Source: an uncultured Desulfobacter sp. (lineage in GTDB: Bacteria; Desulfobacterota; Desulfobacteria; Desulfobacterales; Desulfobacteraceae). Taken from it: DNA of 64,000 nucleotides. The position numbers and the translations under genes are program-made. The notes beneath the pieces were generated by a model, which did no database searches, was not told the DNA's origin, and worked only from the letters and a program-made list of their open reading frames with translations. How positions within the stretch are numbered: position 1 is the stretch's first letter; each line of letters opens with the position of its first letter. Of the stretch, positions 1 through 64,000 are shown piece after piece. Location of the stretch: positions 2,300,544 to 2,364,543 of the forward strand of contig OY762929.1 of the NCBI GenBank assembly GCA_963666675.1, in the 5' to 3' direction.

Positions 1-441
1 TCCTGATCCCGTGGCCCCGGTGACCAGCACCAGGCCCGAGGGCAGCCAGGCCAGATCCCGAAGCTGGGGGGGCAGGCCCAGTTTTTCCAGGGAGGGAAGG
101 TCCTGGGCCAGGTGCCGGATGGTCATGGCGGGCTGTCCCATTTGAAAATAGGTATTGACCCGGAACCGGAAGCCCTGGTCTGTTGAATAGCCTAAATCTA
201 CGGTAAAATGGGTGTCCAGTTCCGCTGTCTGGGCCGGGGTCATGATGCCGTAGGCCATGGCCGTGACCAGGTCGGCGCCCAAAGGGGTCTCCCCCTTTCG
301 GGTCAGGCTGCCGTTGATGCGGAATACGGCTGGTTCCAGAGGGGAGAGATGGATATCCGAGGCACCCAGTTCAACGCACTGATTGCAAAACCGCTCAAAT
401 TGTTTTCTGCCTGTGGCAATGGTATCGGGGTTATGGGTCAT
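1..441 (-). CDS. PilT/GspE-family secretion ATPase, N-terminal 147 aa (gene continues beyond window start)
   Basis: Reverse-strand translation from ATG at 441..439 (RBS aggagacc upstream) gives MTHNPDTIATGRKQFERFCNQCVELGASDIHLSP...GLVLVTGATGSG. The GASDIHL N-terminal motif and Walker A GxxGSGK-type loop are typical of PilT/PilB ATPases. Not in the ORF track because it runs off the window edge. Confidence 0.6.
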   Translation of the reverse strand, partial: MTHNPDTIATGRKQFERFCNQCVELGASDIHLSPLEPAVFRINGSLTRKGETPLGADLVTAMAYGIMTPAQTAELDTHFTVDLGYSTDQGFRFRVNTYFQMGQPAMTIRHLAQDLPSLEKLGLPPQLRDLAWLPSGLVLVTGATGSG

Positions 442-452
442 AATAGGTCTCC

Positions 453-1088
453 TTACATGGACATCTGAAGATAAATATACAGGGCGCCGCCAGGCAGTCT
501 GTCGTCATTGTTGCCCCGGGGGGGATCCGCATACAGTTTCAGGTTCATCACCGAAACATAGAAGGACAGCTCCTTGAGCCCGTTGAGAAAGTCAATCAGG
601 TCCCAGAATTTTGCCTGGGCAGAGATATCCAGTAAAGGCCTTTTGACCTGGGGATCCAGGTAGACCGATGTGCCTTCATCGGTTAACGACACCCCTTTCT
701 GGACCACCGACACCAGGTTGACCCCTGTCCGGTCGGCCAGGGTGGATATCTCGAGCATGAGCTGGCGTTTCACATCCGCAGAATCCACCGGAGCAAATCC
801 CGTATCCAGTTCATCAAAGTCCTGGCTCAGGGCTTTAAACTTTTTCCTGGCCTCGTCTATCTTTTTTTGAATCACCTTGGGGTTCAGGCCTTTGCTGGAT
901 AAATTGTCTATATTGGCCCGCTTGTCTATGCGGTCCTGGCGCCGGTGAAGCATCTGTTCGGCATGGTCCAGTTTCTTTCTGGAAATGGGATAGAATACAA
1001 GCCCGTAAACCCCCAGCATGAGAAAAGCAAAAACGATCTGTGCCCGCAACCGTTCCCCCGGGGACATTTTTCGCCATCGTTCTATCAT
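453..1088 (-). CDS. GspM/PilO-like pilus/secretion assembly protein (single N-terminal TM, periplasmic domain)
   Basis: 211 aa. N-terminal hydrophobic helix (IVFAFLMLGVYGLVFYPI) is followed by a coiled-coil-rich region. Sits between the GspL-like gene and the ATPase in the same operon. Confidence 0.45.
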   Translation of the reverse strand: MIERWRKMSPGERLRAQIVFAFLMLGVYGLVFYPISRKKLDHAEQMLHRRQDRIDKRANIDNLSSKGLNPKVIQKKIDEARKKFKALSQDFDELDTGFAPVDSADVKRQLMLEISTLADRTGVNLVSVVQKGVSLTDEGTSVYLDPQVKRPLLDISAQAKFWDLIDFLNGLKELSFYVSVMNLKLYADPPRGNNDDRLPGGALYIYLQMSM

Positions 1089-3031
1089 CGTTTCCGGCCT
1101 CTCTTATGGGACTTCTTTGAGGTGGCTTCAGCTTTTTGAACCGGCGGCGTGGTGCTTCGGATTTTAATTTTCAGGTTATAACCATCCAGATCCAGCCCCC
1201 CGCCTTTACCTGCAGTGGACTGGAGATCCGCCACCTTATATTTCAAAGGTACCAGCACTTCATTTAGGTTCTTGCCAAACAACTGGCCATCGGTGTCATT
1301 CAAGGCCCAGGCTTCCATATAGAATCCCTGGCGGTCTGTATCCTCTTCGACCAGGTCAATCATCACCTGGTCGGTGACGGCGCTGCCAATGGCGGTTAAA
1401 AAGTCAGGCACCAGGTGCTGGCGGTAACGGATCACCTGGTCCAGGATCACTTTAAGCCTTTGCTGCTCTTTGATCTGGGCTTCCACACCGTCAAGTTCTC
1501 TCATCAACCGGCTGGCCTCGTTTGAGGTGCTCTGGGCCTCTTTTTTAATCTTGATCCGGCGGTCATACTCGATGTCCAGCAGCTCCAGTTCCCACTGTTT
1601 TTGTTCTGTCTGTTTTTTCATGTAGACGGAATTTGCACCGATGCCGGCGGCGATCAAAAAAATAACGGCCCAGGGCAGCAGAGCCTTGTTTTTCCACACA
1701 GGGGGTTTTGGATCCTGGGCCTCGATTCTGACCTGGCGCTGGGCCGTGCACCGTTTCAGGGCGTGCCGGGCCACGCCTTCCATGGACAATGCGGCGGTCA
1801 TGGGTACCCTGGCCTGGGCCGACGCTGTTTCATGATCGGTCCGGGTGTCAGGTTCCGGCAGCACCGTTTCAGCGTCTTGTGCTTCGGACCAGACCGGTTT
1901 GATCCGGATATCGGACCGGCCAAGGGATTGCTCAATCTCCCGGGCAATCGGATCAAACAGGTCCGGTTCACATAAAATGAAAATATGCGTTGTGCCTGGA
2001 TGGATAAACCGTACAACGGAACCGGCCACCTGGGCAGGATCTGCCAGGCCGGACTGGGTGGGAAACGATGAAAAGGATTCCAGCTGTTCATGTACGCCCT
2101 GGAACAGCCCGGCCTGTTCCTGGCAGATATCCAGAAACAGCCAGCCATGGCCGTCGCCACCGGGCAGGTCCGCCATGGGCAGGGCTGCGCCCAGCCTGGG
2201 GTATATAAAGGTAAGAAACAGATCGTTTTTCTTAAATGCCTCGGTCCATCGCTCCCGGATACCCTGGCCGATACCCGCACCGTACCAGATAAAGGGGGCA
2301 TCGCCTTTGGTCTGGGGTGTCCAGCCGGGAACCAGCTCCTCATCCATGCCCATGAGAATTTCCTGGATTTCCAGGCATTGTCCGATCTGTTCGGCCGAGG
2401 CATATTGATCGTAATTGTTAGCCGTAGATGCCGGGCCGGATTCAAACGCCGTTGCCTGCTCCACCGAGAGGCGCTGGCGCCAGGTAATGATCCCGCAGCC
2501 CTGGAGTACCGCCCCCAAAGACCACATATCCCCAAGCTTTAAAAACAGCTCTTCCAGTTCCCAGCGCACCATCTCGGCCATCTGGGGCCGGGGCCTCGGT
2601 TTTTTGGGGTCCACGGGCAAAGAGAGCAGGTCCCCTGCGGCATTGGGGGTGATCAGCACTGCTTTTTTGGGCAGGATTTTATTCTGGGCTTTAAGCTGGT
2701 CCTTGACTTCCTTGACGGCCTTTGAAAAATCTGCAGCAGTTGAGACCACAGGTTCGCCAATCTTGTATGCCCCCATGATTCCGGCCCTGGCAACCCTGGC
2801 ATACAGTTTAAATCCCGTGGTCTCGAATACGATGACCTTGCCGGGCCGTTTCAGCCTTATACGGTCAACTTGGGAAAGGATGTTCCAGTTTAGTTTCTTT
2901 TTCTTGGGCCGCTCAGTGGCGTTCTTTTTTTTTCTTTTGAATTTCATGGATATCAGCGATTGGCCGGAACCCTTCCAGGAACCAATACCCGCAGCCCACC
3001 GGCGTAAATTAATCAAAGTTCTATTCCACAT
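1085..3031 (-). CDS. GspL-like assembly protein: cytoplasmic PilM-like actin-fold domain fused to TM + PilN-like periplasmic coiled-coil domain (true start probably internal Met, MKFKRKKK...)
   Basis: 648-aa ORF. N-terminal half resembles PilM/GspL cytoplasmic domain. A TM segment (LLPWAVIFLIAAGIGANSVY) is followed by a coiled-coil periplasmic region like PilN. 4-bp overlap with the downstream gene. Confidence 0.5.
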   Translation of the reverse strand: MWNRTLINLRRWAAGIGSWKGSGQSLISMKFKRKKKNATERPKKKKLNWNILSQVDRIRLKRPGKVIVFETTGFKLYARVARAGIMGAYKIGEPVVSTAADFSKAVKEVKDQLKAQNKILPKKAVLITPNAAGDLLSLPVDPKKPRPRPQMAEMVRWELEELFLKLGDMWSLGAVLQGCGIITWRQRLSVEQATAFESGPASTANNYDQYASAEQIGQCLEIQEILMGMDEELVPGWTPQTKGDAPFIWYGAGIGQGIRERWTEAFKKNDLFLTFIYPRLGAALPMADLPGGDGHGWLFLDICQEQAGLFQGVHEQLESFSSFPTQSGLADPAQVAGSVVRFIHPGTTHIFILCEPDLFDPIAREIEQSLGRSDIRIKPVWSEAQDAETVLPEPDTRTDHETASAQARVPMTAALSMEGVARHALKRCTAQRQVRIEAQDPKPPVWKNKALLPWAVIFLIAAGIGANSVYMKKQTEQKQWELELLDIEYDRRIKIKKEAQSTSNEASRLMRELDGVEAQIKEQQRLKVILDQVIRYRQHLVPDFLTAIGSAVTDQVMIDLVEEDTDRQGFYMEAWALNDTDGQLFGKNLNEVLVPLKYKVADLQSTAGKGGGLDLDGYNLKIKIRSTTPPVQKAEATSKKSHKRGRKR

Positions 3032-4424
3032 GCCATTTTAACGTTTGAATCGTTGAGCCGGGGACAAGAGAGAAGGTTTTCCAGTCACGCTCATCATGCC
3101 ATATATAGCCAGCAGTTGTGCAATCACTCTCAGTTGTATAACTAGAATTTGAGCAAAAAGGGGATGGATATGTGTCGGTGCTGCAGGTGCCGCTGGTATC
3201 AACTTCAAAAATCTTGTAGGCTACCTGGCCCATTGGTAAATACTGATCTTCATCGTAGTCTTCAGCTATCGAATCTTCAAAAAGAAATACGGCGGTTTGA
3301 TTTGTTGTTCCGTTCCAACTGCCTGTTTTATCGTAGTATTTTTTATTAGTGCCTGAAGAGTTATAAACTCCAGAGGAAGGCATGACTGTGATAACACCTT
3401 TTGTTTTATACGCGATTTTCATGCAAATGCCCGTGATACTCGTATCCGAATCAGGTGTTCCAAAATCTACGGTAAGCCCTCCGATAGCATCATATCGACT
3501 TGTGCTATTTGAATCAGTTAACAGGATTCTGTATTTTTCTTCGGGTATGGTGCCAGAAGCGGTCTGAGGAGGGTAATCTCCGTCATAGGCATCATATTCA
3601 CTATCAGAATCATCTGCAGTTCCGTCCCTTCCAACTGTTCTTATGACCAGATTCCCGTAATCACCGTAAGCCGTATTGGTGCTGAGAATAAAGCTCCACC
3701 CGAAATTGTTGGGATCGGTTATGTCTATGTCGTCGGAAACCTTAGTGGCTTCATCTCCGTTAACGAGGCCGTTATCTGCATCATAAATATTTCCCCAGCC
3801 ATCCCGGAATTTGGAATACCCGGTTAATTCCGCTGCGTTGAGATATGGACCGTTCCAGCCAGCCCAAAGGTTATGTTCACTGTCATAATACCGGTTCCCG
3901 TCTAACCAGATTTCACCATCACTTTCACATGTCGTTTGGGTCGTATAGACATCGTCTGAACATCTCTCATATCCTTGGTCTGTGTTCCAGCTTCCGCCAA
4001 GATCATCGCACCCCTCCTCAACATGTTCATTGGTTCCGGACTTCGAGCAGGGAGGGCGGCCCTGGATATACCAGGTCTCAGAGGCCGTAGTACAATCATC
4101 TTCATTGGTATATTGGGGATCTGAGCAGTAATCTTTTTTAATTAATGCATTAAGGTCCCTGGGCAAGCTCCCCATATCCGCCACATATCCACGGATTTCG
4201 GGCATGCCGTTCAGGGTTCGGGATGTGTCCCCGATAATGGCTCTGCGGATGGCCGATAACCGGTTCCGGGTATCGTCAAATCGCACCTGGTCCGTTTTGT
4301 TTTCAATGGTACCCACCGCCATCCAGGCCACCGCCGACAGGATGGTGATCACCATCAGCAGTTCCAGAAGGGTGAAGCCTTTGGTGTTAAAAAGGGGGTG
4401 GTATGTTGACTTGGGGCTGTTCAT
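3021..4424 (-). CDS. large minor (pseudo)pilin with class III (prepilin) signal: leader MNSPKSTYHPLFNTKG | FTLLELLMVITIL
   Basis: G|FTLLE prepilin peptidase cleavage/N-methylation motif with Glu+5. 467 aa, Cys-rich, Asp/Gly/Thr-rich periplasmic portion. Confidence 0.6.
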   Translation of the reverse strand: MNSPKSTYHPLFNTKGFTLLELLMVITILSAVAWMAVGTIENKTDQVRFDDTRNRLSAIRRAIIGDTSRTLNGMPEIRGYVADMGSLPRDLNALIKKDYCSDPQYTNEDDCTTASETWYIQGRPPCSKSGTNEHVEEGCDDLGGSWNTDQGYERCSDDVYTTQTTCESDGEIWLDGNRYYDSEHNLWAGWNGPYLNAAELTGYSKFRDGWGNIYDADNGLVNGDEATKVSDDIDITDPNNFGWSFILSTNTAYGDYGNLVIRTVGRDGTADDSDSEYDAYDGDYPPQTASGTIPEEKYRILLTDSNSTSRYDAIGGLTVDFGTPDSDTSITGICMKIAYKTKGVITVMPSSGVYNSSGTNKKYYDKTGSWNGTTNQTAVFLFEDSIAEDYDEDQYLPMGQVAYKIFEVDTSGTCSTDTYPSPFCSNSSYTTESDCTTAGYIWHDERDWKTFSLVPGSTIQTLKWHVE

Positions 4425-4438
4425 GGGCGCTACAGGCG

Positions 4439-4963
4439 TTAAGGTTGTTCCGGGGCGGGCAGGAAGTCCACGACCAGGATGGCCGGGCCTTTGGCATAGG
4501 TGTAGACATGATAGCCTAAGAAACTGGCATCCTGTTCAACCTTCAGGCCTTCTTTGAGTTTGGCAGCCGCTTTGTTTTCCACATATACGGGAATGATCCG
4601 GCCCTCTTTGGACTCCACAAACATGCGGAAATTGACTTCGGGCATGGGATTGACGCCGACCACCTGCATGGCCGTGTAGATGTAGGCCATCTCCTTTTCT
4701 TCGGGGAACCGCTTCATTCTGGCGTCAAATTTCACCGGGACCATTTTGCGGATGATCTTTTTCTTGTAGTCTTGGGCTATGCTTTTTTCCTGGTCAATGA
4801 ACCGGTCCAGTTCCACGATCTTGAACTCCTTGTCCCCTGAATTATCCTGGTCTGCAGCAAATCCGAAGGTTGGGAATATAATGCCCAGGATCAAAAACAG
4901 AGTAACAGCTAAGTTTATTAATGATTTTATTTTCTTATTTTGTGTGCTCAATGTTATGCTCAC
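4439..4963 (-). CDS. hypothetical secreted protein (signal peptide), embedded in pilus operon
   Basis: 174 aa, N-terminal signal-like segment (LINLAVTLFLILGIIFPTFGFAADQ). No recognisable motif. Confidence 0.4.
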   Translation of the reverse strand: MSITLSTQNKKIKSLINLAVTLFLILGIIFPTFGFAADQDNSGDKEFKIVELDRFIDQEKSIAQDYKKKIIRKMVPVKFDARMKRFPEEKEMAYIYTAMQVVGVNPMPEVNFRMFVESKEGRIIPVYVENKAAAKLKEGLKVEQDASFLGYHVYTYAKGPAILVVDFLPAPEQP

Positions 4964-4973
4964 CTACGCTTGT

Positions 4974-5939
4974 CTATTTGACGTATAGCAAAATGTCATC
5001 TGTGTTATTGTCAGGATCATATTCCCCGTGGTCGAATTCACCGTTGGGCCCCATGCTGATGATGACAGGCCCCGGATTCTTAGCCCCGCCGATATCCATG
5101 TCGGTCTGGTCCAGGCCGAACACCAGGTAGGGACGGCCCCATCTGGATCTGGTGCCGTTTTCCCGGCCTTCATAATAGTCGTCGTCATCAGGGTCGTCGG
5201 ATTCATCCGACAGGCGCCTGCGGTACAGACTCCAGTCCAGCAGGGTGTCGTCCACACCACTGCCCCCCGCCTCCTTTTCCCCGAACTCAAAGGGGTCTGC
5301 CACGCCGATGACATCGGGAATGTCATAGTCCTCGCTTGAATCGTCCAGGGGAGTGCCCTCAATATCGCCCTGGGCCAGCTCGTCATCATCAGTGCCGTTA
5401 ATGCTGTCTGAGATATCCACATACCCATCCTTAAATCCTTTCAGATACGGTCCTCGCCAGCCCCGGCCGGTTTCCGGGTCCCACGTTTTCAAGGGACTTC
5501 CCGAGCCGGTCAGCGGACTTGTGACGGCGGTGAGCTGATAAAGATTGGCAGGGGAGTAGAACCAGCGGCATTTCTGGTCAACAATGCTGTCGCTGCCTGT
5601 TGCTTCTATTGCCTGGATATACTCCGGCAGCCCATCGTCCACGACCTGTCCTGAATCCACACAGTCAGCCAGGCCAAAGGGACCGGTTTTGGGGTAATAC
5701 CCGGTGTCGGCCTTGAACTGGGCCAGGGCCTTGGCGATCTGCTGCATCTCGGTGCGGGCCAACCGGTCGTTGGAATCGTCAAGCACCTTTGCATATCCCC
5801 CCAGGGAGATAAATGAAATGGAGGCCAGTATGCCGACCACCACCAGCAGCTCCAGCAGGCTGAACCCCCGGCAGTCGGAGAGTATAAAAAAGTTGCGGTA
5901 TCTGAAGTTGTGTCGGGACATATCGGGATAACGATGCAA
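4974..5939 (-). CDS. acidic minor (pseudo)pilin with prepilin signal (RG|FSLLELLVVVGILA)
   Basis: Class III signal peptide motif G|FSLLE. 321 aa with a very acidic C-terminal half (DDSSEDYDIPD...). Confidence 0.6.
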   Translation of the reverse strand: MHRYPDMSRHNFRYRNFFILSDCRGFSLLELLVVVGILASISFISLGGYAKVLDDSNDRLARTEMQQIAKALAQFKADTGYYPKTGPFGLADCVDSGQVVDDGLPEYIQAIEATGSDSIVDQKCRWFYSPANLYQLTAVTSPLTGSGSPLKTWDPETGRGWRGPYLKGFKDGYVDISDSINGTDDDELAQGDIEGTPLDDSSEDYDIPDVIGVADPFEFGEKEAGGSGVDDTLLDWSLYRRRLSDESDDPDDDDYYEGRENGTRSRWGRPYLVFGLDQTDMDIGGAKNPGPVIISMGPNGEFDHGEYDPDNNTDDILLYVK

Positions 5940-5942
5940 GGC

Positions 5943-6254
5943 TTATTGTACGCAGGCTTTTCTGGCTTCTTTGAGCGGCTTCTGGAACTCCGGGCCGTAT
6001 TTTCTTCGGGTCCTGCTTTTGGCCTGGCTTTCCTTTACGCCTTCATTCATAAGCTTAGCCATGTAGTTGTAGGCGTCGCCGTCCACGGTATCCGCCGCTT
6101 TCTGGGCAAAACATTCGGCCTGGGCTGCGGGCATCCCGGAGCGGATCAAGCCGGCTTTCATCTGGTCGGTGTCAGGTGATCCGCAACCGGCCAGAAAAGG
6201 CAGGGCAAAAGCAGTGATGGTAATCAGTTTAAGATTTTTTTTCAGATAGGACAC
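5943..6254 (-). CDS. small lipoprotein (lipobox LAGC)
   Basis: 103 aa. Signal + lipobox FLAGCGSPD. Confidence 0.4.
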   Translation of the reverse strand: MSYLKKNLKLITITAFALPFLAGCGSPDTDQMKAGLIRSGMPAAQAECFAQKAADTVDGDAYNYMAKLMNEGVKESQAKSRTRRKYGPEFQKPLKEARKACVQ

Positions 6255-6444
6255 AGGGACCTCCCCTCTTTTGTGTTAAAGGTATGCTTTGGTGGTTAAA
6301 ACGGTTGGTGCGGGCAAGGAGCCGGGACTGTGACGGGCTCTTCGTAAAAGGCCTTCAATGTCCGTCCCGGCTCTGTTTGTATTTTCAGGATTGACCCCTG
6401 CATTGCCCTTGCGGACCCTGCCGGGATCAAAGGTTCAGCTTATA

Positions 6445-7473
6445 TTAGATGGTGTTACGGGTTCCGTCCCATTCACCAAGTTCTTCCTCTTTGGTGTCGC
6501 CAGCGCCGTCAACAACGGCGATGAAGGCAACCTGATCAGTGGCTTCAACAGTACCCCATGCTGTGCCGGTGGCGTCATAGGTAGATTCGGCAACCTTGAA
6601 CAGGCCGATGAAACGGTTGTACTGGTCTGGATTCACATGGCGGTATACAGGCACGGAAGTCATGCCGCCAAGCTGTTCGGTGTTGAACAGGTTGGAGGAG
6701 GGGCCAAAACCAACGGCTAGAAATACGGGGGCTACTGCGCCGTCTTCGGGAGTAACAGTTGAGGAAACCGTTCCGGCAGTGGCATCAAAGGCTGCATCTT
6801 CATATTCGCCCGGGCCGAGGATACGCTCAATGGCGCCGGTCCAGTATGCAACAGTATCACCATCAGCCAATGTAATGCTCTGGCCGCAGCCATTGCCTTC
6901 TTCACCATTAAAGATATTGCCGGCAACCATGTTATTGGAACGGCTGGCTACAGTTTCCTGCAGAACGCCGCCAACGGGGGTGCAGTCAGCAGCTGTATAA
7001 CCCAAATCAGTAGCGGTAATTACACTGCCTGTGGCATCAATATAGCGAAGATCGGTCATTCCGATATCGGACATGATACCCGCAACATCGGCAATAATAG
7101 TGCCTGCTTCAACGCTGTCTTCAATACCCAGGATATCGCCGTCGGTACCGCTGCCATTGGGCAGCAATACAGCGGTGGTTGCATCATCAGCTGCTGTTAC
7201 ATAGCAAAGAGAATCAAGGTTATTGGGCAGAACGTTACGATTCAGCACACGAAAGGTTCTAACCCCTTTGTTCAACTCATCCATCATGGCAACGTGGGCT
7301 GCAGCGGAAGCACGCATATCCGTATCCTGCAGGGCGATGGTGGCGGTACCGGCAATGGCGGCCATGATGGCGACAACCACCAGGAGCTCAAGAAGGGTGA
7401 AACCTTTTTCGTTGTTGAATTTTTTGCGTTGGGCGATCAATTTTTTAAAAAATTTTTTAAATTTCATTTTCAT
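6445..7473 (-). CDS. large major pilin/pseudopilin, type IVb-like long leader (MKMKFKKFFKKLIAQRKKFNNEKG | FTLLELLVVVAIMAAIA)
   Basis: Prepilin motif G|FTLLE with a 24-aa basic leader. 342 aa. First gene of the minus-strand operon. Confidence 0.6.
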   Translation of the reverse strand: MKMKFKKFFKKLIAQRKKFNNEKGFTLLELLVVVAIMAAIAGTATIALQDTDMRASAAAHVAMMDELNKGVRTFRVLNRNVLPNNLDSLCYVTAADDATTAVLLPNGSGTDGDILGIEDSVEAGTIIADVAGIMSDIGMTDLRYIDATGSVITATDLGYTAADCTPVGGVLQETVASRSNNMVAGNIFNGEEGNGCGQSITLADGDTVAYWTGAIERILGPGEYEDAAFDATAGTVSSTVTPEDGAVAPVFLAVGFGPSSNLFNTEQLGGMTSVPVYRHVNPDQYNRFIGLFKVAESTYDATGTAWGTVEATDQVAFIAVVDGAGDTKEEELGEWDGTRNTI

Positions 7474-7699
7474 AAGATCCTTTATTTTTCATTTAAAAGT
7501 TAAGTAGCTGTTTGATCCCTTGCTGACTTTGGAAACCTCTGTTTCCCCCTTGCAGCGGATCGGACATATGGATTTAACTTTGGAACCTGTGTTGCGCCCC
7601 TCGCGCGAAGGTTCCTGGTGCGTGCAGTTCGGATCGGCCCCACGCCGTCTTCCGGCAGAAAAAAAATCCTCCTTTGGTTTTGATATGGACGGTTTATAC

Positions 7700-8014
7700 T
7701 TACGCATCGAACCCACTTTCGCATGCTTGTTTTATGTCGGTCGGCCCGGACGCCCGCCGGACAGTCTGGGCCGTATTGGCGAAATCAACCACGAAGCGGT
7801 ATTGTTTGCCGCAATAGATAATCACCTCTTTTTGCCCCCGGCGCAGGATTTTCATCTCCACACGGATATTGCCGTGGCCGTCATGGGTAAAAACTTCCTG
7901 GTAAAGTTCGGTCAGCTTTTTAATTACATCCTGATTGGTTGCTGTGCTCAATTCATTGCTCCAGATGGTGTCTATGGTTGTGTTAAGCTCGACAAAACTT
8001 ATACAGCACTTCAA
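7700..8014 (-). CDS. small protein of unknown function, paralog of 18076..18495 (shared LYQEvfTHDG...EV...CG.xYRF core). Annotated ATG start may be too far upstream.
   Basis: 104-aa ORF. Alignment to the paralog: ELYQEVFTHDGHGNIRVEMKILRRGQKEVIIYCGKQYRF vs NLYQEMITHDGYADITVNICLMKRNIKEVRLQCGREYRF. Confidence 0.4.
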   Translation of the reverse strand: MKCCISFVELNTTIDTIWSNELSTATNQDVIKKLTELYQEVFTHDGHGNIRVEMKILRRGQKEVIIYCGKQYRFVVDFANTAQTVRRASGPTDIKQACESGFDA

Positions 8015-8025
8015 AACTTATCTTC

Positions 8026-8041
8026 TGTGACTTTGATCACA
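8026..8041. promoter_or_regulatory. perfect CRP-type palindrome TGTGActttgaTCACA in divergent intergenic region (small ORF/pilin operon vs crp-family gene)
   Basis: Sequence tgtgactttgatcaca read directly. Matches the TGTGA-N6-TCACA consensus in all 10 defined positions. Confidence 0.5.
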
Positions 8042-8227
8042 TTTCTAAAAATAATTTTGGATTATATAATTTTTCACAATTTTTATCATAATGTTAGAAA
8101 TAGCTTATTTTTTTAGATGGTATTGACAAACCCATTTTCATTACTTTACTATCCGCGCTTGTTGTTACGCACAGGGCAACACCCGGGTTGTAAGATATCT
8201 CTAAATGCTTAAGGAAAGATAAATTTT

Positions 8228-9004
8228 ATGGCACAGACTGCGTTAAGAAACAGACTTATCAGTACGGCAGGCAAAAAAATCGATCTTGAACTGACCCCAC
8301 TCCTTGACGGACTGCCCCCTGATCTGCAGCAGGCCCTAATCCGCCAGGGCCGGATAAGGTCTATGAAAAAGGGGCAGCTGCTGTTTATGGCCGGAGATCC
8401 GGTGGATTCTATTTTCTTTGTCGTGTCCGGTAAGCTTAAGGAATACTTTTCTACGAAATCCGGAGATGTGTGTTTGAGAAGTATTTATTTCTCGGGCAGT
8501 TATATATCCTTACATGCTGTTTTCCTGGGCTGGAAAACCTACGCCTATACCTGCGAAGCGATTCGCCCCACCACCTGCGTGGTGTGGCCGGCCAATGCGT
8601 TTATGCAGCTTCTGCAACGGGAACCGGTTCTTGGACTCCGTGTGGCGGCCATACTGGCGGAAAAAATTGAGAATACGTGCAGGCTTCAGTGCCTGTGCCG
8701 TAAAACCCAGGCCCTGTCCCGGGTGGCGGGATTTCTTCTGCGCCACTCAGCCGCTTCTGAAAATCATCCCCGATCCTGGGATACAGGGCTGGGTTGCACC
8801 AAACGCGTCGGCAAAGCGGAATTTACCCTCTTGACCAATATCCGGCCCCTGGAATTGACTGCCAGCAACATCTGCCTGGCCCGGGAGACCTTTTCCAGGG
8901 CCTTATCCATGCTCCAGGAGCAAGGCTATATCCGCACCCGGGGCGGGATGGTTGAGATTCTTGATACTGAAGGGCTGAAACAGATTTGCGGTGCCAGTGA
9001 TTAG
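8228..9004 (+). CDS. Crp/Fnr-family transcriptional regulator (cNMP-binding domain + C-terminal HTH; no Fnr-type Cys cluster)
   Basis: 258 aa. Effector-domain motifs (GQLLFMAGDPVDSIFFVVSGKLKEY). HTH recognition helix ARETFSRAL carries the R-E-x-x-x-R pattern CRP uses to read TGTGA. Confidence 0.75.
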   Translation: MAQTALRNRLISTAGKKIDLELTPLLDGLPPDLQQALIRQGRIRSMKKGQLLFMAGDPVDSIFFVVSGKLKEYFSTKSGDVCLRSIYFSGSYISLHAVFLGWKTYAYTCEAIRPTTCVVWPANAFMQLLQREPVLGLRVAAILAEKIENTCRLQCLCRKTQALSRVAGFLLRHSAASENHPRSWDTGLGCTKRVGKAEFTLLTNIRPLELTASNICLARETFSRALSMLQEQGYIRTRGGMVEILDTEGLKQICGASD

Positions 9005-9140
9005 TGTTTGAAGAAAAAGTCACCCATCTGCGGCGTTGCTGCACAAAACTGCAATCCTCAAGTACTCAAGTACGCTCCGGTTGCAGCTTTGCTTGCGCCT
9101 TGCATATGGGTGACTTTTCCTTCAAACGCTGTTTTTTGTT

Positions 9141-10169
9141 TCAGGCCGGGACAGCGGCTGCCGCTTGCCGGCGCGCGATATTCAGCTTATCGAGCAGGCG
9201 GCCTAGGGCTTTGGGGGTGATGGACTGATGTCCGTCCACCCAGGCATTATCCGGATCATTGTGGACCTCAATTTCAAGGCCGTCGGCCCCGCATGCCATG
9301 GCGGCCAGGGACATGGGTTCAATCAGGCTGCGGCGGCCCGTGGCGTGGGACGGATCCACAACCACCGGCAAGAGGCTGCGCTGCTTAACCAGGGAAACCA
9401 CGCCCAGATCTAAAGTGTTCCGGGTGGCGGTCTCAAAGGTTTTAATTCCCCGTTCACACAGGATCACCCGGCGGTTGCCCCGGCTTAAAATATATTCGGC
9501 CCCCAGAAGCCACTCTTTCATGGCTGCGGCCATGCCGCGCTTGAGCAGCACCGGCGTGTTGCTTTTTCCCAATTCTTCGAGAAAGGCGTAATGAAACATG
9601 TTTCGGGTTCCCACCTGGAGGATGTCGGCCACTTCCGACACCTCGTCAATTTTCCCGGTACTCATCACCTCGGTGACAATTTTAAGGCCGAATTCACGTT
9701 TGATCCGGTTCAAAATTTCCAGTCCGTCCTTTTTAAGCCCCTGGAATCCGTAGGGGCTGGTCCGGGGTTTATAGGCCCCGCCCCGCATATATTTTATGCC
9801 TAATTCGCTCAGATCCTGGGCGATGGCGGCTGTCCGGTCCCAGGTCTCCACGGCACACGGGCCGGCGATGATCAGGGGGGCGCACCCGTCTCCGATGCGT
9901 TCCCCCGCCGGATCATCATCCCGGCCAAGGGCCACCCAGGGGGGGATGGCCATCAATTTTCTGCAACTTAAGGGGTAGGGCGGGACATCATCGACCACTT
10001 CCCGGACAAAATCAAGGGCCAGAAAATCCTGGCCGTGAATGCAATCATTGACCCTGACAAAGCATGTATCCGAGATTCTTTCGGCTTCCGGGCAGATTTT
10101 TTTTAAAATAGTTATTTCATGCTGCTGTTGACTAAGGTCCGGGGTAGCGGAAAGTCTTAGGATATTCAT
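9141..10169 (-). CDS. 3-deoxy-7-phosphoheptulonate (DAHP) synthase, type I-beta (KDO8PS-like) with N-terminal ferredoxin-like regulatory domain
   Basis: 342 aa. Catalytic region AGPCAVE...KPRTSPY.FQG...VDPSH..G is characteristic of Thermotoga/Bacillus-type DAHPS. About 90-aa N-terminal extension. Confidence 0.8.
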   Translation of the reverse strand: MNILRLSATPDLSQQQHEITILKKICPEAERISDTCFVRVNDCIHGQDFLALDFVREVVDDVPPYPLSCRKLMAIPPWVALGRDDDPAGERIGDGCAPLIIAGPCAVETWDRTAAIAQDLSELGIKYMRGGAYKPRTSPYGFQGLKKDGLEILNRIKREFGLKIVTEVMSTGKIDEVSEVADILQVGTRNMFHYAFLEELGKSNTPVLLKRGMAAAMKEWLLGAEYILSRGNRRVILCERGIKTFETATRNTLDLGVVSLVKQRSLLPVVVDPSHATGRRSLIEPMSLAAMACGADGLEIEVHNDPDNAWVDGHQSITPKALGRLLDKLNIARRQAAAAVPA

Positions 10170-10204
10170 TGTGCCTCCATTTCCTTTAAAAATCCGTTTT
10201 TTTG

Positions 10205-11371
10205 TTAAAAATCATTAAACTGGGGATTAGACACCGGCATTACAGCCATGCACTCCATTTCGATCAGCCATTCCGGACGGCATACCGGGGCCAGAACGAT
10301 GATCCGGGGAATATCGGGATAGTGTTCCCGGAAAAATGTATCCACCACCGTACGATCGGACACGTCCCTGAGATACACGATCAGATGACGGACATGCGCC
10401 ATGTCTGCGCCGGCTTCGGCAAGCAGGGCCTGGATATTGTCCAGGGTGCGCCGGGTCTGTTTTGCGACATTGCCCTTGTGAACCACCTGGCCGTAACGGT
10501 CGATGCTGGCGGTGCCGGAAATAAAAATATGGCGGCGGTCCCCGTAATCCACGCTGGTTCCCCGTTCAAACGTGACCCCGTATTCGTGGGTGGGATTGAG
10601 CATGTCAGGGGCCTTCAGGTGCCTGATCTGGCCAGGGTGAAGGCCTGAAATACTGTATGCATCCATTAGAACACTGGTGCCCGGGTCTGCATACCGCCCC
10701 TCAATGCCGGTGCTGGCAATGTAATGGGTCTCGGGCGTCATGCCCAGTGTTTCAAAATATTTTCGCCGGGCATCCACCACCCCCTGGTAATTGAAATCCA
10801 CATCCTTGACAAACAGCCAGGTGCGGATACAGTTCGATTGAAGGCTCATGCCGTCTTTTTCCAGAAGGGTCTGGTAGGATTTGAACACGGTATCGGTTTG
10901 TTCATAGCTGCCATGGGCCCCGTTGGTGTTCATCAATCCGGCAGTCCAGCAGTGCGCGTACCCGTTGCGGGATAACACTGTTGCATCGACGCCGTTGAAC
11001 TGTTTTTTCCCGATACCGGCATCAGAGCATTTGACCAGATAGACCCAGGCCGCAACCTTTTGTCCGGTCAGGGGCGGCTGCTGCACCACAGACAGGGCGC
11101 ATTCGGCCAGACGACCGTTAAATGTCTCCCGCACCGATGGGACCAGGTCTGTCTGGTTGGCGTAGTCACTGACAAAAAAACGTATGAATACGGGCACTGG
11201 CGCAATGCCCCAGGAAGGGGTTATAAAATCATCAAGACCATTGAGCAGTTCAGACAATTGCTGTTTGTATGGCTGCAGGGCCTGGGGGGTAATTAAAAGA
11301 TGAATTTCATCAACACCGTTGTTTGAAAATACGGAATATTCAAGTTGGGTGCTGCCATGGTGGTATTTCAT
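10205..11371 (-). CDS. two-domain protein with C-terminal (and probably internal) RidA/YjgF/chorismate-mutase-like domains
   Basis: 388 aa. C-terminal HIFISGTASIDRYGQVVHKGNVAKQTRRTLDNIQALLAEAGADMAHVRHLIVYLRD is a canonical RidA/YjgF signature. The middle segment (NCIRTWLFVKDVDFNYQGVVDARRKYF) resembles a second YjgF-like domain. Confidence 0.55.
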   Translation of the reverse strand: MKYHHGSTQLEYSVFSNNGVDEIHLLITPQALQPYKQQLSELLNGLDDFITPSWGIAPVPVFIRFFVSDYANQTDLVPSVRETFNGRLAECALSVVQQPPLTGQKVAAWVYLVKCSDAGIGKKQFNGVDATVLSRNGYAHCWTAGLMNTNGAHGSYEQTDTVFKSYQTLLEKDGMSLQSNCIRTWLFVKDVDFNYQGVVDARRKYFETLGMTPETHYIASTGIEGRYADPGTSVLMDAYSISGLHPGQIRHLKAPDMLNPTHEYGVTFERGTSVDYGDRRHIFISGTASIDRYGQVVHKGNVAKQTRRTLDNIQALLAEAGADMAHVRHLIVYLRDVSDRTVVDTFFREHYPDIPRIIVLAPVCRPEWLIEMECMAVMPVSNPQFNDF

Positions 11372-11384
11372 ACTGTCTCCTTTT

Positions 11385-11690
11385 TATATGAAAGTCTCAG
11401 TAAGCCACTGAGTTCTTTCAACCTTCGTTGTGGGCTGTCCTTCAGTGCTGATATGTCAGGTCAGCCCATGGCTGTTTATATGAAAGACTGGGTAAGTTAC
11501 TCAGGTCTTTTAAACTTTGTTTTGGGCTGAGCCTGGCAGTTGATATGTCCTGTCGGCCCATGGCCGTTATTACATCTAAATCTTATAAATAAGTAACGAC
11601 AGGTGGCTCAGGTTACTTTCATATTTTGGTTTGGGCTGACCTGGCAATAGACGTATGCCTGATCAGCCCAGGGCTGTAGTGGTATTAAAC
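11385..11690. repeat. three tandem degenerate copies (~92 bp each) of a dispersed intergenic REP/MITE-like repeat (stem ctcagtaagccactgag; core GTCAGGTCaGCCCATGGC)
   Basis: Direct reading. Units begin at about 11385, 11477 and 11575. The same unit recurs at 27570..27654, and a half-unit at 58490..58545. Confidence 0.6.
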
Positions 11691-11723
11691 CGCACAAATT
11701 ATATCTGTTACATCAACGACTAC

Positions 11724-11739
11724 CGTGACGAGCATCACA
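11724..11739. promoter_or_regulatory. near-perfect CRP-type site cGTGAcgagcaTCACA upstream of VKOR-DsbA gene
   Basis: 9/10 consensus positions. About 95 bp upstream of the ATG at 11828. Confidence 0.35.
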
Positions 11740-11827
11740 TTTTTTAAAAAATATAATGACTATATAAGAATAAAAGCTTAAAGGGCTTAATTTAGTTGGT
11801 AGTAACTTTTAATGGATATTTGAATCG

Positions 11828-13282
11828 TTGAAACAAAACGCAGTTAAAAAAAAAATTGTCGGCATCATTATTATTCTCGGGGCGGTAACCGCCATTTTGT
11901 CTACCCTGGAAACCCGGGTGGCATGGATTTCTTCATTTTGCGGTGTACTGGGAGACGGGTGCAGGGAGACCGTTCAGTACAGCATACTCAATATTGGCGT
12001 TTCGTACTGGGGTGTCGCCTTTTATGCCTTTTTAGGAATGCTTTATCTGTTTCGTCCAACCTGGCTTTTCTTTGCTGTGATGGCCGGGTGCGGCGTGGAA
12101 ACCGTAATGGTGATCCTGTTGATTCAGATGAAACTTGTATGCATTTTGTGTCTTATGAACCTGGCCTGGATGCTGCTGCTTCTATACTGTTTTTTTGATT
12201 TTAAACGATTTTCCCAGATGCTTTGTGTCTGGCTTGTTTTTTATGTGTCCGGCGGCGGCATGGTCAGGCCGCCGGACACCGGGCATGACCCCGGCGGATC
12301 CTGTCATGAATCACCACAAATCATGGCCCGGGTGGGCGGTACCGACATCACACGGCAGCAGGTGGAACAACCCCTGACCACCAAGCTGTACAAGATGCAG
12401 AGTGACATCTACAGGGTCAAACATACGGCGTTGGAAAACCGGATTAACCAGGTGCTGCTTGAAAAAGATGCCCGGGAAAAGGGAATTTCAGTCCAGGCAC
12501 TCAAAGACCGGCTGGTGGCTGAATTGCCGGCCGTGAAGGCGGCTGCTGTTGATTTTTATTTTAAAACCGGGATCTACAAACGCTGGGGAAGTTGGCGGGG
12601 AAGCGAAGCTGAAACCCGGGAAAAGATAAGGCTGTACCTGAGGTTAAGTGCCGAAGAAGAGAAGATTTTGGCCCATTGCCAAACGTTAAGACAGCGATAT
12701 CCTGTCACCGTTTTTCTAGAAAAACCGTCCCTGCCCATGACCCGGGTCTCCATTGACGGATGCCCGTCAACCGGACCTGATCATGCAACGGTCATTGTGG
12801 TGGAGGTGTCAGACTACCTGTGCCCCATGTGCCGTAAGGGGCATGATACACTGGAACGAGTCCGCCAGGCCTACAAGGAAAAAATTAAATGGGTGTTTAA
12901 GGCGAATCCATTGGAGAGCATTCACCCCGGGGCAACCGATGTGGCCCTGGCCGGACGGTGTGCCGGAGAACAGGGCAAATTCTGGGAATTTCACCAGATG
13001 CTTTTCAGCGGTAAAAAGCCTGGCGTAGATGATGCCAGGAAGTATGCAAAACAACTTGGGCTTGATATGGGCACATTCGACGCATGCCTGGCCGATGCCA
13101 ACAAAAAAGAGCAGTTTGGCAATGATAGAGAAAAGCTTCGCAAGGCAGGTGTCACCTCAACGCCGACACTGATCATTAACGGTAAAGTCCAGGTGGGCGT
13201 TCCTTCCTATGAGGCCCTTTGCCAAATGATTGATCAGGCGTTAAATGAAAGCGCAAAGACAACAGGTGGGATACCGCAATAA
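11828..13282 (+). CDS. VKOR (vitamin K epoxide reductase-like) membrane domain fused to periplasmic DsbA-like thioredoxin-fold domain (disulfide bond formation)
   Basis: N-terminal multi-TM region with paired cysteines (CGVLGDGC loop; CILCLM CxxC in a TM helix). C-terminal thioredoxin-like domain with a CPMC active-site motif (VSDYLCPMCRKGHD). Confidence 0.65.
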   Translation: MKQNAVKKKIVGIIIILGAVTAILSTLETRVAWISSFCGVLGDGCRETVQYSILNIGVSYWGVAFYAFLGMLYLFRPTWLFFAVMAGCGVETVMVILLIQMKLVCILCLMNLAWMLLLLYCFFDFKRFSQMLCVWLVFYVSGGGMVRPPDTGHDPGGSCHESPQIMARVGGTDITRQQVEQPLTTKLYKMQSDIYRVKHTALENRINQVLLEKDAREKGISVQALKDRLVAELPAVKAAAVDFYFKTGIYKRWGSWRGSEAETREKIRLYLRLSAEEEKILAHCQTLRQRYPVTVFLEKPSLPMTRVSIDGCPSTGPDHATVIVVEVSDYLCPMCRKGHDTLERVRQAYKEKIKWVFKANPLESIHPGATDVALAGRCAGEQGKFWEFHQMLFSGKKPGVDDARKYAKQLGLDMGTFDACLADANKKEQFGNDREKLRKAGVTSTPTLIINGKVQVGVPSYEALCQMIDQALNESAKTTGGIPQ

Positions 13283-13295
13283 AAAAAGTCTTGTG

Positions 13296-13868
13296 TTATT
13301 CGGCCAGCGGGAGTACCCGGGTGATCTTCATCCGGGTGACCCGGACGCCTTTGGTCTTCTGCTCTTTGGGGGTGGCGGGTTTCAACTGGGACAGGATCAG
13401 GCGCTCTCCAAATTCCCGGCATAATGTCCCGCCTGCTCCAGGCTGCGGTCTGCAGCGCTTTGCGTACACGGTTATAAAAGCCTGGCCGGTCCGGTCAATG
13501 TTTTGACGGGTCTGGTTATGGGCCAGGGCAAACCGGATAATGTTCTCGGATTCCAGAATGGGGTAAATCAGGGTGGCGTGGGGAGATCCATCGGGGTTGA
13601 CGGTTCCCACTACAGCCCCGGTAATATGTTTGCTCAGCCAATTGGCGAGGGTGGCGGAATCAACCGTAACGGTCTTATTATAGCCCAGTTCCGTGGCGCC
13701 GCTGACGGCATCCACTTCATCTGCGGCATAGACCTGGCCGGGTATGGCCATAATGAAAACGCCGGCACATAGACCGGCTGCGACCAGCAGTGGTTTGAGT
13801 ACCAGCACAAATTTGCGTATCAGTATAGATTTGAGTAATTGATAAGAAAGCTTCCAGCGGGCAACCAT
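13296..13868 (-). CDS. hypothetical exported protein
   Basis: 190-aa ORF with hydrophobic signal-like N-terminus (LVAAGLCAGVFIMAIPGQVYAADE). No confident motif. Confidence 0.35.
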   Translation of the reverse strand: MVARWKLSYQLLKSILIRKFVLVLKPLLVAAGLCAGVFIMAIPGQVYAADEVDAVSGATELGYNKTVTVDSATLANWLSKHITGAVVGTVNPDGSPHATLIYPILESENIIRFALAHNQTRQNIDRTGQAFITVYAKRCRPQPGAGGTLCREFGERLILSQLKPATPKEQKTKGVRVTRMKITRVLPLAE

Positions 13869-14013
13869 ATTTTTTTTAACTTTGTTTTGGACCCAAGCCT
13901 GGATGCAAGCACGATAGATATAGCCCGGGCCTGGTGGTTTTTAAAATTTGGATACATCGGGAGGAATGAGGAACAACACCCCGGACACGTCCGGGGTGTT
14001 GTTGTTTTGTTTA

Positions 14014-15525
14014 TCAAATGGCCCTCAGGAATTTGATCACAGCCTCACGGTCCTTTTTAGACAGCTTGCGGAACGCTTCGCGGGACTCTTCACCTTCCCC
14101 GAAGTGCCAGAGAATGGCACCCTCGAAGTCACGTGCCCGCTGGTCATGCCACATGTCGGTATGGTCGGCCACGGTGTGGATCATCTGGCGGGCCCACAGG
14201 GGCATGGTCCTGAATGTTTTGCGAAATCCATGGTTCATCTCACCCATATCGTGCATCAGCAGATCGGTATAGGGCCATATTTTCTGGTTGGCATAGGCCG
14301 GGATATACGGGGATTTTGTGCCGGTGGTCCAGCTGGGCTTATGGCATTCGTTGCAGCCGATTTCATAAAATTTTTGTTTGCCGCGCTGTACCATGGGGTC
14401 ATTGAGATTTCTGGCTGCGGGGACGCCTAACCCACGCATCCATATCATGAGACTGTCCCGGTCCTCGTCAGACACCTCCACGGGCTGGTGGGCGGAGAGC
14501 AGTGCGGTATCAAAGCCGAGTTCCCCTTGTTTATCGATCCACTCCTGGGTGGCGAACAGGGCGGGTTTATCCGTACGGGTCAGGTTGGCCACACTCCAGG
14601 CCCCATTGAATCCGGGTCCGTTCTGCAGGGTAGCGCGGGTGCAGTGTGTGGTGAATTTACCCAGATGTTTTTCCCCGTCATGGGGTTCGACAATCCAGCG
14701 GCCGTGCTGGCCTTTAATGGGGCCCGGCAGTGCCTGCTGGCGGTTATATTCTTCAATGATATCCTCATCCGGAATCACATCAAGCAGCCCTGCGCCGAAA
14801 ATACCGATGGTGCCCTCAAGATCGGCCCTTGTTCCTTCGGGCAGGGGGAAAAGCGACCCCACCACCTCGGTGACCGGATAGATCAGTGTGCCCTCGTAAG
14901 GCTTGCCTTCATTATACGGGGTGCCATCGGGGTATTTATTGCCGTATTGGTCCGTGTAATTTTTCCAGCTGATTTTTATATCCTGGGCCGGGGGCTGGTA
15001 CGGCGGGGTGGCCATGGTCTGGGCCATGAATTTGAACCCATTGATCAGTTTGCCGTCCTTGTGGATCAGCACCAGGTAACCGTTGCCCCACTGCTCGGTC
15101 TTGAACTTGCTGACCCGGCGGGCCCGTGCATAATTGGGATGGCAGTTCTGGCAGGAGGAGTTATTGTACACCGGTCCAAGGCCGCCGAAGGGCGCGTCCG
15201 GATCAGTGACAAAATCGGCTTCAAAGATCGACTCGCCGGCACCAAACTTTTCAGACAGTTCCGGATCTGCGTTAATGGCCGGAGACGGCATTTCAAGACA
15301 TCGGGTGGTGGTGACAAATACCGTCCCCATCCTGCCGCCGGTATAATATTCTTCGGAAACATCGGGGGGATCTCCGCCCACAGCAATATGGGCCCACGCC
15401 CCGGAGGTCAATACGCATATAAAAATACCCGCCGAGCCGAGAAGGCCAAGCCCCCAAAGCATAGTTTTAATCTTTTTTTTATGCACTTTTTTAGAAAAAC
15501 CCTCGTTGTTTATATTCATTTTCAT
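14014..15525 (-). CDS. di-haem cytochrome c, DUF1111/thiol-oxidoreductase-like (start placed at MKMNINNEG...; the longer ORF overlaps the upstream gene)
   Basis: Two CxxCH haem-binding motifs (CQNCH, CNECH) and a signal peptide. Conserved partner of imelysin genes. Confidence 0.6.
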   Translation of the reverse strand: MKMNINNEGFSKKVHKKKIKTMLWGLGLLGSAGIFICVLTSGAWAHIAVGGDPPDVSEEYYTGGRMGTVFVTTTRCLEMPSPAINADPELSEKFGAGESIFEADFVTDPDAPFGGLGPVYNNSSCQNCHPNYARARRVSKFKTEQWGNGYLVLIHKDGKLINGFKFMAQTMATPPYQPPAQDIKISWKNYTDQYGNKYPDGTPYNEGKPYEGTLIYPVTEVVGSLFPLPEGTRADLEGTIGIFGAGLLDVIPDEDIIEEYNRQQALPGPIKGQHGRWIVEPHDGEKHLGKFTTHCTRATLQNGPGFNGAWSVANLTRTDKPALFATQEWIDKQGELGFDTALLSAHQPVEVSDEDRDSLMIWMRGLGVPAARNLNDPMVQRGKQKFYEIGCNECHKPSWTTGTKSPYIPAYANQKIWPYTDLLMHDMGEMNHGFRKTFRTMPLWARQMIHTVADHTDMWHDQRARDFEGAILWHFGEGEESREAFRKLSKKDREAVIKFLRAI

Positions 15526-15571
15526 ATTGTCTTTCCCTGTTATCTGTGAGGAAGTTGGCTGCGGCACAGGT

Positions 15572-16759
15572 TTATTTGTCCACGTATTTAAGATCACTGC
15601 CGTAACATGCAAAGGGCTCAAGGGCCGGATCGATGGCAACCAGTGCCGTAGCAGCAGTCAGTGTTGTTGCAAGCCTGTCTAACTGTTTTATAGCAAGTTT
15701 TATGGTTTGTTTTCTATTTTTCGGTGCTGCCTTTTTTATGGCATCTATGCGCTGGGAAAGGTAAATGATGTTGGTGCGGATATGGTCGGCCAGCACCTTG
15801 TCCTTTCCCGCCACAAGATCATAAAAGCAAGGCTTGGCAGATTCACCGGTGATGCTGCAAGCATAGGCATTGTCAATGCCTTTGAGCATGCCTTGAAGAT
15901 CCTGGCAGGGATCAATGCTTTCCCAATAATTTAAATCCCCTTGTTTTCGATCAATCAGATCTTCTTCAAAAATGGCCAGCATATCCTCAATAACGCTGGA
16001 GTCTTCCTGAAACTGCTCCTGAATGGGAATGGAGATGCTAAAGTAACGGCTCTTTTCAAGGCCCGGGTGGTTGACCTCCCAGGCAAAGGAGCTGCGAAAG
16101 GGTCTCTGGGCGTCGGAGAGCATTTTGCGCTGGTCGGCGGGCATATTATCCGTGCCCACCCAGCTGGCCAGAAAATCCAGTCCGCTTAATTTCATCTCTG
16201 CGGCGATGGCTGATAAATAGGCCAGTTGGGTATCGCTTAAATCATCAGGGCTGCGCGGGATTCCCCGGTTAAAGAGCAGGTACTGGGCCGCATAAAGCCC
16301 CCGGGTTGAGGCCGGCTGATCGCGCAGCGCCTGGGCTGTTGCCTGTTTTTTGCCCTGGTTTATCTCTTCTATGGCATGTTCTAACAAAATTTTATCCACA
16401 GGCCATATGGCCAGTTGTTTGTGAAAGGCAAACAACGCCGCAGGGCCATACATAAATATCTGGGACTGCATATAATCGTCCCGGATGGCTTTCCAGTCCG
16501 CCACGACGTTATCGAACGCCGCCTGGCTCCTGCTTTTATCAAGTTCTCTGGCGGATGTTTCAAAATTATATATATGGCCGCACATCTTTTGAATCGTTTC
16601 GATAACCACCTGGTCTACATAACTTGCCAATGCGTCTTGTGCCTTTTTTTTGAATAGATAGTTATCCAGTTGTGTCTTGTAATTGCCCTTGAAAAATGCA
16701 AGGCCTGAAACGGTCAGCAACACTAGACACATGCCGCCTGCAATAATGATTTTCTTCAT
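15572..16759 (-). CDS. imelysin (peptidase M75)-like lipoprotein/iron-regulated protein
   Basis: 395 aa, signal peptide. Sequence type and the imelysin-DUF1111-imelysin gene order are characteristic. Confidence 0.5.
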   Translation of the reverse strand: MKKIIIAGGMCLVLLTVSGLAFFKGNYKTQLDNYLFKKKAQDALASYVDQVVIETIQKMCGHIYNFETSARELDKSRSQAAFDNVVADWKAIRDDYMQSQIFMYGPAALFAFHKQLAIWPVDKILLEHAIEEINQGKKQATAQALRDQPASTRGLYAAQYLLFNRGIPRSPDDLSDTQLAYLSAIAAEMKLSGLDFLASWVGTDNMPADQRKMLSDAQRPFRSSFAWEVNHPGLEKSRYFSISIPIQEQFQEDSSVIEDMLAIFEEDLIDRKQGDLNYWESIDPCQDLQGMLKGIDNAYACSITGESAKPCFYDLVAGKDKVLADHIRTNIIYLSQRIDAIKKAAPKNRKQTIKLAIKQLDRLATTLTAATALVAIDPALEPFACYGSDLKYVDK

Positions 16760-16840
16760 AGTTTCTCCTGATTGTCTCTACTGTTCTCCGGGGGCATCCT
16801 TAAAAACGGCCGGGTAGGGGGTATTATGAATTCTTAATCC

Positions 16841-17923
16841 CTATTGCCTGAGCATTTGGGCCTCAAGGCCTTTTTTCACATCAAGCTCAAGTGTCATGGC
16901 CGCTTCGGCAATCATATCTTCCAGCTTGGACATATCCTTATAAACTCCCTTCAGGGCAGATGGCTTTTTCTTAATAACGGTATAAAGGGGCTCTTTTTTG
17001 TTTTTGAGCTTTTCAAGGTTTTTATCCAGCCGCTGGATCTGTTTTCGGATATCCTTGGCAAGGCCCGGATCTTTTTCATGGGCAATGCCGTCCCGGGTGG
17101 CCAGAAGGTTTAAAAGGCCATGGGTGCCATCGCCAATCATCACCGAAGCGACGCCTTGGGCTATGGCCTGTAACCCTTCAAGTGAGGTTTTGCTGTATGG
17201 GGCGTCAAGCAGGTCGGGCCGGGCCGGGCCATTGTTGAAATTGGTTGGGAAACCAATGCGCTCTCGAACGGTATCCTCTATGATGTTCATTGTCTGGGCC
17301 ACAACCTGGCTTAATGCCTCGTTGGGATTCAGGTAGGGTTGGCCATTGCCTGCATTGAGAAATGCCTCCCGATAATCCTGGTCCCATTGGGTTTTGGCCC
17401 GGGTCAGGCGGGCTGTGATTTCAGCCGTGATATCGGTCAGATGCAGGCAGCGCTCATTGGCGACCGCTTCCTGGCTGTCCTGGCTGGCAAAAAGAAGATA
17501 CTCCACAGCCGTGTATCCACGGACATCGTTGCCTTGGCGCATTCCGGCAAATTCGTTAGAAGCCACCACGGCCTCAAGTACGGTGGCATTGCATGGTTTA
17601 CCGATACGATCAGCCATATGGCCGGCTGGTCCGATCAGGTATGGCAGCGTTTTATTCCATGCCACCCAGGCATTTTTCCATGACGCTCTGGCCGCAGTCA
17701 GGCTTTGATCTGAGTGCTCACTGCACAAGTGTTTTACAGCCGCTTCAAGGGCCTGGGCTGTTGTAATTGCATCATTCCAGTGACTGTCAATGCCCTGGAT
17801 GGTCATGTTTTCAAGAACCTGGCTGTCACTGGTTTCGGCCAATGCCGCCGGTGCAATGGTGAGAAAGGTGCTAAATGCCATCAGACCGACAGCGGCCATG
17901 GCAATACGAAGTTTAGGTTTCAT
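16841..17923 (-). CDS. imelysin-like (IrpA-like) periplasmic protein
   Basis: 360 aa, signal peptide (AALAETSD). Paralogous organisation with the 15572..16759 gene. Confidence 0.5.
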   Translation of the reverse strand: MKPKLRIAMAAVGLMAFSTFLTIAPAALAETSDSQVLENMTIQGIDSHWNDAITTAQALEAAVKHLCSEHSDQSLTAARASWKNAWVAWNKTLPYLIGPAGHMADRIGKPCNATVLEAVVASNEFAGMRQGNDVRGYTAVEYLLFASQDSQEAVANERCLHLTDITAEITARLTRAKTQWDQDYREAFLNAGNGQPYLNPNEALSQVVAQTMNIIEDTVRERIGFPTNFNNGPARPDLLDAPYSKTSLEGLQAIAQGVASVMIGDGTHGLLNLLATRDGIAHEKDPGLAKDIRKQIQRLDKNLEKLKNKKEPLYTVIKKKPSALKGVYKDMSKLEDMIAEAAMTLELDVKKGLEAQMLRQ

Positions 17924-18023
17924 AATCCCCCTTTGGTTTCAATATTTTTTGATAGAGCTAACTTCTTTTGGGTTGTCTTTCTTCAAAGCGATTTGAATAT
18001 AAAAGGAAACAACCCCGCTTTTC

Positions 18024-18039
18024 TGTGATCAGCGTCACA
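18024..18039. promoter_or_regulatory. perfect CRP-type palindrome TGTGAtcagcgTCACA about 100 bp upstream of imelysin operon start
   Basis: Sequence tgtgatcagcgtcaca read directly. Confidence 0.5.
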
Positions 18040-18075
18040 GTCAGCTAAAATATTGAATAGTGGTGTCACCCTGTG

Positions 18076-18495
18076 TTAACCGGTTCCTTTATCATCCCGG
18101 CGGCGGCCTTTGCCGGTTCTCCTGTCCACAAGGGTCCTGCGTTCCAGTTTAAAGTTCCTGGGAACATACCCTTTGCGCCTTGGGTTGGTATAGTCTCTTC
18201 GGTCTTTACCGCCGCGACGCTCGGGTTGGCCGCTGATCTCTTCCCAGGCGCTGCCTGTGGCCGTATCAATGATTCGGTAGCGATCCTGCGCCCACGCCTT
18301 TTCAGGGCATGGAATATAAAACCGGTATTCCCTGCCACATTGCAGGCGAACCTCCTTGATATTTCTTTTCATCAGACAGATATTCACAGTTATATCTGCA
18401 TATCCGTCATGGGTTATCATTTCCTGGTACAGGTTGATAAATTTGTTTAAAAAAGCCAGATTGGGGTCTGTTCTGTTTTCGGTGTGCTCAGTCAT
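18076..18495 (-). CDS. small protein of unknown function with Arg-rich C-terminal tail; paralog of 7700..8014
   Basis: 139 aa. Conserved LYQEMITHDGY...EVRLQCGREYRF core. C-terminal RRGGKDRRDYTNPRRKGYVPRNFKLERRTLVDRRTGKGRRRDDKG is highly basic. Confidence 0.4.
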   Translation of the reverse strand: MTEHTENRTDPNLAFLNKFINLYQEMITHDGYADITVNICLMKRNIKEVRLQCGREYRFYIPCPEKAWAQDRYRIIDTATGSAWEEISGQPERRGGKDRRDYTNPRRKGYVPRNFKLERRTLVDRRTGKGRRRDDKGTG

Positions 18496-18602
18496 TGTTA
18501 AATGCCGGTTTATAAACGTTAATGGTTTAAAAAAGTTTGCTGTACAATTTTTTTTGTTATTTATTAAAATTTTTTAAGGTTAACTTATTTTGAACTATTT
18601 TT

Positions 18603-18618
18603 TGTGATTCAAATCACA
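18603..18618. promoter_or_regulatory. perfect CRP-type palindrome TGTGAttcaaaTCACA upstream of small paralog gene
   Basis: Sequence tgtgattcaaatcaca read directly. Centre about 115 bp upstream of the ATG at 18495 (minus). Confidence 0.5.
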
Positions 18619-18651
18619 GAAACCTGACCAAGGACAGGGTAAATTTACATA

Positions 18652-19053
18652 GTGAATTGGGAAGATCAGCACACCAAAAGGAAGACCAAATACGTAATGC
18701 AAAATTTACACTGGATTATTTTACTGGTTATGATCGCCTTGACCAGCATTGGGGCATACAGACATCCTGAAACGTTCAGAAAGAAAATAGCATTTCCTTT
18801 ACTTGCATTTCTGGGTTTGGGGATTTTATTTATTTCCGTTTATAATATTGGGGGAATGGGAGCTCATGTTCACAGTCTTGTCAAAGAGGTTGCAAAAACC
18901 CAGGCTGAAACGGCTGTGATTAAATTCTACGCCTTAAGAATAGAGCAGCGCTATGCCCTTCAAGTCAAATCCATTTTGGTGGCCGGAGGGTTGGCTGTTT
19001 ATCTGACAGTTCTTATATTTCTGTTCAAAATTTTTCCAGCCAAAGGAAAATAA
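18652..19053 (+). CDS. small integral membrane protein (3-4 TM)
   Basis: 133 aa with several hydrophobic helices. Followed by a strong terminator. Confidence 0.35.
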   Translation: MNWEDQHTKRKTKYVMQNLHWIILLVMIALTSIGAYRHPETFRKKIAFPLLAFLGLGILFISVYNIGGMGAHVHSLVKEVAKTQAETAVIKFYALRIEQRYALQVKSILVAGGLAVYLTVLIFLFKIFPAKGK

Positions 19054-19158
19054 AATTTGTCCCGACTTTTCGACTATAAGTTGGCAGCCTCCCTATGCCG
19101 TACTGGGCAACATATTGCAAAGAATGACATTGAGCGATGAAATAAACACGCATAAAAA

Positions 19159-19200
19159 AAGGCCCTGGCTGTCATCTTTAACAGCCAGGGCCTTTGTTGT
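19159..19200 (+). terminator. Rho-independent terminator (GGCCCTGGCTG...CAGCCAGGGCC hairpin + T-run)
   Basis: aaaaaaaggccctggctgtcatctttaacagccagggcctttgttgttttc. An A-run upstream makes it potentially bidirectional. Confidence 0.55.
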
Positions 19201-19879
19201 TTTCTTCGTTTTCTCGTCCAAATCTTTATGGGATGTTCTCAAGCACTAAGGCCGTAATTGACCAAAATACCGAAAATTGTATTTATCGATATCAAAGAAA
19301 TTTTGCCCGGGCTTTGTCAAAAGTAAAGGATGTGATCCCTCTCTTGTTTCTCAAGCCTTTAGAGACCGTGACCAAGTTGATATCCGATATTCATGAGATA
19401 GTGGTAAAAACTATTGAGCCTGTAAGGCCGGGTCGTAAATATCCGAGAAATTTTAATAAAAGGGGTAGCCGTTTCCACTATGGATACCAGCCGCTCCGTT
19501 AAGTTAATGACATTGGTTGCTGCCTGACAATTTCACTTTAATGCACTCCACGGTGTTTCCGGTTGAAGATACGACGTCCAGGCTGGAAGCTGTCACACTT
19601 TTACGTCTGGCAAGAATTTTAAATTTTCTCAAATCCTGTGTGGAGCCAAATGGGGTTCTGCACGACGCCTTAAGTGCCGGTGACATTTTAGACATTGAAA
19701 ACAGCTGCCATGAAAACATGGACTGATACAAAGCCAGCCCCATTTTGATCCGAATGTTTTTAACCGACGCCATTCCCAGGGGATGGATCATGAGGGTCTC
19801 ATCTGCCATCATCCCCATAGTATGGATTTATGCCAAAAGTTCATTCAAGGCTTTTGTCCGCTTCCTACAGGCGTTTGAA

Positions 19880-20476
19880 TTACGGCTTGACGGTAATCTG
19901 GGTTATGCCCACTGCGATATCCCTGACCAGATTTTCCAATGCCCGAACCTGACCCCTGATATAGGCGGTGACATCCTTACCGCGTACGGGCAGGGCCGAG
20001 GAGAATCTCTGGGAGATCAGCAATTTTTCCGTTTCGACCTCCCGCACATACCAGAGCGCATCCATAACCGCCTGACTGCCCTTTAGCTCAAACCGGAGAA
20101 GGGTTACGTCCACCTGATATTCAGGACTCAGGGCCCGTTCCCAGGGAGAAAGCACCACCCGGGCAGTGCCGAGCAGGGCAGACAGGTCCATCATAAGTTT
20201 CTCTCTGATCTGGTGCGCCAGGGGAGCGCCCCATCGCTGAAATTCATTCACGGTCATGGCATTGCCCGGCTTACGGGTCACGATCTCGGACCGATCCAGG
20301 TATGTGGGCAGGTTCACAAAGCCGATCCCCACGGATAGGTCCGGTCCGGCCTGATCCAGTGGGGTCAAAGGGGCGGCTCCCTCTAACAGATAAAACGAGG
20401 ACTGGGGCGATAAGCCACACCCCAAAACCATCATCAGCCCTGAAATTAACAGGATATGCCATCCAAAGCGTTTCAT
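19880..20476 (-). CDS. PqiC/YmbA-like ABC-transport auxiliary lipoprotein
   Basis: 198 aa, lipobox VLGCG. Immediately downstream of the MCE gene, overlapping it by 1 bp. Confidence 0.55.
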   Translation of the reverse strand: MKRFGWHILLISGLMMVLGCGLSPQSSFYLLEGAAPLTPLDQAGPDLSVGIGFVNLPTYLDRSEIVTRKPGNAMTVNEFQRWGAPLAHQIREKLMMDLSALLGTARVVLSPWERALSPEYQVDVTLLRFELKGSQAVMDALWYVREVETEKLLISQRFSSALPVRGKDVTAYIRGQVRALENLVRDIAVGITQITVKP

Positions 20477-22128
20477 TATTTTTTTTCCTTTCCCCGCAAC
20501 AGGGATTCGGGGTGCTGCTCAAGTTCATCTGCAAGCGCTTGGACCGCTTTAGCCGCCTGGCTCAGTTCGTCAAGGGTCCGGCGTAGTTCCACCACTACAG
20601 CAGCATCCCGGGACAAGACCCCACCTGCATCTTTCAGGGTCTGCCTGGCTTGGTCCACGGTGGGGGGAAGTGTGGAGGAAAGTTTGTCTGCCAGAATCTG
20701 AACCTTTTCAATAATCTGACCAAATCCTTTAACCGCCTCTGCCACCTCTCCAGATTCAGCCAGGGCTTTTACTGCATTTCCGGCGGTTTTAAAGCTTTGA
20801 ACCGCATCTTTAAGTCCTGTACCAATATCTTCAAAGGGAAGTTTCTGAATTTTTCCTAGAATTGTAACCAATTTGTTGGTTAGGGCCTCCAAGGGTGTTG
20901 GAATGGTGGGGATCTCTATGATATCCCCATGGTCAATGACCTTGGCCGGAGCCTGGGACTTAAAAAAATCCAAGGCCACAAACAGCTTGCCCGTAAGCAG
21001 GTTGCCGGTGCTCAACTGCCCCCGCATGCCCTTGGACATTAGCTGATCCATGGTGATCTTCTCTTTCCCGCTGCTGGAATTATAGGATACACAATTAAGA
21101 CGCTCCTCTTCAATTTCAATGCGTACCGGGACAAGAATCTTATCTGCCATGCTGTCATATTCCAAACCGATCTGCACCACCCTGCCCAGTTCAAACCCCC
21201 TAAATTCAACCGGCGCGCCAATATCAAGCCCCCGGACAGACTGGGAAAATTTGAGAAGATAAGACTTTTTCCGAGTAAAAGATTTTGCCATTTCAGTTTC
21301 CTGGGAATCATACAATGTAAAAAATTGATCTTCTTCAACCGGATTTTGATCCGGAGCTCCCTGGGGGGTGAACAACACAATGCCTCCCATAAGGATGCTG
21401 ACAAGGGACTGCGTATTGACCTGAAGACCGTCGGTACCAACATTCATATTGATGCCCGAGACCGCCCAGAATTTGGATACATTTTTCACCATCTTATCAT
21501 GGGGAGCGTCAATAAAAATCCGGATATCCACACCCTGTCCGCCTTTTTCAAGGCCATACCCCGTAACCTGTCCAACCTTTACCCCCCGAAAATAGACCGG
21601 AGATCCGTAATCCAGGGATTGAAGTTCCCCGGCCTTCAGGGTAAAGAGCCTCCCCTTACTGTCCCTGGTCACGAGGGGGGGGATCTCAAGCCCCTTGAAT
21701 TTCGACCGTGCGGCGCCCTCCCGGCCCGGTTCAATAGCAATATAGGCTCCGGATAAAAGGGTGTCCATCCCGCTCACCGTACTGCCGGTCAATCGGGGGC
21801 GCACCACCCAGAACCGGGTCTGTTCCGTGAGATACCCCTTAGCCTCCCTGGCCAGTGCCGCAGTAACCTTCACCCCCTTAAGATCAGGGGTGAGGATGAC
21901 ATCTTTTACCTTGCCGATATCCACATCCTTGTACTTTATTTTGGTTTTACCGGCTTCAAGTCCTTCTGCCGATTCAAAAAGGATCTCAATCGCCGGTCCT
22001 TTCTCCGTAATGGTCTTGTACATCAGTCCCGCCCCGACCACCAGGGCCACAATGGGTACGATCCACACCAGGGAAATCCCCTTTTTCCGGCTGATATCGG
22101 CCTGGGGAATTGGGGTCTGCGCATTCAT
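20476..22128 (-). CDS. PqiB-like multi-MCE-domain protein (MlaD/MCE family)
   Basis: 550 aa. N-terminal TM then repeated MCE-type beta-barrel segments. C-terminal helical region. Confidence 0.7.
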   Translation of the reverse strand: MNAQTPIPQADISRKKGISLVWIVPIVALVVGAGLMYKTITEKGPAIEILFESAEGLEAGKTKIKYKDVDIGKVKDVILTPDLKGVKVTAALAREAKGYLTEQTRFWVVRPRLTGSTVSGMDTLLSGAYIAIEPGREGAARSKFKGLEIPPLVTRDSKGRLFTLKAGELQSLDYGSPVYFRGVKVGQVTGYGLEKGGQGVDIRIFIDAPHDKMVKNVSKFWAVSGINMNVGTDGLQVNTQSLVSILMGGIVLFTPQGAPDQNPVEEDQFFTLYDSQETEMAKSFTRKKSYLLKFSQSVRGLDIGAPVEFRGFELGRVVQIGLEYDSMADKILVPVRIEIEEERLNCVSYNSSSGKEKITMDQLMSKGMRGQLSTGNLLTGKLFVALDFFKSQAPAKVIDHGDIIEIPTIPTPLEALTNKLVTILGKIQKLPFEDIGTGLKDAVQSFKTAGNAVKALAESGEVAEAVKGFGQIIEKVQILADKLSSTLPPTVDQARQTLKDAGGVLSRDAAVVVELRRTLDELSQAAKAVQALADELEQHPESLLRGKEKK

Positions 22129-22302
22129 ATATTAATCCTCATAGTCCCAGATCATCCGGGAATCAAAACTCTGGGCCGCAAACATCGTGGTCACCACCAC
22201 AGCGGCAAAATAGGGCGCGCCGGGACCAGCCTCAATTTCGGCCAGAGATCCGATTTTGACCAGGGCCACCAGCACAGTAATCACATAAACATCTACCATT
22301 GA

Positions 22303-23373
22303 CTACCGGCCAACCGCCTCAGTAAATCGGTATAGCCGGGTTCTGTCGATATTTTTCCACTTAGAACGAAACTGAACCGACACCAGAAGAAAAATCAAAA
22401 CGCCAAGTTTCACCAGAGGAATCAGAATACTGGCCACAAAGATAACCAGGGAAATATGCCATGAACCGGAGAGCATAAAATATATAACCCCGCTCATGAT
22501 GGTATCGGCCTGCTTGGCGCCAAGCATTCCTGTAATGGTCACCGGCAGAAGATTAGCCGGCACATAGAAAATAATGGCAGCAATGACAAGGGCCCAGGTC
22601 CGTTGAATGCTGACAGGCTTACGAAAATGAAGCCGCCCACCGCATCTGGGACAGATTCCTTCAGTCTTTCCCAAGGTTAGCCGGCTGGTCATCCCACAGT
22701 TGTGGCAGACGGTCAAGGGACCCTGCTCTTTTCCGAAGTTCTTGGCAGACTGCCTTGGTACCCGCGTCCAGATATCCTCGGGATTGAGCCCTGCAAATGC
22801 CGCTACCATGACAAAAATCAACACCAAAAAAGCCCATATAGCCGGACCTGCAATGATGTCAGCCATATGGGCCAGCTTAATCATGGCCACAAGAATGGCC
22901 AGCATAAAGACCTCGGTCATGCTCCAGGGACGCAGGTGACCCAGCATCCTGAACACCCATGCAGAATGGCGGGCCCCGCCCCGGTCGGCCCAAATGGGTA
23001 CCAAAAGGTAAACAAGCCCCAGAAGCTGAACCAGGGGAATAGCAATACTGGTCAAAAAGACCAATATTGCCAAAGGATACATTCCCTGTTCGAAGAGACC
23101 GAGAATACCGGTAACCAGGAGGGTTTCCCGGGCCTGGCCCTCAAGGCTCAGGGAAAGAAAGGGGTAGGTATTGGCAATGACAAAAAGGATCAAGCCGGCC
23201 AAGGTCAGGGCCAGGGTCGGCTGTACCGTGTCACGGGTATACCGTCGCAACACCGCATTACACTGGTTGCACACGGCAATGTGCCCCAAAACCGGATCAG
23301 GCAGGGTCTGGGGCTGGCCGCATTCGGGACAAAGAGTAACGGCGGCCGTTTCATCCATGGCGATATTCTCCAA
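22303..23373 (-). CDS. PqiA-like integral membrane protein (two zinc-ribbon CxxC pairs + duplicated TM modules)
   Basis: 356 aa. CPECGQP...CNQC and CHNCG...CPRCG motifs, each followed by a multi-TM block, the typical PqiA duplication. Confidence 0.7.
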   Translation of the reverse strand: MENIAMDETAAVTLCPECGQPQTLPDPVLGHIAVCNQCNAVLRRYTRDTVQPTLALTLAGLILFVIANTYPFLSLSLEGQARETLLVTGILGLFEQGMYPLAILVFLTSIAIPLVQLLGLVYLLVPIWADRGGARHSAWVFRMLGHLRPWSMTEVFMLAILVAMIKLAHMADIIAGPAIWAFLVLIFVMVAAFAGLNPEDIWTRVPRQSAKNFGKEQGPLTVCHNCGMTSRLTLGKTEGICPRCGGRLHFRKPVSIQRTWALVIAAIIFYVPANLLPVTITGMLGAKQADTIMSGVIYFMLSGSWHISLVIFVASILIPLVKLGVLIFLLVSVQFRSKWKNIDRTRLYRFTEAVGR

Positions 23374-24213
23374 CCGCCCGACTCACAAACCTGCAACCGA
23401 CCTGCTTTCGATTACATAAGGACTTCAAATTTGTGACGCACCACAATAGACGGATGAATTTTCGTTCGAGCGCTATGACAAGTAGACACATCATTAAGCA
23501 GCGACTATATCTGAAATAAATATCGTTTCGCAATTAAAAATTGATAAATTCGTTATTTATAGATTCACCTGAAGCGTACATAGACTTACAGCAACGCAAA
23601 CCGGAATCAACGGTTCTTTTTTAACCCTGTCTCAACGTGCCTTGGTTACTGAAATTTTCGCATTGCTGTCTTCAATAAAGATTGCACCCAGCTCAGGACC
23701 GAATTTTGATCTGTTATTGCTGACCTGAGATATAGAATGGGCAGATCAAACTGAGGTGTTTGAGGTGAAGACTACTTCCAAAACAAGGTTCGTTTTTTGT
23801 TTGGAAGACCACCCCAGACTATCTGTTACTCCAGAGTATTTCCAACACTAAAGCTTACCCTCCAGATCGTGAGTGGCCTGAGCACTGGAAAAAGAAGTTA
23901 ATGCCTTTATTGATAGGCCTGTTTACGACAATTTTTAAAAACATCATGGTTGCATTTTTATGTTTTAACTGATATTTATGCCACTGAATTTCAACCCATC
24001 TTTAAAAAGGATCAGAAAGGAGGTCATTATGATGAATGAATCAACTAAAATCAAAATGATGTTCCTCTGCCTGGTCGGCTAATCTCTTCAATCAGCCTGG
24101 CCTGGCTGGGATATCAATTAATTTTTCCCATTTAGAATCACACTTAAACCCTTAGTGCGTTTTTTAAGCTGCATTTCGTGTTTTTATTAACATTTTAGGT
24201 GTGGAGGTGCGTC

Positions 24214-24454
24214 ATGACTACAAAGAATAATACCTATTACCAGGAGAAATTTTGAGGTTACGAGCAAGCGGAGAAAAGGATATCCATCAGAAACCAGAGT
24301 TAAAAGAGGTATACGGATCGTCCACGGATCAAAAGAGCTATATGAAAAGCTTGGAAGAAACGATTTGTGCCCCTGCGGCTCATTCAGAAAATTTAAAAAC
24401 TGTTGTTTGAAATCTAAAAAATACGATGGATCGCTCCGTGACTATTACTTTTAG
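24214..24454 (+). pseudogene. small SEC-C-motif (CPCGS...KNCC) gene, apparently frameshifted ([13 protein letters not shown] then +1 frame ...[32 protein letters not shown])
   Basis: ATG at 24214 terminates after 13 codons. The SEC-C-like metal-binding motif continues in the +1 frame (24218..24454) without an in-frame start codon. Confidence 0.3.
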
Positions 24455-24482
24455 GGACTCTAACCTCTCTTAATTAGTAATC

Positions 24483-25670
24483 ATGCCGGGTGGTTTTGTT
24501 TTTAAAATCATCCGGCTTATTGAAAAGAGTATAATTTTGAATACGATTTTTAAAAATAAAACAGATGTAAGGATTATTGCCTCAAAAAACAGTTGGATAG
24601 AAGGGAAGGCGGAACGTCAGTTGCTGAAGACATCAGGACTTGATGGGGTTGAATGCAGTGTTGGTTTTCCGGATATTCATCCAGGCCGGGGCATTCCCAT
24701 TGGTGCCGCATATTTAATTCGCGGGATCATTTACCCCTATTTAATCGGGAACGATGTGGGATGCGGAATCGGTCTTTTCAGGACTGGTATCAGAAAAAAT
24801 AAAATTAAAATTGATAAGTGGATCAGAACACTGGGTGATCTTAATGATCCTCATGGGGTCGACATTTCCTATTGGATGGATCAATTGGGGCTGAAGACAC
24901 CTTTGACAGATACTGCTTTAGGGACCATTGGTTCAGGAAACCATTTTGCCGAATTGCAAACAATAGAAAAAGTTTTTAACGAAGAATTGTTTTTCGGCAT
25001 GGGGCTGGATAAGAATCTGCTTACCCTGGTTGTTCACAGTGGTTCACGAGGTATTGGAGAGGCCCTGCTTCGCAGACATGTAGATAAATATGGTACCCGA
25101 GGGCTCCAGTCGGATAGTCAGGAGGGTAAGGAATATTTAGTCCGGCACGACCAGGCTTTAAAATGGGCAGGTTGTAACCGGGCAGCCATAGCTGAGAAGT
25201 TTGCATCCAGAATTGGAACAGACTGCTGGCCCATCATTGACACATATCACAATCAGATCTCATACGTGAATTCCGATAATGAGGGCTTCTGGCTGCATCG
25301 AAAAGGCGCCGTTGGTTCTGATTTCGGCCCTGTTTTAATACCAGGATCAAGAGGTAGTTTAAGTTATCTTGTCAGGCCCAAAGGGGATCAGCGCAAAAAT
25401 TTATTGTCCCTGCCCCATGGGGCTGGGCGGAAGTGGGATCGGGCCGGTTGCAAGGAGAGGCTGAGAAGTCGATATGATATTAATTCCCTTAAAAGAACAG
25501 GGTTTGGCGGTCATGTGATTTGTGATGACAGGGAGCTTTTATATGAAGAAGCCCCTCATGCCTATAAAAATATCGATCAGGTGATTCAGGATCTTCTTGA
25601 TGAAAATTGGGTTGACGTTATTGCCACATTTAAACCGCTGGTAACATACAAAAAAAGGAAAAATAAATGA
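24483..25670 (+). CDS. release-factor-H-coupled RtcB-family RNA ligase (RtcB2)
   Basis: 395 aa. RtcB-family motifs (metal-binding His/Cys, GSGNHFAELQ, PHGAGR). Translationally coupled to prfH by an ATGA overlap. Confidence 0.75.
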   Translation: MPGGFVFKIIRLIEKSIILNTIFKNKTDVRIIASKNSWIEGKAERQLLKTSGLDGVECSVGFPDIHPGRGIPIGAAYLIRGIIYPYLIGNDVGCGIGLFRTGIRKNKIKIDKWIRTLGDLNDPHGVDISYWMDQLGLKTPLTDTALGTIGSGNHFAELQTIEKVFNEELFFGMGLDKNLLTLVVHSGSRGIGEALLRRHVDKYGTRGLQSDSQEGKEYLVRHDQALKWAGCNRAAIAEKFASRIGTDCWPIIDTYHNQISYVNSDNEGFWLHRKGAVGSDFGPVLIPGSRGSLSYLVRPKGDQRKNLLSLPHGAGRKWDRAGCKERLRSRYDINSLKRTGFGGHVICDDRELLYEEAPHAYKNIDQVIQDLLDENWVDVIATFKPLVTYKKRKNK

Positions 25671-26296
25671 TAAACTGGTTACAGATAACATCCGGGCGCG
25701 GCCCGGAAGAGTGTTGCTGGGTTGTGGCAAGGCTATCGGAATGCATTGTCAAAGAGGCGGAAATCAAAGGGATTTCATACAAAATTATTGAAAGGATTTC
25801 CGATGTTAAATCAAACTTGCCCAAATCGGTATTGATTTCACTTGAAGGGGATGCCGTTGATACCTTTGCAACCTCTTTTGAAGGGACGGTCCAATGGATT
25901 GGCAAAAGCATGTTCAGGCCGCATCATAAGCGGAAAAACTGGTATGTTGGCGTGAATCTCTTTTCACCCCTGAAAGAAAATAAGTGGTCTTTTGATCAAT
26001 TGAAAATCGAAAAGATGAGAGCATCCGGGCCTGGCGGACAGAATGTCAATAAAAGAGAGACAGCTGTCAGGATTACACATAAACGAACCGGTTTGAGTGT
26101 GACAGCCCAGGAGGAGCGTTCTCAGTATCTGAACAAAAAGCTGGCGTTAAGCCGGTTAAATGAATTGCTGAAAAAAAAAGAAAGTAAAACCGAGATGAAA
26201 AGTCAGAATCGTCGATGGAATGGCCATAATCGGCTTGAACGGGGCAACCCTGTCCGGGTTTATAAAAACGAAGAATTCAGTTTGACTATAGTTTGA
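25667..26296 (+). CDS. prfH: peptide chain release factor H (PrfH; GGQ-containing RF lacking domain 1)
   Basis: 209 aa. SGPGGQNVNKRETAVRITH release-factor catalytic motif. Short length and pairing with an RtcB paralog define the PrfH family. Confidence 0.75.
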   Translation: MINWLQITSGRGPEECCWVVARLSECIVKEAEIKGISYKIIERISDVKSNLPKSVLISLEGDAVDTFATSFEGTVQWIGKSMFRPHHKRKNWYVGVNLFSPLKENKWSFDQLKIEKMRASGPGGQNVNKRETAVRITHKRTGLSVTAQEERSQYLNKKLALSRLNELLKKKESKTEMKSQNRRWNGHNRLERGNPVRVYKNEEFSLTIV

Positions 26297-26339
26297 TGGT
26301 GTCCCGGGGAATCACGGGTGGTGATTTCCCGGGATTGTT

Positions 26340-27542
26340 TTACCCTTTCACAACCCCGAGAGGGCGAAGTTTGTTCAGGGGCTTGATCAAATCAAGCTGG
26401 TCTTCAATTACGGTTTCAATATTTTTATATGCCTGGGGTGCTTCCCCAAGGTCGTACATGCCCTTGGCTTTGCCGCGCCTGACCTTACTCCAGCGGTCGA
26501 AAACGATGCCTTGCATGGCCTGGTCGCAGTTTTCGGGTGTAAGTTCTCTGGTTGCCTGTAGCCGTCCCAGGACCCGCCCTGCACCATGGGAACAGGACAT
26601 GAACGACTCAGGATTACCCAGGCCTTCGACGATGAAGGAAGGGGTTCCCATTGAACCAGGAATAATTCCGGTCTCTCCTTGTTTGGCTGAGGTTGCCCCT
26701 TTTCTATGAACCCACACATTCTTATTAAAATGGTTTTCCAGGGCTGCATAATTATGGTGAATATTAACTTCATCGGCAAATTCAGTCCCGGGGAAAACTT
26801 GCGTAAAAGCATCCTTGAACCGGGTCATTATTTTTCTGCGGTTTTCACGGGCATAAGAGAGTGCAAAATTCATATCATTGATATAATTTTGCCCTTCCGC
26901 TGTCTCTGCCGGCAAAAATGCCAGGTCTTTTCCTGGTGTGTCTGCATGCCACTTTTGATTCAGTTTAACCGCAATGTCATTATAAAAGCGTGCTATCACA
27001 TTGCCCAGATGCCGGGAACCGGAGTGGATCATCAGCCAGATCCGGTCATCATCGCCTGCCTGGATTTCTATAAAATGATTGCCGCCGCCAAGGCTGCCTA
27101 AATTTTTATAGGCAAGTTTTTTAACATGGGACGAGTACCACCCTCTCTCTTCATACGCTTCAATGTCATCAAGGTTTTCCCATATCTGGGGCTCTTTATG
27201 GGCGTTACCTTCTCCACAGGGAATATATTTTTTGACCAATGTAACAGCCTCTCGTAGGTTGTGCCGGCTAGTTTCGGACACTGGGAGGTTGGTTCTGACA
27301 GATCCCATGCCACAACCGATATCCACACCCACGGCATTAGGGATAACAGCATTGTCCGCGGCAATTACGCCACCGATGGGCATACCGTAGCCCGGATGAC
27401 AGTCCGGCATCAGGGCTACGTGGTGGAAAACAACAGGGTGCATGGCCAGATCCTCGGCTTGCGCCATGGCAAGTCCTTCGAGGTTTGAACACCAGGATTT
27501 TATAGGGACTTTATATTTATCTTCTTTTTTTACCCACTCCAT
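26340..27542 (-). CDS. rtcB: RNA-splicing ligase RtcB (canonical, 3'-phosphate/5'-OH RNA ligase)
   Basis: 400 aa. Hallmark motifs DCHPGYGMPIGGV, GGGNHFIEIQ, HSGSR, SCSHGAGR. Confidence 0.85.
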   Translation of the reverse strand: MEWVKKEDKYKVPIKSWCSNLEGLAMAQAEDLAMHPVVFHHVALMPDCHPGYGMPIGGVIAADNAVIPNAVGVDIGCGMGSVRTNLPVSETSRHNLREAVTLVKKYIPCGEGNAHKEPQIWENLDDIEAYEERGWYSSHVKKLAYKNLGSLGGGNHFIEIQAGDDDRIWLMIHSGSRHLGNVIARFYNDIAVKLNQKWHADTPGKDLAFLPAETAEGQNYINDMNFALSYARENRRKIMTRFKDAFTQVFPGTEFADEVNIHHNYAALENHFNKNVWVHRKGATSAKQGETGIIPGSMGTPSFIVEGLGNPESFMSCSHGAGRVLGRLQATRELTPENCDQAMQGIVFDRWSKVRRGKAKGMYDLGEAPQAYKNIETVIEDQLDLIKPLNKLRPLGVVKG

Positions 27543-27569
27543 TTTTTATTCCTCTTTATTTTATAAGAA

Positions 27570-27654
27570 AGTCTCAGTAAGCCACTGAGTTCTTTAAACC
27601 TTTGTTGTGGGTCGAGCCTGGGTGTCGATAGATCAGGTCGGCCCATGGCTGTTA
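27570..27654. repeat. single copy of the REP/MITE-like repeat in the rtcA-rtcB spacer
   Basis: aagaaagtctcagtaagccactgagttctttaaacctttgttgtgggtcgagcctgggtgtcgatagatcaggtcggcccatggctgtt. Same unit as at 11385..11690. Confidence 0.55.
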
Positions 27655-28698
27655 TTTTTCAACTGATATCTGCCAACGGCGGTCATCAATTTTTGTACAG
27701 TTTATATTCAGGTCTAAAAATTGTTTTACGACTTCAATATTTGTCATTGTATGACGGCTGGGCGGTTGGGTGACAAATGACCCTCCACCGGCCATGGCCA
27801 AAGGGATTAACAATTGATCCGCAAGATATTTTCCCACGGGGGCATCAGAAGCCAGATAGCTTTTCACCTGACCCACACATCTTTTGGCAACCTTTTCAGC
27901 GGTAACCCCTTTGACCCCGAATCCGGTAAACACCTCTGTAAGATTTTCGCTTTCCACGCAGAGCGTCAACACGTTCCCCGGTCCATGGGAATCAAGGATG
28001 TTCACAATTTCACAGTTTTCCCAGCCCAACAGCTTTTTGACTGTTTTAATCTCTCTTGCTGCAATGTTTTCAGCCAGGTTTGCTACAAACGCCTTTGCTG
28101 TTTTATTTAATACGTCACCCCGCTGGGTGAGATCTATTTTTCCAAGAGGGGCAGGGGCAATCTCTACTTTTATCTTTCCCCCGCCAGCCGGATAAAAACC
28201 GGGGCGAATCAAAGCTGCTGACACGGTTGGGCCCATCTTGTTGATGAGCCCAATAAATGTCTGATCGAGAAAATCAAAAGGCGGGGCATATGGATTGTGG
28301 GTGCCGCCTTCCAGTATGACCTCGGACGGTCCGTCTGCCGCCAGCAATGCCGGTAATATTGTTTGAAGGACCAATGTGCAGCTTCCTGCTGTTCCGATGG
28401 CAAAATTATAATTGCCGGTGATTATATTGCTTGGTTCAAATTTAATGGACTGTGAACCGATGTTCGCACCTTCTGCCTTTGCATTGCCCACTTTGAGGGC
28501 CGCATTGACGCAGGTCAGGTGCTGCCGCATCAGTCCCGGCTTTTTTCTCCCTGCCCGGATCTTGTTTATTGTGAAAGGTTTGCCTGTAACCAGGGACAGG
28601 GCAAGGGAGGTCCTCAAAATTTGTCCGCCACCTTCTCCAAGCATTCCGTCAATCTCCAACATGATATTATCCTTTTGCTTTAACTGCGCTAAGTTCAC
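27652..28698 (-). CDS. rtcA: RNA 3'-terminal phosphate cyclase RtcA
   Basis: 348 aa. [22 protein letters not shown]...RAGR.KPGL.RQHL matches the RtcA nucleotidylation-site region (a downstream Met is a possible start). Confidence 0.8.
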
Positions 28699-29046
28699 AG
28701 CAGGTTCACAACACGATCCGCAAGCCCTTTTTCTCCGAGCACAACACTCATTTTTGAATTTGATACCACCCTTTCAAGGATATCAAGTTCACGCAGCCTC
28801 ATCAGTGTTGGATTGTTGTCCAGAAGCTTGGCTGTGTTTGCCTGGCTTCTCATGGCTGCAGTCTCTTCTCTTCTCATGATCAGGTTGGATTCTGCAGCCT
28901 TTTTGGCTTCAATGACCTTGTTCATCAGGTCTTTCATATCGCCCGGCAATATAATATCTCTGATGCCGAAGCTTCTTACCTGAATGCCTAAAGCTTGAGC
29001 GCTGTCTTGGATCGCCGCAATCAAATCATTTGATACGTTTTCTTTT
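28695..29046 (-). pseudogene. SPFH/band-7 (stomatin/HflC-like) gene, C-terminal fragment, severed by IS66 insertion
   Basis: Reading frame continuous from the IS boundary (29046) to the stop at 28695. Coiled-coil C-terminal region typical of SPFH proteins. The N-terminal half lies at 31645..32401 beyond the IS. Confidence 0.55.
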
Positions 29047-29196
29047 GTGTCCTTTCGGCAAGCCTGTGTAAATCAAAAAAATTAAGATAACATTCAAAAC
29101 AGACCCGATCCAAAAAAACAGTGTGTAAGGCGATGAGGGATAGTTTGCAGTGCAAAAATGTGTCTCAAAACATACTGGATTGGCTAAAAGGTCGTT

Positions 29197-30759
29197 TTAC
29201 AGATTATCAGCTGTTTCCCCTGATTTTTTAGCGATTGTGTTTTCAAATGACCACGGCAACCAGTCAGAAGGGTTTTGGAAGATCTCGGAAGAGTGCTTCT
29301 GTAGTGCGGTCAGGTATTCAAAGGGATTTATATTTTGCAGGTTGCAGGTATGTATCAGGCTCATGAACAGGTCGCCAATATAGGCACCGTGTTCGGTTTT
29401 ATAAAATAATGAATTTTTTCGGTGCAGAATCGACTTTTTCAGCAATTGTTCGCAAAGATTATTATCCAGCGGTGCTCCAGGGATCTCCAGGAAACGGGTC
29501 AATTCCTGCCAGTGATTCAACATATATGATATGGCCTTGCCCAGACTGGAGTTGGGTTCTACTTCTTTGTTTTCAAACTTGTCTTCCAGCCATACTTTAA
29601 GCGCCCGCATCAGTGGACCGCTGTGGGTTTGATGATATTGAAGGCGTTGAGCATCGTCCAGGCCTTGCTCCCTTACCTTATGATCGTGCTCATAAATTTT
29701 AGCCACTGTATCAATTACATGGTCACACTCCTCAGGGAAATCGTCCATGACGTCGACAAAGTTACGGCGTCCATGCACGAGACAATTGCATAATATCGAT
29801 TCAAAACCTTTTGGCAGATTCCTGGACAGAGCATCACACATCTGTATTGGCCGATCTTCTCTGGATCCCCGTTCTTTCAGAATCCTGGATAAATTTTCTC
29901 CAGCATGATTGTGGCCGGTAAAAAACAGGGCAATCTTTCCTACGTCACATTCTGACAGGATTCCGGAAGTGAACATCCCTTTTCGCTTGGCTGCCTTGTC
30001 TGTTTCTTTTATCAAGGATAAAATTTTCATTGTCGTGTCGTCATTGTACAACACCTTGCCTTGTGCAGCCTGACGGACTAACTCTGTATATACCGGATGA
30101 ATCTTGTCTGCTACGCTTTCGATGATTTCCCATTGGGTCGATGGGGGCAGCGGCATCCCCAGGCTAGCCTGAAGTTTGCCCAAGCGGTATAAAGGGACTC
30201 CTCTGCCATATTTTAGAAGGGCCAGCATGGCACCGGATTTGGCATCATATTTTTCTTTGCCCACATTGTCGGGCGCCTGGGCAGTAAAAATCTGCCCACA
30301 AAGGTTACACCGCAATCTCTGCAGTTCATATACTGTCGCCTGGAAGGGAGCACCGCCTGTTATCCGGACGATCTTGGCAGGTGGTTTTTCACCATACAAT
30401 TTACCTTTTTCACAGGCAGGGCAATCATTACCTGACTTAAGGCTTTGATGACAGATCTTGATCTTCTTGGCACCTTTATAGGCGTTTGCACCATTTTTGC
30501 CGTGACCTTTTTTCTTCTTTTTTCGTTTCGGCCGGTTCTGCGGATTCGACGTTTTCTTCTTTTCGGTCTTATCGCCGAATACCATTTTTAATAACCGTTT
30601 AATGGATGCTGCTTTTTCATTGGACAACGTATTCAAATAAGCAACGGTTTCAACCAATGCTTTGATCAACTCATAATCGCCGTCCTGCAGTTCATTTGAT
30701 CTTACCCGCTCAAGGAGCGCGTCAAGTTCGTCCTGCTTTATGTCCATCGTTTTTGACAT
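29197..30759 (-). CDS. IS66 transposase TnpC (zinc-finger + DDE)
   Basis: 520 aa. CPACEKGKL...CNLCGQ zinc-ribbon, leucine-zipper-like N-terminus. Typical IS66 Orf3 architecture. Confidence 0.8.
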   Translation of the reverse strand: MSKTMDIKQDELDALLERVRSNELQDGDYELIKALVETVAYLNTLSNEKAASIKRLLKMVFGDKTEKKKTSNPQNRPKRKKKKKGHGKNGANAYKGAKKIKICHQSLKSGNDCPACEKGKLYGEKPPAKIVRITGGAPFQATVYELQRLRCNLCGQIFTAQAPDNVGKEKYDAKSGAMLALLKYGRGVPLYRLGKLQASLGMPLPPSTQWEIIESVADKIHPVYTELVRQAAQGKVLYNDDTTMKILSLIKETDKAAKRKGMFTSGILSECDVGKIALFFTGHNHAGENLSRILKERGSREDRPIQMCDALSRNLPKGFESILCNCLVHGRRNFVDVMDDFPEECDHVIDTVAKIYEHDHKVREQGLDDAQRLQYHQTHSGPLMRALKVWLEDKFENKEVEPNSSLGKAISYMLNHWQELTRFLEIPGAPLDNNLCEQLLKKSILHRKNSLFYKTEHGAYIGDLFMSLIHTCNLQNINPFEYLTALQKHSSEIFQNPSDWLPWSFENTIAKKSGETADNL

Positions 30760-30792
30760 GAAATGTGTGCTATCACATTTAAACTCTAATGT

Positions 30793-31140
30793 CTAGATTT
30801 TTTTCCACAAAAGTACATTATTTTTTTGAGGATTTCCGTTCCATATCAACATCTGTAATTCATGTGCAGCCAATGGGTGAATTTCATCTCCTCCCTTTTT
30901 AGGCCACCATTTAAAACGCCCCTTGCTCAATCTTTTTTGACAAAGCCAGAAGCCCTGGCCATCATATATTAGTATCTTCAGGGCAGTCCCCGGTTTGTTT
31001 CTGAAAACAAAAACATATCCGGAAAAAGGATTTTGTTTTAACACCCTGCGACAAACAGCTGCCAGGCCGTCGATCCCCTTTCGAAAATCAGCAGGAGTTA
31101 CCGCCAGCATTATCCGCATTTGCGGTGTGATTTGGATCAT
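30793..31140 (-). CDS. IS66 Orf2 (TnpB)
   Basis: 115 aa MIQITPQMRIMLAVTPADFRKGIDGLAAVCRRVL... is the characteristic IS66 TnpB. Confidence 0.8.
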   Translation of the reverse strand: MIQITPQMRIMLAVTPADFRKGIDGLAAVCRRVLKQNPFSGYVFVFRNKPGTALKILIYDGQGFWLCQKRLSKGRFKWWPKKGGDEIHPLAAHELQMLIWNGNPQKNNVLLWKKI

Positions 31141-31577
31141 GGAACACCAGCCAGTAAATATTTACCAAGGCTGATCACTGCCGGGTCTGCACGACCTTTA
31201 AAACACATACGCATCTTAAAACCGGCCTGATTCTCCATTTCTATTATACAGTTGGTATCTTCCGGCGCTGGAGTGATCTCTATAAACAGGGGGGAGTCAT
31301 CGTCTTCTTCAGGAGAATCGACTGTAGTACAATGAATGGCATTATAAATTTTTTGTTTTAATGTGGTATGATTAAGCCGTAAACTGTGGGCAATCTTATT
31401 TATGCTCAGCCCTTGAGCATGGTGAAGGTCTGCTGCCGCCTGCCATAAATTATCCGGTATTCTTGACCTTCCGGTTCTGTTATTTCGCCAGTCTGCAAAA
31501 AGCTGCTGGACTTTTTCTAATGCGATTGATTGTTCTGCTGTCAATAATTGTTTATTCATCGGTCCCTCCATTAGCAA
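31137..31577 (-). CDS. IS66 Orf1 (TnpA, HTH)
   Basis: 146 aa. Position and overlap (ATGA) with Orf2 match the IS66 three-ORF layout. Confidence 0.7.
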   Translation of the reverse strand: MLMEGPMNKQLLTAEQSIALEKVQQLFADWRNNRTGRSRIPDNLWQAAADLHHAQGLSINKIAHSLRLNHTTLKQKIYNAIHCTTVDSPEEDDDSPLFIEITPAPEDTNCIIEMENQAGFKMRMCFKGRADPAVISLGKYLLAGVP

Positions 31578-31644
31578 TGTTCAAGTTGGAACCGATAATA
31601 TCACCCGGTACTGGGTATTTCACGCAGGCTTACCGGAAGGACAC

Positions 31645-32401
31645 TTTCTTTTTCGTTCAGCACTGAATCAAGTTCCAATGCACCAATCACGGATCGTAAT
31701 GCAAGTTGCGCCTCCCTGTACAAGACTTGTTGGCTGTCTTCGGACAATGATACTGATTTCAGCGCATCTGTGATGCCAAAGCTCAGCATGGCATTCATTC
31801 TCAGAGTCACTTTATCAGATGTCATGATCTCCTGGCCTGACACATTCAGGAGTTTTTCTCTCAGATCAACCGGAAAGAACCTGTTTACAGCTGTTCCGGT
31901 CCAGAAAAGATGGCGGCCTGCGGGAAGGGTCTCAACATATTTTCCATCTTTAAAGTGCACACATTTATGCCCTTCCTGGACATCAACAATATAGAAAAAT
32001 TGAGCCGCATCTTCATTTTTTGCGATCTGGGCCACAGCCTCGTGCATGAAACGAACCTGTCTTGCATCAATTATCTCAACCCTTAGTTTTTTAAAGTCTT
32101 TCCAAAGGGCGTAAAGGCCGGGGCCGAGGATTTTGGCAAACCTTCCTTCAACCCATACAAGTGCACGCTGATAATCCTCTAAGTCAATGACCTGCACGTG
32201 ATTGTCCAGCATACCAGACTTAATCATTAAATCTAAATTCTCATGAATCAGCCATGGATTTTTCATTGAGGCAATGTCTACTCTGACGCTGAAAAAGGGA
32301 TCCGCAAACCAGTGGCGGCCTTTTTCCAGGATACCTTTAAATTCTCTATCTTTGAAGTATAACCCTTTTTCGTAAGAACGGATTTTTTTTGTTCTAATCA
32401 T
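31645..32401 (-). pseudogene. SPFH/band-7 gene, N-terminal fragment (first gene of SPFH-rtcA-rtcB operon), truncated by IS66 copy 1
   Basis: ATG at 32401. SPFH-type core (KVTLRMNAMLSFGITD...). The ORF runs 43 nt into the IS before stopping. Confidence 0.55.
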
Positions 32402-32460
32402 TTTTTTTCCTTTTCGTTTTCAAGCCGTTCTCAGTCCGGCCAATGTAATGGTTTAAGAAG

Positions 32461-32476
32461 AGCAATCCGTCATCCG
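32461..32476 (-). promoter_or_regulatory. weak candidate sigma54 (-24 GG / -12 TTGCT) promoter element upstream of SPFH-rtcAB
   Basis: Minus-strand sequence cGGatgacggaTTGCt has the GG-N10-GC spacing. Only a partial match to TGGCAC-N5-TTGCW. Expected because RtcR is a sigma54 activator. Confidence 0.2.
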
Positions 32477-32731
32477 GCGACACCTGGATCTGCGGAGCAG
32501 TATTTAAGTATATGAATCATGCTTGCTTCGTTTGGCGGATACTCTGTCAAACCAAACCATAAGCTCAACATTTTTTCTTCATTCGTTGTGAACAGTTCAT
32601 ATACGGTATCCATATGCTTCATGGCGAATCCGTGGGTGTTGTTTTCTCCATCTGCCTGATAAAATTTCAGCGTTTGGGAAAACCTGCCGGATCACTTCAT
32701 GCCCTCCTTAAACCTTTTTAAGATAAACCAA

Positions 32732-32804
32732 TTACCGGAGCAGGAATCGAACCTGCAACTCTCGTGTCCTTTGCACGATGCTCTACCCATTGAGCTATCC
32801 ATTA
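32732..32804 (-). pseudogene. tRNA-like element, apparently degenerate (class I cloverleaf, A at position 33, acceptor-stem mismatch, no encoded CCA)
   Basis: Minus-strand TAATGGA-TA-GCTC-AATGGGTA-GAGC-A-TCGTG-CAAAGGA-CACGA-GAGTT-GCAGG-TTCGATT-CCTGC-TCCGGTA-A. Good D-arm (GG18-19) and T-arm (TTCGATT). The anticodon loop lacks U33, and the 5' acceptor strand has 2 changes that break pairing. Confidence 0.4.
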
Positions 32805-33046
32805 AGATGCCGTTCCTTTGTTAGAATCCATGTCCGGAACACCCAGTATTTACAGCTTTAGTTGAATACTGTGTGCCGCTGGCCCGGTGGCATCTGCCTT
32901 TGCTATAAAGCAACGGGTGTGCCAGTTGCTAAAAGAAATATTTATAAAATTATAACTATTTAAAAAAATAGTGATTATGACGAGTTTTGGGGCATTAGAA
33001 GCTTGACATGTGATATTTGCGTTTTGTAAAATATAGAAATATTGAT

Positions 33047-34651
33047 ATGAAAAAAACGGTTGTAATCGGGATTTTAGGGCCTGTACTTGATAGAGGGGAA
33101 AATGCATCACGGTGGGAACACTGGCGGCCAACTGTGGCGATATGTCAGCACAGCGAGCTTTTGGTAGATCGCTTTGAGCTCCTTTATGAGAAAAATTATA
33201 CTCGTCTGATGAAGCGGGTAAGAGAGGATATCCGGGATGTCTCTCCGGAAACGCAAGTGGTTCCTGTTGAAACCGATTTTTCTGATCCGTGGGATTTTGA
33301 AGAGGTATATGGCGTATTGCTCGATTTTGCCAAAGGATACCACTTTGATATTGAAAATGAAGATTATTTGATTCATATCACCACAGGGACCCATGTTGCC
33401 CAGATATGCCTTTTCCTTCTCATCGAATCAAACTATTTGCCGGGTCGGTTATTGCAGACAAGTCCTCCCCATAGAAAAAGGAACCATGATCTGAGCGGGG
33501 AATATAGAATTATTGATTTGGATCTTTCCCGATATGATCAGATTGCCATGCGATTCGAGCAGGAGATGAAAGATGATATTTCTTTTCTAAAATCCGGCAT
33601 AGAAACACGGAACCCATCGTTTAATAATTTGATTGAACAAATTGAGCGTGTTGCCATCAACTCGGTTGACCCTGTTTTGATAACAGGCCCCACCGGCGCT
33701 GGTAAATCCCGTTTGACCAGAAGGGTGTATGAATTGAAAAAAGCCAGACGCCAGTTAAAAGGGCGTTTTGTGGAAGTCAATTGTGCGACCTTGAGAGGTG
33801 ATGGGGCAATGTCTGCTCTTTTCGGGCATAAAAAAGGGTCATTTACAGGGGCGACCAGCGACAGGGACGGCCTTTTAAAAACAGCAGATAACGGCATGCT
33901 GTTTTTAGACGAGGTGGGCGAACTTGGCCTGGACGAGCAGTCCATGCTGCTTAGGGCAGTTGAGGAAAAGCAGTTCCTGCCTGTGGGTTCCGATACCGAG
34001 GCCCATAGTGACTTCCAACTGATTTGTGGTACCAACCGGAACCTGTTTCAAGATGTCATGGAAAAAAGATTCCGGGAGGATCTTCTTGCCAGAATAAATC
34101 TATGGACGTTTGAAATGCCGGGATTGAATAAGCGGCCTGAAGATATTGAGCCGAATTTGAACTACGAACTTGACCGTTTCACCGAAAGAACCAAACGGCA
34201 TATCACATTCAATAAGGAGGCTCGGAATCGATTTTTAAAATTTGCAACCTCCCCCGAAGCGCTCTGGCCTGCAAATTTTCGAGATCTTAACGGCGCCATT
34301 ACAAGAATGGCAACACTTGCACCTGGTGGCAGGATCACGGACCAGGTTGTCAAAGATGAAATCCATAGACTATCCCTTAGATGGGGCTCCTTTCCAAAGC
34401 AAAGAGATGATGGAATATTAGTGGAACTGATCGGTGAAGAACGAACTGCAGCTCTTGATCGATTTGAAAAAATACAGCTTGCAGATGTTATTAGAATCTG
34501 TCGCACTTCCAAAAATATTGCACAGGCAGGCAGAACTCTTTTTGCAGCATCAAGAAAAAGAAAGACACGTTCAAATGATTCGGACCGACTGAGAAAATAT
34601 CTTTCTAGATATCAAATAAGCTTTCAAACTCTCCGATTACTTCAAAAGTAA
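33047..34651 (+). CDS. rtcR: RtcR: sigma54-dependent transcriptional activator with N-terminal CARF domain, AAA+ sigma54-interaction domain and C-terminal HTH
   Basis: N-terminal region MKKTVVIGILGPVLDRG...WRPT..ICQ...LIHITTGTHVAQICLFLL is the RtcR CARF signature. Central GPTGAGKS Walker A and GAFTGA-like FGHKKGSFTGA region. Divergent from the rtc operon. The ORF-track start 33017 is probably too early. Confidence 0.8.
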   Translation: MKKTVVIGILGPVLDRGENASRWEHWRPTVAICQHSELLVDRFELLYEKNYTRLMKRVREDIRDVSPETQVVPVETDFSDPWDFEEVYGVLLDFAKGYHFDIENEDYLIHITTGTHVAQICLFLLIESNYLPGRLLQTSPPHRKRNHDLSGEYRIIDLDLSRYDQIAMRFEQEMKDDISFLKSGIETRNPSFNNLIEQIERVAINSVDPVLITGPTGAGKSRLTRRVYELKKARRQLKGRFVEVNCATLRGDGAMSALFGHKKGSFTGATSDRDGLLKTADNGMLFLDEVGELGLDEQSMLLRAVEEKQFLPVGSDTEAHSDFQLICGTNRNLFQDVMEKRFREDLLARINLWTFEMPGLNKRPEDIEPNLNYELDRFTERTKRHITFNKEARNRFLKFATSPEALWPANFRDLNGAITRMATLAPGGRITDQVVKDEIHRLSLRWGSFPKQRDDGILVELIGEERTAALDRFEKIQLADVIRICRTSKNIAQAGRTLFAASRKRKTRSNDSDRLRKYLSRYQISFQTLRLLQK

Positions 34652-35045
34652 TTTCACCACAAAGGCAAGAGCCTTTATATTTCATGCACCTTCTCCTAAA
34701 TTTTAATTAGTTTAGTGCGTTGCTATAGAATCAGATCTGAAGCGTTTTCCATTTATCCTCTAAACAGCAGGAGAATATCCCGACTGCCACTGTAGGGCAA
34801 TGGAGAATTTGAATCTTGGAAATCAGATTTGACCAATCGACATTTTAAGTTGTGGCGAGGACTATTCGTCTGAGAAACTCAGTATCTCAGACGAATCAAC
34901 ACAATAGATTATCCCTGTCAATCATGTTGTTTAAATTCTTGCTTGTTGACTTATTTTAATCTGCAGGGTGCCCGACCGGGTCTTTCTGGCTGTTGTTGTA
35001 TTTGATGGGGAAGTATACTCTTTTTTTGCCTTTTTTTAATAGTAT

Positions 35046-35447
35046 TCACAACACTCGAATTCCTGATGAGTTGTTCAGCAGAATCCACAAAAAAAGCAGA
35101 CCTGGAAAGCCCCTGGCTTTTGCAACCCTGTCAATCTTGATAAGTTTATACTCAGGAACCGTAATATTTATCCTCTGGGTCTTGGGAGCGATGAAGGTAA
35201 AATCAATATCAGAAAGGTACAAAAAACTGTCTCTGGTATACAAATCTGAATCTAAAAGGTCGTCCATTTTAGAGGGAGTCGGGGGTTCAGAGATGTCTTC
35301 GCCGTTATAATATAATTCTACCGCTTCTTGTATGTTAAGGATGGCTTCCTCCTGGGTATCACCATATGCAAAACATCCAGGGATATCAGGTATAGTCACC
35401 CCGTAACCGGTGTTATCGTCCTTATGAATAATTACCGGATATTTCAT
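35046..35447 (-). CDS. hicB: HicB-family antitoxin
   Basis: 133 aa. N-terminal MKYPVIIHKDDNTGYGVTIPDIPGCFAYGDTQEEAILNIQEAVELY is typical of HicB. Directly downstream of hicA with a 1-bp gap. Confidence 0.65.
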   Translation of the reverse strand: MKYPVIIHKDDNTGYGVTIPDIPGCFAYGDTQEEAILNIQEAVELYYNGEDISEPPTPSKMDDLLDSDLYTRDSFLYLSDIDFTFIAPKTQRINITVPEYKLIKIDRVAKARGFPGLLFLWILLNNSSGIRVL

Positions 35448-35448
35448 T

Positions 35449-35649
35449 TCACTTTCTCCATTTTAATCCTGCCATTCTATAAATATTTCTGGCTGTCCCA
35501 ATAGGTAGATCTTTTTGTAGATGAGGTACAATTACAATTTTACAATTTTCATGCTTGAATTTGTGATGATCACCAGACACTTTAACCAATACGAATCCAG
35601 CATTTTTAAGTTCTTTTATGATCTGCCTGCTGTTTATATCTATAAACAC
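35449..35649 (-). CDS. hicA: HicA-family mRNA-interferase toxin
   Basis: 66 aa. ELKNAGFVLVKVSGDHHKFKHENCKIVIVPHLQKDLPIGTARNIYRMAGL matches the HicA dsRBD-like fold signature. Confidence 0.7.
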   Translation of the reverse strand: MFIDINSRQIIKELKNAGFVLVKVSGDHHKFKHENCKIVIVPHLQKDLPIGTARNIYRMAGLKWRK

Positions 35650-35984
35650 ACACTATACACACAAAAATCAACTAATAGGTATCGATTCAAAAGAAATTTT
35701 TGGGGGTATGTCCATTTCAAAACAGGCGTGGCTGGTATCTTTGTTGCCCTTTTATTCGATTTTCTAAAATTGAAAAATAATTTAATAGCGTGGACTACTA
35801 TTAGGCTATGGAGCCCTTTTCAGGCAAATTGGCACCTCAGACTTTCCCTGTTTGTCCTGGTTTAGAAAATTAAAAACTGTTTTGATTTAATTGAAGATCT
35901 GACAGATCAACCTGAAAAAGTTGAAGTGAAAAATGATTTCCGGCCGGGAAAACCTGTTTGCTAAGTTTCAGTAGATTTTCAAAC

Positions 35985-36652
35985 TCAAGACGAACAGCTA
36001 TAGTGTGAAACGCCGCCAACGTTAAAAAATGCCTCAGGTTTTAGACGATAATATTTATCTTCTACCCTCTGCGATTGCTCATCATATGGAGAGCTAAGAA
36101 CGTCTTGCAACTCCCTTACTAAGGTGTAGTCACCCAGCATGGCTTGTTGATAGGCGGGGGCAATCAACCACTCTCGCCATGCGTATTTGGGATTTGTTTG
36201 TTTCATTTTTGTCGATATCTCAGCCAAATTTCCGCCTTTGATAACAAGGTCGCGCCAGCTTTTCAGCCAAGATTGCCATTGCTCATCAAGTTGCTGAGAG
36301 TTCTTGTTATAGAAGCTCTTTTTCAAGGCGGAAATAGTCTCTGGTACATGGGATAATTCACGGAAGAAAATGGTGTAATCCACCTCTGATTTGGTCAGTA
36401 ACTGCATTAATCCCTGCACTATATTTGGTTGATAGTCTGTCAAGCCAAGCTTGGCGGCCCACATGTTTTGCATTTGTTTTTCCATTGCCGCTGCAAAACC
36501 ATGACGTATTTGATCCAATTGTTCCAAAGCTTGGGCATCTTTTGCAAGCAGCGGTCTCACTGTAGTCCAAAACATGTGGTAATTGGCTTCTGCTGCGGTT
36601 GGCTGATTGAAGAAGGAAAAGTGTTCTCCGCCCCCGGTCCATGGCTGAAACC
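35985..36652 (-). pseudogene. selO: selO (YdiU/UPF0061 protein adenylyltransferase) C-terminal fragment, split by IS66 copy 2
   Basis: Continues the SelO sequence after ...[17 protein letters not shown] with FNQPTAAEANYHMFWTTVRPLL.... The 5' part of the annotated ORF (to 36761) is IS-derived. Confidence 0.6.
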
Positions 36653-36802
36653 GTGTCCTTTCGGCAAGCCTGTGTAAATCAAAAAAATTAAGATAACATT
36701 CAAAACAGACCCGATCCAAAAAAACAGTGTGTAAGGCGATGAGGGATAGTTTGCAGTGCAAAAATGTGTCTCAAAACATACTGGATTGGCTAAAAGGTCG
36801 TT

Positions 36803-38365
36803 TTACAGATTATCAGCTGTTTCCCCTGATTTTTTAGCGATTGTGTTTTCAAATGACCACGGCAACCAGTCAGAAGGGTTTTGGAAGATCTCGGAAGAGT
36901 GCTTCTGTAGTGCGGTCAGGTATTCAAAGGGATTTATATTTTGCAGGTTGCAGGTATGTATCAGGCTCATGAACAGGTCGCCAATATAGGCACCGTGTTC
37001 GGTTTTATAAAATAATGAATTTTTTCGGTGCAGAATCGACTTTTTCAGCAATTGTTCGCAAAGATTATTATCCAGCGGTGCTCCAGGGATCTCCAGGAAA
37101 CGGGTCAATTCCTGCCAGTGATTCAACATATATGATATGGCCTTGCCCAGACTGGAGTTGGGTTCTACTTCTTTGTTTTCAAACTTGTCTTCCAGCCATA
37201 CTTTAAGCGCCCGCATCAGTGGACCGCTGTGGGTTTGATGATATTGAAGGCGTTGAGCATCGTCCAGGCCTTGCTCCCTTACCTTATGATCGTGCTCATA
37301 AATTTTAGCCACTGTATCAATTACATGGTCACACTCCTCAGGGAAATCGTCCATGACGTCGACAAAGTTACGGCGTCCATGCACGAGACAATTGCATAAT
37401 ATCGATTCAAAACCTTTTGGCAGATTCCTGGACAGAGCATCACACATCTGTATTGGCCGATCTTCTCTGGATCCCCGTTCTTTCAGAACCCTGGATAAAT
37501 TTTCTCCAGCATGATTGTGGCCGGTAAAAAACAGGGCAATCTTTCCTACGTCACATTCTGACAGGATTCCGGAAGTGAACATCCCTTTTCGCTTGGCTGC
37601 CTTGTCTGTTTCTTTTATCAAGGATAAAATTTTCATTGTCGTGTCGTCATTGTACAACACCTTGCCTTGTGCAGCCTGACGGACTAACTCTGTATATACC
37701 GGATGAATCTTGTCTGCTACGCTTTCGATGATTTCCCATTGGGTCGATGGGGGCAGCGGCATCCCCAGGCTAGCCTGAAGTTTGCCCAAGCGGTATAAAG
37801 GGACTCCGCTGCCATATTTTAGAAGGGCCAGCATGGCACCGGATTTGGCATCATATTTTTCTTTGCCCACATTGTCGGGCGCCTGGGCAGTAAAAATCTG
37901 CCCACAAAGGTTACACCGCAATCTCTGCAGTTCATATACTGTCGCCTGGAAGGGAGCACCGCCTGTTATCCGGACGATCTTGGCAGGTGGTTTTTCACCA
38001 TACAATTTACCTTTTTCACAGGCAGGGCAATCATTACCTGACTTAAGGCTTTGATGACAGATCTTGATCTTCTTGGCACCTTTATAGGCGTTTGCACCAT
38101 TTTTGCCGTGACCTTTTTTCTTCTTTTTTCGTTTCGGCCGGTTCTGCGGATTCGACGTTTTCTTCTTTTCGGTCTTATCGCCGAATACCATTTTTAATAA
38201 CCGTTTAATGGATGCTGCTTTTTCATTGGACAACGTATTCAAATAAGCAACGGTTTCAACCAATGCTTTGATCAACTCATAATCGCCGTCCTGCAGTTCA
38301 TTTGATCTTACCCGCTCAAGGAGCGCGTCAAGTTCGTCCTGCTTTATGTCCATCGTTTTTGACAT
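36803..38365 (-). CDS. IS66 transposase TnpC (copy 2; 2 aa differences from copy 1)
   Basis: Identical 520-aa translation except R/S and I/V substitutions. Confidence 0.8.
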   Translation of the reverse strand: MSKTMDIKQDELDALLERVRSNELQDGDYELIKALVETVAYLNTLSNEKAASIKRLLKMVFGDKTEKKKTSNPQNRPKRKKKKKGHGKNGANAYKGAKKIKICHQSLKSGNDCPACEKGKLYGEKPPAKIVRITGGAPFQATVYELQRLRCNLCGQIFTAQAPDNVGKEKYDAKSGAMLALLKYGSGVPLYRLGKLQASLGMPLPPSTQWEIIESVADKIHPVYTELVRQAAQGKVLYNDDTTMKILSLIKETDKAAKRKGMFTSGILSECDVGKIALFFTGHNHAGENLSRVLKERGSREDRPIQMCDALSRNLPKGFESILCNCLVHGRRNFVDVMDDFPEECDHVIDTVAKIYEHDHKVREQGLDDAQRLQYHQTHSGPLMRALKVWLEDKFENKEVEPNSSLGKAISYMLNHWQELTRFLEIPGAPLDNNLCEQLLKKSILHRKNSLFYKTEHGAYIGDLFMSLIHTCNLQNINPFEYLTALQKHSSEIFQNPSDWLPWSFENTIAKKSGETADNL

Positions 38366-38398
38366 GAAATGTGTGCTATCACATTTAAACTCTAATGT

Positions 38399-38746
38399 CT
38401 AGATTTTTTTCCACAAAAGTACATTATTTTTTTGAGGATTTCCGTTCCATATCAACATCTGTAATTCATGTGCAGCCAATGGGTGAATTTCATCTCCTCC
38501 CTTTTTAGGCCACCATTTAAAACGCCCCTTGCTCAATCTTTTTTGACAAAGCCAGAAGCCCTGGCCATCATATATTAGTATCTTCAGGGCAGTCCCCGGT
38601 TTGTTTCTGAAAACAAAAACATATCCGGAAAAAGGATTTTGTTTTAACACCCTGCGACAAACAGCTGCCAGGCCGTCGATCCCCTTTCGAAAATCAGCAG
38701 GAGTTACCGCCAGCATTATCCGCATTTGCGGTGTGATTTGGATCAT
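38399..38746 (-). CDS. IS66 Orf2 (TnpB), copy 2
   Basis: Identical to the 30793..31140 product. Confidence 0.8.
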   Translation of the reverse strand: MIQITPQMRIMLAVTPADFRKGIDGLAAVCRRVLKQNPFSGYVFVFRNKPGTALKILIYDGQGFWLCQKRLSKGRFKWWPKKGGDEIHPLAAHELQMLIWNGNPQKNNVLLWKKI

Positions 38747-39183
38747 GGAACACCAGCCAGTAAATATTTACCAAGGCTGATCACTGCCGGGTCTGCACGA
38801 CCTTTAAAACACATACGCATCTTAAAACCGGCCTGATTCTCCATTTCTATTATACAGTTGGTATCTTCCGGCGCTGGAGTGATCTCTATAAACAGGGGGG
38901 AGTCATCGTCTTCTTCAGGAGAATCGACTGTAGTACAATGAATGGCATTATAAATTTTTTGTTTTAATGTGGTATGATTAAGCCGTAAACTGTGGGCAAT
39001 CTTATTTATGCTCAGCCCTTGAGCATGGTGAAGGTCTGCTGCCGCCTGCCATAAATTATCCGGTATTCTTGACCTTCCGGTTCTGTTATTTCGCCAGTCT
39101 GCAAAAAGCTGCTGGACTTTTTCTAATGCGATTGATTGTTCTGCTGTCAATAATTGTTTATTCATCGGTCCCTCCATTAGCAA
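38743..39183 (-). CDS. IS66 Orf1 (TnpA), copy 2
   Basis: Identical to the 31137..31577 product. Confidence 0.7.
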   Translation of the reverse strand: MLMEGPMNKQLLTAEQSIALEKVQQLFADWRNNRTGRSRIPDNLWQAAADLHHAQGLSINKIAHSLRLNHTTLKQKIYNAIHCTTVDSPEEDDDSPLFIEITPAPEDTNCIIEMENQAGFKMRMCFKGRADPAVISLGKYLLAGVP

Positions 39184-39250
39184 TGTTCAAGTTGGAACCG
39201 ATAATATCACCCGGTACTGGGTATTTCACGCAGGCTTACCGGAAGGACAC

Positions 39251-40324
39251 GAAGGAAAAGTGTTCTCCGCCCCCGGTCCATGGCTGAAACCCGGGGTCGA
39301 AAATTTCACAGAATCCAAATGGTCCATAGTCGAGGGTAAAGCCGCCGGCAGCGCAGTTGTCACTATTAAAATTACCCTGGCAGTACCCAATACGCTGCCA
39401 ATTGGCCACTAATGACGTTAGCCGCCTGCGAAAAACCTTTGCCAACTCAACCACTTGATCCGTAAAAAAAAGGTCTTGATTGATATCGTTTTGGTATTCC
39501 CGGTCAATTAAATGCGATACAATCATGCGCAACTCTTCCAAGGCGCCTGGATGGGCATTGCCGCGAACCCGGCGGGCAAATAACTCTAACTGGCCAACGC
39601 GCAAAAAAGAGGGTGCAACGCGGGTTGAAATAGCCACAGGATTATCCATCATAATGTCAGGATCGGTGGAATGGGAGTCTTGGGCGTACCAGGGCCGGGC
39701 AACGCGCTCAGATTTTGATACATACAGGGTTAAAGATCGTGTTGTGGGAACCCCCAGGGCGTGCATATACTCTTGGGCGAGGAACTCACGCACACTTGAA
39801 CGAAGTACTGCACGCCCGTCGGCGCCACGGCAATAAGGCGTTGGACCACCGCCCTTTAGCTGCATTTCCCAACGCTGTCCTTTGAATACCCCTTCAAATA
39901 CTGATATCGCCCGACCATCGCCATAACCATTACCGGTTCCAAATGGACATTGTTGGGTATATTCGGTGCCGTAGATTGACAGGGCATAGCCAACGGACCA
40001 GCCAATTTTACGCATAGGCTTTTGCGCGGCTGAAATATCACCGGAAAATACCCGGCAAAATTTCGGATCATTTACCAACGCGTCGTTCAACCCAAGTTCA
40101 TTAAAAAAAGTCCTGCTATGGATTACATATTCCGGGTCCGGAAGCGGCGTGGGCCTGACCGGTACGAAGTGACCGGAAAATACCTGGCGGGCACGGTGGT
40201 CATCCCCATCTCCTGTGGCATCAGGATCGGCCTTTAAGGTGTCCATCAAAGAATAATCGGCTAATCTCACAAACTCGTCGAAAGTCGATATGCGCTCCTG
40301 AGCAGATGGCTTAGATAATGTCAT
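39251..40324 (-). pseudogene. selO: selO N-terminal fragment (kinase-fold adenylyltransferase domain)
   Basis: 358 aa ...[43 protein letters not shown]...[12 protein letters not shown] match conserved SelO/YdiU motifs. The last 4 codons of the ORF are IS-derived. Confidence 0.6.
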
Positions 40325-40352
40325 TGTTGCAAATACCTCATAACGGCTATCA

Positions 40353-41411
40353 TTAACTTACATGTACAAACGGATAATCGGTATACCCTTTATCTGCACC
40401 GGTGTAGAATGTCGATGTATCCGGTACATTAAGCGGTTCACCTGTTTTAAATCGATAAGGCAGGTCAGGATTGGCAATAAACAGCTGACCAAAGGCTACG
40501 GCATCTGCTTTTTCTTTTACAATAACATCCTCAGCAGTTTCTTTTGTAAACCCTTCATTGGCGATGTAAACACCGCCGAAGGATTTCTTTAATACGGGTG
40601 CAAACCAGTCATCACGCATCGCTTCCCGCGCGCAGATAAAAGCGATATTCCGTTTTTTCAGCTGTTCGGCAACATATGTAAACGTAGCAAGCAGGTTGGA
40701 ATCTCCCATATCATGGGCATCTGCCCGGGGAGCTAAATGCATGCCAACACGATCAGCACCCCAAACCGAGATAACGGCATCGGTTACTTCAAGCATAAAC
40801 CTGGCACGGTTTTCCAGGCTTCCACCATATTCATCGGTTCTCTTGTTGGTACTATCCTGCAAGAATTGATCGAGCAGATAACCGTTGGCTCCGTGTATCT
40901 CAACTCCGTCGAATCCAGCCTTTTTAGCATTTTCAGCGCCGATCCGGAACGCTTCAACAATACTGCATATTTCATCTGTTTGCAGGGCCCGTGGCGTAAC
41001 ATAAGGTTTTTCCGGACGAACCAAGCTGACATGTCCTTCGGGTCGAACCGCGCTTGGGGCAACAGGAATTTCACCATCGAGGAACATGGGGTCGGAAATC
41101 CGTCCCACATGCCACAATTGCAAAAATATACGGCCCTTGGCTTTGTGGACTCCGTTGGTAATTTTCTTCCAGCCCTCTACCTGCTTCTCGGACCAGATTC
41201 CAGGTGTATCAGCATAGCCGACACCCATTGGCATCACAGCAGTTGCCTCGCTTATGATTAGGCCGGCGCTACTTCGCTGGGTATAATATTCTACCATTAA
41301 ATCATTTGGTGTACGTTCCGAGCCTGCACGACTGCGTGTCAACGGGGACATGATAATACGATTGGGCAGCTCTAAGGCACCAATGGTTAAAGGACTGAAC
41401 AAACTATTCAT
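40353..41411 (-). CDS. Old Yellow Enzyme family NADH:flavin oxidoreductase / alkene reductase (NemA-like)
   Basis: 352 aa. OYE signature region [22 protein letters not shown]...QLWHVGR...HGANGYLL. Confidence 0.75.
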
Positions 41412-41642
41412 ATTTCATCTCCTAATCATATATCGAAATAGTTCATATCAAAAAGTAACGAACTATCGAGGTTTGTCAATGTTGCACATACCTGCTAAAA
41501 TTTTATCTTCGGCGTTATTAAGATTTTGTGGTAGATTACGACAGCTTCAGCCCTGATGCCTTGCATCCGACATCCCTATGACGTCTTAATCATAAATTTC
41601 AAGGATGGTTTCCGCCGGTTTAAAAGGAATTAAACAAGACAG

Positions 41643-43523
41643 ATGAATATTGAATTACAGGAAATACGCAGCTTTCTGGCAAACATTCATCCATTTGACC
41701 TATTGCCGGAAAAAACGTTGTCCGACTTGCCGGAAAAGCTACAGACACGTTATTTTCGAAGAGGTTCCGAAATACCCGATACCGGAACCCTGTTTGATCA
41801 CCTTTACCTGATCCGTACCGGAACGGTGGAACTTAATACTTCAGACGGTGAGCTACAGGCCCGCCTCGGTGAAAATGATATGTTTGGATATCGTTCATCC
41901 CACGTCGGTGGCCGGGACAAACTCAAAGCATTTGCCATGGAGGACACCCTGGTATATCAGCTCCGCGCTGCTGATCTATACAGGATTTGCCATGAAAATG
42001 TCCAGCGCCACAGGTTCTTCGATACCTCCGATGACGTGCAAAGTAGACGGCAGCGTGAAACCACAAGCCTGTTCAGTCAAAGTGATCGGACCCAGCTCAA
42101 TTTGATGCTTACACCGGTCAGGGAACTGTTGCGCCGCACCCCGGTCAAATTACCGGTTACTGCCACTATAGATGAGACTGTCAAGGTAATGCGCCAAAAG
42201 CGTGTCTCTTCAGTCCTGATATACCACGAACCAGAACGCCGCCAAAAAAAACTGGTCGGGATTGTTACCGACCGTGACCTGCGCAACCGGGTTATTGCCA
42301 AGGACCTGGATCTTGACGACAGAGTAAGTGAAATCATGACCGAGAACCCGGTTACGATTAACAGCAGCGATTTTGTTTTTAAAGCCCAGCTTCAAATGGT
42401 CCGCTACAACGTCCATCATATGCCGGTAATGGCCGACAACCGCCCGGCGGGCATGATTACCACCACGGATCTCACCAGAGCGCACACCTGCCCTACGGTC
42501 TCTATTATTGGTGATATCTACAAACACACTGATATTGATAGAATAAAGGAGGTAACGGCAAAGATTCCCGAGCTGCTGGTCAATTTGATTGCCTCCGGAG
42601 CAGCAGCCATGAGCATAGGGCGCCTGATTACGTCTATCACAGATGCAGTCACTATCCGCCTGCTTGAGTTGGCAGAAAAAAGGCTGGGGCCTGCTCCCGT
42701 GGCCTACGCCTGGGTTGCCGCAGGTTCCCAGGCCCGGGAGGAACAGATAGCCAAGACGGATCAGGATAATATCCTGATCCTGGCGGATGATTACATTCCA
42801 AAAGCGCATAGCAAATACTTCAGTCTGCTGGCCGGACATGTCTGTGATGGACTCAACGCCTGTGGCTACATTTACTGTCCCGGCGACATGATGGCAACCA
42901 ACTATGATTGGCGCCAGCCCCTGAAAATCTGGAAAAAAAATTTCAATCAGTGGATTGACCGGCCTGAGCCCGAAGCCCTGATGCTGACCAGTGTGTTTTT
43001 TGATTTACGTTGCATATACGGCAACCGCAGCCTGTTTCAAGACCTGCGTGATCATGTATTAGGTAAGACCCGCGACAATCAAATATTCCTGGCCCATATG
43101 ACAATGAACGCGCTTTCTCACCAACCACCGCTGGGCTTTTTCCGTAATTTTATATTAATCAAAGGCGGAGAACACGACCAAACATTTGATATCAAGCTCA
43201 ACGGCATTATCCCCATTGTGGACCTTGTCCGCGTCTACGCCCTTGCCCGGTGCAGCACCGCAACTAATACCCTGGATCGCCTTGATCTGATGAAAAGCAG
43301 CAATGCGATCTCTACCGAGACTGCCGGGGATCTGCACGATGCGCTTGAGTTTATCAGCAATCTGCGCATTCAGCACCAGGCAGGGCAGGTCAGGGCCGGC
43401 AAGAAAATGGACAACTTTGTGTCACCGGACACCCTTTCTCACGCTGATCGCAACCGCCTTAAAGAAGCATTCCTGGTGATTCGTAACATGCAGTCAGTGA
43501 TGAAGTATCGATACCAGCGGTAG
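41643..43523 (+). CDS. cNMP-binding + tandem CBS + DUF294 putative nucleotidyltransferase signalling protein
   Basis: 626 aa. N-terminal cNMP-binding-like region, two CBS motifs (VSSVLIYHE.../HHMPVMADN...), C-terminal DUF294/DUF294_C architecture. Confidence 0.6.
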   Translation: MNIELQEIRSFLANIHPFDLLPEKTLSDLPEKLQTRYFRRGSEIPDTGTLFDHLYLIRTGTVELNTSDGELQARLGENDMFGYRSSHVGGRDKLKAFAMEDTLVYQLRAADLYRICHENVQRHRFFDTSDDVQSRRQRETTSLFSQSDRTQLNLMLTPVRELLRRTPVKLPVTATIDETVKVMRQKRVSSVLIYHEPERRQKKLVGIVTDRDLRNRVIAKDLDLDDRVSEIMTENPVTINSSDFVFKAQLQMVRYNVHHMPVMADNRPAGMITTTDLTRAHTCPTVSIIGDIYKHTDIDRIKEVTAKIPELLVNLIASGAAAMSIGRLITSITDAVTIRLLELAEKRLGPAPVAYAWVAAGSQAREEQIAKTDQDNILILADDYIPKAHSKYFSLLAGHVCDGLNACGYIYCPGDMMATNYDWRQPLKIWKKNFNQWIDRPEPEALMLTSVFFDLRCIYGNRSLFQDLRDHVLGKTRDNQIFLAHMTMNALSHQPPLGFFRNFILIKGGEHDQTFDIKLNGIIPIVDLVRVYALARCSTATNTLDRLDLMKSSNAISTETAGDLHDALEFISNLRIQHQAGQVRAGKKMDNFVSPDTLSHADRNRLKEAFLVIRNMQSVMKYRYQR

Positions 43524-44562
43524 ACCAGGAATTATGTCAATCTGACACTATCTGTTCAGCCTTGACAATTGTCCAGATCACCTTGCCTTGGAATTAATGC
43601 TACTCGGCATTACCTGTCTTCCCTTTTGCCGTCTGTATATTGGGAAACCGGCCCTGTTCCGCCCACAGCATGGTGTAATGGAGGGCGACAAATTTTTTTT
43701 CCGGGGCAGGTTCAGCCAGATCTGAAACAGCTCAAGTGGGTTGGGTTTGTCCTTCTGCATGTTTTTGCTCTGCATTAATATTCGAATCACTTTCTGAGTG
43801 CTCCTACATATACTCTGTTACTATTACCGGTTCCATCATGGCTACGGCGGTGATCAGGAAAGAGTCCATGAAGATATCAAAAACATTTCCTGGCAGGCCT
43901 TGTTTTTTAATATCGAAATAGATTAGCGGGCTTCCTTTTTTTAATATTTTAGGGGTTCTCACAACGGTTCAGTGGTTTCATCTTTTAAGAATACGGAAAG
44001 CAGAAACGAATGGCCTTGTAGGCTGGTAATGAATGTGAATCTTAATTTTGAGTTTTGGATTCGGTTTCCGGGCTCCATCCAATATGTTACAAAATGATTA
44101 AAAGTAAGCTACCCAAACCATCTTACTTGACAAAAATTAAAATTTATTGATACGCCCTTTTTAGAGTGCTCCAAAAGTATATATTGATCTTTTCCAATCT
44201 GTTGCGCCGCCTCTGCAGCTGAGCCAGAACTCCAATTACCAAAGCCGCTTGCCCTAAATGAAGCATTTTGACGTTTCCACAGAGAAGGCAATGGCTTTAA
44301 AGTTTTTAAAATAGAATCCTTTGCTACTGTTATACGTAGCTGATATTGGAATGATGGTTTAATACTTTGAAACTGCCATATTTTGTTCAAATTTCGCAAT
44401 ATTGTTAATATTAGCCCTATGTTTGATAAATTAACTTCAGCCTGCCCATTCCCGACGAGTTGTATTCATGGCCACGGACTGCCAAAGCATTCCGCTGAAA
44501 CACTCGATCGGTTTTATAGATTCGGCACATTAAACAGCTTAAAAAAATCAAAGGAAAAGTAA

Positions 44563-45110
44563 ATGAAAAAGGGAAAAGTCTTATCGTGTATTTTTATTAT
44601 TATTTTTTCTGTTTGCATAAAAATAAATCCTATCTTAGCATCGGATTCTCCAATTTTTGAGGATAATTTCGACGTTACAAACAATTGGTCTGCAGATAAT
44701 GGAGTATGGGAAGTTGGTATACCGACCAGCGGACCGGGAAGCGCCAATAGCAGCACAAATTGTGCTGGGACAATTTTAAATGGTAATTATCCTGATAATA
44801 CGGACAGCCGTCTTATTGGACCCTTTCGTTCCCCTTGGGATCAAGGTATTGAGCTTCCCGAGGTGACTGGAGATGAAGAGATCCGCCTGCGTTTTTGGCA
44901 CTGGTTTTCCTATTCCAACTATAATTACCCCAACCATTATGACCGGTATGACAAAGGACATGTCCAAGTCGATGTTTTTGACGAAGATACAGGCAGTTGG
45001 CCGGGAAACTGGCAGACTTTGGGCAGTGTTCAGGCGTATTCACCTGTATGGTCTTTGATGAGTGTGGATCTCACCGCTTTTGCCGGTCAGAAAATCAGGA
45101 TTGCATTCTA
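44563..45110 (+). pseudogene. 5' fragment (signal peptide + first ~175-aa beta-sandwich repeat) of secreted repeat protein, truncated by transposon insertion
   Basis: MKKGKVLSCIFIIIFSVCIKINPILA signal. Repeat sequence identical to units in 48103..50160. Diverges from the repeat consensus after ...QKIRIAFY at about 45109. Confidence 0.6.
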
Positions 45111-45355
45111 TTGTTAATTCTTTCCCTACAGTACCTCTATATCATCTAAAAATCCCACCTATCGTTACATTTTCTGAGAAAATAATGAGCTTGTTAAATA
45201 AGATTTTTTAAAAAAGAAAAGGCACATCGGTAGACAGCAGGAACCGCCCGATGCCTTGGCATCCTCCTCCCCCCCTTTGGGGGGGATAAGAGGGGGGGAT
45301 TGTGGTATAGATTAAGTTCGCCAAAACCATCACCACCACAACCCCGACCCTGCTT

Positions 45356-45853
45356 ATGAAAGAAAGCATAATAAGAAATCAGTCATCTGCCAAGGAAAAA
45401 CAACAGGTTCGTTGCTGCCATTGTTCGAGTTCTTTGACCATCCGTAACGGAACCTATCCGCGAAATCATCCCCAAGACGACACAGAAATAAGGGTTCAGC
45501 GCTATTTGTGCAAATCGCCCCTGTGTCCATGGAAAAGTTTTTCTGTTCTTCCTGAATCCATCATGCCGGTCGTCCGTCACACCCTTGAGGCGATATGCTG
45601 CTGCGCAGCCATGGTCAGTGCCGGAATGAACCAGGCACAGACGGCAAGATTCTTTGGGTGCACCCGGGGTGTTGCTAAACGGCTCAGGATCTTTTCTCAA
45701 AAATTCATGCCCTGGTTTTCCCGGGAAAAGACTGTTGCCGAATGGGGGCCGGATCCGCCCTCCTTCTGGCCGGACTTTACCAGGGATGTTTCCCAGAGTT
45801 TTTTCCCTGGAAGATGGGTTAAATTACCATCAACACAAAACATACATTGTTAA
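45356..45853 (+). CDS. Cys-rich zinc-ribbon protein (transposon accessory)
   Basis: 165 aa with CCHCSSS...CKSPLCPW cysteine clusters. Confidence 0.35.
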   Translation: MKESIIRNQSSAKEKQQVRCCHCSSSLTIRNGTYPRNHPQDDTEIRVQRYLCKSPLCPWKSFSVLPESIMPVVRHTLEAICCCAAMVSAGMNQAQTARFFGCTRGVAKRLRIFSQKFMPWFSREKTVAEWGPDPPSFWPDFTRDVSQSFFPGRWVKLPSTQNIHC

Positions 45854-45911
45854 ATTACAGTCGGTTATGTTGATATGCCACCAATTCCAACTATCAATTA
45901 AGGAGGTGGTC

Positions 45912-47117
45912 ATGCCAATACCTGACCCAGCCGATCTCGCTGTCTGGCGATACGGCATTATCAGCAGTCTTCTTCATCGAAATGAAGAGGTAGAGACCAT
46001 GGAGGAGGCACTGATCAGAATTGCCGGAGTTCAGTATCGCCGGCCTGACGGTCAATTTGTGTCCTTTTCTCCGGAAACCTTAAGAAAATGGTTTTATCGT
46101 TATCGGAACGGCGGCCTGCCGGCGTTAAACGATGCCCAAAGAAAAAACACCGGCACCCACCATGCCGTACCCAGGGCGATCTCGGACCGATTGTTTCAAC
46201 TGCGGCAGGAACATCCCAGATGGACTTTTGCCCGTTTGATCGAACAGCTGGTTCAGGATAAAGTCTGGGATATGCAGTCTCCGGCCCGTTCCACGCTTTA
46301 TCGCTTTGCCCGGACATGCAACCTTCAACGAGATCCCCATTTGACGGTGCATGATCCGGCTCGACCCTTTCAATATCAGTTCTTTGGTCAAATGTGGACT
46401 GCAGACTTTCTTCACGGCCCAAAGATCAGAGTGAACAGCCAAAAACGCAAAACCTATCTGCATGCCATTATTGACGATGCCACAAGATATGTGGTTCATG
46501 CCGGTTTTTTTACCAGTGAGGGCACCGAGGTAATGATGATGGCACTGATGGCCACCGTTCGAACCCATGGCAAGCCGCGTCGGTTCTATACGGACAACGG
46601 GGCCTGTTACGCAAGCAAGCATCTTAAATTTGTTTGTGCCAACCTGGGTATCCATCTGATCCATACGCCGCCGGGCCAACCCAGGGGAAGGGGTAAAGTG
46701 GAACGATTCTTCCGGACCGTCCGGGATCAGTTCCTTGAGGGCAAAAATGCCCCGGCCCATACTCTGGACGGGTTGAACAAGGCCTTTTCACAATGGCTGT
46801 CGACTTATCATCGGCGTATTCACAGCAGCCTGGGCATGACCCCTTTGCAGAAACGGCTTGGGCATCAAAGTGCCTGCATCCCTCTACCGGAAACGATTGA
46901 TATCGAGCCTTTATTTAGAATGAAGCGCCGGTGCAAAGTTTACCTGAATAATACCGTCAGGCTTAAAAAGCGGTCCTATGAGGTGGCAGACGCCTTACCC
47001 GGCCAGCGCCTCGACATCTGGTTTATGCCATGGAACCTTGACCGAATCTGGTACGGACCGGAAATGAAACCGGCCAAACCAATTGATCCCATCCAAAACG
47101 CATATAGAGGGAGGTAA
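45912..47117 (+). CDS. DDE (rve/Mu-like) transposase, IS21 IstA / TniA-like (start at MPIPDPADL after RBS aaggagg)
   Basis: N-terminal HTH, central integrase-core region (...WTADF...IDDATRY...YTDNG...), C-terminal Mu-transposase-C-like segment (RSYEVADALPGQRLDIWF...RIWY). Confidence 0.6.
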   Translation: MPIPDPADLAVWRYGIISSLLHRNEEVETMEEALIRIAGVQYRRPDGQFVSFSPETLRKWFYRYRNGGLPALNDAQRKNTGTHHAVPRAISDRLFQLRQEHPRWTFARLIEQLVQDKVWDMQSPARSTLYRFARTCNLQRDPHLTVHDPARPFQYQFFGQMWTADFLHGPKIRVNSQKRKTYLHAIIDDATRYVVHAGFFTSEGTEVMMMALMATVRTHGKPRRFYTDNGACYASKHLKFVCANLGIHLIHTPPGQPRGRGKVERFFRTVRDQFLEGKNAPAHTLDGLNKAFSQWLSTYHRRIHSSLGMTPLQKRLGHQSACIPLPETIDIEPLFRMKRRCKVYLNNTVRLKKRSYEVADALPGQRLDIWFMPWNLDRIWYGPEMKPAKPIDPIQNAYRGR

Positions 47118-47119
47118 TC

Positions 47120-47956
47120 ATGCAAGACACCCATACCATAGAACAGGCGCCCATGGCCGATTTTTTTGGCTGGAAGTACCATCCCTTTGCCGACACCTAT
47201 GAACAGCGCAAACTCTGGCTACCCAAAGAGGACCTGCGCAAACTCGATACCATAAAACGTTTGCTGCACCATGGCAAAAGCACCGCACTGTGCGGCCCTT
47301 CAGGGACCGGAAAAACCACCTTGATTCATGCATTGGTATCGGATCTGGATCGAAATGCATACCTCCCGGTTATGCTGCCCTATGCCGGTCATCCAAGAAA
47401 CGGACTGACACGCATTCTTGCCCAGACCCTCGGGGGGGATATCAAAAGCCGGGGAATGCCTTTGATTACAAGGGTTCAGCAGCATATTGAATCCTTATCC
47501 AACCAGGCCAACTCACGTCATCCGGTGCTGATCGTCGATGATGCCCAGCGCATCGAATCCGACTCCCTCTGGGATCTTTGCTCTCTTCTGGTCCAAACCT
47601 CTAAACAGAGAAGCGCAGCCTCCCTTATCCTTGTCGGGGACGACTCTCTGTTCAGGCAACTTCGACTTTATGCAATGGCACCGATACGATCCCGGCTCAC
47701 CGGCATTATGAAAATTAATGCCATGAACGAGTATGAAACCCAGCATTTTATCGAAATCCGTCTTAAAAATGCACAAGCTCCATCGGACCTGTTTACCAAA
47801 GAAGCAATGGATTTGATCGCAAGTTCCACCCGGGGAAACAGACGGGGCGTAATGAATATGGCGACGATCTGTCTTGAGGAGGCCTATTATCACAATGAAA
47901 AAAATGTGACCGCCGAGCTCATTTACAACTCGGAATGGTTCAACGAATCTGAGTGA
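47120..47956 (+). CDS. AAA+ ATPase partner of transposase (TniB/IstB/ExeA-like)
   Basis: 278 aa. Walker A GPSGTGKTT, Walker B ILIVDDAQ. Immediately downstream of the transposase. Confidence 0.6.
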   Translation: MQDTHTIEQAPMADFFGWKYHPFADTYEQRKLWLPKEDLRKLDTIKRLLHHGKSTALCGPSGTGKTTLIHALVSDLDRNAYLPVMLPYAGHPRNGLTRILAQTLGGDIKSRGMPLITRVQQHIESLSNQANSRHPVLIVDDAQRIESDSLWDLCSLLVQTSKQRSAASLILVGDDSLFRQLRLYAMAPIRSRLTGIMKINAMNEYETQHFIEIRLKNAQAPSDLFTKEAMDLIASSTRGNRRGVMNMATICLEEAYYHNEKNVTAELIYNSEWFNESE

Positions 47957-48027
47957 AACGGAAGCGCTTGAGAGGGGACTCCGGCGCCAGGGATAACTCA
48001 GTGCGGTAGACTGCTGTCTACATGATT

Positions 48028-48060
48028 AAAGCCGGGAGGGCAAAAGCTCTCCCGGCTTTT
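48028..48060 (+). terminator. Rho-independent terminator after transposon ATPase gene
   Basis: gccgggagggcaaaagctctcccggc hairpin followed by ttttctg. Confidence 0.45.
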
Positions 48061-48128
48061 CTGTAATCAATTGCCAGCCGGGTAATCAAACCTGAGATTT
48101 TTATGGGATTAGCTCGTCGGAATCTACA

Positions 48129-50160
48129 CTATCACACTGAAAGCAGGAACAGTAATTATCCGTCAACCAGTACCGGCTGGTATATTGATGACATCCAAAT
48201 TATAAAAATGGAGCCGGAATTCAGTGGTGACTTTGAGATGGGATGGGAAGACTGGTCGGCAGATAACGGCGTGTGGGGGGGTGGAACACCCACTGGGGGG
48301 CCCGAAGGATGTTATAGTGGCGATCAATGTGCCGGAACTATTTTGGATGATAAGTACCCTTCATTTACCGATAGCCGTTTAGTAAGCCCGACTTTGGCTC
48401 TTCCCAAAACTGTAGCAAATGAAGAGATCCGCCTGCGTTTTTGGCACTGGTTTTCCTATTCCAATTATAATTACCCCAACCATTATGACCGGTATGACAA
48501 AGGACATGTCCAAGTCGATGTTTTTGACGAAGATACAGGCAGTTGGCCGGGAAACTGGCAGACTTTGGGCAGTATTCAGGAGTATTCACCTGTATGGTCT
48601 TTGATGAGTGTGGATCTCACCGCTTTTGCCGGCCAAAAAATCAGGATTGCATTTTATCATACCGAAGGTAGGCATTATAACTATTCTTCCGTTAAGGCCG
48701 GCTGGTATATTGATGACATCCAAATTATAAAAATGGAGCCGGAATTCAGTGGTGACTTTGAGATGGGATGGGAAGACTGGTCGGCAGATAACGGCGTGTG
48801 GGGGATTGGAACACCCGCTGGGGGGCCCGAAGGATGTTATGGTGGCGATCAATGTGCCGGAACTATTTTGGATGGTAAGTACCCTTCATTTACCGATAGC
48901 CGTTTAGTAAGCCCGACTTTGGCTCTTCCCGAAGCTCTAGCAAATGAAGAGATCCGCCTGCGTTTTTGGCACTGGTTTTCCTATTCCAATTATAATTACC
49001 CCAACCATTATGACCGGTATGACAAAGGACATGTCCAAGTCGATGTTTTTGACGAAGATACAGGCAGTTGGCCGGGAAACTGGCAGACTTTGGGCAGTGT
49101 TCAGGAGTATTCACCTGTATGGTCTTTGATGAGTGTGGATCTCACCGCTTTTGCCGGCCAAAAAATCAGGATTGCATTTTATCATACCGAAGGCAGGCAT
49201 TATAACTATTCTTCCGTTAAGGCCGGCTGGTATGTTGATGACATCCAAATTATAAAAATTGAGCCGGAATTTAGTGGCGACTTTGAGATGGGATGGTTAG
49301 GCTGGCTGGCAGATAACGGCGTGTGGGAGATTGGAACACCCGCTGGGGGGCCTGAAGGATGTTATGGTGGCGATCAATGTGCCGGAACTATTTTGGGTGG
49401 GAATTATCCCAATTATACCGACAGCAGGCTTGTCAGCTCCCCCATTGACCTGACTGAATGTTCGCAGCAAGTAGTCTATCTGCAGCTTAATGAATGGTTC
49501 TCTTCTCCCGATGACTTTGGAGAAATCCAGATATCCACTTGGGATTTTGAAACTAGACAGTGGTCTACCTGGAACACTGAGAGTACCAGTTCAGGCCTAT
49601 CTCCAGTATGGACATTAAAATATGTTGATCTATCCGCTTATTCAGGAAAACTTTTCAAAATTGGTTTTCATCATGTAGCGAACAGTTCATCCACGAGCCA
49701 TGGCTGGTTTGTTGATAACATTGAACTTGTAGGCCCTGAGCAGATAATGCCAACAATTAAATCTATCTCTTTTTCTTCTTACATACCGGATTGCACATCG
49801 CTGATAGATATTTTTGCCAGCGATCCCTGCGGTGGAGGGTTAACCTATACATGGCAGCTTCCCGACGGAGGAACCCTTGAAGGAACAGAAGGGAATATGG
49901 AATTTATTCCCCCAGAGTTTAGGGTTGAACCATATAGAGTCCGTGTTGCCGCTTCATCAAACTCTACACAAATTAACTCGTATACGAAAACTCTTAAAAT
50001 ATTCACCCAAGTAGTATACGACCTTGATAGCGATGATGATATTGATGGATCTGATCTATCAACGTTCCTAACAAACGAAGAAGTTAATGCAACAACGATT
50101 TCACGATTTGCCGAGGAGTTCGGCATGATAGCCTGTGAGCATTATAGCAGAAATCTTTAA
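48129..50160 (+). pseudogene. 3' portion of secreted tandem-repeat protein (3 more ~175-aa units, a divergent 4th beta-sandwich unit, Cys-containing segment and dockerin-like C-terminus)
   Basis: In-frame continuation of the repeat (HTESRNSNYPSTSTGWYIDDIQ...). C-terminal VVYDLDSDDDIDGSDLSTF is a dockerin/EF-hand-like Ca-binding motif. ORF track 48103..50160. Confidence 0.6.
48175..49750 (+). repeat. 525-bp tandem direct repeats x3 (units 1 and 2 >95% identical at DNA level) within repeat-protein gene
   Basis: ggctggtatattgatgacatccaaattataaaaatggagccggaattcagtgg recurs at 48175, 48700, 49225. The antisense ORF artefacts are also duplicated. Confidence 0.8.
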
Positions 50161-50575
50161 ACTCACAGGGAAGGTCAGGGAGGGCTCTGCCTCGCCCTTC
50201 CTGAGCCATTAAAACCGTGTGTCTCGCATTTCGTCTTGACCCTTAATGCAAATCACATCGCCAGAAGAGACGTGAGTAATGCCAAGGTCCACAAATGGTA
50301 TTTAAGGACTCCCAAGCCAATTATTTTGCTTTTTCTCGGCAAGAATTCTATTATAACAATCAATTTTTAAATAGGATAGACGAATTTGAACAACAACAGG
50401 CTTGTCCAATTTTGCGTCTGATGGTGAAATGTTAATGAAAGTCCCCAAACCCTCATATTAGCATTATGAATTTTTCGGCCGACACAAATAAAAAGGGCGG
50501 TATAACTGCCTGTTTTTTAAGGAACTGCGCAAAAAACCGGTCCAATTAAATCTGGATTTTGCCGGCGTAACACTG

Positions 50576-51168
50576 TTGTCCGGATTTATCCTCGGTTTTT
50601 TAATTTTGATTATGGTGGGTGGGCGTAAATTTGCCTGGGTTTCATTTCCCATGATATATTGCCGGACGAAAAATGCATTGGATCGGGCAGAAAAAAGCAA
50701 CGTTTACGGTGTGATTTTCATGGTGATCGGCACCGGTCTGACATTGGGGTTTTCACGCACAACAACCTAGCCCAGTGTTTCCTTGCTTTCCAGGTCGTTG
50801 GGTTGGGCATGGGATTTACAACCCTGTCCACATTACTTATTGTGCAGAACAGCGTAGAGACCAAAAAACAGGGTGTGGCGCCTCTTTTCATCAATTTGCC
50901 CGGACCATGGGCGGGGGCTATCGGGGGCGGTCTGTGCGGCGGCATTGTAACGGCACGGCTTATCAACTGCCTAAAGACTGCCGGGCATCGTCTGCCGGAA
51001 CCGTTGATTGCACGATTGCAGGAGAGTCTGGCGATCCTTTTCCAGAAAGAATTTCAGTCCCAGATCCCGGAATCAATGACAGGCATTCTTCAGGATGCGG
51101 TTTTAAACGGTGTTTCTCTGGCTTGTGTCTATTATCAGTGTCGGGCTGATATCTTTGCTTCCCCGTAA
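50576..51168 (+). pseudogene. possible remnants of an MFS (DHA2-like) transporter gene, frameshifted
   Basis: Two overlapping frames encode TM-like segments (GFILGFLILIMVGG...; VVGLGMGFTTLSTLLIVQNS...GAIGGGLCGGIVTARL). No intact long ORF. Confidence 0.25.
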
Positions 51169-51371
51169 TTAAGGGGGAGGGGCGTATTTTTGTAGGAGAT
51201 GGAAATAATTTTGAAAAAAGCCGAATGGAAATGTTCGTGACAATATGAAACAAACGAGCCGATTTTATACCTTACTATTTTTAAAGGGGAGGAAAGATAC
51301 TGATTGCGAATCTTAAATGTTTAATCCTTCTTTGGGGAATCAACCTGACACCGGTCCTTTTAGCCTATCTT

Positions 51372-52691
51372 TTGGAAGGAAAATGGAATGCCCCGGTTGA
51401 CAGAAGGATGAAATGGCGTGATGGTCGGCCTTTTCTTGGCAACCACAAAACCATCCGGGGTGTGGTCGGGGGGATTTTAGCCGGCGGTGCCGGCGCTCTG
51501 ATCCTAAACCTGCCCCTGCCGATTGGACTGTGGACCGGGGTGCTTAGTATGGCCGGGGATCTTTTGAACAGCTTTATTAAGCGTCGTCTGGGCAAAACAG
51601 AGGGGCAGGAATTCCTTGTCATGGATCAATTCCTGGAAGGGGCATTGCCTTTGGTCGCCTTGGTCTTGTCGGCCCGGATATCCCTGGTTGGCGGCATACT
51701 TCTTCTTTTGATTTTTGTTGTAACGGCCCATGCAGGGGCCAAGTTTTTGAACCAGGTGCTTAGAGCCGAACCCTTTGCCGGATACACCCGCCGACTGAGG
51801 TCCAGGACCCGGTTCAGGGAATGGCGTGGGTGTCAGACCATCGAGTATCCCTTTCATCCCGTCATTAACCTCGAGCGGACCCTGTATTACCACGCCTTTA
51901 TGAAAACGGTGTTTAAAGGGTTGGGGCTTTATGAACGCGGAAAGCACAATGCCTTGGATATCCATTGCCGGGAACTTGCGTTTGTTTTCCCCGATCTTCC
52001 CCCTGTCTTTGATCAATATACGATTTTATTCATATCCGACCTTCATCTGGACTGTATGGCGGGGATTACTGAAAAGGCAAAGGATATTGTATCTGAATTG
52101 AGTCCGGATCTCTGTATCCTTGGCGGGGATTACCGGACCGAAGTTTGGGGGTCTTATGCCATGGCTTTAGATAATATTGAAAATCTTCTTACCGATATCC
52201 GTCCCAAAGACGGCATTTTTGCGGTCCTGGGCAATCATGACTGTCTGGAAATGGTCACCCCGCTTCGCAAAAAAGGGGTGCAGTTTTTGGTGAATGACAA
52301 TGCTGCCATTGAGAGGTCCGGAGAACGGATCTGGATCGCAGGGGTGGATGATCCGTTCTATTTTGAAGGCCATGACCTTGATCAAGCCTTTAACGGCATT
52401 CCGGAAAACGGGTTTTCCATTTTAGCTGCCCATACCCCGGCAATTTTTAAGGCTGCGGCAGGTTTTGGACCCAATCTCTACCTTTGCGGCCACACCCATG
52501 CCGGACAGGTACAGATTCCAGGAATCGGACCGGTGATCACCCATGCTAAGGTTCCCCGGAAAATGGTCCATGGCCAATGGCAATTCGGGGCCATGAAAGG
52601 GTATACTAGTTCTGGATTAGGCACCTCCGGGATTCCGGTCCGGTTCGGTTGCCGGGGAGAGGTGACGCTGATTAGTCTGAAAAGATCCTAA
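51372..52691 (+). CDS. membrane-anchored metallophosphoesterase with N-terminal CdsA/CTP-transferase-1-like TM domain
   Basis: N-terminus: KTIRGVVGGILAG and TM helices like CdsA family C-terminal region. C-terminus: calcineurin-like motifs (ISDLHLD, GGDY, LGNHD, GHTH). Confidence 0.55.
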   Translation: MEGKWNAPVDRRMKWRDGRPFLGNHKTIRGVVGGILAGGAGALILNLPLPIGLWTGVLSMAGDLLNSFIKRRLGKTEGQEFLVMDQFLEGALPLVALVLSARISLVGGILLLLIFVVTAHAGAKFLNQVLRAEPFAGYTRRLRSRTRFREWRGCQTIEYPFHPVINLERTLYYHAFMKTVFKGLGLYERGKHNALDIHCRELAFVFPDLPPVFDQYTILFISDLHLDCMAGITEKAKDIVSELSPDLCILGGDYRTEVWGSYAMALDNIENLLTDIRPKDGIFAVLGNHDCLEMVTPLRKKGVQFLVNDNAAIERSGERIWIAGVDDPFYFEGHDLDQAFNGIPENGFSILAAHTPAIFKAAAGFGPNLYLCGHTHAGQVQIPGIGPVITHAKVPRKMVHGQWQFGAMKGYTSSGLGTSGIPVRFGCRGEVTLISLKRS

Positions 52692-52723
52692 GCCGTCGGC
52701 GTATCCCGGCGAAAAACACGGTG

Positions 52724-53155
52724 TTAAAACCCTTCTTCTGTCTGCTGCTTTAATGCCTCTACGGTTTTGCGTAATGCTTCGTTTTCGGCGATCATGTTGC
52801 GCATTTTGGTGAAGGTTCGCATGATCTGGATGTTTACTTGAATGGCCCGGTCACTTCGCAATATACTGGAAAGCATGGCAACGCCTTGTTCCGTGAAGAC
52901 CATGGGTGAATATCTTAGACTCCTTTTATCGGACTTTGAGATTTGTGATTTTAAATCTTCAAATTCCTCTTTTGACAATTCAAACATGAAATCATCGGGG
53001 AAACGGTTCATATTTCTTCTGACGGACTGTTTTAAATATTTTGTTTCAACTCTGTAAAGGGATGCAAGATCTCTGTCCAACATAACTTTGGTGCCCCGGA
53101 GAAGATAAATTTTTTCTGTGATTTGTTCTGTGGCAACAAGTTCTATTCCAGTCAC
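52724..53155 (-). CDS. ORF6N (KilA-N-like) domain DNA-binding protein
   Basis: 143 aa. ...KIYLLRGTKVMLDRDLASLYRVETKYLKQSVRRNMNRFPDDFMFEL... is the conserved ORF6N domain sequence. Confidence 0.6.
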   Translation of the reverse strand: MTGIELVATEQITEKIYLLRGTKVMLDRDLASLYRVETKYLKQSVRRNMNRFPDDFMFELSKEEFEDLKSQISKSDKRSLRYSPMVFTEQGVAMLSSILRSDRAIQVNIQIMRTFTKMRNMIAENEALRKTVEALKQQTEEGF

Positions 53156-53205
53156 TTTGTCTCCTATCTTAAGGTTACAGGTCGTGATATTAAGATTTTT
53201 TGGGC

Positions 53206-53316
53206 TTGGTTCTACCGTCGGCCATTGTAGGGGCAGGTCTCTGTGCCTGCCCTAACGGGGGCAACCACAGGGGGATTGCCCCTACAGAAGGTGGCCGATC
53301 TTAAGATCAAGCCCAG
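53206..53316. repeat. nested imperfect palindrome (~38-bp arms gggcttg..cggcca..tgtaggggca separated by ~35 bp containing a second GGGGCAGG/CCTGCCCC palindrome)
   Basis: Direct reading of 53190..53330 both strands. Confidence 0.5.
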
Positions 53317-53527
53317 ATTTTGTTTGATGCGTCAAATTGTGAATCCCATTTTATTCGTCTGGCCGGATGTTTACAACCTTTCCTTGGGATTTTTTAAATG
53401 GTTCGCGTCATAAAAGGGATGGGAAATGTCTGGGAATAACCTGGAAAGCACTACATGCGTAGCGCTTTCCGGGTCTTTATGTTTTTCTTTAGGGAAAGAA
53501 ATCTGCGAAATTAAGAATCAGAAATAT

Positions 53528-55294
53528 TTAATTCCAGTTTCGAAGTTTCTGGTAGTCATTGAGCATAAAATCCATTTCGTCTTGGGTCAGGGTGGCCCCG
53601 GAGTCTTCAAGGGGCTTGAAAAACGCAGGCGTCAGGGTCTCGTCGCTCGGGGTCATGCCTTCCCGCAGGTTGAATTCCCGGGCCTTGGTTGCTACGTTCA
53701 GGGCGATGGCGGACAGGTTCTCCTTTGATCCATCGATACCTGTTGCCGCCGTGATCATCTCTCCAAGCAGTTCCCAGGGGTACAGATCCCGGTAAAACTT
53801 GCATAAAATCAAGGTGTCAAACAAGGTGAGTCTGTCTTCAAAATCAATAAAGAGTTTTGCCTTGCCCTCGGTCTGTTTGGGATCAATCATGCCTGCCAGT
53901 TCCGGTTTGTAAAACGTCGCCCGCAGATGGCATGCGCCCCGGTCGGAAGATGCATAGGCCAGGCCCATGCCCTTAAGCACCCTGGGCTCGTAGCCCGCTG
54001 GCTCCATGCCCTTGACATGAATGGCTTCGTCCTCCAGCCCATAAACCTCTGCCGCATGGCGAATGCCCTGGGCCAGGGTTTGGCCGATACCCGGTTCATT
54101 GGTCACAATTTTAACCAGCAGGTCTTCGATGGCCTGGGCATCACCAAATTGGATGGCATAGTCGGATTTTCCCTGTTCATATGCCATCATGGCAAAGGAG
54201 GCCATATTCCCGGCCGTAATCGTGTCGATGCCTAAACTGTCACAGACATGGTTGAGGCGGACAATCTCTTCAATTTCTTCTATCATGCACAAGCCGCCAA
54301 AGGTGTACAGGGTTTCGTACTCCGGCCCCTCCAACACCAGTCCCTTGTGGGGGCCCTGCATGACCTTGGTCATCCGGCCGCAGGAAAGATAGCATTTGGC
54401 GCAGGCGTGCGGGGTGACATCACATTGGCTGTGCAGGGCGTCTGCCGATATTTTTTCCCAATGGGGGGCGTACCCTTTGGTCCAGTACCGGGTGGGAAAG
54501 GCACCGGCATTGTTCATGACCTTGACCATCTGGGAGGTTCCCATGGATTTATAGGCCTGTACCACCGGATGATCTTTGGCCGCTGCGGCCATCTCCTTGG
54601 CCAGTTGAATCAGCCCTTTTTTATCAAAGACCTCCCGTTTTTTGTTGCCGGAAAAAACAATGGCCTTAAGGTTTTTTGATCCCATGACCGTCCCGGTACC
54701 GGCACGACCTGCACACCGCCATCCATCGTTTTTGATGATGGAAAATTTGACACCGGCCTCGGCCGCAGGGCCGATCACGCTGATTCCGGTTTTCCAGCCT
54801 TTGGAATATTTCCCGCTGAATTCGGCCTTAACGGCGGATTCGGTCTCAAAGGTATCTTTGCCGGCAAGGTGGCCGGCGTCGTGAAAAAAGGCACCTTCCG
54901 GGGTGATCTCCATCAGGGTCGGGCCATCTGCCCGGCCATGGACGACAATGGCGTCAAAACCTGCCGCGGCAATGGCTTCAGGGACCTTGCCGCCCGAATA
55001 GGACTCGGCATAAAGACCGGTCAACGGGGACTTTGTAAAAACACCGTACCTGGAACTGCCCCAGGTGGCGGTGCCGGTCACGGCGCCCGTGGCAAATATC
55101 AGCCGGTTCTCCGGTGAAAGGGGATCAACACCCGGCGGGTTCAGTTCCGTCAGCAGCCAGGTGGCAAGCCCCTTTCCGCCTAAAAATTTTTCATAAACCG
55201 ATTGATCTACGGTATTGATCTCAGCTTTCTGATTAGACAGATCCACATAAAGGATCCGATTAAAAAAACCTTTCATATATGTCTCCCACAGCAA
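53528..55294 (-). CDS. tungsten-type aldehyde:ferredoxin oxidoreductase (AOR family)
   Basis: 588 aa. N-terminal MKGFFNRILYVDLS...KFLGGKGLATWLL and overall AOR-family length/organisation. Confidence 0.8.
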   Translation of the reverse strand: MLWETYMKGFFNRILYVDLSNQKAEINTVDQSVYEKFLGGKGLATWLLTELNPPGVDPLSPENRLIFATGAVTGTATWGSSRYGVFTKSPLTGLYAESYSGGKVPEAIAAAGFDAIVVHGRADGPTLMEITPEGAFFHDAGHLAGKDTFETESAVKAEFSGKYSKGWKTGISVIGPAAEAGVKFSIIKNDGWRCAGRAGTGTVMGSKNLKAIVFSGNKKREVFDKKGLIQLAKEMAAAAKDHPVVQAYKSMGTSQMVKVMNNAGAFPTRYWTKGYAPHWEKISADALHSQCDVTPHACAKCYLSCGRMTKVMQGPHKGLVLEGPEYETLYTFGGLCMIEEIEEIVRLNHVCDSLGIDTITAGNMASFAMMAYEQGKSDYAIQFGDAQAIEDLLVKIVTNEPGIGQTLAQGIRHAAEVYGLEDEAIHVKGMEPAGYEPRVLKGMGLAYASSDRGACHLRATFYKPELAGMIDPKQTEGKAKLFIDFEDRLTLFDTLILCKFYRDLYPWELLGEMITAATGIDGSKENLSAIALNVATKAREFNLREGMTPSDETLTPAFFKPLEDSGATLTQDEMDFMLNDYQKLRNWN

Positions 55295-55690
55295 TGATTT
55301 TTTATTATGGGTCGGCGCTGACCAATACGTTAAATCTCAAACGTATCCTGACAGAAAATGCCGACTAACATGGGCTATCTAAATGTTATTATCCAGTTAA
55401 TCAAGTAATTATTGACTGAACAGTGCATAAAAATAAAATTTTTTCGTTAAAAATAGGCATTTAGACGCTGTTGTACAGGTTGTTTCACGACTTTTATTTT
55501 ATATTGGGGAAACCTAAGGGGGGGGGGCCGGTAAAATTGGGATTACATAGATCCGGTCGGCTGAAAGGCACTATTAAACCCTGTTATGGTTTGAAAATGG
55601 TTGCAGGTGCCCACCAATGAATTAAGCGATGGGAGGCACCACTATCCTTTTTTAAATTTTATGGGCGTCAAGGTTTTTTACCACACCGGA

Positions 55691-56458
55691 TTAATCCGCC
55701 AGACCAAATTTTTTAAATATGCTGTGGCCTTTTTCAGATGCGGCAGCTGCCAGAAACGCCTTTGCCTGCGCCAAATTCTTTGAATCTTTTAAAACAGCCA
55801 GAACCAGTTTTTTCTTTTTGGCAAAGGTCTCATCGATTCGCAGCCCGTCCACAAATTTTTCATTTTCCTGCCAGGTTGAGACCGCATACCAGTTAATACT
55901 TACATCGGCTTTATCCGCTTTAATCGCATTTACCAGACTTTGTGAATGAAGCGTGATTGTGGCCCGGGCTTTAACCTGGTCAAAATTACCATAATTTATG
56001 AGGATTTTTTTGGTTTCTTTGCCGATACTTCCCCTTTCAGCAGACCCGATGATTACTTTAAATTGTTCATTTGTCAGTGCCGAAAGATCTGACGAAATAC
56101 CTTTGGGATTCCCCTTTTTTACAAAAATAGCGGCCTGGTTATATCCAACTTCCGATTTTTCAACGACCAGGCCCGGATGATCGGCCTCAATTTTTTTGAC
56201 ATAGGAGTCGGAGCCCGGTAAGAAAAGGTCGCCGTTTTTATTTTTTAAAAGCAGATCCATCAATTTGCCGGAGCCCCCTTTGACAAATTGCACGGTGCAC
56301 CCTGTTTTTTTTTCAAAATCTTTTGAAATTTCAACCATGGGTTTGACCATGGTGATGCCGCAGTAAATGACCAGTTTGCAGGGGGTGTCTGCGGCCCATA
56401 AAAGAGACGGCATAACGATAAAAAGAAACACGATTGAACAGGTGATTTTTTTAATCAT
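55691..56458 (-). CDS. ModA-like periplasmic molybdate/tungstate-binding protein (orphan SBP next to AOR)
   Basis: 255 aa with signal peptide. PBP2 ModA-like sequence incl. C-terminal AKAFLAAAASEKGHSIFKKFGL. Confidence 0.55.
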   Translation of the reverse strand: MIKKITCSIVFLFIVMPSLLWAADTPCKLVIYCGITMVKPMVEISKDFEKKTGCTVQFVKGGSGKLMDLLLKNKNGDLFLPGSDSYVKKIEADHPGLVVEKSEVGYNQAAIFVKKGNPKGISSDLSALTNEQFKVIIGSAERGSIGKETKKILINYGNFDQVKARATITLHSQSLVNAIKADKADVSINWYAVSTWQENEKFVDGLRIDETFAKKKKLVLAVLKDSKNLAQAKAFLAAAASEKGHSIFKKFGLAD

Positions 56459-56496
56459 TTTTTTTCCTTTTTAAAAGTTTCAATTGGGTTGAGAAT

Positions 56497-58278
56497 TTAT
56501 AGTTGAAACTGTTCTACGGTATGAAACAGTTTTGATGCGATCTCATTTAATTCATCACTTTTGCCTTTCACATTGAGGCTCTCCCGGGAGGTTACGGCCG
56601 ATCCCTGGGTCAGCATCCCGCTTTGCTCGGTGATTCTGGTTGAAAAAACGGTATTTTCCGTTATGCGATCCGTTATCTCTTTGATGCCCACCAATACCGA
56701 TGAAATATTATCGGAAATTTCGTTTGTTTTGCCCGATTGCACCCCCAGTGACTCAACCATGCTCTCTGCACGTTTATCTACATTGTCAATCAACTGGGTG
56801 ATTTCAGAGATCTCTTCCAGAACCTGTTTCGTGGAGTTTTGAATACCTTGTACATGTTGTTTAATCTCCATGGTCGCTTCGGTGGTTTTCTGGGCCAGAT
56901 CTTTGATCTCATTGGCAACCACGGCAAACCCTTTGCCCGCCTCACCGGCTCTGGCCGATTCAATGGTGGCATTGAGTGCAAGCAGATTTGTGCTCTCGGA
57001 AATGTCGGTAATGGTTTCCGTTATTTGGGTGATGCTCTTTGCGCTTTCTCCAAGGGTATTTGTTGTCTGTAAAACGGTTTGCCCGCATCCGAATGCATGG
57101 GAACTGATTTCTTTCATACCTTCCGACGCTTTAACCGAGGTGGCAATGATCGTGTTCATTTCATCGGTGGAATTGACGATAACGTCAATATTCGTGGCTG
57201 CCAGTTGTGTCGCTTTTTTAACATCATCAATGTTGGCATTCATGGTTTGGGCCGCATCGTAAACGCTTTTCGCGTTGGTGTCGGTCTTTTTTGAAACCGA
57301 GGACAGGTTATCGGATACTTCTGATAAATTTTTTGAAGAACTGGATAACAGCATGGCATTTTCTTTTAGTTCATTGAAAATTTTGCTTAAACTTGAGACC
57401 ATTTCATTCAACGACCGTGTCAGTATGCCCAGTTCATCTTTCCTGTCACTTTTAATCGTTTCAGAAAAATTCCCCTTTGCAATTTGTTCGGCGAATTGAA
57501 CACTGCGCAGAATGGGTTTGACAATGGAACCGGCGATGAAAAATACAAGGCCTGCCACAATGATGAATGTAAAAGACATGATGGCAATCAATTTGACATT
57601 CATTATTTTTTGGGCCTTTAAAGAAAGGGATGACGATGATCGATTTATCTCGTCAATCGAGTTCTTTTGTTGTGAAGTTATACCCGTGACCACTTCATTG
57701 TTTTTTGAAATGATTTCGGAAAACATCTCCTCTATTCTGGAAATTGCTTCCATACTTTCAAGGTTTACCTGAAGGGTAACAGTCAAATAATTAAAATCGT
57801 CCTTGATGGTGTGCGAAAATTCTTTTTGCATGTTTCCGGAGAGGTGGTTTCCCCGGGAAAATATTTCATCGTCAGACGGATTTTCAGATGTGACAAATTC
57901 TATCCATGAAATCGCAGGGTTCTCCGCGAGCAGGGTTTCAATATTCTTTTTCGCTTTTTCTATTTCAAAATTGATTAAAAGCGGAAAAATCTGGTTGGCG
58001 ATTGATTTGGTCAGGGTTCCATACGATGAAATATAGAGGCTTGTAACGATATTCTGGGTTGTTTCAGTTGCGTGGTTGAGTTTTTGCTGTATATCCTGAA
58101 AATTTTTGGAAAGGGATGCAATCAACCGCTCGTCCTCTTTGATAACGTTTTGGATAATGGCAGTGGTCAGGTGGGCGTCTTTTTGCTTAACTTCGTAATT
58201 CACCATTATCAGAAGGCCTAAAAAAGCTATGAACAGAAGAATTAACAAATTATAATTGAGTTTTGCGCGAATTCCCAT
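56497..58278 (-). CDS. methyl-accepting chemotaxis protein (periplasmic sensor, HAMP, MCP signalling domain)
   Basis: 593 aa. Two TM segments flanking a ~190-aa sensor region. Highly conserved MCP hairpin region (...[35 protein letters not shown]...). Confidence 0.75.
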
Positions 58279-58489
58279 AATTTTCAGTCCTTTTTAAGAT
58301 TGGGCAAAATTGGGGAGAATGTTTTAGCGATGTAATAAAATAACAAAATATTTTTGTTTTTGCAAAGGGCAATCTGTAGTTTTAAATGTGCCGCGTCCTT
58401 TTGGTGTAAGTAGTGCTGACCGGTATATGCAGTCCTTTGCCGTTTTATAGGAAGGAACCGATAGGTTGCTGAATTACTATCATGTTTTC

Positions 58490-58545
58490 TTGTGGGCTAT
58501 GCCGGCAGATGGTGTGTCAGGTCGGCCCATGGCCATTGCCCGGCA
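58490..58545. repeat. half-copy of the REP/MITE-like repeat (ttgtgggct...gtgtcaggtcggcccatggcc)
   Basis: Matches the 3' half of the units at 11385..11690 and 27570..27654. Confidence 0.45.
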
Positions 58546-58752
58546 AAGCGGATAAACAAAATGCGGCTATGCAGGCCTGATAATTTTCTGGTAATAATGC
58601 GATCATAACTGTCCCCCCAAGGTTGCATAAAAATTTTAACCCTTCGGGGAATCCACATGACTTCTGCAACAATGGGGTGTACATTAAAAATAATGTGACC
58701 GAACTTGCCCCAAAAAGACATTTGACCAAGACGAAACAATCAGGGATTCTCA

Positions 58753-60474
58753 ATGCCTTTAATCAAAGAGGACAATATAGGTATAATCAGCTTTATCAGT
58801 TCGACAATCCTTATTGTTCTGCTGACATCTATTCTCGGGGGCATTTTTCTTCGTGATCAGCACCGTCATTTTCAGGAGGATCTGCAAAAGGTTGGAACCA
58901 ATTTTTTCCATATGCAAAAAGAACGGCTGCGGTCAGAGGTCAAAATGCAGATTAGAAGCATTAATGCGTGGCACGAAAATGCCAGACAAAGATTGAGGTC
59001 CACCATTAAGGCCCGCACGAATGAGGCCTATGCCGTTGCAGAGAACCTTTACGAACAGAACAAAGAGAAACGACCCGAGGAAGTACAGGCGCTCATCAGG
59101 GAAGCGCTCAGACCTATCAGGTTTAATGGCGGCCGTGGCTATTTTTTTATCAGAGACACCCAGGGTCCTTTTGTCCTTTACCCGCCGAATACTAAAATTG
59201 AAGGGCCGCATGCCAAGTTGTTACCCCACCAGGACAGGAAAGAATTGTCCCAAAAAATTAATGCGCTGATTCTTACAAAAGGCGAGGGGTTTATCGAATA
59301 TCAATGGCCCAAACCCGGGGGCAATGAACATGAACTTTTTGAAAAAATGACCTTTGTAAAACATTTTAAGCCGTTTGGGTGGAGCATTGGTACCGGCGAA
59401 TATCTTTTTAATTTTGAATCATTAGTACAAAAATCCATCATCGACACACTTAACAGCATTCTTCCATCCGATACCGCCCCTGAGTACATTTTTATTTACA
59501 AGCTTCATGACATGAATGGCGGCAATGCATTTGCAACAATGCTGGTTAACCCCAATCGCCCCGATCTTATTGGCAAGAAAGTTTCTGATAACTATACGGA
59601 CACACATGGCAAAATGTTCCGAAGAGAGATGCTTAAAGGTATCCGTGACTCAGGAGAGGCGTTTGTCTCTTACTGGTATAAAAAGCCGGGGTATGAGGAA
59701 CCGGGCTCGAAATTGAGCTATTTTAAATATTATCCCCAATGGCAATGGATTGTGGCAAAAGGCATTTCCCTTGATGATATGAATAAACGCATCAACAAAA
59801 TGCAAAAAAATCTTAATCAGGAGAGAAGAAATACGATTCGTAATTTTATATATTTTATTGTTATATCTTCAGTAAGTTTTCTGATTTTGGGTTACATTTT
59901 TTCCAAGGGCATCCACAGACTCTTTTGGGGGTACAAAGCGATAATGGAAGACCAGCAGGACGAATTGAAGCGTGTTAATGCCGAATTAAAGAGTCAATCC
60001 ATTACCGATCCGTTGACATCGTTGTACAACAAAGGATATTTCAACGACCATCTTGACATCGAGATTGCCCGTTCCTTACGCCATGGTTCTGCGCTCTCCC
60101 TTATTGTGTTTGATATTGATAAATTCAAAATAATTAATGATAGTTACGGCCATCTTGTCGGAGATGATGTCCTTAAAGCGTTGGCCGATCTGTGTCAAAT
60201 AAATATTCGGGCGTCGGACATCTTTGCCCGTTGGGGCGGCGAGGAGTTCGTGGTTCTTTCGCCTGAAAGCGACAAAGAAAACACGATTGTTTTTGCAGAG
60301 AAATTGCGAAGATTGATAGAAGGATATTCTTTTTTGATCCCATTGCAAGTGACCTGTAGTTTCGGCGTCACGGAATATAAAGAAGGCGACAGTGCTGATT
60401 CTATCATACATAGAGCAGACCAGGCACTTTATACGGCAAAGCAAGAAGGCAGAAACAAGGTCGTTTTTTTGTAA
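58753..60474 (+). CDS. diguanylate cyclase (GGDEF) with N-terminal TM + Cache-like periplasmic sensor domain
   Basis: 573 aa. RWGGEEF active-site motif, I-site RxxD present, double-Cache-like repeats (YFFIRD..., FVSYWY...). Confidence 0.75.
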   Translation: MPLIKEDNIGIISFISSTILIVLLTSILGGIFLRDQHRHFQEDLQKVGTNFFHMQKERLRSEVKMQIRSINAWHENARQRLRSTIKARTNEAYAVAENLYEQNKEKRPEEVQALIREALRPIRFNGGRGYFFIRDTQGPFVLYPPNTKIEGPHAKLLPHQDRKELSQKINALILTKGEGFIEYQWPKPGGNEHELFEKMTFVKHFKPFGWSIGTGEYLFNFESLVQKSIIDTLNSILPSDTAPEYIFIYKLHDMNGGNAFATMLVNPNRPDLIGKKVSDNYTDTHGKMFRREMLKGIRDSGEAFVSYWYKKPGYEEPGSKLSYFKYYPQWQWIVAKGISLDDMNKRINKMQKNLNQERRNTIRNFIYFIVISSVSFLILGYIFSKGIHRLFWGYKAIMEDQQDELKRVNAELKSQSITDPLTSLYNKGYFNDHLDIEIARSLRHGSALSLIVFDIDKFKIINDSYGHLVGDDVLKALADLCQINIRASDIFARWGGEEFVVLSPESDKENTIVFAEKLRRLIEGYSFLIPLQVTCSFGVTEYKEGDSADSIIHRADQALYTAKQEGRNKVVFL

Positions 60475-60587
60475 CACCGTTAATACGAATTGGGTCCCGT
60501 TCTTTTGGTGGTAAAGGTTAAAAGTTCAGAATTCCCTGGTTGAGGCCGATAATAAAAAGAAACACCAAACAGGGGGGGGGATGGACA

Positions 60588-61121
60588 ATGACAAATGTGC
60601 CTGGCGGTCTAAATTCCTTTACGGGAATGGATTTTACATTATTTCAGTCACGCAACAGGGTCACAGGAAATAATTCGGGTTCAAACGTATCAATGGAGGC
60701 TGAGATTATACAATTCAGTCTGGAAGTCAGAACAGGTACCCGGCAAAATTTTGGTACCCAGGATGCCCTTGCTCGGTTTAACCAGCTTGATCCGGCGCTC
60801 AAATCATCTTTGACCTATAACGGTAAACCCATTGCCGAATTATCCCCGGAGCAGGCCGGCGAACTTGTCAGTGAAGATGGATATTTCGGCGTGAATCAGA
60901 CATCCCAGCGCATCGCTGATTTTGTCATCATGGGGGCCGGCGATGATATGGAACGGTTGAAAGCCGGACGGGAAGGGGTCCTTCAAGGGTTTGAAGAGGC
61001 GGAAAAAGCCTGGGGAAGCAAATTGCCGGACATTTCATATGAAACCCTGGCAAGAACCCTGGAAACCATTGACGAAAAAATCCGGGAGAATGGCGGCTCA
61101 GTTGTAGACGTGAGTGTTTAA
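60588..61121 (+). CDS. hypothetical protein (start uncertain; ORF track 60540)
   Basis: ORF with reasonable codon usage, preceded by a G8 run. No motif recognised. Confidence 0.3.
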   Translation: MTNVPGGLNSFTGMDFTLFQSRNRVTGNNSGSNVSMEAEIIQFSLEVRTGTRQNFGTQDALARFNQLDPALKSSLTYNGKPIAELSPEQAGELVSEDGYFGVNQTSQRIADFVIMGAGDDMERLKAGREGVLQGFEEAEKAWGSKLPDISYETLARTLETIDEKIRENGGSVVDVSV

Positions 61122-61206
61122 GCACTCGCAATTGTATAAAATGATGGAACGAATAAATGCCAAGCCCTCACCCTCATGCGTCCGGATCAAGGCCCGGCAT
61201 ATTCTA

Positions 61207-62085
61207 TCATTTCAAACCCGGGCCACCGTCCATGGTGCGTATTGTTCCATACTCTGCCGGACGCCGGTCCCGGAACAGGCCCCAGCCCGCCCGCATGTTT
61301 TCAATTTCCTTAAAATCAAACGAGACGATTTTAATATCTTGGGTTTCACGGTCACACTGGGCAAGTATCTCTCCGGTGTTGCCGGTGATAAACGAGGTGC
61401 CGTAAAAGGTGATTTTAACATCCTGGTCGTTTTCAGTGCCGATTCTGTTGGATGCACACACCGGCATCACATTGGCCGCTGAATGGCCCTGCATGGTTCG
61501 TTGCCAGTGGGGCTGGGAATCATATCCGGGCATTTTGGGTTCAGACCCGATGGCCGTGGGGTACATCAAAATATCCGCCCCCATCAGTGCCATGCTGCGG
61601 GCCGTTTCCGGAAACCACTGGTCCCAGCAGATGCCGACCCCTACCTTGCCGAACCGGGTGCGCCACACCTTGAAGCCTGTATCGCCCGGGCTGAAATAAA
61701 ATTTCTCTTCATAGCCCGGCCCCTGGGGAATGTGAGTTTTGCGATAGATCCCCAGGACAGCGCCGTCGGCATCAATCATGGCCACACTGTTGAAATAGGC
61801 CTGGCCGGCCCGTTCAAAAAAGCTGATGGGCAGCACCACGCCAAGATCCTTGGCCAAACGGCTGAACCGTTTGATCAGGTCACTGTCTTCTGCGTTCTGG
61901 GCCAGGGAAAAATAGCTGAAATCCTGCACCTTGCAAAAATAGGGGCCCGAAAACAGCTCCTGGAGCAGGATGATGTTGGCGCCTTGGGCAGCCGCATCCC
62001 GTACAATCGTTTCCGCCTTTTGAGCATTGGTTTCATAAGTGTTGCTGCAGGTCATCTGGGTGACTGCGACGTTGACTTTTTCCAT
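61207..62085 (-). CDS. aguB: N-carbamoylputrescine amidase (carbon-nitrogen hydrolase family)
   Basis: 292 aa. CN-hydrolase catalytic triad context (E...K...GVGICWD C) and synteny with agmatine deiminase. Confidence 0.75.
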   Translation of the reverse strand: MEKVNVAVTQMTCSNTYETNAQKAETIVRDAAAQGANIILLQELFSGPYFCKVQDFSYFSLAQNAEDSDLIKRFSRLAKDLGVVLPISFFERAGQAYFNSVAMIDADGAVLGIYRKTHIPQGPGYEEKFYFSPGDTGFKVWRTRFGKVGVGICWDQWFPETARSMALMGADILMYPTAIGSEPKMPGYDSQPHWQRTMQGHSAANVMPVCASNRIGTENDQDVKITFYGTSFITGNTGEILAQCDRETQDIKIVSFDFKEIENMRAGWGLFRDRRPAEYGTIRTMDGGPGLK

Positions 62086-62096
62086 GTTCCCTTCCT

Positions 62097-63203
62097 TTAA
62101 AACGGTGGCAGAGCAGTGCCCGAGGGCTGCTGCTGGGTGATACAGTGTATCCCGCCGCCGCCGGCAAAAAGCGGCAGGCTCGGTATCTGGATAACAGTGC
62201 GGTCCGGGAAAATGGCCTGCATCATCTCTTTTGCCTGGTCATCTGCCGGGTCATTAAATGCGGACATGATAATGGCGCCATTGGGCATATAAAAATTAAT
62301 ATATGAGAGATCCATGCGTTCTCCGTTCCATTTTTGAATCGCAGGTTGGGGAATATCTATGATTTCCAAGGTATTGCCTGGGGCGTCAACAGCGCCTGCA
62401 AGCCTTTGTTCGGCATCCCGGGTCACAGCAAAGTTGGGGTCATCCGGATCAATGCATTTATGTAGCAGCATCTGCCCCGGACGTGCAAATGTAGCCAGGA
62501 TATCCACATGGCCTGTGGTCTCATCCCCGTCAAGACCATTGGCCAGCCACAACACCTTATCAATGCCTAGATAGGTCTTAAAAAGGGCTTCAAAGTCGGC
62601 TTTTGTAAATCCCACGTTGCGCTTGGGGTCCAGCAGACACTGCTCGGTAGTGATCAGGGTGCCCTGACCGTCCACATGGATGGAACCGCCTTCCAGGATA
62701 AAGGGGGCGGTGTACCGGCGCATGGACAAGGTGCGCAATACGTCAATGGCCATGGCCTCATCGCAGGGGCCGGTGATGGGATAGTGTCCCCATCCGGTAA
62801 AGACCCAGTCGATCCCGGCGACGTTTCCTTTTTTATCCCGTACAAAGGTCGGTGCACTGTCCCTGGCCCAGGAGTCAAAGCATGTGGCATCGACCAGGGT
62901 AACGCAGTTGCCAAGAAGGTTTTGCGCCTCATCCCGCTGTGCCGGGTTGACCAGCATGTAGACGGGCTCAAAATCGGCAATGGCCCGGGCCACCTTTGCA
63001 TATGTTTGCTTGGCCTCGGCCAGCACCCCCTTGAAACATTCTTCAGAGCAGGGCCAAGCCATCCAGCAGGCATCATGCTGTTCCCATTCAGCCGGCATGG
63101 TCAGGCCGTCACTTTGGGGGGTGCGCACCGGAATAGAGAAAAAACCGTTTGCCGGGGGGCCTGCCAGGGGGTGGTCCCCCTGGATCTGTATAAGTTGTGT
63201 CAT
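62097..63203 (-). CDS. aguA: agmatine deiminase
   Basis: 368 aa. AguA/PAD-family motifs (MPAEWEQHDACWMAWP; C-terminal ...GGGIHCITQQQP catalytic Cys). Confidence 0.75.
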   Translation of the reverse strand: MTQLIQIQGDHPLAGPPANGFFSIPVRTPQSDGLTMPAEWEQHDACWMAWPCSEECFKGVLAEAKQTYAKVARAIADFEPVYMLVNPAQRDEAQNLLGNCVTLVDATCFDSWARDSAPTFVRDKKGNVAGIDWVFTGWGHYPITGPCDEAMAIDVLRTLSMRRYTAPFILEGGSIHVDGQGTLITTEQCLLDPKRNVGFTKADFEALFKTYLGIDKVLWLANGLDGDETTGHVDILATFARPGQMLLHKCIDPDDPNFAVTRDAEQRLAGAVDAPGNTLEIIDIPQPAIQKWNGERMDLSYINFYMPNGAIIMSAFNDPADDQAKEMMQAIFPDRTVIQIPSLPLFAGGGGIHCITQQQPSGTALPPF

Positions 63204-63227
63204 ATATCTTCTTTTATCCTGACTGGT

Positions 63228-64000
63228 TTAGATGGTTGTGTTTACCATGACATGTTTGGTCACCAAGTAATCGCCAACAGCTTCTGCGGAGAGATCCTTG
63301 CCGAAACCCGACTGCTTGAACCCGCCATGGGGCGCTTCGGATACCAGGGGCAGGTGGTCGTTCACCCACACGCATCCAAATTCCAGGGCCTTGGCCATCC
63401 GCATGGAACGTGCCACATCATGGGTAAATATAGAAGATGCCAGGCCAAATACCGTATCGTTGGCCATGGCCAAGGCTTCTGATTCCTCTTTAAAGGTCTG
63501 GATGGTGATCACAGGTCCGAATACCTCTTTTTGCACGATTTCAGAGGTTTGCGCAACATTATTGATCACAGTGGGCGCATAAAAGTAACCCGGTCCGTCA
63601 AGGATTTTGCCGCCGCAAAGGATGCCTGCACCCGCTGCCTTGGCCCGCTGTACAAATCCGTCTACCGATTTCAAATGGGCTTTGGAAATCATGGAACCCA
63701 TTTCCGTGGCGCTGTCAAAGGGATTACCCACCTTCACGGCGTTCATGGCTGCCACAAGGGCCTCAGTCACCTGATCCACGCAGGATTCGTGGCAGATGAT
63801 CCGGGTGGCTGCGGTGCAGTCCTGGCCGGAATTGCAAAAGGCGCCTAAAGAGACCTTTTCTGCCACAAGTTCGGGTTTGGCGTCTTCAAATACTACCACC
63901 GGGGCCTTGCCGCCCAGTTCCAGGTGAACGCGCTTGATGGATTCGGCGGAACTTTGCATGATGGCAGCCCCGGTGCTGGTGGCACCGGTCACCGAAATCA
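63228..64000 (-). CDS. NAD(P)-dependent aldehyde dehydrogenase (C-terminal 257 aa; gene continues beyond window end)
   Basis: ALDH catalytic region ...ELGGKAP.VVF.DA... and FCNSGQDCTAATR (catalytic Cys). Likely aminobutyraldehyde DH completing the agmatine-to-GABA route. Confidence 0.7.
   Translation of the reverse strand, partial: ISVTGATSTGAAIMQSSAESIKRVHLELGGKAPVVVFEDAKPELVAEKVSLGAFCNSGQDCTAATRIICHESCVDQVTEALVAAMNAVKVGNPFDSATEMGSMISKAHLKSVDGFVQRAKAAGAGILCGGKILDGPGYFYAPTVINNVAQTSEIVQKEVFGPVITIQTFKEESEALAMANDTVFGLASSIFTHDVARSMRMAKALEFGCVWVNDHLPLVSEAPHGGFKQSGFGKDLSAEAVGDYLVTKHVMVNTTI

What the first reader, a model, noticed from the sequence alone, without database searches (positions are those of the whole stretch)
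8026..18618. Cluster of perfect CRP-type palindromes suggests a local Crp-family regulon linking pilus, imelysin and small-protein genes
Three perfect TGTGA-N6-TCACA palindromes (8026..8041, 18024..18039, 18603..18618) and one 9/10 match (11724..11739) lie in intergenic regions within 10.6 kb. A specific 10-of-16 palindrome is expected about 0.06 times per 64 kb by chance. The adjacent regulator (8228..9004) carries the R-E-x-x-x-R recognition-helix residues (ARETFSRAL) that CRP uses to read TGTGA. The site positions are upstream of the pilus operon/small ORF, the VKOR-DsbA gene, the imelysin-DUF1111 operon and the second small ORF. This is compatible with class I/II activation.
Basis: partly seen in the sequence, partly recalled or inferred. 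Interest (0 to 1): 0.7.

Follow-up and report, generated by a model that had tools for sequence, protein, structure and literature searches.

The report
Conserved Crp/Fnr regulon in Desulfobacterota
The four TGTGA-N6-TCACA palindromes are real and very probably the operator sites of the neighbouring Crp/Fnr-type activator, forming a gene circuit conserved across sulfate-reducing relatives that switches on a pilus-like machine, a tiny very highly conserved protein and iron-uptake-type genes; in other bacteria, Fur-box-like sequences sit in front of the small-protein and pilus-like genes instead.

Summary
Observation confirmed. There are three perfect TGTGA-N6-TCACA sites (0.07 expected) plus CGTGA-N6-TCACA at 11724. 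All are intergenic and lie within 10.6 kb of the only Crp/Fnr gene in the window.

A weight matrix trained only on sites from other genomes ranks these four first (24.5-19.0 bits; next 12.8).

In 15 loci holding orthologues of the regulator (38-61% identity), most keep the layout: pilus-like operon, small gene, then the divergent regulator. Sites recur before the small gene, the imelysin-imelysin-DHOR operon, the DsbA-like gene and a chorismatase-like/DAHP-synthase operon.

30 of 41 target-facing sites are followed, after 19-23 nt (mostly 20), by a -10-like hexamer. That puts the site centre near -41, a class II activation geometry.

The regulator keeps CRP's R-E-x-x-x-R recognition residues but lacks the cAMP contacts. 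It carries a conserved Cys triad (SCRxxCLCRK) at the interdomain hinge.

The small protein plus pilin-like pair occurs across phyla. Loci from other phyla have no nearby regulator orthologue and almost no such sites (one Acidobacteriota MAG is the exception). Many carry Fur-box-like sequences there instead (37% versus 1% of shuffles), which suggests an iron-linked module.

This is a new member of a known kind of system. The signal it senses is inferred only.

The parts
8026..8041 (.). Operator site 1, TGTGACTTTGATCACA, between the small gene (minus strand) and the regulator gene (plus strand).
   Evidence: PWM 24.5. An orthologous site sits in the same intergenic region in L001-L007, L009, L010, L012, L013, L015, L018 and L036.
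7998..8003 (-). -10-like hexamer TATAAG, 22 nt downstream of site 1 on the minus strand. Predicted class II promoter of the small gene and pilus-like operon.
   Evidence: The same layout, site + 20-22 nt + TATAGT/TATAAT, is seen in the orthologous loci. No transcription-start data.
7700..7951 (-). Small protein 1: 83 aa from TTG 7951, with a GGAG ribosome-binding site 7 nt upstream. It has a roughly 60-aa, very highly conserved core (…LYxEVFxHDGYGDIRVEMRILRRGQKEVIIHCGKQYRFVVDF).
7529..7656 (-). Conserved structured element in the spacer between the small gene and the pilin-like gene. Two hairpins show compensatory changes.
   Evidence: Covariance model R1 finds it at the same position in non-training loci from Geobacteraceae and Chromatiales/Sedimenticolaceae. 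No Rfam family.
453..7473 (-). Pilus-like (type IV filament) operon, cut by the window start. Genes: 6445..7473 N_methyl protein (342 aa), 5943..6254 (103 aa), 4974..5939 N_methyl (321 aa), 4439..4963, 3021..4424 N_methyl (467 aa), 1085..3031, 453..1088.
   Evidence: In the orthologous loci the operon continues with two T2SSE ATPases (one with an MshEN domain) and T2SSF.
8123..8152 (+). Sigma-70-like promoter candidate TTGACA-18-TACTAT for the regulator gene, about 100 bp downstream of site 1.
   Evidence: This is a consensus match only; 3 were found against 2.0 expected. Similar TTGAC(T/A)A motifs occur in L003 and L004.
8228..9004 (+). Crp/Fnr-family regulator, 258 aa. Recognition helix ARETFSRAL (218-226). 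Cys triad C151/C155/C157 (SCRxxCLCRK motif). C82 in the beta4/5 flap.
9141..10169 (-). DAHP synthase (DAHP_synth_1), second gene of the operon that faces site 2.
   Evidence: A DAHP synthase of either class is linked to sites in L001, L003 and L091.
10205..11371 (-). Chorismatase-like protein, 388 aa, with a RidA/YjgF-fold C-terminal domain.
   Evidence: Pfam Ribonuc_L-PSP. NCBIfam FkbO/Hyg5 chorismatase match over most of the profile but below cut-off. PDB 5ag3/5a3k match over residues 157-375, E 5e-8.
11372..11695 (-). Long predicted leader of the chorismatase-like/DAHP-synthase operon, with about three tandem ~92-nt units, each holding GGGCUG…CAGCCC hairpins.
   Evidence: families D1/D2. 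Folding z-score -5.5. No Rfam match. Function unknown.
11698..11703 (-). -10 hexamer TATAAT, 20 nt after site 2 on the minus strand.
11724..11739 (.). Operator site 2, CGTGACGAGCATCACA (9 of 10), shared by divergent promoters.
   Evidence: PWM 19.0. C at position 1 is seen in 10 of 62 training half-sites. Orthologous sites precede the DsbA-like gene in L003 (12368) and the RR-HK-chorismatase-like operon in L001 and L003.
11761..11768 (+). -10-like TATATAAG, 21-23 nt after site 2 on the plus strand. Predicted promoter of the DsbA-like gene.
11828..13282 (+). Membrane-anchored DsbA-like oxidoreductase. The N-terminal ~130 aa has hydrophobic segments (read by eye as about 4 TM helices, not tested), a CX6C loop pair and a CXXC motif (VKOR-like). 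The C-terminal part matches Thioredoxin_4/DSBA.
   Evidence: Pfam VKOR scores only E 0.12, 13 bits against a cut-off of 27.5, though over positions 5-132 of 134 in the profile.
13296..17923 (-). Imelysin operon: imelysin 16841..17923, imelysin 15572..16759, di-haem DHOR (DUF1111) 14014..15639, and a weakly PNPOx-like gene 13296..13868.
   Evidence: The same imelysin-imelysin-DHOR operon, preceded by a site, occurs in L005, L007, L009, L010, L012, L013 and L015.
17996..18001 (-). -10-like hexamer TATATT, 22 nt after site 3 on the minus strand.
18024..18039 (.). Operator site 3, TGTGATCAGCGTCACA, about 100 bp upstream of the first imelysin gene.
   Evidence: PWM 24.1.
18076..18495 (-). Small protein 2: 139 aa, a paralogue of small protein 1 with an Arg-rich tail.
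   Evidence: 39% identity over 59 aa, E 8e-15. Paralogues not followed by a pilin gene also carry sites upstream in L029, L034, L036 and L044.
18603..18618 (.). Operator site 4, TGTGATTCAAATCACA, between small gene 2 (minus strand) and a membrane-protein gene (plus strand).
   Evidence: PWM 24.1. The target strand is ambiguous: TAAATT at 21 nt on the plus strand, and only TAACCT at 20 nt on the minus strand.
18652..19053 (+). Small membrane protein with a weak DUF998-like match. The ATG at 18698 is the likelier start. Possible target of site 4.

Best explanation
The four palindromes are operator sites of the adjacent Crp/Fnr-family regulator (8228..9004).

The dimer reads TGTGA half-sites through R219, E220 and R224, the equivalents of CRP R180, E181 and R185. 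It binds about 41 bp upstream of the transcription start of promoters that have a -10 element but no -35 element. From there it activates transcription in the class II manner.

Predicted targets in this genome are:
(i) small protein 1 and the downstream pilus-like (type IV filament) operon;
(ii) the imelysin-imelysin-DHOR operon;
(iii) the VKOR-like/DsbA-like gene and, divergently, the chorismatase-like/DAHP-synthase operon;
(iv) small protein 2 and/or the neighbouring membrane-protein gene.

The circuit is inherited. It is found in Desulfobacterales and Desulfobulbales, and in the Geobacter lineage with a more distant regulator.

The regulator does not bind cAMP. Its likely sensor is a conserved Cys triad at the hinge between the dimerisation helix and the DNA-binding domain.

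The same small-protein and pilus-like genes are preceded by Fur-box-like sequences in Proteobacteria, and imelysin-DHOR operons are Fur-regulated in Pseudomonas and Vibrio. The signal is therefore most likely related to iron, Fe-S status or redox state.

Shown by sequence: the sites, their conservation, their co-occurrence with the regulator, and the spacing to -10-like hexamers.
Inferred: binding by this particular protein, activation rather than repression, and the nature of the signal.
For: - Sites are real and non-random.
- An independent PWM, trained without the window, picks exactly these four.
- There is only one Crp/Fnr gene in the window.
- The recognition helix is invariant in 20 orthologues and aligns with the CRP DNA-contact residues.
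- Prior work links Arg180 to the G of TGTGA-type boxes in delta-proteobacterial HcpR (PMC545781).
- Synteny is conserved, with sites before the same genes in more than 15 loci.
- Sites co-occur with the regulator: 6.1 versus 1.0 perfect sites per 100 kb, Fisher p 7e-6. The exceptions lie almost entirely in Desulfobacterota or in one Acidobacteriota MAG.
- A -10-like hexamer lies 19-23 nt after the site in 30 of 41 target-facing cases, against 6.4% background.
- cAMP contacts are lost, and the Cys triad maps to the CRP hinge residues 132-137.
- Fur-box-like 19-mers lie upstream of the small gene in 29 of 79 loci, against 1% of dinucleotide shuffles.
- The iron-related context includes hemP, a TonB-dependent receptor, FeoAB and Peripla_BP_2.
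- Imelysin-DUF1111 operons are Fur-regulated in Pseudomonas and Vibrio (PMC3143127).
Against: - There are no binding, transcription-start or expression data.
- Only 64 kb of a 6.5-Mb genome could be scanned, so other sites and other Crp/Fnr paralogues with the same helix may exist.
- L008 holds an orthologue with the same helix but no site within 10 kb.
- L011/L091 and L044 have sites but no regulator within 10 kb.
- The -10 assignment for small gene 2 is weak.
- The window's own small-gene-1 promoter has TATAAG, which lacks the final T.
- C82 is not universal: it is Tyr in three orthologues. The first Cys of the triad is Tyr in one orthologue.
- The iron link rests on gene context and on Fur-like boxes in other phyla, not in this organism.
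Confidence: 0.8

Rival explanations
1. The sites are real operators, but they are read by a different Crp/Fnr paralogue encoded elsewhere in the genome, for example an HcpR-like or global regulator with the same R-E-x-x-x-R helix. On this view the adjacent regulator is only a neighbour, or one of the targets.
For: Desulfovibrio HcpR uses a very similar TTGTGA-N6-TCACAA box (PMC545781). L011/L091 and L044 have sites without a regulator gene within 10 kb. L008 has the regulator without sites.
Against: The regulator gene lies divergently next to a site-bearing small gene in L001-L007, L009, L010, L012, L013 and L018. Sites are rare where the regulator is absent. No hcp (Prismane) gene appears in any of the ten annotated loci. 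The recognition helix is invariant while the rest of the protein diverges to 39% identity.
Confidence: 0.1
2. The regulator represses rather than activates, or acts in both ways. The sites would then overlap promoters that I have misplaced.
For: Crp/Fnr proteins can repress; HcpR was predicted to repress sat and apsAB. No transcription-start data exist. Some sites lack a -10-like hexamer at the expected distance (11 of 41). Several loci have two or three sites in tandem (L003, L012, L029).
Against: The spacing of exactly 20 nt between the site and a TATAGT-like hexamer recurs across distant genomes, with no -35 element. This is the signature of class II dependence, not of promoter occlusion.
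Confidence: 0.08
3. It is a classical cAMP-CRP catabolite-type regulon.
For: The box is the CRP consensus, and the protein has a cNMP_binding domain.
Against: The CRP residues E72, R82 and S83 that hold cAMP are L, Y and A here. The NCBIfam CRP equivalog scores 28 bits against a cut-off of 266. The nearest solved relatives are DNR and FNR, which sense through haem or Fe-S. The targets are not catabolic genes.
Confidence: 0.02
4. The palindromes are chance or non-regulatory sequence.
For: Short palindromes do occur by chance. One 1-mismatch match (20303) is indeed inside a gene.
Against: Three were observed against 0.07 expected. All lie in intergenic DNA. They are conserved at orthologous positions in many genomes and sit at a fixed distance from -10-like hexamers.
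Confidence: 0.01

Closest known systems
Escherichia coli CRP (cAMP receptor protein) at class II promoters
   Same: Same 16-bp box, TGTGA-N6-TCACA. Same DNA-contact residues, R180/E181/R185 equivalent to R219/E220/R224. Same two-domain architecture. The site centre lies about 41 bp upstream of the start, inferred from -10 spacing.
   Different: There is no cAMP pocket: E72, R82 and S83 are replaced. The match to the CRP equivalog model is far below its cut-off. The targets are not catabolic. A Cys triad and a 4-residue insertion sit at the hinge.
FNR (E. coli / Aliivibrio fischeri, PDB 5e44) and DNR (Pseudomonas aeruginosa, PDB 3dkw)
   Same: These are the nearest solved relatives by profile search (E 1e-17 to 9e-19). 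They are class II activators that sense through a cofactor (Fe-S or haem) rather than a cyclic nucleotide. This last point is from established knowledge.
   Different: The N-terminal Cys cluster of FNR is absent: the first Cys is at residue 82. The box is the CRP type (TGTGA), not the FNR type (TTGAT), in line with Arg instead of Val before the conserved Glu. The conserved cysteines lie at the C-terminal end of the dimerisation helix and the hinge.
HcpR of Desulfovibrio (predicted regulon, Rodionov et al. 2004, PMC545781)
   Same: A Crp/Fnr regulator of the former delta-proteobacteria with Arg at the CRP-180 position and a TTGTGA-N6-TCACAA box. It was inferred by the same comparative-genomics logic.
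   Different: HcpR is defined by its link to hcp-frdX and to sulfate or nitrogen-oxide respiration genes. Here there is no hcp within 10 kb in ten loci. The targets are pilus-like, imelysin/DHOR, DsbA-like and chorismatase-like/DAHP-synthase genes.
Fur-regulated imelysin-DUF1111-imelysin operon (PA4370-PA4373 of P. aeruginosa; VC1264-1266)
   Same: Same operon content, two imelysin-like proteins plus a di-haem DUF1111/DHOR protein, implicated in iron uptake (PMC3143127).
   Different: There it is repressed by Fur at Fur boxes. Here there is no Fur-like box (6-9 mismatches) but a Crp/Fnr box in an activating position.

Membership tests
Crp/Fnr superfamily of transcription factors | N-terminal cNMP-binding-type beta-roll domain followed by a dimerisation helix and a C-terminal Crp-type helix-turn-helix | tested here: met
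   Pfam cNMP_binding 55 bits (cut-off 27.5) and HTH_Crp_2 42 bits (cut-off 27). Profile matches to DNR, FNR, CRP, NtcA and FixK2 structures.
Crp/Fnr superfamily of transcription factors | Binds a twofold-symmetric site with 5-bp half-sites, often near its own gene | tested here: inconclusive
   The palindromes are present, conserved, and co-occur with the gene. Physical binding is not testable with these tools.
CRP proper (cAMP-activated global regulator) | cAMP-contact residues E72, R82, S83 (and T127/S128) | tested here: not met
   hhalign against E. coli CRP gives E72->L95, R82->Y105, S83->A106.
CRP proper (cAMP-activated global regulator) | Scores above the NCBIfam equivalog cut-off (PRK11753) | tested here: not met
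   28.1 bits against a cut-off of 266.
CRP proper (cAMP-activated global regulator) | Recognition-helix residues R180, E181, R185 that read TGTGA | tested here: met
   R219, E220 and R224 align with them. They are invariant in 20 orthologues.
FNR (oxygen-sensing [4Fe-4S] regulator) | N-terminal Cys cluster (C20, C23, C29) plus C122 | tested here: not met
   No Cys before residue 82. NCBIfam PRK11161 scores 50.5 bits against a cut-off of 228.
FNR (oxygen-sensing [4Fe-4S] regulator) | TTGAT-N4-ATCAA box read by an E-x-x-S-R helix without Arg at the CRP-180 position | tested here: not met
   The box has G at the third position in all 31 training sites and all 4 window sites. Arg is present before the Glu.
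HcpR regulon | Regulator co-localised with hcp (hybrid-cluster protein), and a site upstream of hcp | tested here: not met
   No Prismane-family gene in the Pfam-annotated gene tables of L001-L010. Window ORFs between 453 and 22128 show none. The rest of the genome was not examined.
Class II Crp/Fnr-dependent promoter | Site centred near -41.5, overlapping the -35 position, with a recognisable -10 and no -35 hexamer | tested here: met
   A -10-like hexamer starts 19-23 nt (mode 20) after the 16-mer in 30 of 41 target-facing sites, against 6.4% background. Window sites: 22 nt (TATAAG), 20 nt (TATAAT), 22 nt (TATATT). Transcription starts are not measured.
   CX6C (C38, C45) and CILC (C104-C107) are present in a hydrophobic N-terminus. 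PF07884 scores only 13 bits, E 0.12, against a cut-off of 27.5, although it covers positions 5-132 of 134 in the profile. The DsbA/Thioredoxin_4 part is clearly met.
FkbO/Hyg5 chorismatase (for 10205..11371) | Scores above the NCBIfam TIGR04444 cut-off, with the two-domain YjgF-like fold | tested here: inconclusive
   45 bits against a cut-off of 325, but aligned over positions 81-310 of 311. PDB 5ag3/5a3k match over residues 157-375, E 5e-8. That these entries are Hyg5-type chorismatases is from memory.

The most novel reading that the evidence does not exclude
The regulator is an iron/Fe-S or thiol-redox sensor whose sensing cysteines (SCRxxCLCRK) sit in the interdomain hinge. I know of no characterised Crp/Fnr protein with its sensor there. 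In Desulfobacterota it has taken over from Fur as the switch of an iron-starvation module. The core of that module is a roughly 60-aa very highly conserved protein, an atypical type IV filament machine with three large pseudopilins, and a conserved leader RNA. On this reading the module is a widespread and so far uncharacterised iron-acquisition or extracellular-iron-handling device. It is coupled to imelysin/di-haem peroxidase and to a chorismate-derived hydroxybenzoate.
Probability: 0.25. Interest if true: 0.75.

Novelty: new member of a known kind. Interest (0 to 1): 0.55.

Why it matters
- It assigns a DNA motif, a mode of action and a conserved target set to a Crp/Fnr subfamily that matches no curated NCBIfam model above its cut-off. 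I found no paper describing this subfamily.
- It connects four groups of poorly understood genes into one co-regulated unit. These are a very highly conserved 60-aa protein found in many phyla, an atypical pilus-like machine, imelysin/DHOR, and a chorismatase-like/DAHP-synthase pair.
- In other phyla, Fur-like boxes sit where the Crp/Fnr boxes sit here. This yields a testable hypothesis: the whole unit is an iron-limitation response, and its regulator was swapped during evolution.
- Cultured organisms carry the module, so the predictions can be tested directly. Desulfobulbus elongatus DSM 2908 has the Crp/Fnr version. Neptunomonas japonica and Rhodocyclus tenuis carry the small gene and pilin-like gene with Fur-box-like sequences upstream (4 and 5 mismatches).

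Tried and rejected
- The 1-mismatch match at 20303 was rejected as a site. It lies inside a coding gene and is not recovered by the independent PWM.
- Rfam gave nothing credible, at gathering threshold over the whole window or at a relaxed threshold over 7400-8250 and 11300-11850. This applies both to the small-gene/pilin spacer and to the tandem-repeat leader.
- A blastn search of the tandem-repeat leader against plasmids found no match.
I did not model the regulator because coordinates are not returned.
- Autoregulation of the regulator from site 1: the window has TATATAAT 21-23 nt away on the regulator side. Orthologues have only A-tracts there, so I do not claim it.
- feoAB in L010 as a target: its apparent promoter lies about 330 bp from the site, so I do not claim it.
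- Two ORFs between the small gene and the regulator in L005 and L006 are not homologues of the small protein, and I treat them as spurious.
- Literature searches found no description of this regulator, the small protein or an iron-regulated pilus of this type.

Full report
**1. The observation**

An exact search finds TGTGA-N6-TCACA three times in the 64-kb window, at 8026, 18024 and 18603. Dinucleotide-preserving shuffles give a mean of 0.07, and none of 100 reaches three.

With one mismatch two more appear: 11724 (CGTGA…TCACA) and 20303 (TGTGG…TTCACA). The first four lie between genes. 20303 lies inside an ABC_trans_aux gene.

The ORF 8228..9004 has a cNMP_binding domain and a Crp-type HTH domain. 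It carries ARETFSRAL, is the only Crp/Fnr gene in the window, and is 100% identical to a protein of an uncultured Desulfobacter sp. on a 6.48-Mb contig. The description is therefore correct.

**2. Are the sites more than a local coincidence?**

I fetched loci that encode homologues of the regulator (39-61% identity) from metagenomes and MAGs of Desulfobacter, Desulfobulbus and relatives. All but one (L008) share the same arrangement:
- a pilus-like operon with three N_methyl proteins, two T2SSE ATPases (one with MshEN) and T2SSF;
- a small gene of roughly 65-100 aa in front of it;
- the regulator gene placed divergently.

Four loci also have an imelysin-imelysin-DHOR operon a few kb away. One has the DsbA-like gene. 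Two have a response-regulator/kinase/RidA-like/DAHP-synthase operon.

A scan of these loci finds sites with 0-1 mismatches:
- in the small-gene/regulator intergenic region of all but L008;
- upstream of every imelysin operon, usually the perfect 16-bp palindrome TGTGACCATGGTCACA;
- upstream of the DsbA-like gene in L003;
- upstream of the RR-HK-RidA-like operon in L001 and L003.

A weight matrix built from 31 such sites, none from the window, scores the four window sites 24.5, 24.1, 24.1 and 19.0 bits. The next best hit is 12.8, and 20303 is not recovered.

**3. A natural control**

The small protein proved to be a large, unnamed family: 2308 hits, no Pfam or NCBIfam family, and a 60-aa core that is 55-80% identical across phyla.

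Eighty loci fetched through it come from Desulfobacterota, Acidobacteriota, Alpha-, Beta- and Gammaproteobacteria, Bacillota, Omnitrophota and others. In most loci that extend far enough, the small gene is followed by a homologue of the 342-aa N_methyl protein.

Orthologues of the regulator occur only in the Desulfobacterota loci.
- Perfect sites number 18 in 294 kb where the regulator is present.
- They number 12 in 1148 kb where it is absent.
- Eleven of those 12 lie in Desulfobacterota loci or in one Acidobacteriota MAG.
- Comparing loci with at least one perfect site gives Fisher p 7e-6.

In the Geobacter lineage, a more distant Crp/Fnr gene (22-24% identity) that keeps an R-E-T-L-S-R helix lies within a few kb of a cluster of chorismatase-like, imelysin, small-gene and pilin-like genes. 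Sites lie in the same neighbourhood, and in Geobacter itself (L014, L016) directly upstream of the chorismatase-like gene.

**4. Promoter geometry**

Reading from each site towards its target gene, the 16-mer is followed by 20 nt (sometimes 21-22) and then TATAGT, TATAAT, TATATT or a similar hexamer. No -35 hexamer is present.

With a strict rule (A at position 2, T at position 6, at least 4 of 6 matches, starting 19-23 nt after the site), 30 of 41 non-redundant target-facing sites qualify. The background at random positions is 6.4%.

In the window the layout is:

| Site | Strand | Spacing | Hexamer | Target |
|---|---|---|---|---|
| 8026 | minus | 22 nt | TATAAG | small gene 1 |
| 11724 | minus | 20 nt | TATAAT | chorismatase-like/DAHP-synthase operon |
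| 11724 | plus | 21-23 nt | TATATAAG | DsbA-like gene |
| 18024 | minus | 22 nt | TATATT | imelysin operon |
| 18603 | plus | 21 nt | TAAATT | membrane-protein gene |
| 18603 | minus | 20 nt | TAACCT (poor) | small gene 2 |

This puts the site centres at about -40.5 to -42.5, the class II activation position of CRP and FNR (established knowledge).

The regulator gene has its own TTGACA-18-TACTAT candidate promoter at 8123-8152. The regulator-facing side of the site is not conserved in orthologues, so I do not claim autoregulation.

**5. The regulator**

A profile of 20 orthologues is closest to DNR (3dkw, E 9e-19) and FNR (5e44, about 1e-17) among solved structures. CRP comes in at about 1e-6. 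No NCBIfam model is reached.

Alignment with E. coli CRP gives the following:
- R219/E220/R224 correspond to R180/E181/R185.
- The cAMP contacts E72, R82 and S83 are L95, Y105 and A106.
- C151, C155 and C157 fall on CRP residues 132-137, the hinge between the long helix and the DNA-binding domain, together with a 4-residue insertion.
- C82 falls in the beta4/5 flap.

'CLARETFSRAL' and 'CLCRK' are invariant in the 20-sequence alignment. In the wider set the R-E-x-F-S-R core and the 'CLCRK' motif are kept, but the residues before the Arg vary. The first Cys of the triad is Tyr in one sequence. C82 is Tyr in three further orthologues.

The link between Arg at the CRP-180 position and a G at the third base of the half-site was already noted for HcpR of Desulfovibrio (PMC545781). 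The protein is therefore a cofactor- or thiol-sensing relative of FNR and DNR with CRP-type DNA specificity. It is not a cAMP receptor.

**6. What the regulon may be for**

- The imelysin-DUF1111-imelysin operon is Fur-regulated and implicated in iron uptake in Pseudomonas and Vibrio (PMC3143127).
- Genes next to the module in other loci include feoAB, Peripla_BP_2, hemerythrin, AhpC, hemP, a TonB-dependent receptor and a 2OG-Fe oxygenase.
- The 388-aa RidA-domain protein resembles Hyg5/FkbO chorismatases over most of its length.
- That protein is always paired with a DAHP synthase, of class I here and in the Acidobacteriota locus and of class II in L001 and L003. This points to a dedicated chorismate-derived product.

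I then tested the 300 nt upstream of the small gene in all 79 usable loci for similarity to the Fur box GATAATGATAATCATTATC. 29 have at most 5 mismatches and 12 have at most 4. Dinucleotide shuffles of the same regions give 1.0% and 0.04%.

The best matches are mostly in Beta- and Gammaproteobacteria, including cultured Neptunomonas japonica, with one in a Bacillota MAG. The window's own promoter regions have no such box (6-9 mismatches).

My inference is that the small-protein/pilus-like unit is an iron-limitation response repressed by Fur in Proteobacteria. In Desulfobacterota the same unit, together with imelysin/DHOR, DsbA-like and chorismatase-like genes, has been placed under a Crp/Fnr activator, and the hinge cysteines of that activator are the obvious candidate sensor. 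This last step is inference only.

**7. Comparison with what is known, and novelty**

The system works like CRP or FNR at class II promoters. It fails the membership tests for CRP proper, FNR and HcpR, as listed in the membership table.

I found no paper that describes this regulator subfamily, the small protein, or an iron-linked pilus of this kind. I rate it a new member of a known kind. The hinge Cys triad and the apparent Fur-to-Crp/Fnr swap are the parts that could make it more than that.

**8. Side observations**

- The spacer between the small gene and the pilin-like gene contains a conserved two-hairpin element with compensatory changes. A covariance model recovers it in Geobacteraceae and Chromatiales loci that were not used for training.
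- The predicted leader of the chorismatase-like operon consists of about three tandem ~92-nt units and folds unusually stably, z-score -5.5.
- An IS66-family element is present in two 99.9% identical copies.

**9. Limits**

All evidence is computational. Only 64 kb of the source genome and 10-kb flanks elsewhere could be examined. Transcription starts, binding and the signal are all untested.

Noticed in passing
window 7700-7951 (-) and 18076-18495 (-); loci L011-L092: The small ORFs belong to a large unnamed protein family: 2308 hits, no Pfam or NCBIfam family, all annotated 'hypothetical'. The ~60-aa core is 55-80% identical from Desulfobacterota to Gammaproteobacteria, Acidobacteriota, Bacillota and Omnitrophota. 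It usually lies directly upstream of a ~340-aa prepilin-type protein. The AF2 model shows a helix plus three strands, with no convincing fold match.
   Followed up: partly
300 nt upstream of the small gene in L011-L090 (e.g. L060, L061, L068, L056/L064, L083, L079): Fur-box-like 19-mers with at most 5 mismatches precede the small gene in 29 of 79 loci, mostly Proteobacteria, against 1% of dinucleotide shuffles. This suggests the small-protein/pilus-like operon is iron-repressed outside Desulfobacterota.
   Followed up: partly
window 7529-7656 (-); same position in L012-L016, L018, L019, L022, L063: A conserved structured element lies in the spacer between the small gene and the pilin-like gene. 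It has two hairpins with compensatory base changes plus a conserved CGUGnGGGUCG stretch. It is not in Rfam. A covariance model finds it in non-training loci from Geobacteraceae and Chromatiales.
   Followed up: partly
window 11372-11695 (-): The ~320-nt predicted leader of the chorismatase-like/DAHP-synthase operon is made of about three tandem ~92-nt units, each with a GGGCUG…CAGCCC hairpin and a second hairpin. It folds far more stably than shuffles (z -5.5). No Rfam or plasmid match.
   Followed up: partly
window 9141-11371 (-); L001, L003, L091: A chorismatase-like RidA-fold protein is paired with a DAHP synthase that is class I in some genomes and class II in others (non-orthologous replacement). 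The pair is always tied to the Crp/Fnr sites, which points to a dedicated chorismate-derived product.
   Followed up: partly
window 8228-9004, residues 151-160: The conserved motif SCRxxCLCRK, with a 4-residue insertion relative to CRP, sits at the interdomain hinge of the regulator. I am not aware of a characterised Crp/Fnr sensor located there.
   Followed up: partly
window 18076-18495 (-), C-terminal half; P0122: Small protein 2 and a Thiobacillaceae homologue carry an Arg/Asp-rich tail with repeated DRR/RRxD motifs. The pilus-linked copies lack this tail.
   Followed up: no
window 29047-31644 and 36653-39250: Two direct copies (99.9% identical, 2.6 kb, 7606 bp apart) of an IS66-family element with a 520-aa transposase.
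   Followed up: partly
window 48130-49480 and 44854-45111: Three tandem 525-nt repeats (75-95% identical), plus a related copy 3.5 kb upstream. This is probably a repeated protein domain.
   Followed up: no
L005, L007, L009, L010, L012, L013, L015, L018: 10-25 nt downstream of the -10-like hexamer: A short conserved motif TTAGC…CTAA (a potential 4-bp hairpin) follows the predicted start of both the small-gene and the imelysin transcripts in Desulfobulbales. It is weak or absent in the Desulfobacter window.
   Followed up: no

Follow-up and report, generated by a model that had tools for sequence, protein, structure and literature searches.

An RtcR/sigma-54 RNA-repair operon, probably of the Band-7/b7a-tRNA type, with its Band-7 gene split by an IS66-family element

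Organization of the locus

The window, that is, the whole 64,000-nucleotide stretch of DNA analysed, contains what is, judging from its sequence, probably an RNA-repair operon of the Band-7/b7a-tRNA type under the control of RtcR and sigma-54, with a Band-7 (SPFH) gene split by an insertion sequence (IS). The minus-strand order SPFH-rtcA-rtcB with a divergent rtcR, pointed out in an earlier note on this DNA, was recovered from the ORFs and from their Pfam and NCBIfam matches. The range given in that note, 28695-34651, leaves out rtcA and rtcB, and it mentioned neither the tRNA-like gene nor the sigma-54 promoter that are present between rtcR and SPFH. It also set an SPFH gene inside an rtc operon apart from the textbook rtcBA unit; the type has already been described, in an account quoted below, as the Band-7 + b7a-tRNA RtcB system. 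The native features of the locus were the following.

24483-26296, plus strand: rtcB2-prfH pair (NF007153, 1.6e-144; TIGR03072, 1.4e-73)
26301-26335: terminator-like hairpin with a 15-bp stem, between the convergent rtcB and prfH
26340-27542, minus strand: rtcB, RNA ligase, intact (PF01139, 1.3e-108)
27652-28662, minus strand: rtcA, RNA 3'-phosphate cyclase, intact (PF01137, 1.2e-77; NF003246, 3e-130)
28695-29046, minus strand: 3' fragment of Band-7/SPFH, residues 250-366 and stop, encoding the final SPFH strand and the long oligomerisation helices
31645-32401, minus strand: 5' fragment of Band-7/SPFH, native residues 1-251; the frame continues into the IS and stops at 31601
32480-32639, minus strand: structured RNA domain in the spacer from tRNA-like element to Band-7 (helices C, A and B; motifs conserved across phyla)
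32732-32804, minus strand: b7a-tRNA, a tRNA-like RNA (ARAGORN; Rfam tRNA, 50.9 bits; family model R1, 83.4 bits)
32839-32876, minus strand: leader hairpin between promoter and tRNA-like element (RNAalifold, 11 loci)
32910-32924, minus strand: sigma-54 -24/-12 promoter TGGCACACCCGTTGC (TGGCAC-N5-TTGC), heading the leader, b7a-tRNA, Band-7, rtcA and rtcB
33047-34651, plus strand: rtcR, sigma-54 enhancer-binding activator (PF06956, 2.5e-84; PF00158, 3.4e-48; NF038308, 9e-243)

The HMM matches of RtcA and RtcB were full-length. RtcB keeps the equivalents of the P. horikoshii RtcB residues Cys98, His203, His234, His329 and His404, and the equivalent of E. coli RtcA His309 is conserved in RtcA. The longest rtcA ORF (27652-28698, minus strand) starts with GTG at 28698, and the 4-bp overlap between SPFH and rtcA that had been reported needs this start; it is an artefact of ORF calling. 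Since a conserved Shine-Dalgarno sequence (AAGGA) lies upstream of the ATG at 28662 and, in the closest related locus (L081), the GTG equivalent to 28698 is followed by an in-frame stop, the two genes are separated by a gap of about 32 nt. The rtcB2-prfH pair is a second RNA-repair/ribosome-rescue module, convergent with rtcB, and occupies an equivalent position in L081 and in another related locus, L082.

The product of rtcR carried an N-terminal PF06956 domain, a Sigma54_activat (AAA+) domain and a C-terminal DNA-binding region, which identify it as a member of the RtcR family. PF06956 is the N-terminal regulatory domain named 'RtcR' in Pfam and 'CARF' in the literature. The match to NF038308 reached 806.8 bits (cutoff 650), covered positions 1-527 of 530 and was aligned from residue 11. 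The longest ORF begins at TTG 33017 (33017-34651, plus strand), where a sigma-70-like promoter (33003-33032) overlaps this codon; the most likely start is ATG 33047. The gene lies on the strand opposite to SPFH and 616 bp from the SPFH start.

The insertion in the Band-7 gene

The Band-7/SPFH gene stands directly upstream of rtcA-rtcB and is interrupted in this genome. Two Band_7 ORF fragments were detected by Pfam/NCBIfam (28695-29024/29046 and 31601-32401, both minus strand), and the IS66 copy of about 2.6 kb expected between them proved to be an element of 2598 bp with a perfect 8-bp target duplication. Its transposase genes are all co-oriented with rtcAB, as had been stated.

29047-31644, minus strand: IS66-family insertion sequence, 2598 bp (PF05717, 1e-28; PF03050, 1.5e-47)
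31137-31577, minus strand: tnpA, first ORF of the IS, 146 aa
30793-31140, minus strand: tnpB (PF05717)
29197-30759, minus strand: tnpC (PF03050, DDE_Tnp_IS66)
29039-29046: target-site duplication copy TTTCTTTT, perfect 8-bp repeat
31645-31652: target-site duplication copy TTTCTTTT, perfect 8-bp repeat

The 146-aa product of the first ORF had no Pfam match. The IS termini are imperfect inverted repeats of about 25 bp (22/25 bases matching). A second copy (36653-39250) differs in 2 of 2598 bases and is flanked by a 41-bp duplication instead of an 8-bp one. Given the perfect 8-bp duplication and the near identity of both copies, the insertion was recent and clean.

When positions 29047-31652 were deleted in silico, the two halves joined in frame, as anticipated, into a 366-aa protein matching Band_7 (PF01145) at 1.2e-27. 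Aligned along 100% of its length with intact 366-aa proteins of the 'slipin family', the rebuilt protein showed 89% identity and was colinear with them across the junction, where it has the same peptide, LNEKENVSNDLI, as P0001. The IS-free synteny sought in relatives was found in L081, where rtcR is followed by SPFH-rtcA-rtcB with an SPFH protein 87% identical, and the same order was present in seven Desulfobacterota/Geobacter loci (L001, L009, L016, L025, L034, L048 and L065). L048 is the locus of Trichlorobacter thiogenes, with the operon intact.

The sigma-54 promoter and the expression of rtcAB

The sigma-54 promoter was the sole zero-mismatch match within the 64 kb, and its sequence is invariant in L081 and L082. 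All 13 RtcR-containing loci examined carried the motif TGGCAC-N5-TTG(C/A/T) upstream of the tRNA-like gene, at about 120-140 nt in the five of them in which the distance was measured; the motif was absent from 10 of 10 Planctomycete loci tested. The earlier claim that the IS cuts rtcAB off from such a promoter agrees with the map, as the element sits between rtcAB and the only one, and the window search gave no alternative sigma-54 site upstream of rtcA.

Regarding the consequences for expression, no terminator-like site was detected on the strand of the IS genes between 32401 and 28662, including the interior of the IS, and promoter-like matches inside the element did not exceed chance level. 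Because the IS genes are co-oriented and such terminators were not found, read-through from the sigma-54 promoter appears, on these sequence features, as possible as polarity; the earlier note had thought regulated expression probably lost or replaced by IS read-through. It is a genuine possibility, though short of a probable one, that rtcAB is still regulated by RtcR through read-through of a co-oriented, translated IS, without being silenced or placed under an IS promoter. The orientation of the three IS genes (3/3), the lack of terminator-like sites in that interval and the lack of another sigma-54 site upstream of rtcA speak in its favour. On the other side, a 2.6-kb insertion that brings in translation stops and starts of its own commonly has polar effects, and the chance-level promoter-like matches within the IS were also counted against it.

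The tRNA-like RNA and its structured leader

The b7a-tRNA is co-oriented with Band-7 and lies 330 nt upstream of it. Its cloverleaf covaries across 27 loci. A b7a-type match (at least 64 bits), co-oriented and upstream of SPFH, was present in 69 of the 76 loci with enough upstream sequence, across phyla, and in 58 of those 69 it was 330-600 nt from the SPFH start codon. In locus L020, RtcR is accompanied by only b7a-tRNA and Band-7. By this genomic association, the tRNA-like RNA is the conserved partner of this Band-7/SPFH family.

The anticodon loop was the most variable part of the otherwise conserved molecule. There were 27 different anticodons among 62 seven-nucleotide loops, while 8 further loops had 5, 6 or 8 nt; U33 occurred in 39/62 and A34 in 21/62 of the seven-nucleotide loops. 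Acceptor pair 1 was paired in 17 and pair 2 in 25 of 70 b7a RNAs. Close relatives differ mainly in the anticodon, which is AAG here and GAU in L081/L082 (88%-identical loci). With its variable anticodons and loop lengths, missing U33 and unpaired acceptor ends, the b7a-tRNA is, by its sequence features, not a decoding tRNA.

The RNA surrounding it is also structured. The leader hairpin, analysed in RtcR-containing loci only, showed compensatory changes in alignment columns 83-94/132-143 (e.g., CG5/UA4, AU5/GC3). Long-range helices C, A and B close the spacer domain, within which lies the hairpin AUGG-AUA-CCGU. In 36 loci, 93.7% of the cells were paired, versus at most 51% with slid partners, and the observed values were reached by 0 of 500 shuffles. 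The domain had no match in Rfam, and a 50-aa ORF lying over it (32470-32622) is not conserved. Common from Desulfobacterota to Planctomycetota were the cloverleaf (frayed acceptor stem and hypervariable anticodon loop), GNRA hairpins and the covarying domain of about 160 nt; in addition, the Desulfobacterota loci examined had the sigma-54 start and the covarying hairpin. The combination of hypervariable anticodon loop and long covarying leader was unmatched in the searchable literature, a scope that does not take in the full text of Burroughs and Aravind (2016).

In 23 of 80 loci examined, a run of 7-39 co-oriented tRNA genes was capped at its 3' end by the b7a-tRNA/Band-7 pair; the titles of these 23 loci were all of Planctomycetota lineages or unclassified. 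In Planctomycetota the module occurs without rtcR, rtcA or rtcB nearby, and therefore its function cannot depend strictly on RtcB. The link of the module to tRNA arrays was likewise unmatched in the searchable literature, from which the Burroughs and Aravind full text is again set apart, and SPFH/Band-7 has 0 occurrences in the description of long tRNA arrays in PMC8421152.

A role of the b7a RNA as decoy or bait must be considered: it would soak up anticodon nucleases or, once cleaved, feed RtcR with cyclic-phosphate fragments, while a Band-7 cage holds or presents it. Variation is greatest in the anticodon loop, which changes between 88%-identical loci, as an arms race would lead one to expect; the module is tied to long tRNA arrays in the 23 Planctomycete loci, and a role as sponges for toxin RNases has been proposed for operonic array tRNAs (PMC8421152). 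In Salmonella, the CARF domain of RtcR binds to tRNA halves with cyclic phosphate and cleaved tRNA activates RtcR (PMC7790460, PMC3854526). Nevertheless, many loops of abnormal length or without U33 might be poor nuclease substrates, and the analogous Salmonella YrlA is not cleaved by the SOS-induced nuclease (PMC7790460, PMC3854526), which leaves this explanation rather doubtful.

The Band-7 protein

The AF2 model of the protein (pLDDT 82.7) combines three beta repeats with an SPFH domain and, at 285-346, a helix; it shows the SPFH fold with a C-terminal coiled-coil helix for ring assembly. In the model, the N-terminus is predicted to be all beta, with three beta-rich repeats where the usual anchor (helix or hairpin) would stand. 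The Kyte-Doolittle 19-residue maximum was 0.93 in the rebuilt protein and 0.77-1.48 in 15 relatives. The membrane-associated step proposed earlier is unsupported, since no transmembrane segment is predicted by Kyte-Doolittle analysis in the SPFH family of this operon. Hydropathy bears on a transmembrane anchor, and peripheral or lipid-mediated membrane binding would stay compatible with these sequences.

In this regard, a stomatin-like membrane scaffold that brings the RNA-repair step to the membrane is improbable. The best fold and sequence matches are indeed membrane SPFH proteins (stomatin, HflK/C and QmcA), and some sources name the relatives 'membrane protease subunit'. Against this, transmembrane hydrophobicity is reached nowhere in the protein or its 15 relatives, the N-terminus consists of beta-rich repeats and not of a helix or hairpin, the operon lacks NfeD and FtsH, and the conserved partner of SPFH is an RNA. 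NfeD was also absent from the gene tables of L081 and L082, and the HflK NCBIfam models scored 52, far below their cutoff of 159. Assignment as a canonical membrane stomatin/slipin was rejected for want of an N-terminal anchor and an NfeD/FtsH partner, the neighbours being the tRNA-like RNA and rtcA.

Bacterial tRNA-Leu has a long variable arm, and U33 is universal in tRNAs. The reading of the tRNA-like gene as an ordinary tRNA-Leu(AAG), with SPFH an unrelated passenger, can hardly be entertained: ARAGORN, with the label tRNA-Leu(AAG), and the Rfam tRNA model do call the gene a tRNA, but it has a 5-nt variable loop, A33, an A3:G70 mismatch and no encoded CCA, its nearest relatives carry GAU, and the pairing of SPFH with the RNA is kept in 69/76 loci across phyla. 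A genuine tRNA-Leu was rejected on these features, and annotators should beware of the label given by a standard tRNA finder.

Possible function and significance

We return to the preferred reading, an RNA-repair operon of the Band-7/b7a-tRNA type. RtcR would sense damaged tRNA in the form of 5' halves ending in 2',3'-cyclic phosphate, as shown in Salmonella, and would then fire the promoter at 32910-32924. The transcript would comprise the structured leader, the b7a RNA, the structured domain of about 160 nt, Band-7, rtcA and rtcB. By homology to SPFH proteins that form rings and cages, Band-7 may oligomerise through its C-terminal helices, and with the tRNA-like RNA it could form, like Ro60/Y RNA, a scaffold or cofactor RNP for end-healing and sealing by RtcA/RtcB. 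In this genome, the insertion at codon 250-251 would remove the oligomerisation helices and thereby inactivate Band-7, leaving in place the promoter-proximal b7a-tRNA and catalytically intact rtcA and rtcB; the IS has moved the latter two 2.6 kb away from the one promoter that can be recognised for them. Counted against this mechanism were the modules without rtc genes nearby in Planctomycetota and the deletion of the Pseudomonas aeruginosa gene PaFlo8, for which the accessible part of its description (PMC13086221) gives no phenotype in growth, virulence, motility, biofilm and oxidative-stress assays.

More tentatively, and as a possibility we would not call likely, the b7a-tRNA, rather than standing alone as a tRNA mimic, may be the tRNA-shaped domain of a leader of about 500 nt that forms a Ro/Y-RNA-like or vault-like RNP with an anchorless Band-7 oligomer and caps the Planctomycetota arrays. 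If true, this would join back-up, horizontally spread tRNA arrays, anticodon-nuclease conflict and RNA repair in one system.

By itself, a copy of an operon type that comparative genomics has already catalogued, here inactivated by an IS, changes little. It is useful as a point of entry: in 69/76 loci, the covariance model places the tRNA-like RNA upstream of the gene, and the locus offers as handles a free anticodon loop on a fixed body, a second un-catalogued structured RNA with compensatory changes, an anchorless protein model and the link to tRNA arrays. With them, the role of accessory RNPs in bacterial RNA repair and the reason for tRNA arrays become more directly testable in culturable relatives.

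Comparison with known systems

The E. coli rtcR/rtcBA system shares RtcR, the sigma-54 promoter and RtcA and RtcB with conserved catalytic residues, but it has no accessory protein or RNA and its order is rtcB-rtcA. The Salmonella rsr-yrlBA-rtcBA operon (PMC7790460, PMC3854526) is likewise an RtcR/sigma-54 operon, in which an RNA-binding protein that forms rings, together with a tRNA-like ncRNA, precedes the repair enzymes; it differs in that the protein is Ro60 (TROVE/vWA) and not SPFH, and in the order rtcB-rtcA. A Ro60/Y-RNA (YrlA) module was rejected for our locus, as the operon encodes no TROVE protein and the Rfam YrlA model, with a gathering score of 69, gave 14.3 bits. Long tRNA arrays (L-arrays, e.g., the Anabaena trn operon; PMC8421152) resemble those at the 23 Planctomycete loci, whereas the window has none; the Anabaena L-array is co-regulated with rtcB (PMC8421152). 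Further nearest systems are the canonical membrane SPFH proteins (stomatin, HflK/C, QmcA and flotillin) and the major vault protein.

PaFlo8 (PA14_60630 / PA4582 family) is, in the accessible part of PMC13086221, an SPFH gene among rtcR, rtcA and rtcB, as here. PA4582 has also given its name to relatives of the window protein. The system of Burroughs and Aravind (NAR, 2016), as quoted in a 2018 preprint (bioRxiv 10.1101/312249), has Band-7 adjoining RtcB and a tRNA-like ncRNA immediately upstream, as in the window, where Band-7 is IS-disrupted, unlike in the system as quoted; the quoted part presents b7a-tRNA as a predicted, unvalidated ncRNA. Finally, Pcar_2838-2835 of Pelobacter (Syntrophotalea) carbinolicus has rtcR divergent from a 'mutant tRNA' (Pcar_R0061), a stomatin-like protein, rtcA1 and rtcB (PMC3543383). 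Going by the published description, it is free of the IS and has the identical gene order and orientation, with a deviant tRNA separating rtcR from the stomatin-like gene, and its authors suggested that the enzymes use this tRNA as a substrate or guide (PMC3543383).

Organization of the locus and the split SPFH gene

The operon in the window is an IS-damaged copy of an already known operon type, whose conserved core is an RNA-protein pair formed by a b7a-type RNA (a tRNA-like RNA named from Band-7-associated systems) and the SPFH (Band-7, slipin/stomatin-like) protein. ORF calls and HMM matches agreed on the order SPFH-rtcA-rtcB on the minus strand with a divergent rtcR, as the earlier note had read it; the operon range proposed there, 28695-34651, leaves rtcA and rtcB outside.

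Features of the rtc locus (window coordinates)
24483-26296, plus strand: rtcB2-prfH pair (RtcB-family ligase and release factor H), convergent with rtcB
26301-26335: hairpin with a 15-bp stem, between rtcB and the rtcB2-prfH pair
26340-27542, minus strand: rtcB (ORF/HMM)
27652-28662, minus strand: rtcA (ORF/HMM; longest ORF to 28698)
28695-29046, minus strand: Band-7/SPFH gene, 3' piece (ORF/Pfam)
29047-31644, genes all on the minus strand: IS66-family element, 2598 bp (tnpA, tnpB, tnpC)
31645-32401, minus strand: Band-7/SPFH gene, 5' piece (ORF/Pfam)
32480-32639, minus strand: conserved structured RNA domain, located between the tRNA-like gene and the Band-7 start (covariation in 36 loci)
32732-32804, minus strand, co-oriented with SPFH: tRNA-like gene (ARAGORN; Rfam tRNA, 50.9 bits)
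32839-32876, minus strand: leader hairpin, located between the promoter and the tRNA-like element (compensatory changes)
32910-32924, minus strand: sigma-54 -24/-12 match TGGCACACCCGTTGC, the only perfect one in the whole window
33047-34651, plus strand: rtcR (ORF/HMM; longest ORF from 33017)

The interruption of SPFH by a 2.6-kb IS66 element with transposase genes co-oriented with rtcAB was borne out, the element carrying tnpA, tnpB (IS66 Orf2, PF05717) and tnpC (DDE_Tnp_IS66, PF03050; both by Pfam). It ends in imperfect inverted repeats, each about 25 bp long, and the sequence TTTCTTTT stands on either side as a perfect direct duplication of 8 bp. Given this duplication, and given that a second copy at 36653-39250 shows only 2 base differences from it, the insertion was clean and recent. 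The second copy (from 36653 onward) interrupts the gene of SelO, a protein adenylyltransferase (35985-36761 and beyond), where the flanking direct duplication is of 41 bp and not of 8 bp; excision of the IS plus 41 bp restored a 577-aa ORF. A repeat scan also revealed direct repeats with a 525-bp period at 44854-49479 (three to four copies, 75-95% identical).

In silico removal of 29047-31652 yielded an uninterrupted protein of 366 aa with a Pfam Band_7 match at 1.2e-27, which aligned from end to end at 89% identity with intact 'slipin family' proteins of 366 aa from Desulfobacterales and whose junction peptide was the same as in the intact homologues, in a gap-free alignment. Since the IS lies at SPFH codon 250-251 and severs the last SPFH strand and every helix, the Band-7 product of the window should be non-functional.

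Gene starts and expression of rtcAB

Neither RtcA nor RtcB is truncated, and according to residue comparison both retain their catalytic histidines and metal ligands. The 4-bp overlap of SPFH and rtcA previously described arises only with the longest rtcA ORF, from GTG 28698, and ATG 28662 is favoured. Conservation is weak from the SPFH stop to ATG 28662, a conserved AAGGA precedes this ATG, and in locus L081, the nearest long-contig relative, a stop lies two codons after the equivalent GTG. Therefore, the rtcA start was placed at 28662, with an SPFH-rtcA gap of about 32 nt which, judging by its length, is still operon-type spacing. The rtcR start is probably 33047, because the match to the NCBIfam RtcR model begins at residue 11 of the longest ORF, whose TTG (33017) is overlapped by a sigma-70-like site.

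As proposed, the IS parts rtcAB from the upstream sigma-54 promoter: both genes are intact and now 2.6 kb further off, and the motif scan of the window found no other sigma-54 site ahead of rtcA. There was no terminator-like site on the minus strand at the IS, and the IS genes are co-oriented with the operon; rtcAB expression in the presence of the IS may reflect read-through, polarity or IS-driven transcription.

The rtcR-SPFH intergenic region

The 616 bp between rtcR and SPFH contain the sigma-54 promoter match and, about 105 nt downstream of it, the tRNA-like gene, both overlooked in the earlier note. The motif TGGCAC-N5-TTG(C/A/T) was present upstream of the tRNA-like gene in all 13 RtcR-containing loci, at a distance of about 120-140 nt in the five loci measured. 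ARAGORN called the gene tRNA-Leu(AAG), which is implausible given its 5-nt variable loop, A33, A3:G70 mismatch and lack of an encoded CCA; bacterial tRNA-Leu has a long variable arm, and U33 is universal in tRNA. In Rfam, tRNA was the sole family matched in this region at E values up to 10.

A non-coding spacer of 330-580 nt separates the tRNA-like gene from the SPFH start. A 50-aa ORF in the window spacer (32470-32622) was rejected as a gene, being truncated in L081, absent from the related locus L082 and without counterpart in 16 other loci. From Desulfobacterota through Planctomycetota the spacers have sequence blocks in common, namely a GNRA hairpin, GCCAUGCAGUGCGUGGAUACCGC, and, some 130 nt beyond, GCUCAAAC..CACUCCGC. 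When 36 loci were aligned, a pair-by-pair covariation scan paired these blocks as three long-range helices plus one small hairpin, showing many compensatory changes such as AU14/GU6/GC4/CG3, CG17/UA12 and UA20/CG9. Across these 36 loci, 93.7% of the cells were paired vs. at most 51% with slid partners, and none of 500 shuffles equalled the observed value. RNAalifold on the trimmed 36-sequence alignment gave a weak consensus (-10.9), the helices emerging from the pair-by-pair scan. Neither this domain nor the leader hairpin matched any Rfam family, in the window or, at gathering score, in 10 related loci.

The b7a-type RNA and its co-occurrence with SPFH

A covariance model, R1, was trained on 27 proximal tRNA-like genes, in which the cloverleaf showed 92% of cells paired vs. 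31-46% with slid partners (0 of 500 shuffles equalled the observed value). The window element scored 83.4 bits with R1, while ordinary tRNAs in the same loci mostly reached no more than 60 bits. Sufficient upstream sequence was available for 76 loci; in 69 of these, R1 matched at 64 bits or more upstream of SPFH and in the same orientation, and in 58 of the 69 the match lay 330-600 nt before the start codon. Five tRNAs of canonical appearance (64-77 bits), in which the acceptor stem is fully paired, were left out. Besides its upstream b7a-type element, locus L004 has a canonical-looking tRNA-Phe(GAA) at 7285-7357, directly 3' of Band-7.

The D and T arms are near-invariant across 70 b7a-type sequences, and the anticodon loop is hypervariable: 62 loops of seven nt contain 27 different anticodons, with U33 in 39 and A34 in 21, and the other 8 sequences have loops of 5, 6 or 8 nt. 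The anticodon is AAG in the window vs. GAU in 88%-identical relatives, the remainder of the molecule being almost unchanged. In addition, the outermost two acceptor pairs are formed in only 17 and 25 of the 70 sequences. As far as sequence features indicate, the b7a RNA is tRNA-shaped and not made for decoding or charging.

Regarding the protein, the idea of a membrane scaffold acting in a membrane-associated step was not supported, because there is no hydrophobic segment and the modelled N-terminus consists of beta repeats. The Kyte-Doolittle 19-residue maximum was 0.93 in the reconstructed SPFH and below 1.5 in 15 relatives, none at transmembrane level. In the AlphaFold model (pLDDT 82.7), the N-terminus consists of three repeats rich in beta structure; an SPFH domain is also present, and residues 285-346 form a long helix. 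The better reading is an oligomer without membrane anchor that acts together with an RNA partner. PADLOC gave no match for the SPFH protein, and no SPFH homologue was found in phage genomes at E below 1e-30.

Distribution and association with tRNA arrays

A one-genome-per-species scan gave at least 561 stretches encoding relatives, the best 80 of which were fetched. L081 (SPFH 87% identical) has the expected synteny, with rtcR, the tRNA-like gene, an intact 366-aa Band-7 without IS, rtcA and rtcB, then a convergent prfH-rtcB2 pair. L082 (92% identical) has the same arrangement, but its Band-7 gene call is split into products of 304 and 60 aa (L082:7001-8100); the cause is either a disruption of its own or misassembly of the long-read contig. 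The rtcB2-prfH pair is kept in place in both, and the locus is therefore a two-module RNA-repair/ribosome-rescue island. Among the best 80 of at least 561 stretches, the complete rtcR/tRNA-like/SPFH/rtcA/rtcB set was present in Desulfobacterota and Geobacter-type loci. One RtcR-controlled variant has the order b7a-tRNA, rtcB, Band-7 (L023:4251-7083), and another has rtcR with b7a-tRNA and Band-7 only, with neither rtcA nor rtcB (L020:5468-7107); therefore, Band-7 and the RNA can be the sole cargo of an RtcR promoter.

In 23 of the 80 fetched loci (again the best of at least 561), a co-oriented run of 7-39 tRNA genes within 6 kb ends, on its 3' side, in the b7a-tRNA/Band-7 pair (L003, L007, L008, L010, L013, L014, L027, L032, L033, L039, L040, L077 and 11 others). 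These genomes are titled as Planctomycetota lineages, a few being unclassified, and the arrays are 'L-arrays'. No rtcR, rtcA or rtcB was found near Band-7 in the Planctomycete loci. A hidden repair enzyme set downstream was discounted, as the ORF lists of nine such loci showed no repeated gene order or product size after Band-7. L-arrays spread horizontally, and an Anabaena array is co-induced with rtcB under translational stress (PMC8421152), a paper in which SPFH is not mentioned. The searchable literature, where Burroughs and Aravind (2016) was covered only through a citing preprint, contained no link of b7a-tRNA/Band-7 to arrays.

Plasmid and E. coli matches were 'slipin' genes of 31-35% identity that belong to another kind of island, made up of slipin, nucleotidyltransferase and zeta-toxin-family genes; R1, applied there at E values up to 0.01, detected no b7a-type RNA. 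The E. coli locus L083 (CP061233.1, 611814-613738) encodes a 31%-identical slipin-family protein in an accessory island between yjbD and lysC; a 3.7-kb query that covers this island is matched over at least 80% of its length by 1425 of the 5426 complete RefSeq genomes of E. coli.

Proposed working and comparison with known systems

What this analysis shows directly is which parts there are and in what order, the promoter, and that the RNA and the protein occur together. RNA damage would lead RtcR to fire the sigma-54 promoter, and the long structured leader, which includes the tRNA-like domain, may then form a ribonucleoprotein with a Band-7 oligomer which, by analogy with what has been proposed for Ro60/Y RNA, could help or target repair by RtcA/RtcB. 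In the window genome Band-7 would be knocked out, with the b7a RNA still beside the promoter. That the b7a RNA acts as a tRNA-shaped decoy for anticodon nucleases seems to us rather unlikely; such a role would account for the hypervariable loop and the tRNA-array link. The IS-split operon itself is of modest interest, and the parts worth following are the structured leader, the anticodon hypervariability and the array link.

A HicA toxin/HicB antitoxin (RNase-type) pair lies just downstream of rtcR (35046-35649, minus strand), resembling the dinJ-yafQ cassette after the Salmonella rtc operon. Regarding the presence of SPFH within an rtc operon, the order SPFH-rtcA-rtcB stood and its novelty did not, as the layout was previously published (PMC3543383; 10.1101/312249). 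According to a 2018 preprint, RtcB adjoins a Band-7 protein and a predicted ncRNA in certain bacteria (Burroughs and Aravind, 2016), a system described there as without experimental validation at that date (10.1101/312249). A 2026 paper places P. aeruginosa PaFlo8 within the rtc locus (PMC13086221). The Pelobacter carbinolicus genome paper reports exactly the layout of the window, deviant tRNA included: a 'mutant tRNA', the gene for a stomatin-like protein, rtcA1 and rtcB lie in this order, with rtcR divergent (PMC3543383).

Follow-up and report, generated by a model that had tools for sequence, protein, structure and literature searches.

Each transposase family is taken to have a fixed, characteristic length of target duplication, which annotation tools use to delimit IS elements. 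Classical members of the IS66 family have ends of the GTAAGCG type. In IS1549 and IS1634, one element gives both short and long flanking duplications of variable length – the flanking repeats of IS1634-type elements range over 8-514 bp (PMC2266710). In Tn9-type composite transposons, two direct copies of one IS (the IS1 arms) surround a few kb of DNA.

The window, a stretch of 64,000 nucleotides from an uncultured Desulfobacter sp., contains two copies of a 2598-bp element that shares features with each of these systems. Like the IS66 family (IS66, ISRm14, IS679, ISEc8), it has tnpB and tnpC in succession, preceded by a small candidate tnpA ORF whose end overlaps the tnpB start (ATGA), and its ends are imperfect inverted repeats of about 27 bp. 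Copy 1 is among the 16 of 22 recognisable target duplications that are 8 bp long. Its ends, GTGTCCYTYCGG, are unlike those of the classical members, and TnpC is at most 44.5% identical to the plasmid-borne IS66 transposases of PLSDB, where a protein search gave 10 records and no useful extra insertions. The element also differs from the IS66 family in that about a quarter of its recognisable duplications are long (25-251 bp). In this respect it resembles IS1549 and IS1634, with a range here of 8-251 bp. It is not a member of the IS1634 family, which has an IS4-related transposase; the transposase here is an IS66 DDE enzyme with TnpA and TnpB accessory proteins. In the literature searched, which excludes most subscription papers and the main review of the family, no report of long duplications in IS66 was found.

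The best explanation of the pair, with a probability of about 0.75, is that one active IS66-family element inserted twice, independently and recently, in resident genes, and that the long duplication came from strand transfer at widely spaced positions. Copy 1 would have entered a Band-7/SPFH gene with the canonical 8-bp target duplication, and copy 2 would have entered selO, where it is flanked by 41 bp of duplicated selO sequence. Two hits at a distance of 5 kb would then have left the pair as a by-product, and no composite transposon would have arrived. This explanation is drawn from the assembled sequence, and its mechanistic part from five long cases.

Gapless comparison and BLAST within the window placed the two copies at the coordinates and in the direct orientation given by the original prediction (Table 1), both on the minus strand. 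They are 99.92% identical, and the identity ends exactly at both element boundaries. BLAST found no third copy elsewhere in the 64-kb window. The only two mismatches, at window positions 29883 (T/C) and 30202 (T/G), account for the two residues by which the TnpC proteins had been said to differ, which are R186S and I293V. The assignment to IS66 was likewise upheld, with TnpB and TnpC scoring above the curated cut-offs of their models; TnpC scored 162.8 bits with PF03050 (cut-off 23.1) and 214.1 bits with the NCBIfam equivalog NF033517 (cut-off 180). TnpC had no match at E <= 0.001 to the zinc-finger, leucine-zipper or C-terminal IS66 TnpC domains of Pfam. The tnpA ORF, of 140-146 aa, had no family match in Pfam or NCBIfam. 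Exact-protein look-ups of TnpC copy 1, TnpB, RtcB and the truncated TnpC P0180 returned no recorded match. When the two ends of the IS are aligned as inverted repeats, 22 of 27 positions match.

Table 1. Features in and around the two IS66-family copies. Positions are those of the window.
Feature	Position	Strand	Evidence and remarks
rtcB	26340-27542	-	PF01139; downstream in operon, IS copy 1 now between rtcB and promoter
rtcA	27652-28698	-	PF01137; downstream in operon, IS copy 1 now between rtcA and promoter
Band-7/SPFH gene, 3' part	28695..29046	-	Reconstruction; intact homologues; L163 empty site
8-bp target duplication TTTCTTTT, left, IS copy 1	29039..29046		Single copy in L163 empty site
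IS66-family copy 1	29047..31644	-	Imperfect terminal inverted repeats of ~27 bp, starting GTGTCCTTYCGGYAAGCCTG
tnpC copy 1 (DDE transposase, 520 aa, R186 and I293)	29197..30759	-	PF03050; NF033517
tnpB copy 1 (IS66 accessory protein, 115 aa)	30793..31140	-	PF05717, 99.6 bits; NF033819, ~99 bits (cut-off 50)
tnpA copy 1	31137..31577	-	Small first ORF; stop overlaps tnpB start (ATGA)
8-bp target duplication TTTCTTTT, right, IS copy 1	31645..31652		Single copy in L163 empty site
Band-7/SPFH (slipin) gene, 5' part, cut by IS copy 1	31645..32401	-	PF01145; rebuilt gene encodes 366 aa
tRNA-like gene	32731..32805	-	ARAGORN Leu-AAG; Rfam tRNA, 50.9 bits; between sigma-54 promoter and Band-7 gene
Sigma-54-type promoter, TGGCAC-N5-TTGC	32910..32924	-	Faces tRNA-like gene and Band-7-rtcA-rtcB operon
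rtcR (sigma-54 activator, RtcR N-terminal domain)	33017..34651	+	PF06956, 281.7 bits; PF00158, 164 bits
hicB	35046-35447	-	Toxin-antitoxin pair hicAB; PF07927 and PF15919 for the pair
hicA	35449-35649	-	Toxin-antitoxin pair hicAB (35046..35649); PF07927 and PF15919 for the pair
selO, 3' part, cut by IS copy 2	35985..36652	-	PF02696
41-bp exact direct repeat GAAGGAAAAGTGTTCTCCGCCCCCGGTCCATGGCTGAAACC, left, abutting IS copy 2	36612..36652		Single copy in intact selO homologues
IS66-family copy 2	36653..39250	-	tnpA 38743-39183, tnpB 38399-38746, tnpC 36803-38365 (S186, V293)
41-bp exact direct repeat, right, abutting IS copy 2	39251..39291		Equals 36612..36652
selO, 5' part	39251..40324	-	PF02696

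The original prediction made no mention of either flanking repeat, the 8 bp at copy 1 or the 41 bp at copy 2. Excising copy 1 together with 8 bp restores a Band-7 ORF of 366 aa, and excising copy 2 together with 41 bp restores a SelO of 566 aa; in both cases the closest intact homologues are equally long. Excising the IS alone, or with 8 bp rather than 41 bp, leaves a frameshift or an internal repeat of 11 aa. Most SelO homologues are 566-567 aa among the best 120 listed, a 13-residue segment of SelO is present once in all 10 of the homologues inspected, and the SelO of P. syringae (6eac) aligns colinearly across the copy 2 junction.

Empty sites were found for both insertions: the 41-mer region of selO is single in two relatives (L153 and L154), and the 8-mer of the Band-7 gene is single in a third (L163). 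Since both positions are empty in relatives and the interrupted genes are completed outside the pair, the bracketed DNA is resident chromosome that was hit twice. The separate duplications at the two copies, together with split genes that run on beyond the pair, mean that these are two separate insertions into resident DNA. A tandem 41-bp duplication in selO predating the insertion was also considered and rejected, because it would frameshift the gene; such a repeat would moreover need to have been present at each of five unrelated sites, every time exactly at the IS tips.

The 5008 bp between the copies contain the 5' half of the Band-7/SPFH gene, the tRNA-like gene, the sigma-54 promoter, rtcR, hicAB and the 3' half of selO. 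Pfam, ARAGORN, Rfam and ORF reconstruction supported the gene content first read from this segment and the interruption of the SPFH gene and selO. The composite-transposon-like structure proposed with it did not survive as a history of the locus – each copy has a duplication of its own (8 bp and 41 bp) and the outer flanks of the pair are unlike, TTTCTTTT on the left vs GAAGGAAA... on the right, without a single duplication around an IS-cargo-IS unit. A true composite transposon, a 10.2-kb unit that moved in whole with rtcR and hicAB as cargo, would fit the near-identical direct copies around 5 kb, the outer ends that form a valid IRL/IRR pair and the slightly lower G+C content of the 5-kb segment (42%, vs 47.8% for the window), and is nevertheless extremely improbable. 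The cargo is not foreign to the site: the parts of Band-7 and selO within the pair have their other halves outside it, and in L163 no IS interrupts the run of rtcR, Band-7, rtcA and rtcB. The bracketed cargo is also absent from all the other IS copies retrieved. The locus is like Tn9-type transposons in having two direct copies of one IS around a few kb, and unlike them in that the arms have their own duplications, there is no common outer one, and the 'cargo' is resident DNA.

Established knowledge implies that two separate insertions can still have consequences as a pair. The outer ends would in principle allow the whole 10.2 kb to be mobilised as a composite element. RecA-dependent recombination between the direct copies could, also in principle, delete 7606 bp and with them rtcR, the sigma-54 promoter, the tRNA-like gene and hicAB.

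More than 60 related loci share the conserved end motif GTGTCCYTYCGG, and element ends were located by a motif search for this tip. The survey comprised 74 distinct copies, all in the clade with this end motif. Twenty-two copies had recognisable duplications – 8 bp in 16, 7 bp in one, and 25, 34, 41, 206 and 251 bp in the other five, so that 17 of the 22 were of 7-8 bp and about one in four was long. The longest is an exact 251-bp repeat on a Mu-like prophage contig (L001), where it flanks an IS identical to copy 2. The 206-bp repeat is in a long-read MAG of Ca. Eisenbacteria, around a relative with a TnpC identity of 42-46%; the same genome has three sibling copies with 8-bp duplications, and these siblings confirm the ends of the 206-bp case. 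The 34-bp repeat is at L144 and the 25-bp repeat at L161/L162. The lengths of 8, 25, 34, 41, 206 and 251 bp have, by arithmetic, no common phase modulo the helical periodicity of 10.5 bp.

The remaining 52 of the 74 copies have no duplication, so that the junctions vary more than a simple model would lead one to expect. Most of these copies are on short-read metagenome contigs and are perhaps chimeric; eight are in long-read or complete assemblies. Copies without a duplication are found in the HiFi genomes L155/L156. A metagenome scan, whose hits were mostly IS-length short-read contigs, gave 33 of 34 tip pairs without a duplication; these are probably chimeric and were judged uninformative. 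In viral_contigs, a scan with TnpC found no relative, and one with the end motif gave two single tips and nothing more.

Repeats are error-prone in assemblies, and two of the lengths have a technical ring – a k-mer size of 41 is possible, and 251, the length at L001, is a common MiSeq read length. That copy 2 or its 41-bp repeat is an artefact of assembly or polishing is all the same very unlikely. The source is a single contig of 6.48 Mb, the contig names suggest long-read assemblers, and the 7.6-kb spacing of the copies fits in one long read. The two copies have two internal differences and unlike flanks; the original prediction had held that different flanks argue against a collapsed duplicate of one locus, and the comparison of the flanks of copies 1 and 2 agrees. 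Exact repeats that abut the IS are present in five unrelated assemblies, for which different tools were used, and they always lie exactly at IS tips confirmed by siblings. The end-proximal target half-site is kept at the junctions, unlike what an artefact would be expected to give.

The likely cause of the long duplications is that the two IS ends carry out strand transfer at widely spaced positions. The ends would sometimes join the target strands at points separated not by 8 bp but by tens to hundreds of bp, and gap filling would then copy the whole interval into a long exact duplication, a behaviour shared with IS1549 and IS1634. At the long-repeat junctions the end-proximal target half-site is kept (+1.44 bits). 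The partner half-site expected 8 bp away scored -0.81 bits at the long repeats vs +0.77 at canonical insertions (one-sided Mann-Whitney p = 0.03, a weak test with five long cases).

Long repeats could also be secondary. Two canonical 8-bp insertions in the same orientation could lie some tens to hundreds of bp from each other, on sister chromosomes or in separate cells, and undergo unequal recombination within the IS, with one product being a single IS with a duplicated interval and the other a deletion. The mechanism is an established one in general genetics and would give exact repeats of any length, which matches the observed repeats, and the copies without a duplication could be the reciprocal deletions or other inter-IS recombinants. 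It remains unlikely as the source of the long repeats: two independent hits would have to fall within 17-243 bp of each other in genomes of several Mb, yet 5 of the 22 duplications are long; the partner half-site, which a canonical insertion should have left behind, is missing from the long-repeat junctions; and two nearby copies at one locus were seen in none of about 160 loci.

There is about an even chance that the clade with the GTGTCCYTYCGG motif has an intrinsically loose coupling of the two strand-transfer steps, so that a sizeable fraction of transpositions would give long duplications and possibly deletions. If this is true, matching deletions may explain many of the copies without a duplication, and the clade would be the second transposase family, unrelated to the first, that behaves like IS1634. 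Its three proteins (TnpA, TnpB and TnpC) would also make a tractable system for studying the still unexplained origin of long duplications.

A pair of IS copies, as first noted, is ordinary, and the long duplications are the moderately interesting part. The pair marks an active IS in a Desulfobacter genome. If about one in four recognisable duplications of a family is 25-251 bp long, tools that delimit elements by duplication length would mis-annotate that family. Such a family would also create small duplications of gene fragments, and it offers a fresh approach to the unexplained long repeats of IS1549 and IS1634.

The insertions disrupted selO and the Band-7 gene of an RNA-repair operon predicted to be controlled by RtcR. 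A Band-7/b7a-tRNA/RtcB RNA-repair operon under RtcR is ascribed to Burroughs and Aravind (2016) in a passage of a preprint (bioRxiv 10.1101/312249). The arrangement in the window is like it, with rtcR divergent from a putative sigma-54 promoter that is followed by the tRNA-like gene, Band-7, RtcA and RtcB. The position of the tRNA-like gene fits that of the predicted 'band-7-associated tRNA', and judged by sequence Band-7 is the first protein gene of a predicted RtcR/sigma-54-controlled operon made up of the b7a-tRNA-like gene, Band-7, rtcA and rtcB. The sigma-54 promoter motif has a single match in the window, with 0.2 expected by chance. Unlike the described operon, the Band-7 gene here is split by IS copy 1 and rtcA and rtcB are cut off from the promoter, so that this insertion probably uncouples both genes from sigma-54 control. 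In L163 the layout rtcR / Band-7-rtcA-rtcB / prfH-rtcB is intact.

The window holds exactly two copies of one 2598-bp insertion sequence, on the same strand at 29047–31644 (copy 1) and 36653–39250 (copy 2); no third copy, full or partial, was found in the 64 kb. The copies have only two mismatches, at 29883 (T/C) and 30202 (T/G), which cause the changes R186S and I293V in TnpC. The original prediction was right in its coordinates, sizes and orientation, and in the two-residue difference between the transposases. Similarity ends sharply at both tips of the element, which are imperfect inverted repeats (22 of 27 positions match) starting GTGTCCTTYCGGYAAGCCTG. Each copy encodes three ORFs, with the start of tnpB overlapped by the stop of tnpA, and TnpB and TnpC both score above the cut-offs for IS66 proteins. 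TnpC is at most 44.5% identical to any PLSDB entry, and the element is a member of a divergent IS66 clade. Among loci from species-representative genomes, the hosts of this clade are mostly uncultured Desulfobacterota, Nitrospirota and Planctomycetota, plus others. Larger relatives (3.4–4.5 kb) have a fourth ORF of about 293 aa between tnpB and tnpC that matches the Pfam family PF14236 ‘DruA’ (L161:4117–4998, also in L162); the 2.6-kb element of the window lacks it.

Features of the two IS66 copies and of the surrounding genes (window coordinates)
Feature	Position	Strand	Location or evidence
tnpA ORF, 140–146 aa	each copy	minus	no family match
tnpB, 115 aa, IS66 TnpB	each copy	minus	PF05717; NF033819, 99 bits (cut-off 50)
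tnpC, 520 aa, IS66 DDE transposase	each copy	minus	PF03050; NF033517, 214 bits (cut-off 180)
prfH	25667–26296		convergent with rtcB; TIGR03072, 246.7 bits
Band-7 3’ part, rtcA, rtcB			outer side of copy 1
Band-7/SPFH gene, 5’ part	up to 32401	minus	between copies
tRNA-like gene	32731–32805		between copies; ARAGORN Leu-AAG; Rfam tRNA, 50.9 bits
Sigma-54 promoter match, TGGCAC-N5-TTGC	32910–32924	minus	between copies; sole match in window; 0.2 expected by chance
rtcR	33017–34651	plus	between copies
hicB and hicA	35046–35649		between copies; between rtcR and selO
selO, 3’ part			between copies
selO 5’ part, OYE-type oxidoreductase			outer side of copy 2

Each copy duplicated its own target within a resident gene, as seen from the flanks, the restored ORFs and the single-copy sites in relatives. 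Copy 1 has the 8-mer TTTCTTTT on each flank, and removing the copy with one 8-mer regains a 366-aa Band-7 ORF, whose nearest homologues, ‘slipin family’ proteins, are likewise intact and 366 aa long (100% query coverage). DNA of a related locus, L163 (83–85% identical), crosses this site uninterrupted, with the 8-mer present once. Copy 2 lies between exact 41-bp direct repeats (36612–36652 and 39251–39291). Removing it with one 41-mer regains a 566-aa SelO, while removal of the copy alone leaves a frameshift and removal of the copy plus 8 bp leaves an 11-residue internal repeat. The best SelO homologues are also 566 aa, the 13-residue junction peptide occurs once in 10 of the 10 inspected, and the sequence of the P. 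syringae SelO structure aligns colinearly over the junction. In two further related loci (L153 and L154, 90% identical DNA) the 41-mer region is present once.

The pair had been described as bracketing rtcR-hicAB in a composite-transposon-like, deletion-prone structure. The flanks give no support to the composite framing – each copy has its own duplication, the outer flanks of the pair differ from each other, and both interrupted genes carry on beyond it. The apparent composite is best read as a by-product of two insertions 5 kb apart. The original prediction describes accurately what is an ordinary case, namely two IS insertions that are recent and independent. As a general expectation, recombination between direct copies would delete 7606 bp, and the outer ends might act jointly.

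The segment between the copies is 5008 bp. A passage of bioRxiv 10.1101/312249 credits Burroughs and Aravind 2016 with a Band-7/‘b7a-tRNA’/RtcB arrangement; as described there, it is matched here by the sigma-54 promoter, tRNA-like gene, Band-7, RtcA, RtcB and divergent rtcR. An intact version of the same operon is found in L163. The module of convergent prfH and a second rtcB is conserved there too, giving the locus a back-to-back pair of RtcB-type repair modules. Variation is seen where the rtc module adjoins selO: hicAB lies there in the window, an M20 peptidase gene comes after selO in L154, and ssb comes after rtcR in L163. G+C falls to 37% at 35–36 kb. A 95-bp repeat (84% identity) occupies the rtcA-rtcB intergenic space (27559–27653) and recurs at 11382–11476, upstream of a 388-aa ORF (10205–11371, minus strand).

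The insertions presumably knock out selO and the Band-7 gene. Copy 1 separates rtcA-rtcB from the RtcR-dependent promoter and is in the sense orientation, so that transcription of the induced operon would run on into tnpABC; rtcA and rtcB would then probably need read-through to be expressed.

IS66 elements normally produce an 8-bp target duplication. TnpC relatives were gathered from species-representative genomes (69 loci), metagenomes (80 loci) and exact look-ups (eight loci). The tip motif GTGTCCYTYCGGYAAGCSTG is kept throughout the clade and gave both element ends at single-base resolution; abutting exact repeats were measured at 74 distinct copies. A repeat of 8 bp was the commonest (16 copies); one copy had 7 bp, five had long repeats of 25–251 bp, and 52 had none. 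Besides copy 2, the long cases are 25 bp (L161/L162, one insertion in two samples), 34 bp (L144, ends backed by L143), 206 bp (L066) and 251 bp (L001). The L066 element is in a long-read MAG of Ca. Eisenbacteria, where three siblings, 99.8% identical and with 8-bp duplications, confirm its ends. L001 is a 40.8-kb metagenome contig with the exact TnpC of copy 2, and its IS equals copy 2 over all 2598 bp; the 251-bp exact direct repeat spans two genes, so that a TraR/DksA-type gene is duplicated at its 3’ end and a DUF2730 gene in its 5’ part. This IS lies within a Mu-like prophage (L001:1–13563, with portal_Mu, Mu_F and Gp27 genes), and a transposable phage could be a carrier spreading it.

Of the copies that lack a duplication, most sit on short-read contigs of IS length, where multi-copy-repeat flanks are prone to mis-joining; long-read or complete assemblies account for eight. 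These eight include an insertion at the same site in two HiFi Desulfobacter genomes (L155:4117–6713 and L156:4117–6713; TnpC P0005), which has no flanking duplication and could be deletion-associated or an inter-IS recombinant.

The 41-bp duplication and its recurrence across the clade at 25–251 bp are a genuine pattern, to our knowledge undescribed so far. No report of such behaviour in IS66 was found in the literature searched, which did not cover the main papers on the family, so an earlier description is possible. IS1549 and IS1634 have long, variable flanking repeats of 8–514 bp, with ‘no mechanistic model’ (PMC2266710). Their transposase is IS4-like and unrelated to the IS66 DDE enzyme, so the window element shares this behaviour with them without belonging to their family.

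A target duplication is as long as the distance between the two points of strand transfer, which lie on opposite strands of the target, and a long exact repeat can thus have two origins. It could be made in a single transposition event whose two joins are separated by tens to hundreds of bp, or by two ordinary insertions close by, followed by unequal recombination within the IS. The latter needs two hits within 17–243 bp in Mb-sized genomes, yet long repeats make up 5 of the 22 recognisable duplications, a frequency that speaks against this route. Target preference also bears on the choice: the 8 bases at each tip approximate G-A-T-N-N-A-Y-C, a half-site per end. With a weight matrix trained on 177 flanks kept out of the test, canonical junctions were positive at both halves, with +0.71 bits for the end-proximal and +0.77 bits for the distal one. 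At the junctions of long repeats the proximal half scored +1.44 bits, against a background-like −0.81 bits 8 bp away (distal score, long vs canonical: one-sided Mann-Whitney p = 0.03, n = 10 vs 34). Long repeats therefore look like ‘stretched’ duplications with each end at its own half-site, and these scores would favour, only weakly, a single event over paired insertions. Repeat lengths have no common phase modulo 10.5 bp, which gives no indication of a simple helical-phase geometry.

Other mobile and repeated DNA was noted. Contig CAUVYI020000015.1, binned as Planctomycetota, has two copies of the Desulfobacter IS about 10 kb apart (L002, 99.4% identical; L004, 94.6%), so that either the IS has crossed between phyla or the contig was binned wrongly. 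The L004 copy (2598–5885) is aberrant and nested: its left 519 bp are in tandem (2598–3116 and 3117–3635, 99.4%), and the full IS (3117–5711) is followed by 135 bp of unrelated DNA and the 40-bp right end again (5846–5885), the whole flanked by an 8-bp duplication, CAAAAACC. In the window, an rve-integrase ORF (487 aa, HTH_32) followed by an AAA_22 ATPase ORF (278 aa) at 45654–47956 appears to be a further mobile element, TniA/TniB-like or IS21-like. It lies between 239-bp repeats (44873–45111, 48419–48657 and 48944–49182; 97–98% identical). A tandem repeat at 48173–49425 (period 525 bp, 95.7% unit identity) falls within a 685-aa ORF (48103–50160) with a weak match to an InhA-like MAM domain.

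What the first reader, a model, noticed from the sequence alone, without database searches (positions are those of the whole stretch)
36612..39291. IS66 copy 2 is flanked by a perfect 41-bp direct duplication, whereas copy 1 has the canonical 8-bp TSD
Copy 1 shows TTTCTTTT on both sides, the standard IS66 8-bp target duplication. Copy 2 is flanked by two identical 41-bp copies of selO coding sequence (gaaggaaaagtgttctccgcccccggtccatggctgaaacc), and the selO peptide [13 protein letters not shown] is encoded on both sides. A 41-bp target duplication is atypical for IS66. It suggests an unusual staggered cleavage, an aberrant or one-ended transposition event, or a post-insertion repair event.
Basis: seen in the sequence. 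Interest (0 to 1): 0.55.

Follow-up and report, generated by a model that had tools for sequence, protein, structure and literature searches.

The report
IS66 clade making long target duplications
A mobile element of the IS66 family that split the selO gene is flanked by a perfect 41-bp copy of the target instead of the usual 8 bp, and relatives of the same element elsewhere carry 16-, 25- and 251-bp duplications, so this branch of the family appears to make long, variable target duplications, which I found no report of for IS66.

Summary
A 2598-bp IS66-family element (tnpA-tnpB-tnpC) occurs twice. Copy 1 (29047-31644) has an 8-bp duplication, TTTCTTTT. Copy 2 (36653-39250) sits between two identical 41-mers (36612-36652 and 39251-39291). 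Removing the IS and one 41-mer restores an intact 566-aa SelO, and ten intact orthologues carry the motif once, so the repeat was made by the insertion.

It is not a one-off. An identical IS copy in a Mu-like prophage contig has a perfect 251-bp flanking duplication. More distant relatives with the same GTGTCC termini have 25-bp and 16-bp duplications; the 25-bp case was seen in two assemblies. Of 12 copies with both junctions readable, six have 7-8 bp, four have 16-251 bp and two have none. An outgroup IS66 gave 8, 8, 8 and none.

The most likely cause is loosely coupled strand transfer by the two IS ends, with 8 bp as the usual stagger. This is inferred, not shown. Two nearby insertions followed by recombination, insertion at a replication fork, and assembly error are less likely.

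The nearest parallels are IS1549/IS1634, the IS1202 group, and isolated reports for ISH2 and HERV-K. I rate it a new variant of a known kind, of moderate interest.

The parts
36612..36652 (.). Left copy of the 41-bp target duplication (selO coding sequence)
   Evidence: Exact match to 39251-39291; bases outside differ
39251..39291 (.). Right copy of the 41-bp target duplication
36653..39250 (-). IS66-family element, copy 2 (2598 bp). It is 100% identical to the copies in L001 and L004.
   Evidence: Boundaries set by comparison with copy 1 and with L001/L004
36653..36676 (+). Terminal inverted repeat on the tnpC side, GTGTCCTTTCGGCAAGCCTGTGTA
   Evidence: 20 of 24 positions match the other end, read from the sequence. 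The canonical GTAAGC motif lies 11 nt inside the tip.
39227..39250 (-). Terminal inverted repeat on the tnpA side, GTGTCCTTCCGGTAAGCCTGCGTG (reverse complement)
   Evidence: The same 28-nt end is conserved in 52 metagenome contigs.
36803..38365 (-). tnpC, DDE transposase (520 aa)
   Evidence: PF03050 DDE_Tnp_IS66, E=2e-47
38399..38746 (-). tnpB (115 aa)
   Evidence: PF05717 TnpB_IS66, E=1e-28
38743..39183 (-). tnpA/orf1 (140-146 aa, no Pfam match)
   Evidence: ORF position. The exact 140-aa product was found in three other contigs.
39251..40324 (-). selO 5' fragment (residues 1-357 of SelO). The called ORF 39236-40324 runs 15 nt into the IS.
   Evidence: Annotated in NCBI as SelO family protein WP_319393897.1.
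35985..36652 (-). selO 3' fragment
29047..31644 (-). IS copy 1 (2 substitutions relative to copy 2, giving TnpC R186S and I293V), inserted in a Band_7/SPFH gene
29039..29046 (.). Canonical 8-bp duplication TTTCTTTT, left of copy 1
31645..31652 (.). Canonical 8-bp duplication TTTCTTTT, right of copy 1

Best explanation
The 41-bp repeat is a genuine target-site duplication made in one transposition event by an active IS66-family element. In this clade (termini GTGTCCTTYCGGYAAGCC...) the joining of the two IS ends to opposite target strands seems only loosely coupled. The usual stagger is 8 bp, but the second end often joins tens to hundreds of bases further along. Host repair synthesis then fills the single-stranded stretch and duplicates it.

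Shown: the anatomy, that the duplication arose with the insertion, that long duplications recur at independent loci, and that 8-bp events coexist with them. Inferred: the wide-stagger, uncoupled strand-transfer step.

Two consequences follow. First, the 41-bp and especially the 251-bp repeats are long enough for homologous recombination to remove the IS precisely and restore the gene. Second, a long duplication that spans a gene boundary, as in L001, leaves an intact copy of both flanking genes.
For: - The duplication is exact and abuts the IS termini defined by three other copies.
- The empty site reconstructs to an intact SelO, and ten orthologues carry the motif once.
- The same IS at 100% identity in ENA contig ERZ21831247:contig_74 has a perfect 251-bp flanking duplication, L001 8865-9115 = 11714-11964.
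- A relative with 61% TnpC identity has a 25-bp TSD, identical in two separately assembled samples.
- A relative with 59% TnpC identity has a 16-bp TSD, and removing the IS plus 16 bp restores a 210-aa open frame.
- Five other clade copies have 8 bp and one has 7 bp, so the element can also make the canonical product.
- The lengths cluster at short distances (16, 25, 41, then 251). A distance-dependent second strand transfer would give this pattern; independent random insertions would not.
- An outgroup IS66 analysed the same way gave 8, 8, 8 and none.
- The window genome and several related loci carry contig names typical of long-read assemblers: ctg...l/c as in hifiasm, contig_N as in Flye. 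The assembler is inferred from the names only.
Against: - No biochemical or genetic data on this element exist, and the transposition mechanism of IS66 is unknown.
- Only 12 copies had both junctions readable.
- Two copies (L060, L075) have no duplication at all, and 9 of 13 short-read JGI contigs with both ends had readable flanks and showed none. The behaviour is therefore heterogeneous and part of the data is uninterpretable.
- I could not inspect raw reads for the window.
- A rigid DDE transpososome normally fixes the stagger, so a loose one needs a special explanation.
- The base rate of long duplications in other IS66 clades was sampled with only 4 copies.
Confidence: 0.55

Rival explanations
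1. Insertion at a replication fork or between sister duplexes. The two IS ends join different sister duplexes just behind a fork, or a gapped lagging strand, at positions a variable distance apart. Loss of the broken arms leaves one chromosome with the interval duplicated. This is still a single event, but the variable length comes from the state of the target rather than from the transpososome.
For: It predicts perfect duplications of variable length, up to hundreds of bp, alongside normal 8-bp events, as observed. In the 12 good loci, 9 insertions are co-oriented with neighbouring genes and none is opposed (gene tables).
Against: The orientation bias did not hold in a larger, cruder sample of 28 metagenome flanks: 9 co-oriented, 7 opposed, 12 ambiguous. 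Nothing links IS66 to forks. The model does not explain why an outgroup IS66 shows only 8 bp, though that sample is n=4.
Confidence: 0.17
2. Two-step origin. Two independent same-orientation insertions with 8-bp duplications occurred 33 bp apart on different chromosome copies or in different cells. Homologous recombination within the IS then joined the left flank of one to the right flank of the other, duplicating the interval.
For: The outcome would be identical in sequence to what is seen. The IS is active and multicopy, with 100% identical copies in several contexts. A comparable 'pseudo-TSD' recombination model is discussed for HERV-K (PMC5488345). IS-IS recombination is documented for IS66 (PMC6778807).
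Against: It needs two insertions within 8, 17, 33 and 243 bp of each other, in the same orientation, at four independent loci out of 12. Even if insertions were confined by selection to a 1.7-kb gene, a spacing of 33 bp or less in the same orientation has a chance of roughly 2% per case (my estimate). No locus with two closely spaced copies was seen. The 8-bp duplications show no shared target motif that would suggest hotspots.
Confidence: 0.1
3. Assembly or consensus artefact at a repeated element in a metagenome-assembled genome.
For: The window comes from a metagenome assembly ('uncultured Desulfobacter sp.', 6,482,017-bp contig), and I could not see reads. Thirteen short-read contigs with both IS ends lack any duplication, which shows that some assemblies around this IS are unreliable.
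Against: A contig spanning two near-identical 2.6-kb copies 7.6 kb apart implies long reads. No known assembler error places the same unique 41-mer precisely on both sides of a repeat. Long duplications appear in contigs whose names suggest four different assemblers, including two samples that give the identical 25-bp case.
Confidence: 0.04
4. A 41-bp tandem duplication, or an internal gene repeat, already existed in selO, and the IS happened to land exactly at its junction.
For: None beyond formal possibility.
Against: All ten intact orthologues are 566 aa and carry the motif once. A 41-bp tandem repeat would already frameshift the gene. The IS would have to hit the exact junction and make no duplication of its own. 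The same coincidence would be needed at three other loci.
Confidence: 0.01

Closest known systems
Canonical IS66-family elements (IS66 of Agrobacterium, IS679, ISDge4; the Vibrio-type IS66 examined here)
   Same: Three-gene layout tnpA-tnpB(PF05717)-tnpC(PF03050 DDE), a size of about 2.6 kb, imperfect terminal inverted repeats, and an 8-bp duplication at about half of the copies.
   Different: Published IS66 insertions are reported with 8 bp (PMC6778807, PMC12898284), and the outgroup here gave 8, 8, 8 and none. In this clade a third of readable copies have 16-251 bp. The termini also carry an 11-nt extension (GTGTCCTTYCG) outside the usual GTAAGC start. The statement that canonical ends begin GTAA is from my own knowledge.
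IS1549 / IS1634 (IS1634 family)
   Same: Long direct repeats whose length varies from copy to copy (8-514 bp), with no mechanistic model so far (PMC2266710).
   Different: An unrelated transposase lineage: IS4-related, a single ORF, and a typical duplication of 5-6 bp. No homology to TnpC.
IS1202 group of the IS1202 family
   Same: Unusually long duplications of 16-28 bp for a DDE insertion sequence (PMC10132070).
   Different: The length is characteristic of each subgroup rather than ranging from 8 to 251 bp within one element. The transposase resembles TnsB/MuA.
Isolated long duplications in other DDE elements: ISH2 with 55 bp in Halobacterium; HERV-K (HML-2) with 13-450 bp
   Same: An element with a short canonical duplication occasionally shows a very long perfect one. 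Recombination between the long repeats could restore the pre-insertion allele (PMC7002104; PMC5488345).
   Different: These are rare anecdotes in different families. Here four long cases were found among 12 copies of one clade.

Membership tests
IS66 family (ISfinder sense) | DDE transposase TnpC of the IS66 type | tested here: met
   PF03050, E=2e-47, above the curated cut-off
IS66 family (ISfinder sense) | Accessory TnpB (IS66 Orf2) upstream of tnpC, preceded by a small orf1/tnpA | tested here: met
   PF05717, E=1e-28. tnpA 38743-39183 overlaps tnpB by 4 nt. tnpA has no Pfam match.
IS66 family (ISfinder sense) | Terminal inverted repeats of about 20-30 bp, classically starting GTAA | tested here: inconclusive
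   Inverted repeats are present (20/24), but they start GTGTCC. GTAAGCC lies 11 nt inside the tip. The same ends occur in relatives down to 44% TnpC identity.
IS66 family (ISfinder sense) | 8-bp target-site duplication | tested here: inconclusive
   Met at copy 1 and at four further copies, with 7 bp at another. Not met at copy 2 (41 bp), L001 (251), L068 (25) or L071 (16)..
IS1634/IS1549-type elements with long variable repeats | Direct repeats of long and variable length among copies of one element | tested here: met
   8, 41 and 251 bp for IS copies at least 99.9% identical
IS1634/IS1549-type elements with long variable repeats | Single IS4-related transposase of the IS1634 family | tested here: not met
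   The transposase matches PF03050 (IS66 type) in a three-gene element. It behaves like these elements but is not a member.
SelO / YdiU protein adenylyltransferase (the target gene) | Full-length colinear similarity to solved SelO structures once the insertion is removed | tested here: met
   6eac_A, E=1.5e-48, query residues 43-538, one stretch across the junction. Orthologues are 566 aa.

The most novel reading that the evidence does not exclude
A whole clade of IS66-family elements, recognisable by GTGTCC-extended termini and spanning Desulfobacterales, Chromatiales and other MAGs, intrinsically makes target duplications of variable length (8 to at least 251 bp) because its two strand transfers are not rigidly coupled. 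By the literature I could search, that would make it one of very few prokaryotic IS groups with this behaviour and the first in IS66. It would give an experimental handle on the unknown IS66 mechanism. It would also create insertions that revert readily by homologous recombination and that can spare both flanking genes.
Probability: 0.45. Interest if true: 0.65.

Novelty: new variant of a known kind. Interest (0 to 1): 0.58.

Why it matters
The length of the target duplication is treated as a fixed signature of an IS family. It is used both to classify elements and to infer the geometry of the transpososome. One IS66 element giving 8, 41 and 251 bp, with relatives giving 16 and 25 bp, shows the signature is not fixed here. 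This hints that IS66, whose mechanism and three-protein requirement remain unexplained, may join its two ends to the target in separable steps.

There are practical consequences. Annotation pipelines that look for an 8-bp duplication will mis-call the boundaries or label such copies as lacking a duplication.

There are biological consequences too. Flanking repeats of 41-251 bp are substrates for homologous recombination, so these insertions should revert precisely far more often than 8-bp ones. That would make gene inactivation (selO here) potentially reversible. The 251-bp case shows an insertion that leaves both neighbouring phage genes intact.

Tried and rejected
1. Chance: rejected. None of 100 shuffles gave a match, and the repeat abuts the IS ends exactly.
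2. Internal repeat of selO: rejected.
3. Target sequences resembling an IS end that could misplace one strand transfer: the best matches, 9-11 of 18, are no better than shuffles at all four long-duplication sites.
4. Hairpin or cruciform extrusion of the duplicated segment, which would bring distant positions together: folding z-scores were 0.38, -0.22 and -1.49, and the 16-mer forms no structure. Not supported.
5. Orientation bias relative to target genes: 9 of 12 co-oriented in the good loci, but 9:7 with 12 ambiguous in metagenome flanks. Dropped.
6. A shared target motif among the duplications: none evident by eye.
7. Thirteen JGI short-read contigs carry both IS ends of 3.4-3.7-kb relatives. 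Nine had readable flanks and none of these shows a duplication, short or long. In the case I read (L016) the flanking ORFs look unrelated. I treat these contigs as probably chimeric and uninformative, but this remains unexplained.
8. More copies from the source genome: the 6.48-Mb contig could not be reached through the look-up tools.
9. Viral and phage collections: no clade members.
10. A 2647-bp Legionella 'plasmid' consisting of an IS66 element, checked as a possible circular intermediate: the record is linear, an unplaced fragment.
11. Literature: four full-text searches naming IS66 or the IS66 family found no report of long or variable duplications in IS66. Han et al. 2001 (PMC95320) is not held.
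12. Multiples of 8 bp or of the helical repeat in the lengths 8, 16, 25, 41, 251: no convincing periodicity by my own arithmetic.
Full report
**1. The observation**

The 41-mer GAAGGAAAAGTGTTCTCCGCCCCCGGTCCATGGCTGAAACC occurs exactly twice in the window, at 36612-36652 and 39251-39291. There are no near matches, and no shuffle produced one. The bases just outside the repeat differ on both sides, so it is exactly 41 bp.

Between the two copies lies a 2598-bp element at 36653-39250. A second copy at 29047-31644 differs at two positions. Homology between the copies ends exactly at GTGTCC...GGACAC, which fixes the termini. Copy 1 is flanked by TTTCTTTT on both sides. It interrupts a Band_7/SPFH gene whose two halves cover profile positions 3-118 and 124-175, as expected for a simple insertion.

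The element encodes:
- a 140-146-aa orf1;
- TnpB (PF05717, E=1e-28);
- a DDE transposase TnpC (PF03050, E=2e-47).

The ends are imperfect inverted repeats matching at 20 of 24 positions. The classical IS66 GTAAGC motif lies 11 nt inside the tip. That canonical IS66 ends begin with this motif is from my own knowledge.

**2. The 41-mer is a duplication made by the insertion**

Deleting the IS and one 41-mer restores an uninterrupted 566-aa ORF on the minus strand. This ORF aligns in a single colinear stretch with solved SelO structures: 6eac_A, E=1.5e-48, residues 43-538, running straight through the junction.

The source is an 'uncultured Desulfobacter sp.' contig of 6,482,017 bp. Ten intact SelO proteins from the same 90% cluster (Desulfobacter postgatei, Desulfotignum, Desulfospira and others) are all 566 aa, 88-93% identical without gaps, and carry the W-T-G-G-G motif once.

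**3. It is not unique**

Exact-protein look-ups for TnpC and TnpA returned other contigs that carry the element.

| Locus | Source | Identity to window IS | Flanking duplication |
|---|---|---|---|
| window copy 1 | source genome | 2 substitutions | 8 bp, TTTCTTTT |
| window copy 2 | source genome | reference | 41 bp |
| L001 | ENA ERZ21831247 contig_74, Mu-like prophage | 100% | 251 bp, perfect (8865-9115 = 11714-11964) |
| L004 | ctg5149l | 100% | 8 bp, ATTTACTC |
| L006 | MAG labelled Planctomycetota | 99.4% | 7 bp |
| L061 | closed 6.32-Mb Desulfobacter genome | 95% | 8 bp |
| L062 | closed 6.32-Mb Desulfobacter genome | 95% | 8 bp |
| L060 (= L059) | same genome, and a 3.19-Mb contig | 96% | none |
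| L068 (= L069) | two ENA samples, assembled separately | TnpC 61% | 25 bp, GGTAACCGCCTTTTTCGGATTTAAG |
| L071 | JGI contig | TnpC 59% | 16 bp |
| L073 | Thiodictyon plasmid pTs417 | TnpC 44.5%, same GTGTCC ends | 8 bp |
| L075 | Thiodictyon plasmid pTs417 | 100% identical to the L073 copy | none |

In L001 the duplication spans the end of a traR-like gene and the start of a DUF2730 gene. A complete copy of each gene survives, one on each side of the IS.

In L071, removing the IS plus 16 bp restores a 210-aa open frame. Keeping both copies of the 16-mer breaks that frame.

The tally for the clade is 12 copies with both junctions readable: six with 7-8 bp, four with 16-251 bp and two with none.

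As a control, a more distant IS66 (36% TnpC identity, ends GTGAGC) on four plasmids gave 8, 8, 8 and none with the same procedure.

**4. Mechanism**

The length of a target duplication equals the distance between the two positions, on opposite strands, where the IS ends are joined. Repair synthesis only fills that interval. A long perfect duplication therefore means widely spaced strand transfers, or else a rearrangement that mimics them.

I favour a single event with loosely coupled ends, at confidence 0.55, for three reasons:
- the same element yields both canonical and long products;
- long products recur at independent loci;
- the lengths are concentrated at short distances (16, 25, 41, then 251).

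A two-step route would require two same-orientation insertions a few tens of bp apart, followed by recombination within the IS. This gives the same sequence. However, it needs spacings of 8, 17, 33 and 243 bp at four loci out of twelve. By my estimate the chance is about 2% per case even if insertions were confined to one 1.7-kb gene. No intermediate was seen, and the 8-bp duplications show no common motif suggesting hotspots.

A variant in which the two ends join sister duplexes at a replication fork cannot be excluded. An apparent co-orientation with neighbouring genes in the good loci (9 of 12) did not hold in a cruder sample of 28 metagenome flanks, which split 9:7 with 12 ambiguous.

The two copies with no duplication fit either strand transfers of the opposite polarity, which would delete target bases, or ordinary IS-IS recombination, which is documented for IS66 (PMC6778807). 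I could not distinguish these.

Assembly error is unlikely. The window contig spans two near-identical 2.6-kb copies, which implies long reads. The 25-bp case is identical in two samples. The long cases come from contigs whose names suggest different assemblers. I could not inspect reads.

Two target-based ideas were tested and failed:
- the duplicated segments and their surroundings do not resemble IS ends more than shuffles do;
- they have no unusual hairpin potential.

**5. Comparison with what is known**

Published IS66 insertions carry 8 bp (PMC6778807, citing Machida 1984; ISDge4 in PMC12898284). Four full-text searches naming IS66 found no report of long or variable duplications in IS66.

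[quoted passage not shown] It resembles less closely the IS1202 group, at 16-28 bp (PMC10132070). Single anecdotes exist for ISH2 at 55 bp (PMC7002104) and for HERV-K proviruses at up to 250-450 bp (PMC5488345).

The element is a member of the IS66 family by gene content. It behaves like IS1634-type elements in its duplications without being related to them.

**6. Consequences (inference)**

Repeats of 41 and 251 bp exceed the roughly 25-bp minimum for efficient RecA-dependent recombination in E. coli; this figure is from my own knowledge. Such insertions should therefore be lost precisely far more often than 8-bp ones, restoring selO or the prophage. A long duplication across a gene boundary also preserves both genes, as the L001 sequence shows.

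**7. Verdict**

I rate it a new variant of a known kind, with interest 0.58.

The main weaknesses are the small sample, the lack of read-level verification, the uninterpretable short-read contigs (13 with both ends, of which the 9 with readable flanks show no duplication), and a mechanism that is only inferred.

Noticed in passing
window 11382-11476, 11474-11568, 27559-27653; L004 about 330-735 and 5041-5135: A dispersed repeat of about 92-95 nt. In the window there are two tandem copies, plus one copy between rtcB and rtcA. In L004 it forms a tandem array next to a cas6 gene. No Rfam family matches it at gathering score. In L004 an IS110-family element sits at the end of the array, suggesting the repeat is its target.
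   Followed up: partly
L068 5117-5998; L071 5206-5859: The 3.4-3.7-kb relatives of this IS carry a fourth ORF between tnpB and tnpC. In L068 it matches PF14236, DruA of the Druantia defence system (E=8.5e-32). Why a DruA-like gene travels inside an IS66 element is unclear.
   Followed up: partly
L003 11073-15217: A 2833-bp unit made of an IS66 fragment (IS positions 1441 to 353) plus an IS110-family element is repeated in tandem up to the contig end. The IS110 element is inserted at position 353 of the IS66 tnpC. This could be tandem amplification, a circular form, or an assembly effect at the contig end.
   Followed up: partly
L016, L017, L023, L033, L037, L040, L045, L047, L051 (JGI contigs): Nine short-read metagenome contigs containing complete relatives with clear inverted repeats show no flanking duplication of any length. 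They are probably chimeric joins through a multicopy repeat, but this was not proven.
   Followed up: partly
L060 9117-11713 (= L059); L075 3001-5837: Two copies in closed or high-quality sequences have no duplication at all. This could reflect IS-IS recombination or insertion with loss of target bases.
   Followed up: no
window 26340-34651: Copy 1 sits in an RNA-repair locus that I read, from the ORF translations and my own knowledge and without testing, as rtcB (26340-27542), rtcA (27652-28698) and a divergent sigma54-type regulator resembling RtcR (33017-34651). The disrupted Band_7/SPFH gene was confirmed by Pfam, and a tRNA-Leu(aag) at 32731-32805 was found by ARAGORN and Rfam.
   Followed up: partly
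window 35046-35649: Two small minus-strand ORFs (133 and 66 aa) between the IS copies look like a HicB/HicA antitoxin-toxin pair, judged from their sequences and my own knowledge. Not tested.
   Followed up: no
window 44854-45111 and 48130-49479: Three tandem copies of a 525-bp unit (75-95% identical), plus a related 258-bp segment 3.5 kb upstream. This is probably a repetitive coding region.
   Followed up: no
L006 (CAUVYI020000015.1, labelled Planctomycetota MAG) 1762-4359: An IS copy 99.4% identical to the Desulfobacter one sits in a contig binned as Planctomycetota. This points to either recent horizontal transfer or mis-binning.
   Followed up: no
window 29047-31644 versus 36653-39250: The two copies are in direct orientation, 5 kb apart. 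They bracket the tRNA-Leu, the RtcR-like regulator, the HicAB-like pair and the 3' part of selO. Each has its own duplication, so they inserted independently, but together they could now mobilise or delete the interval.
   Followed up: no
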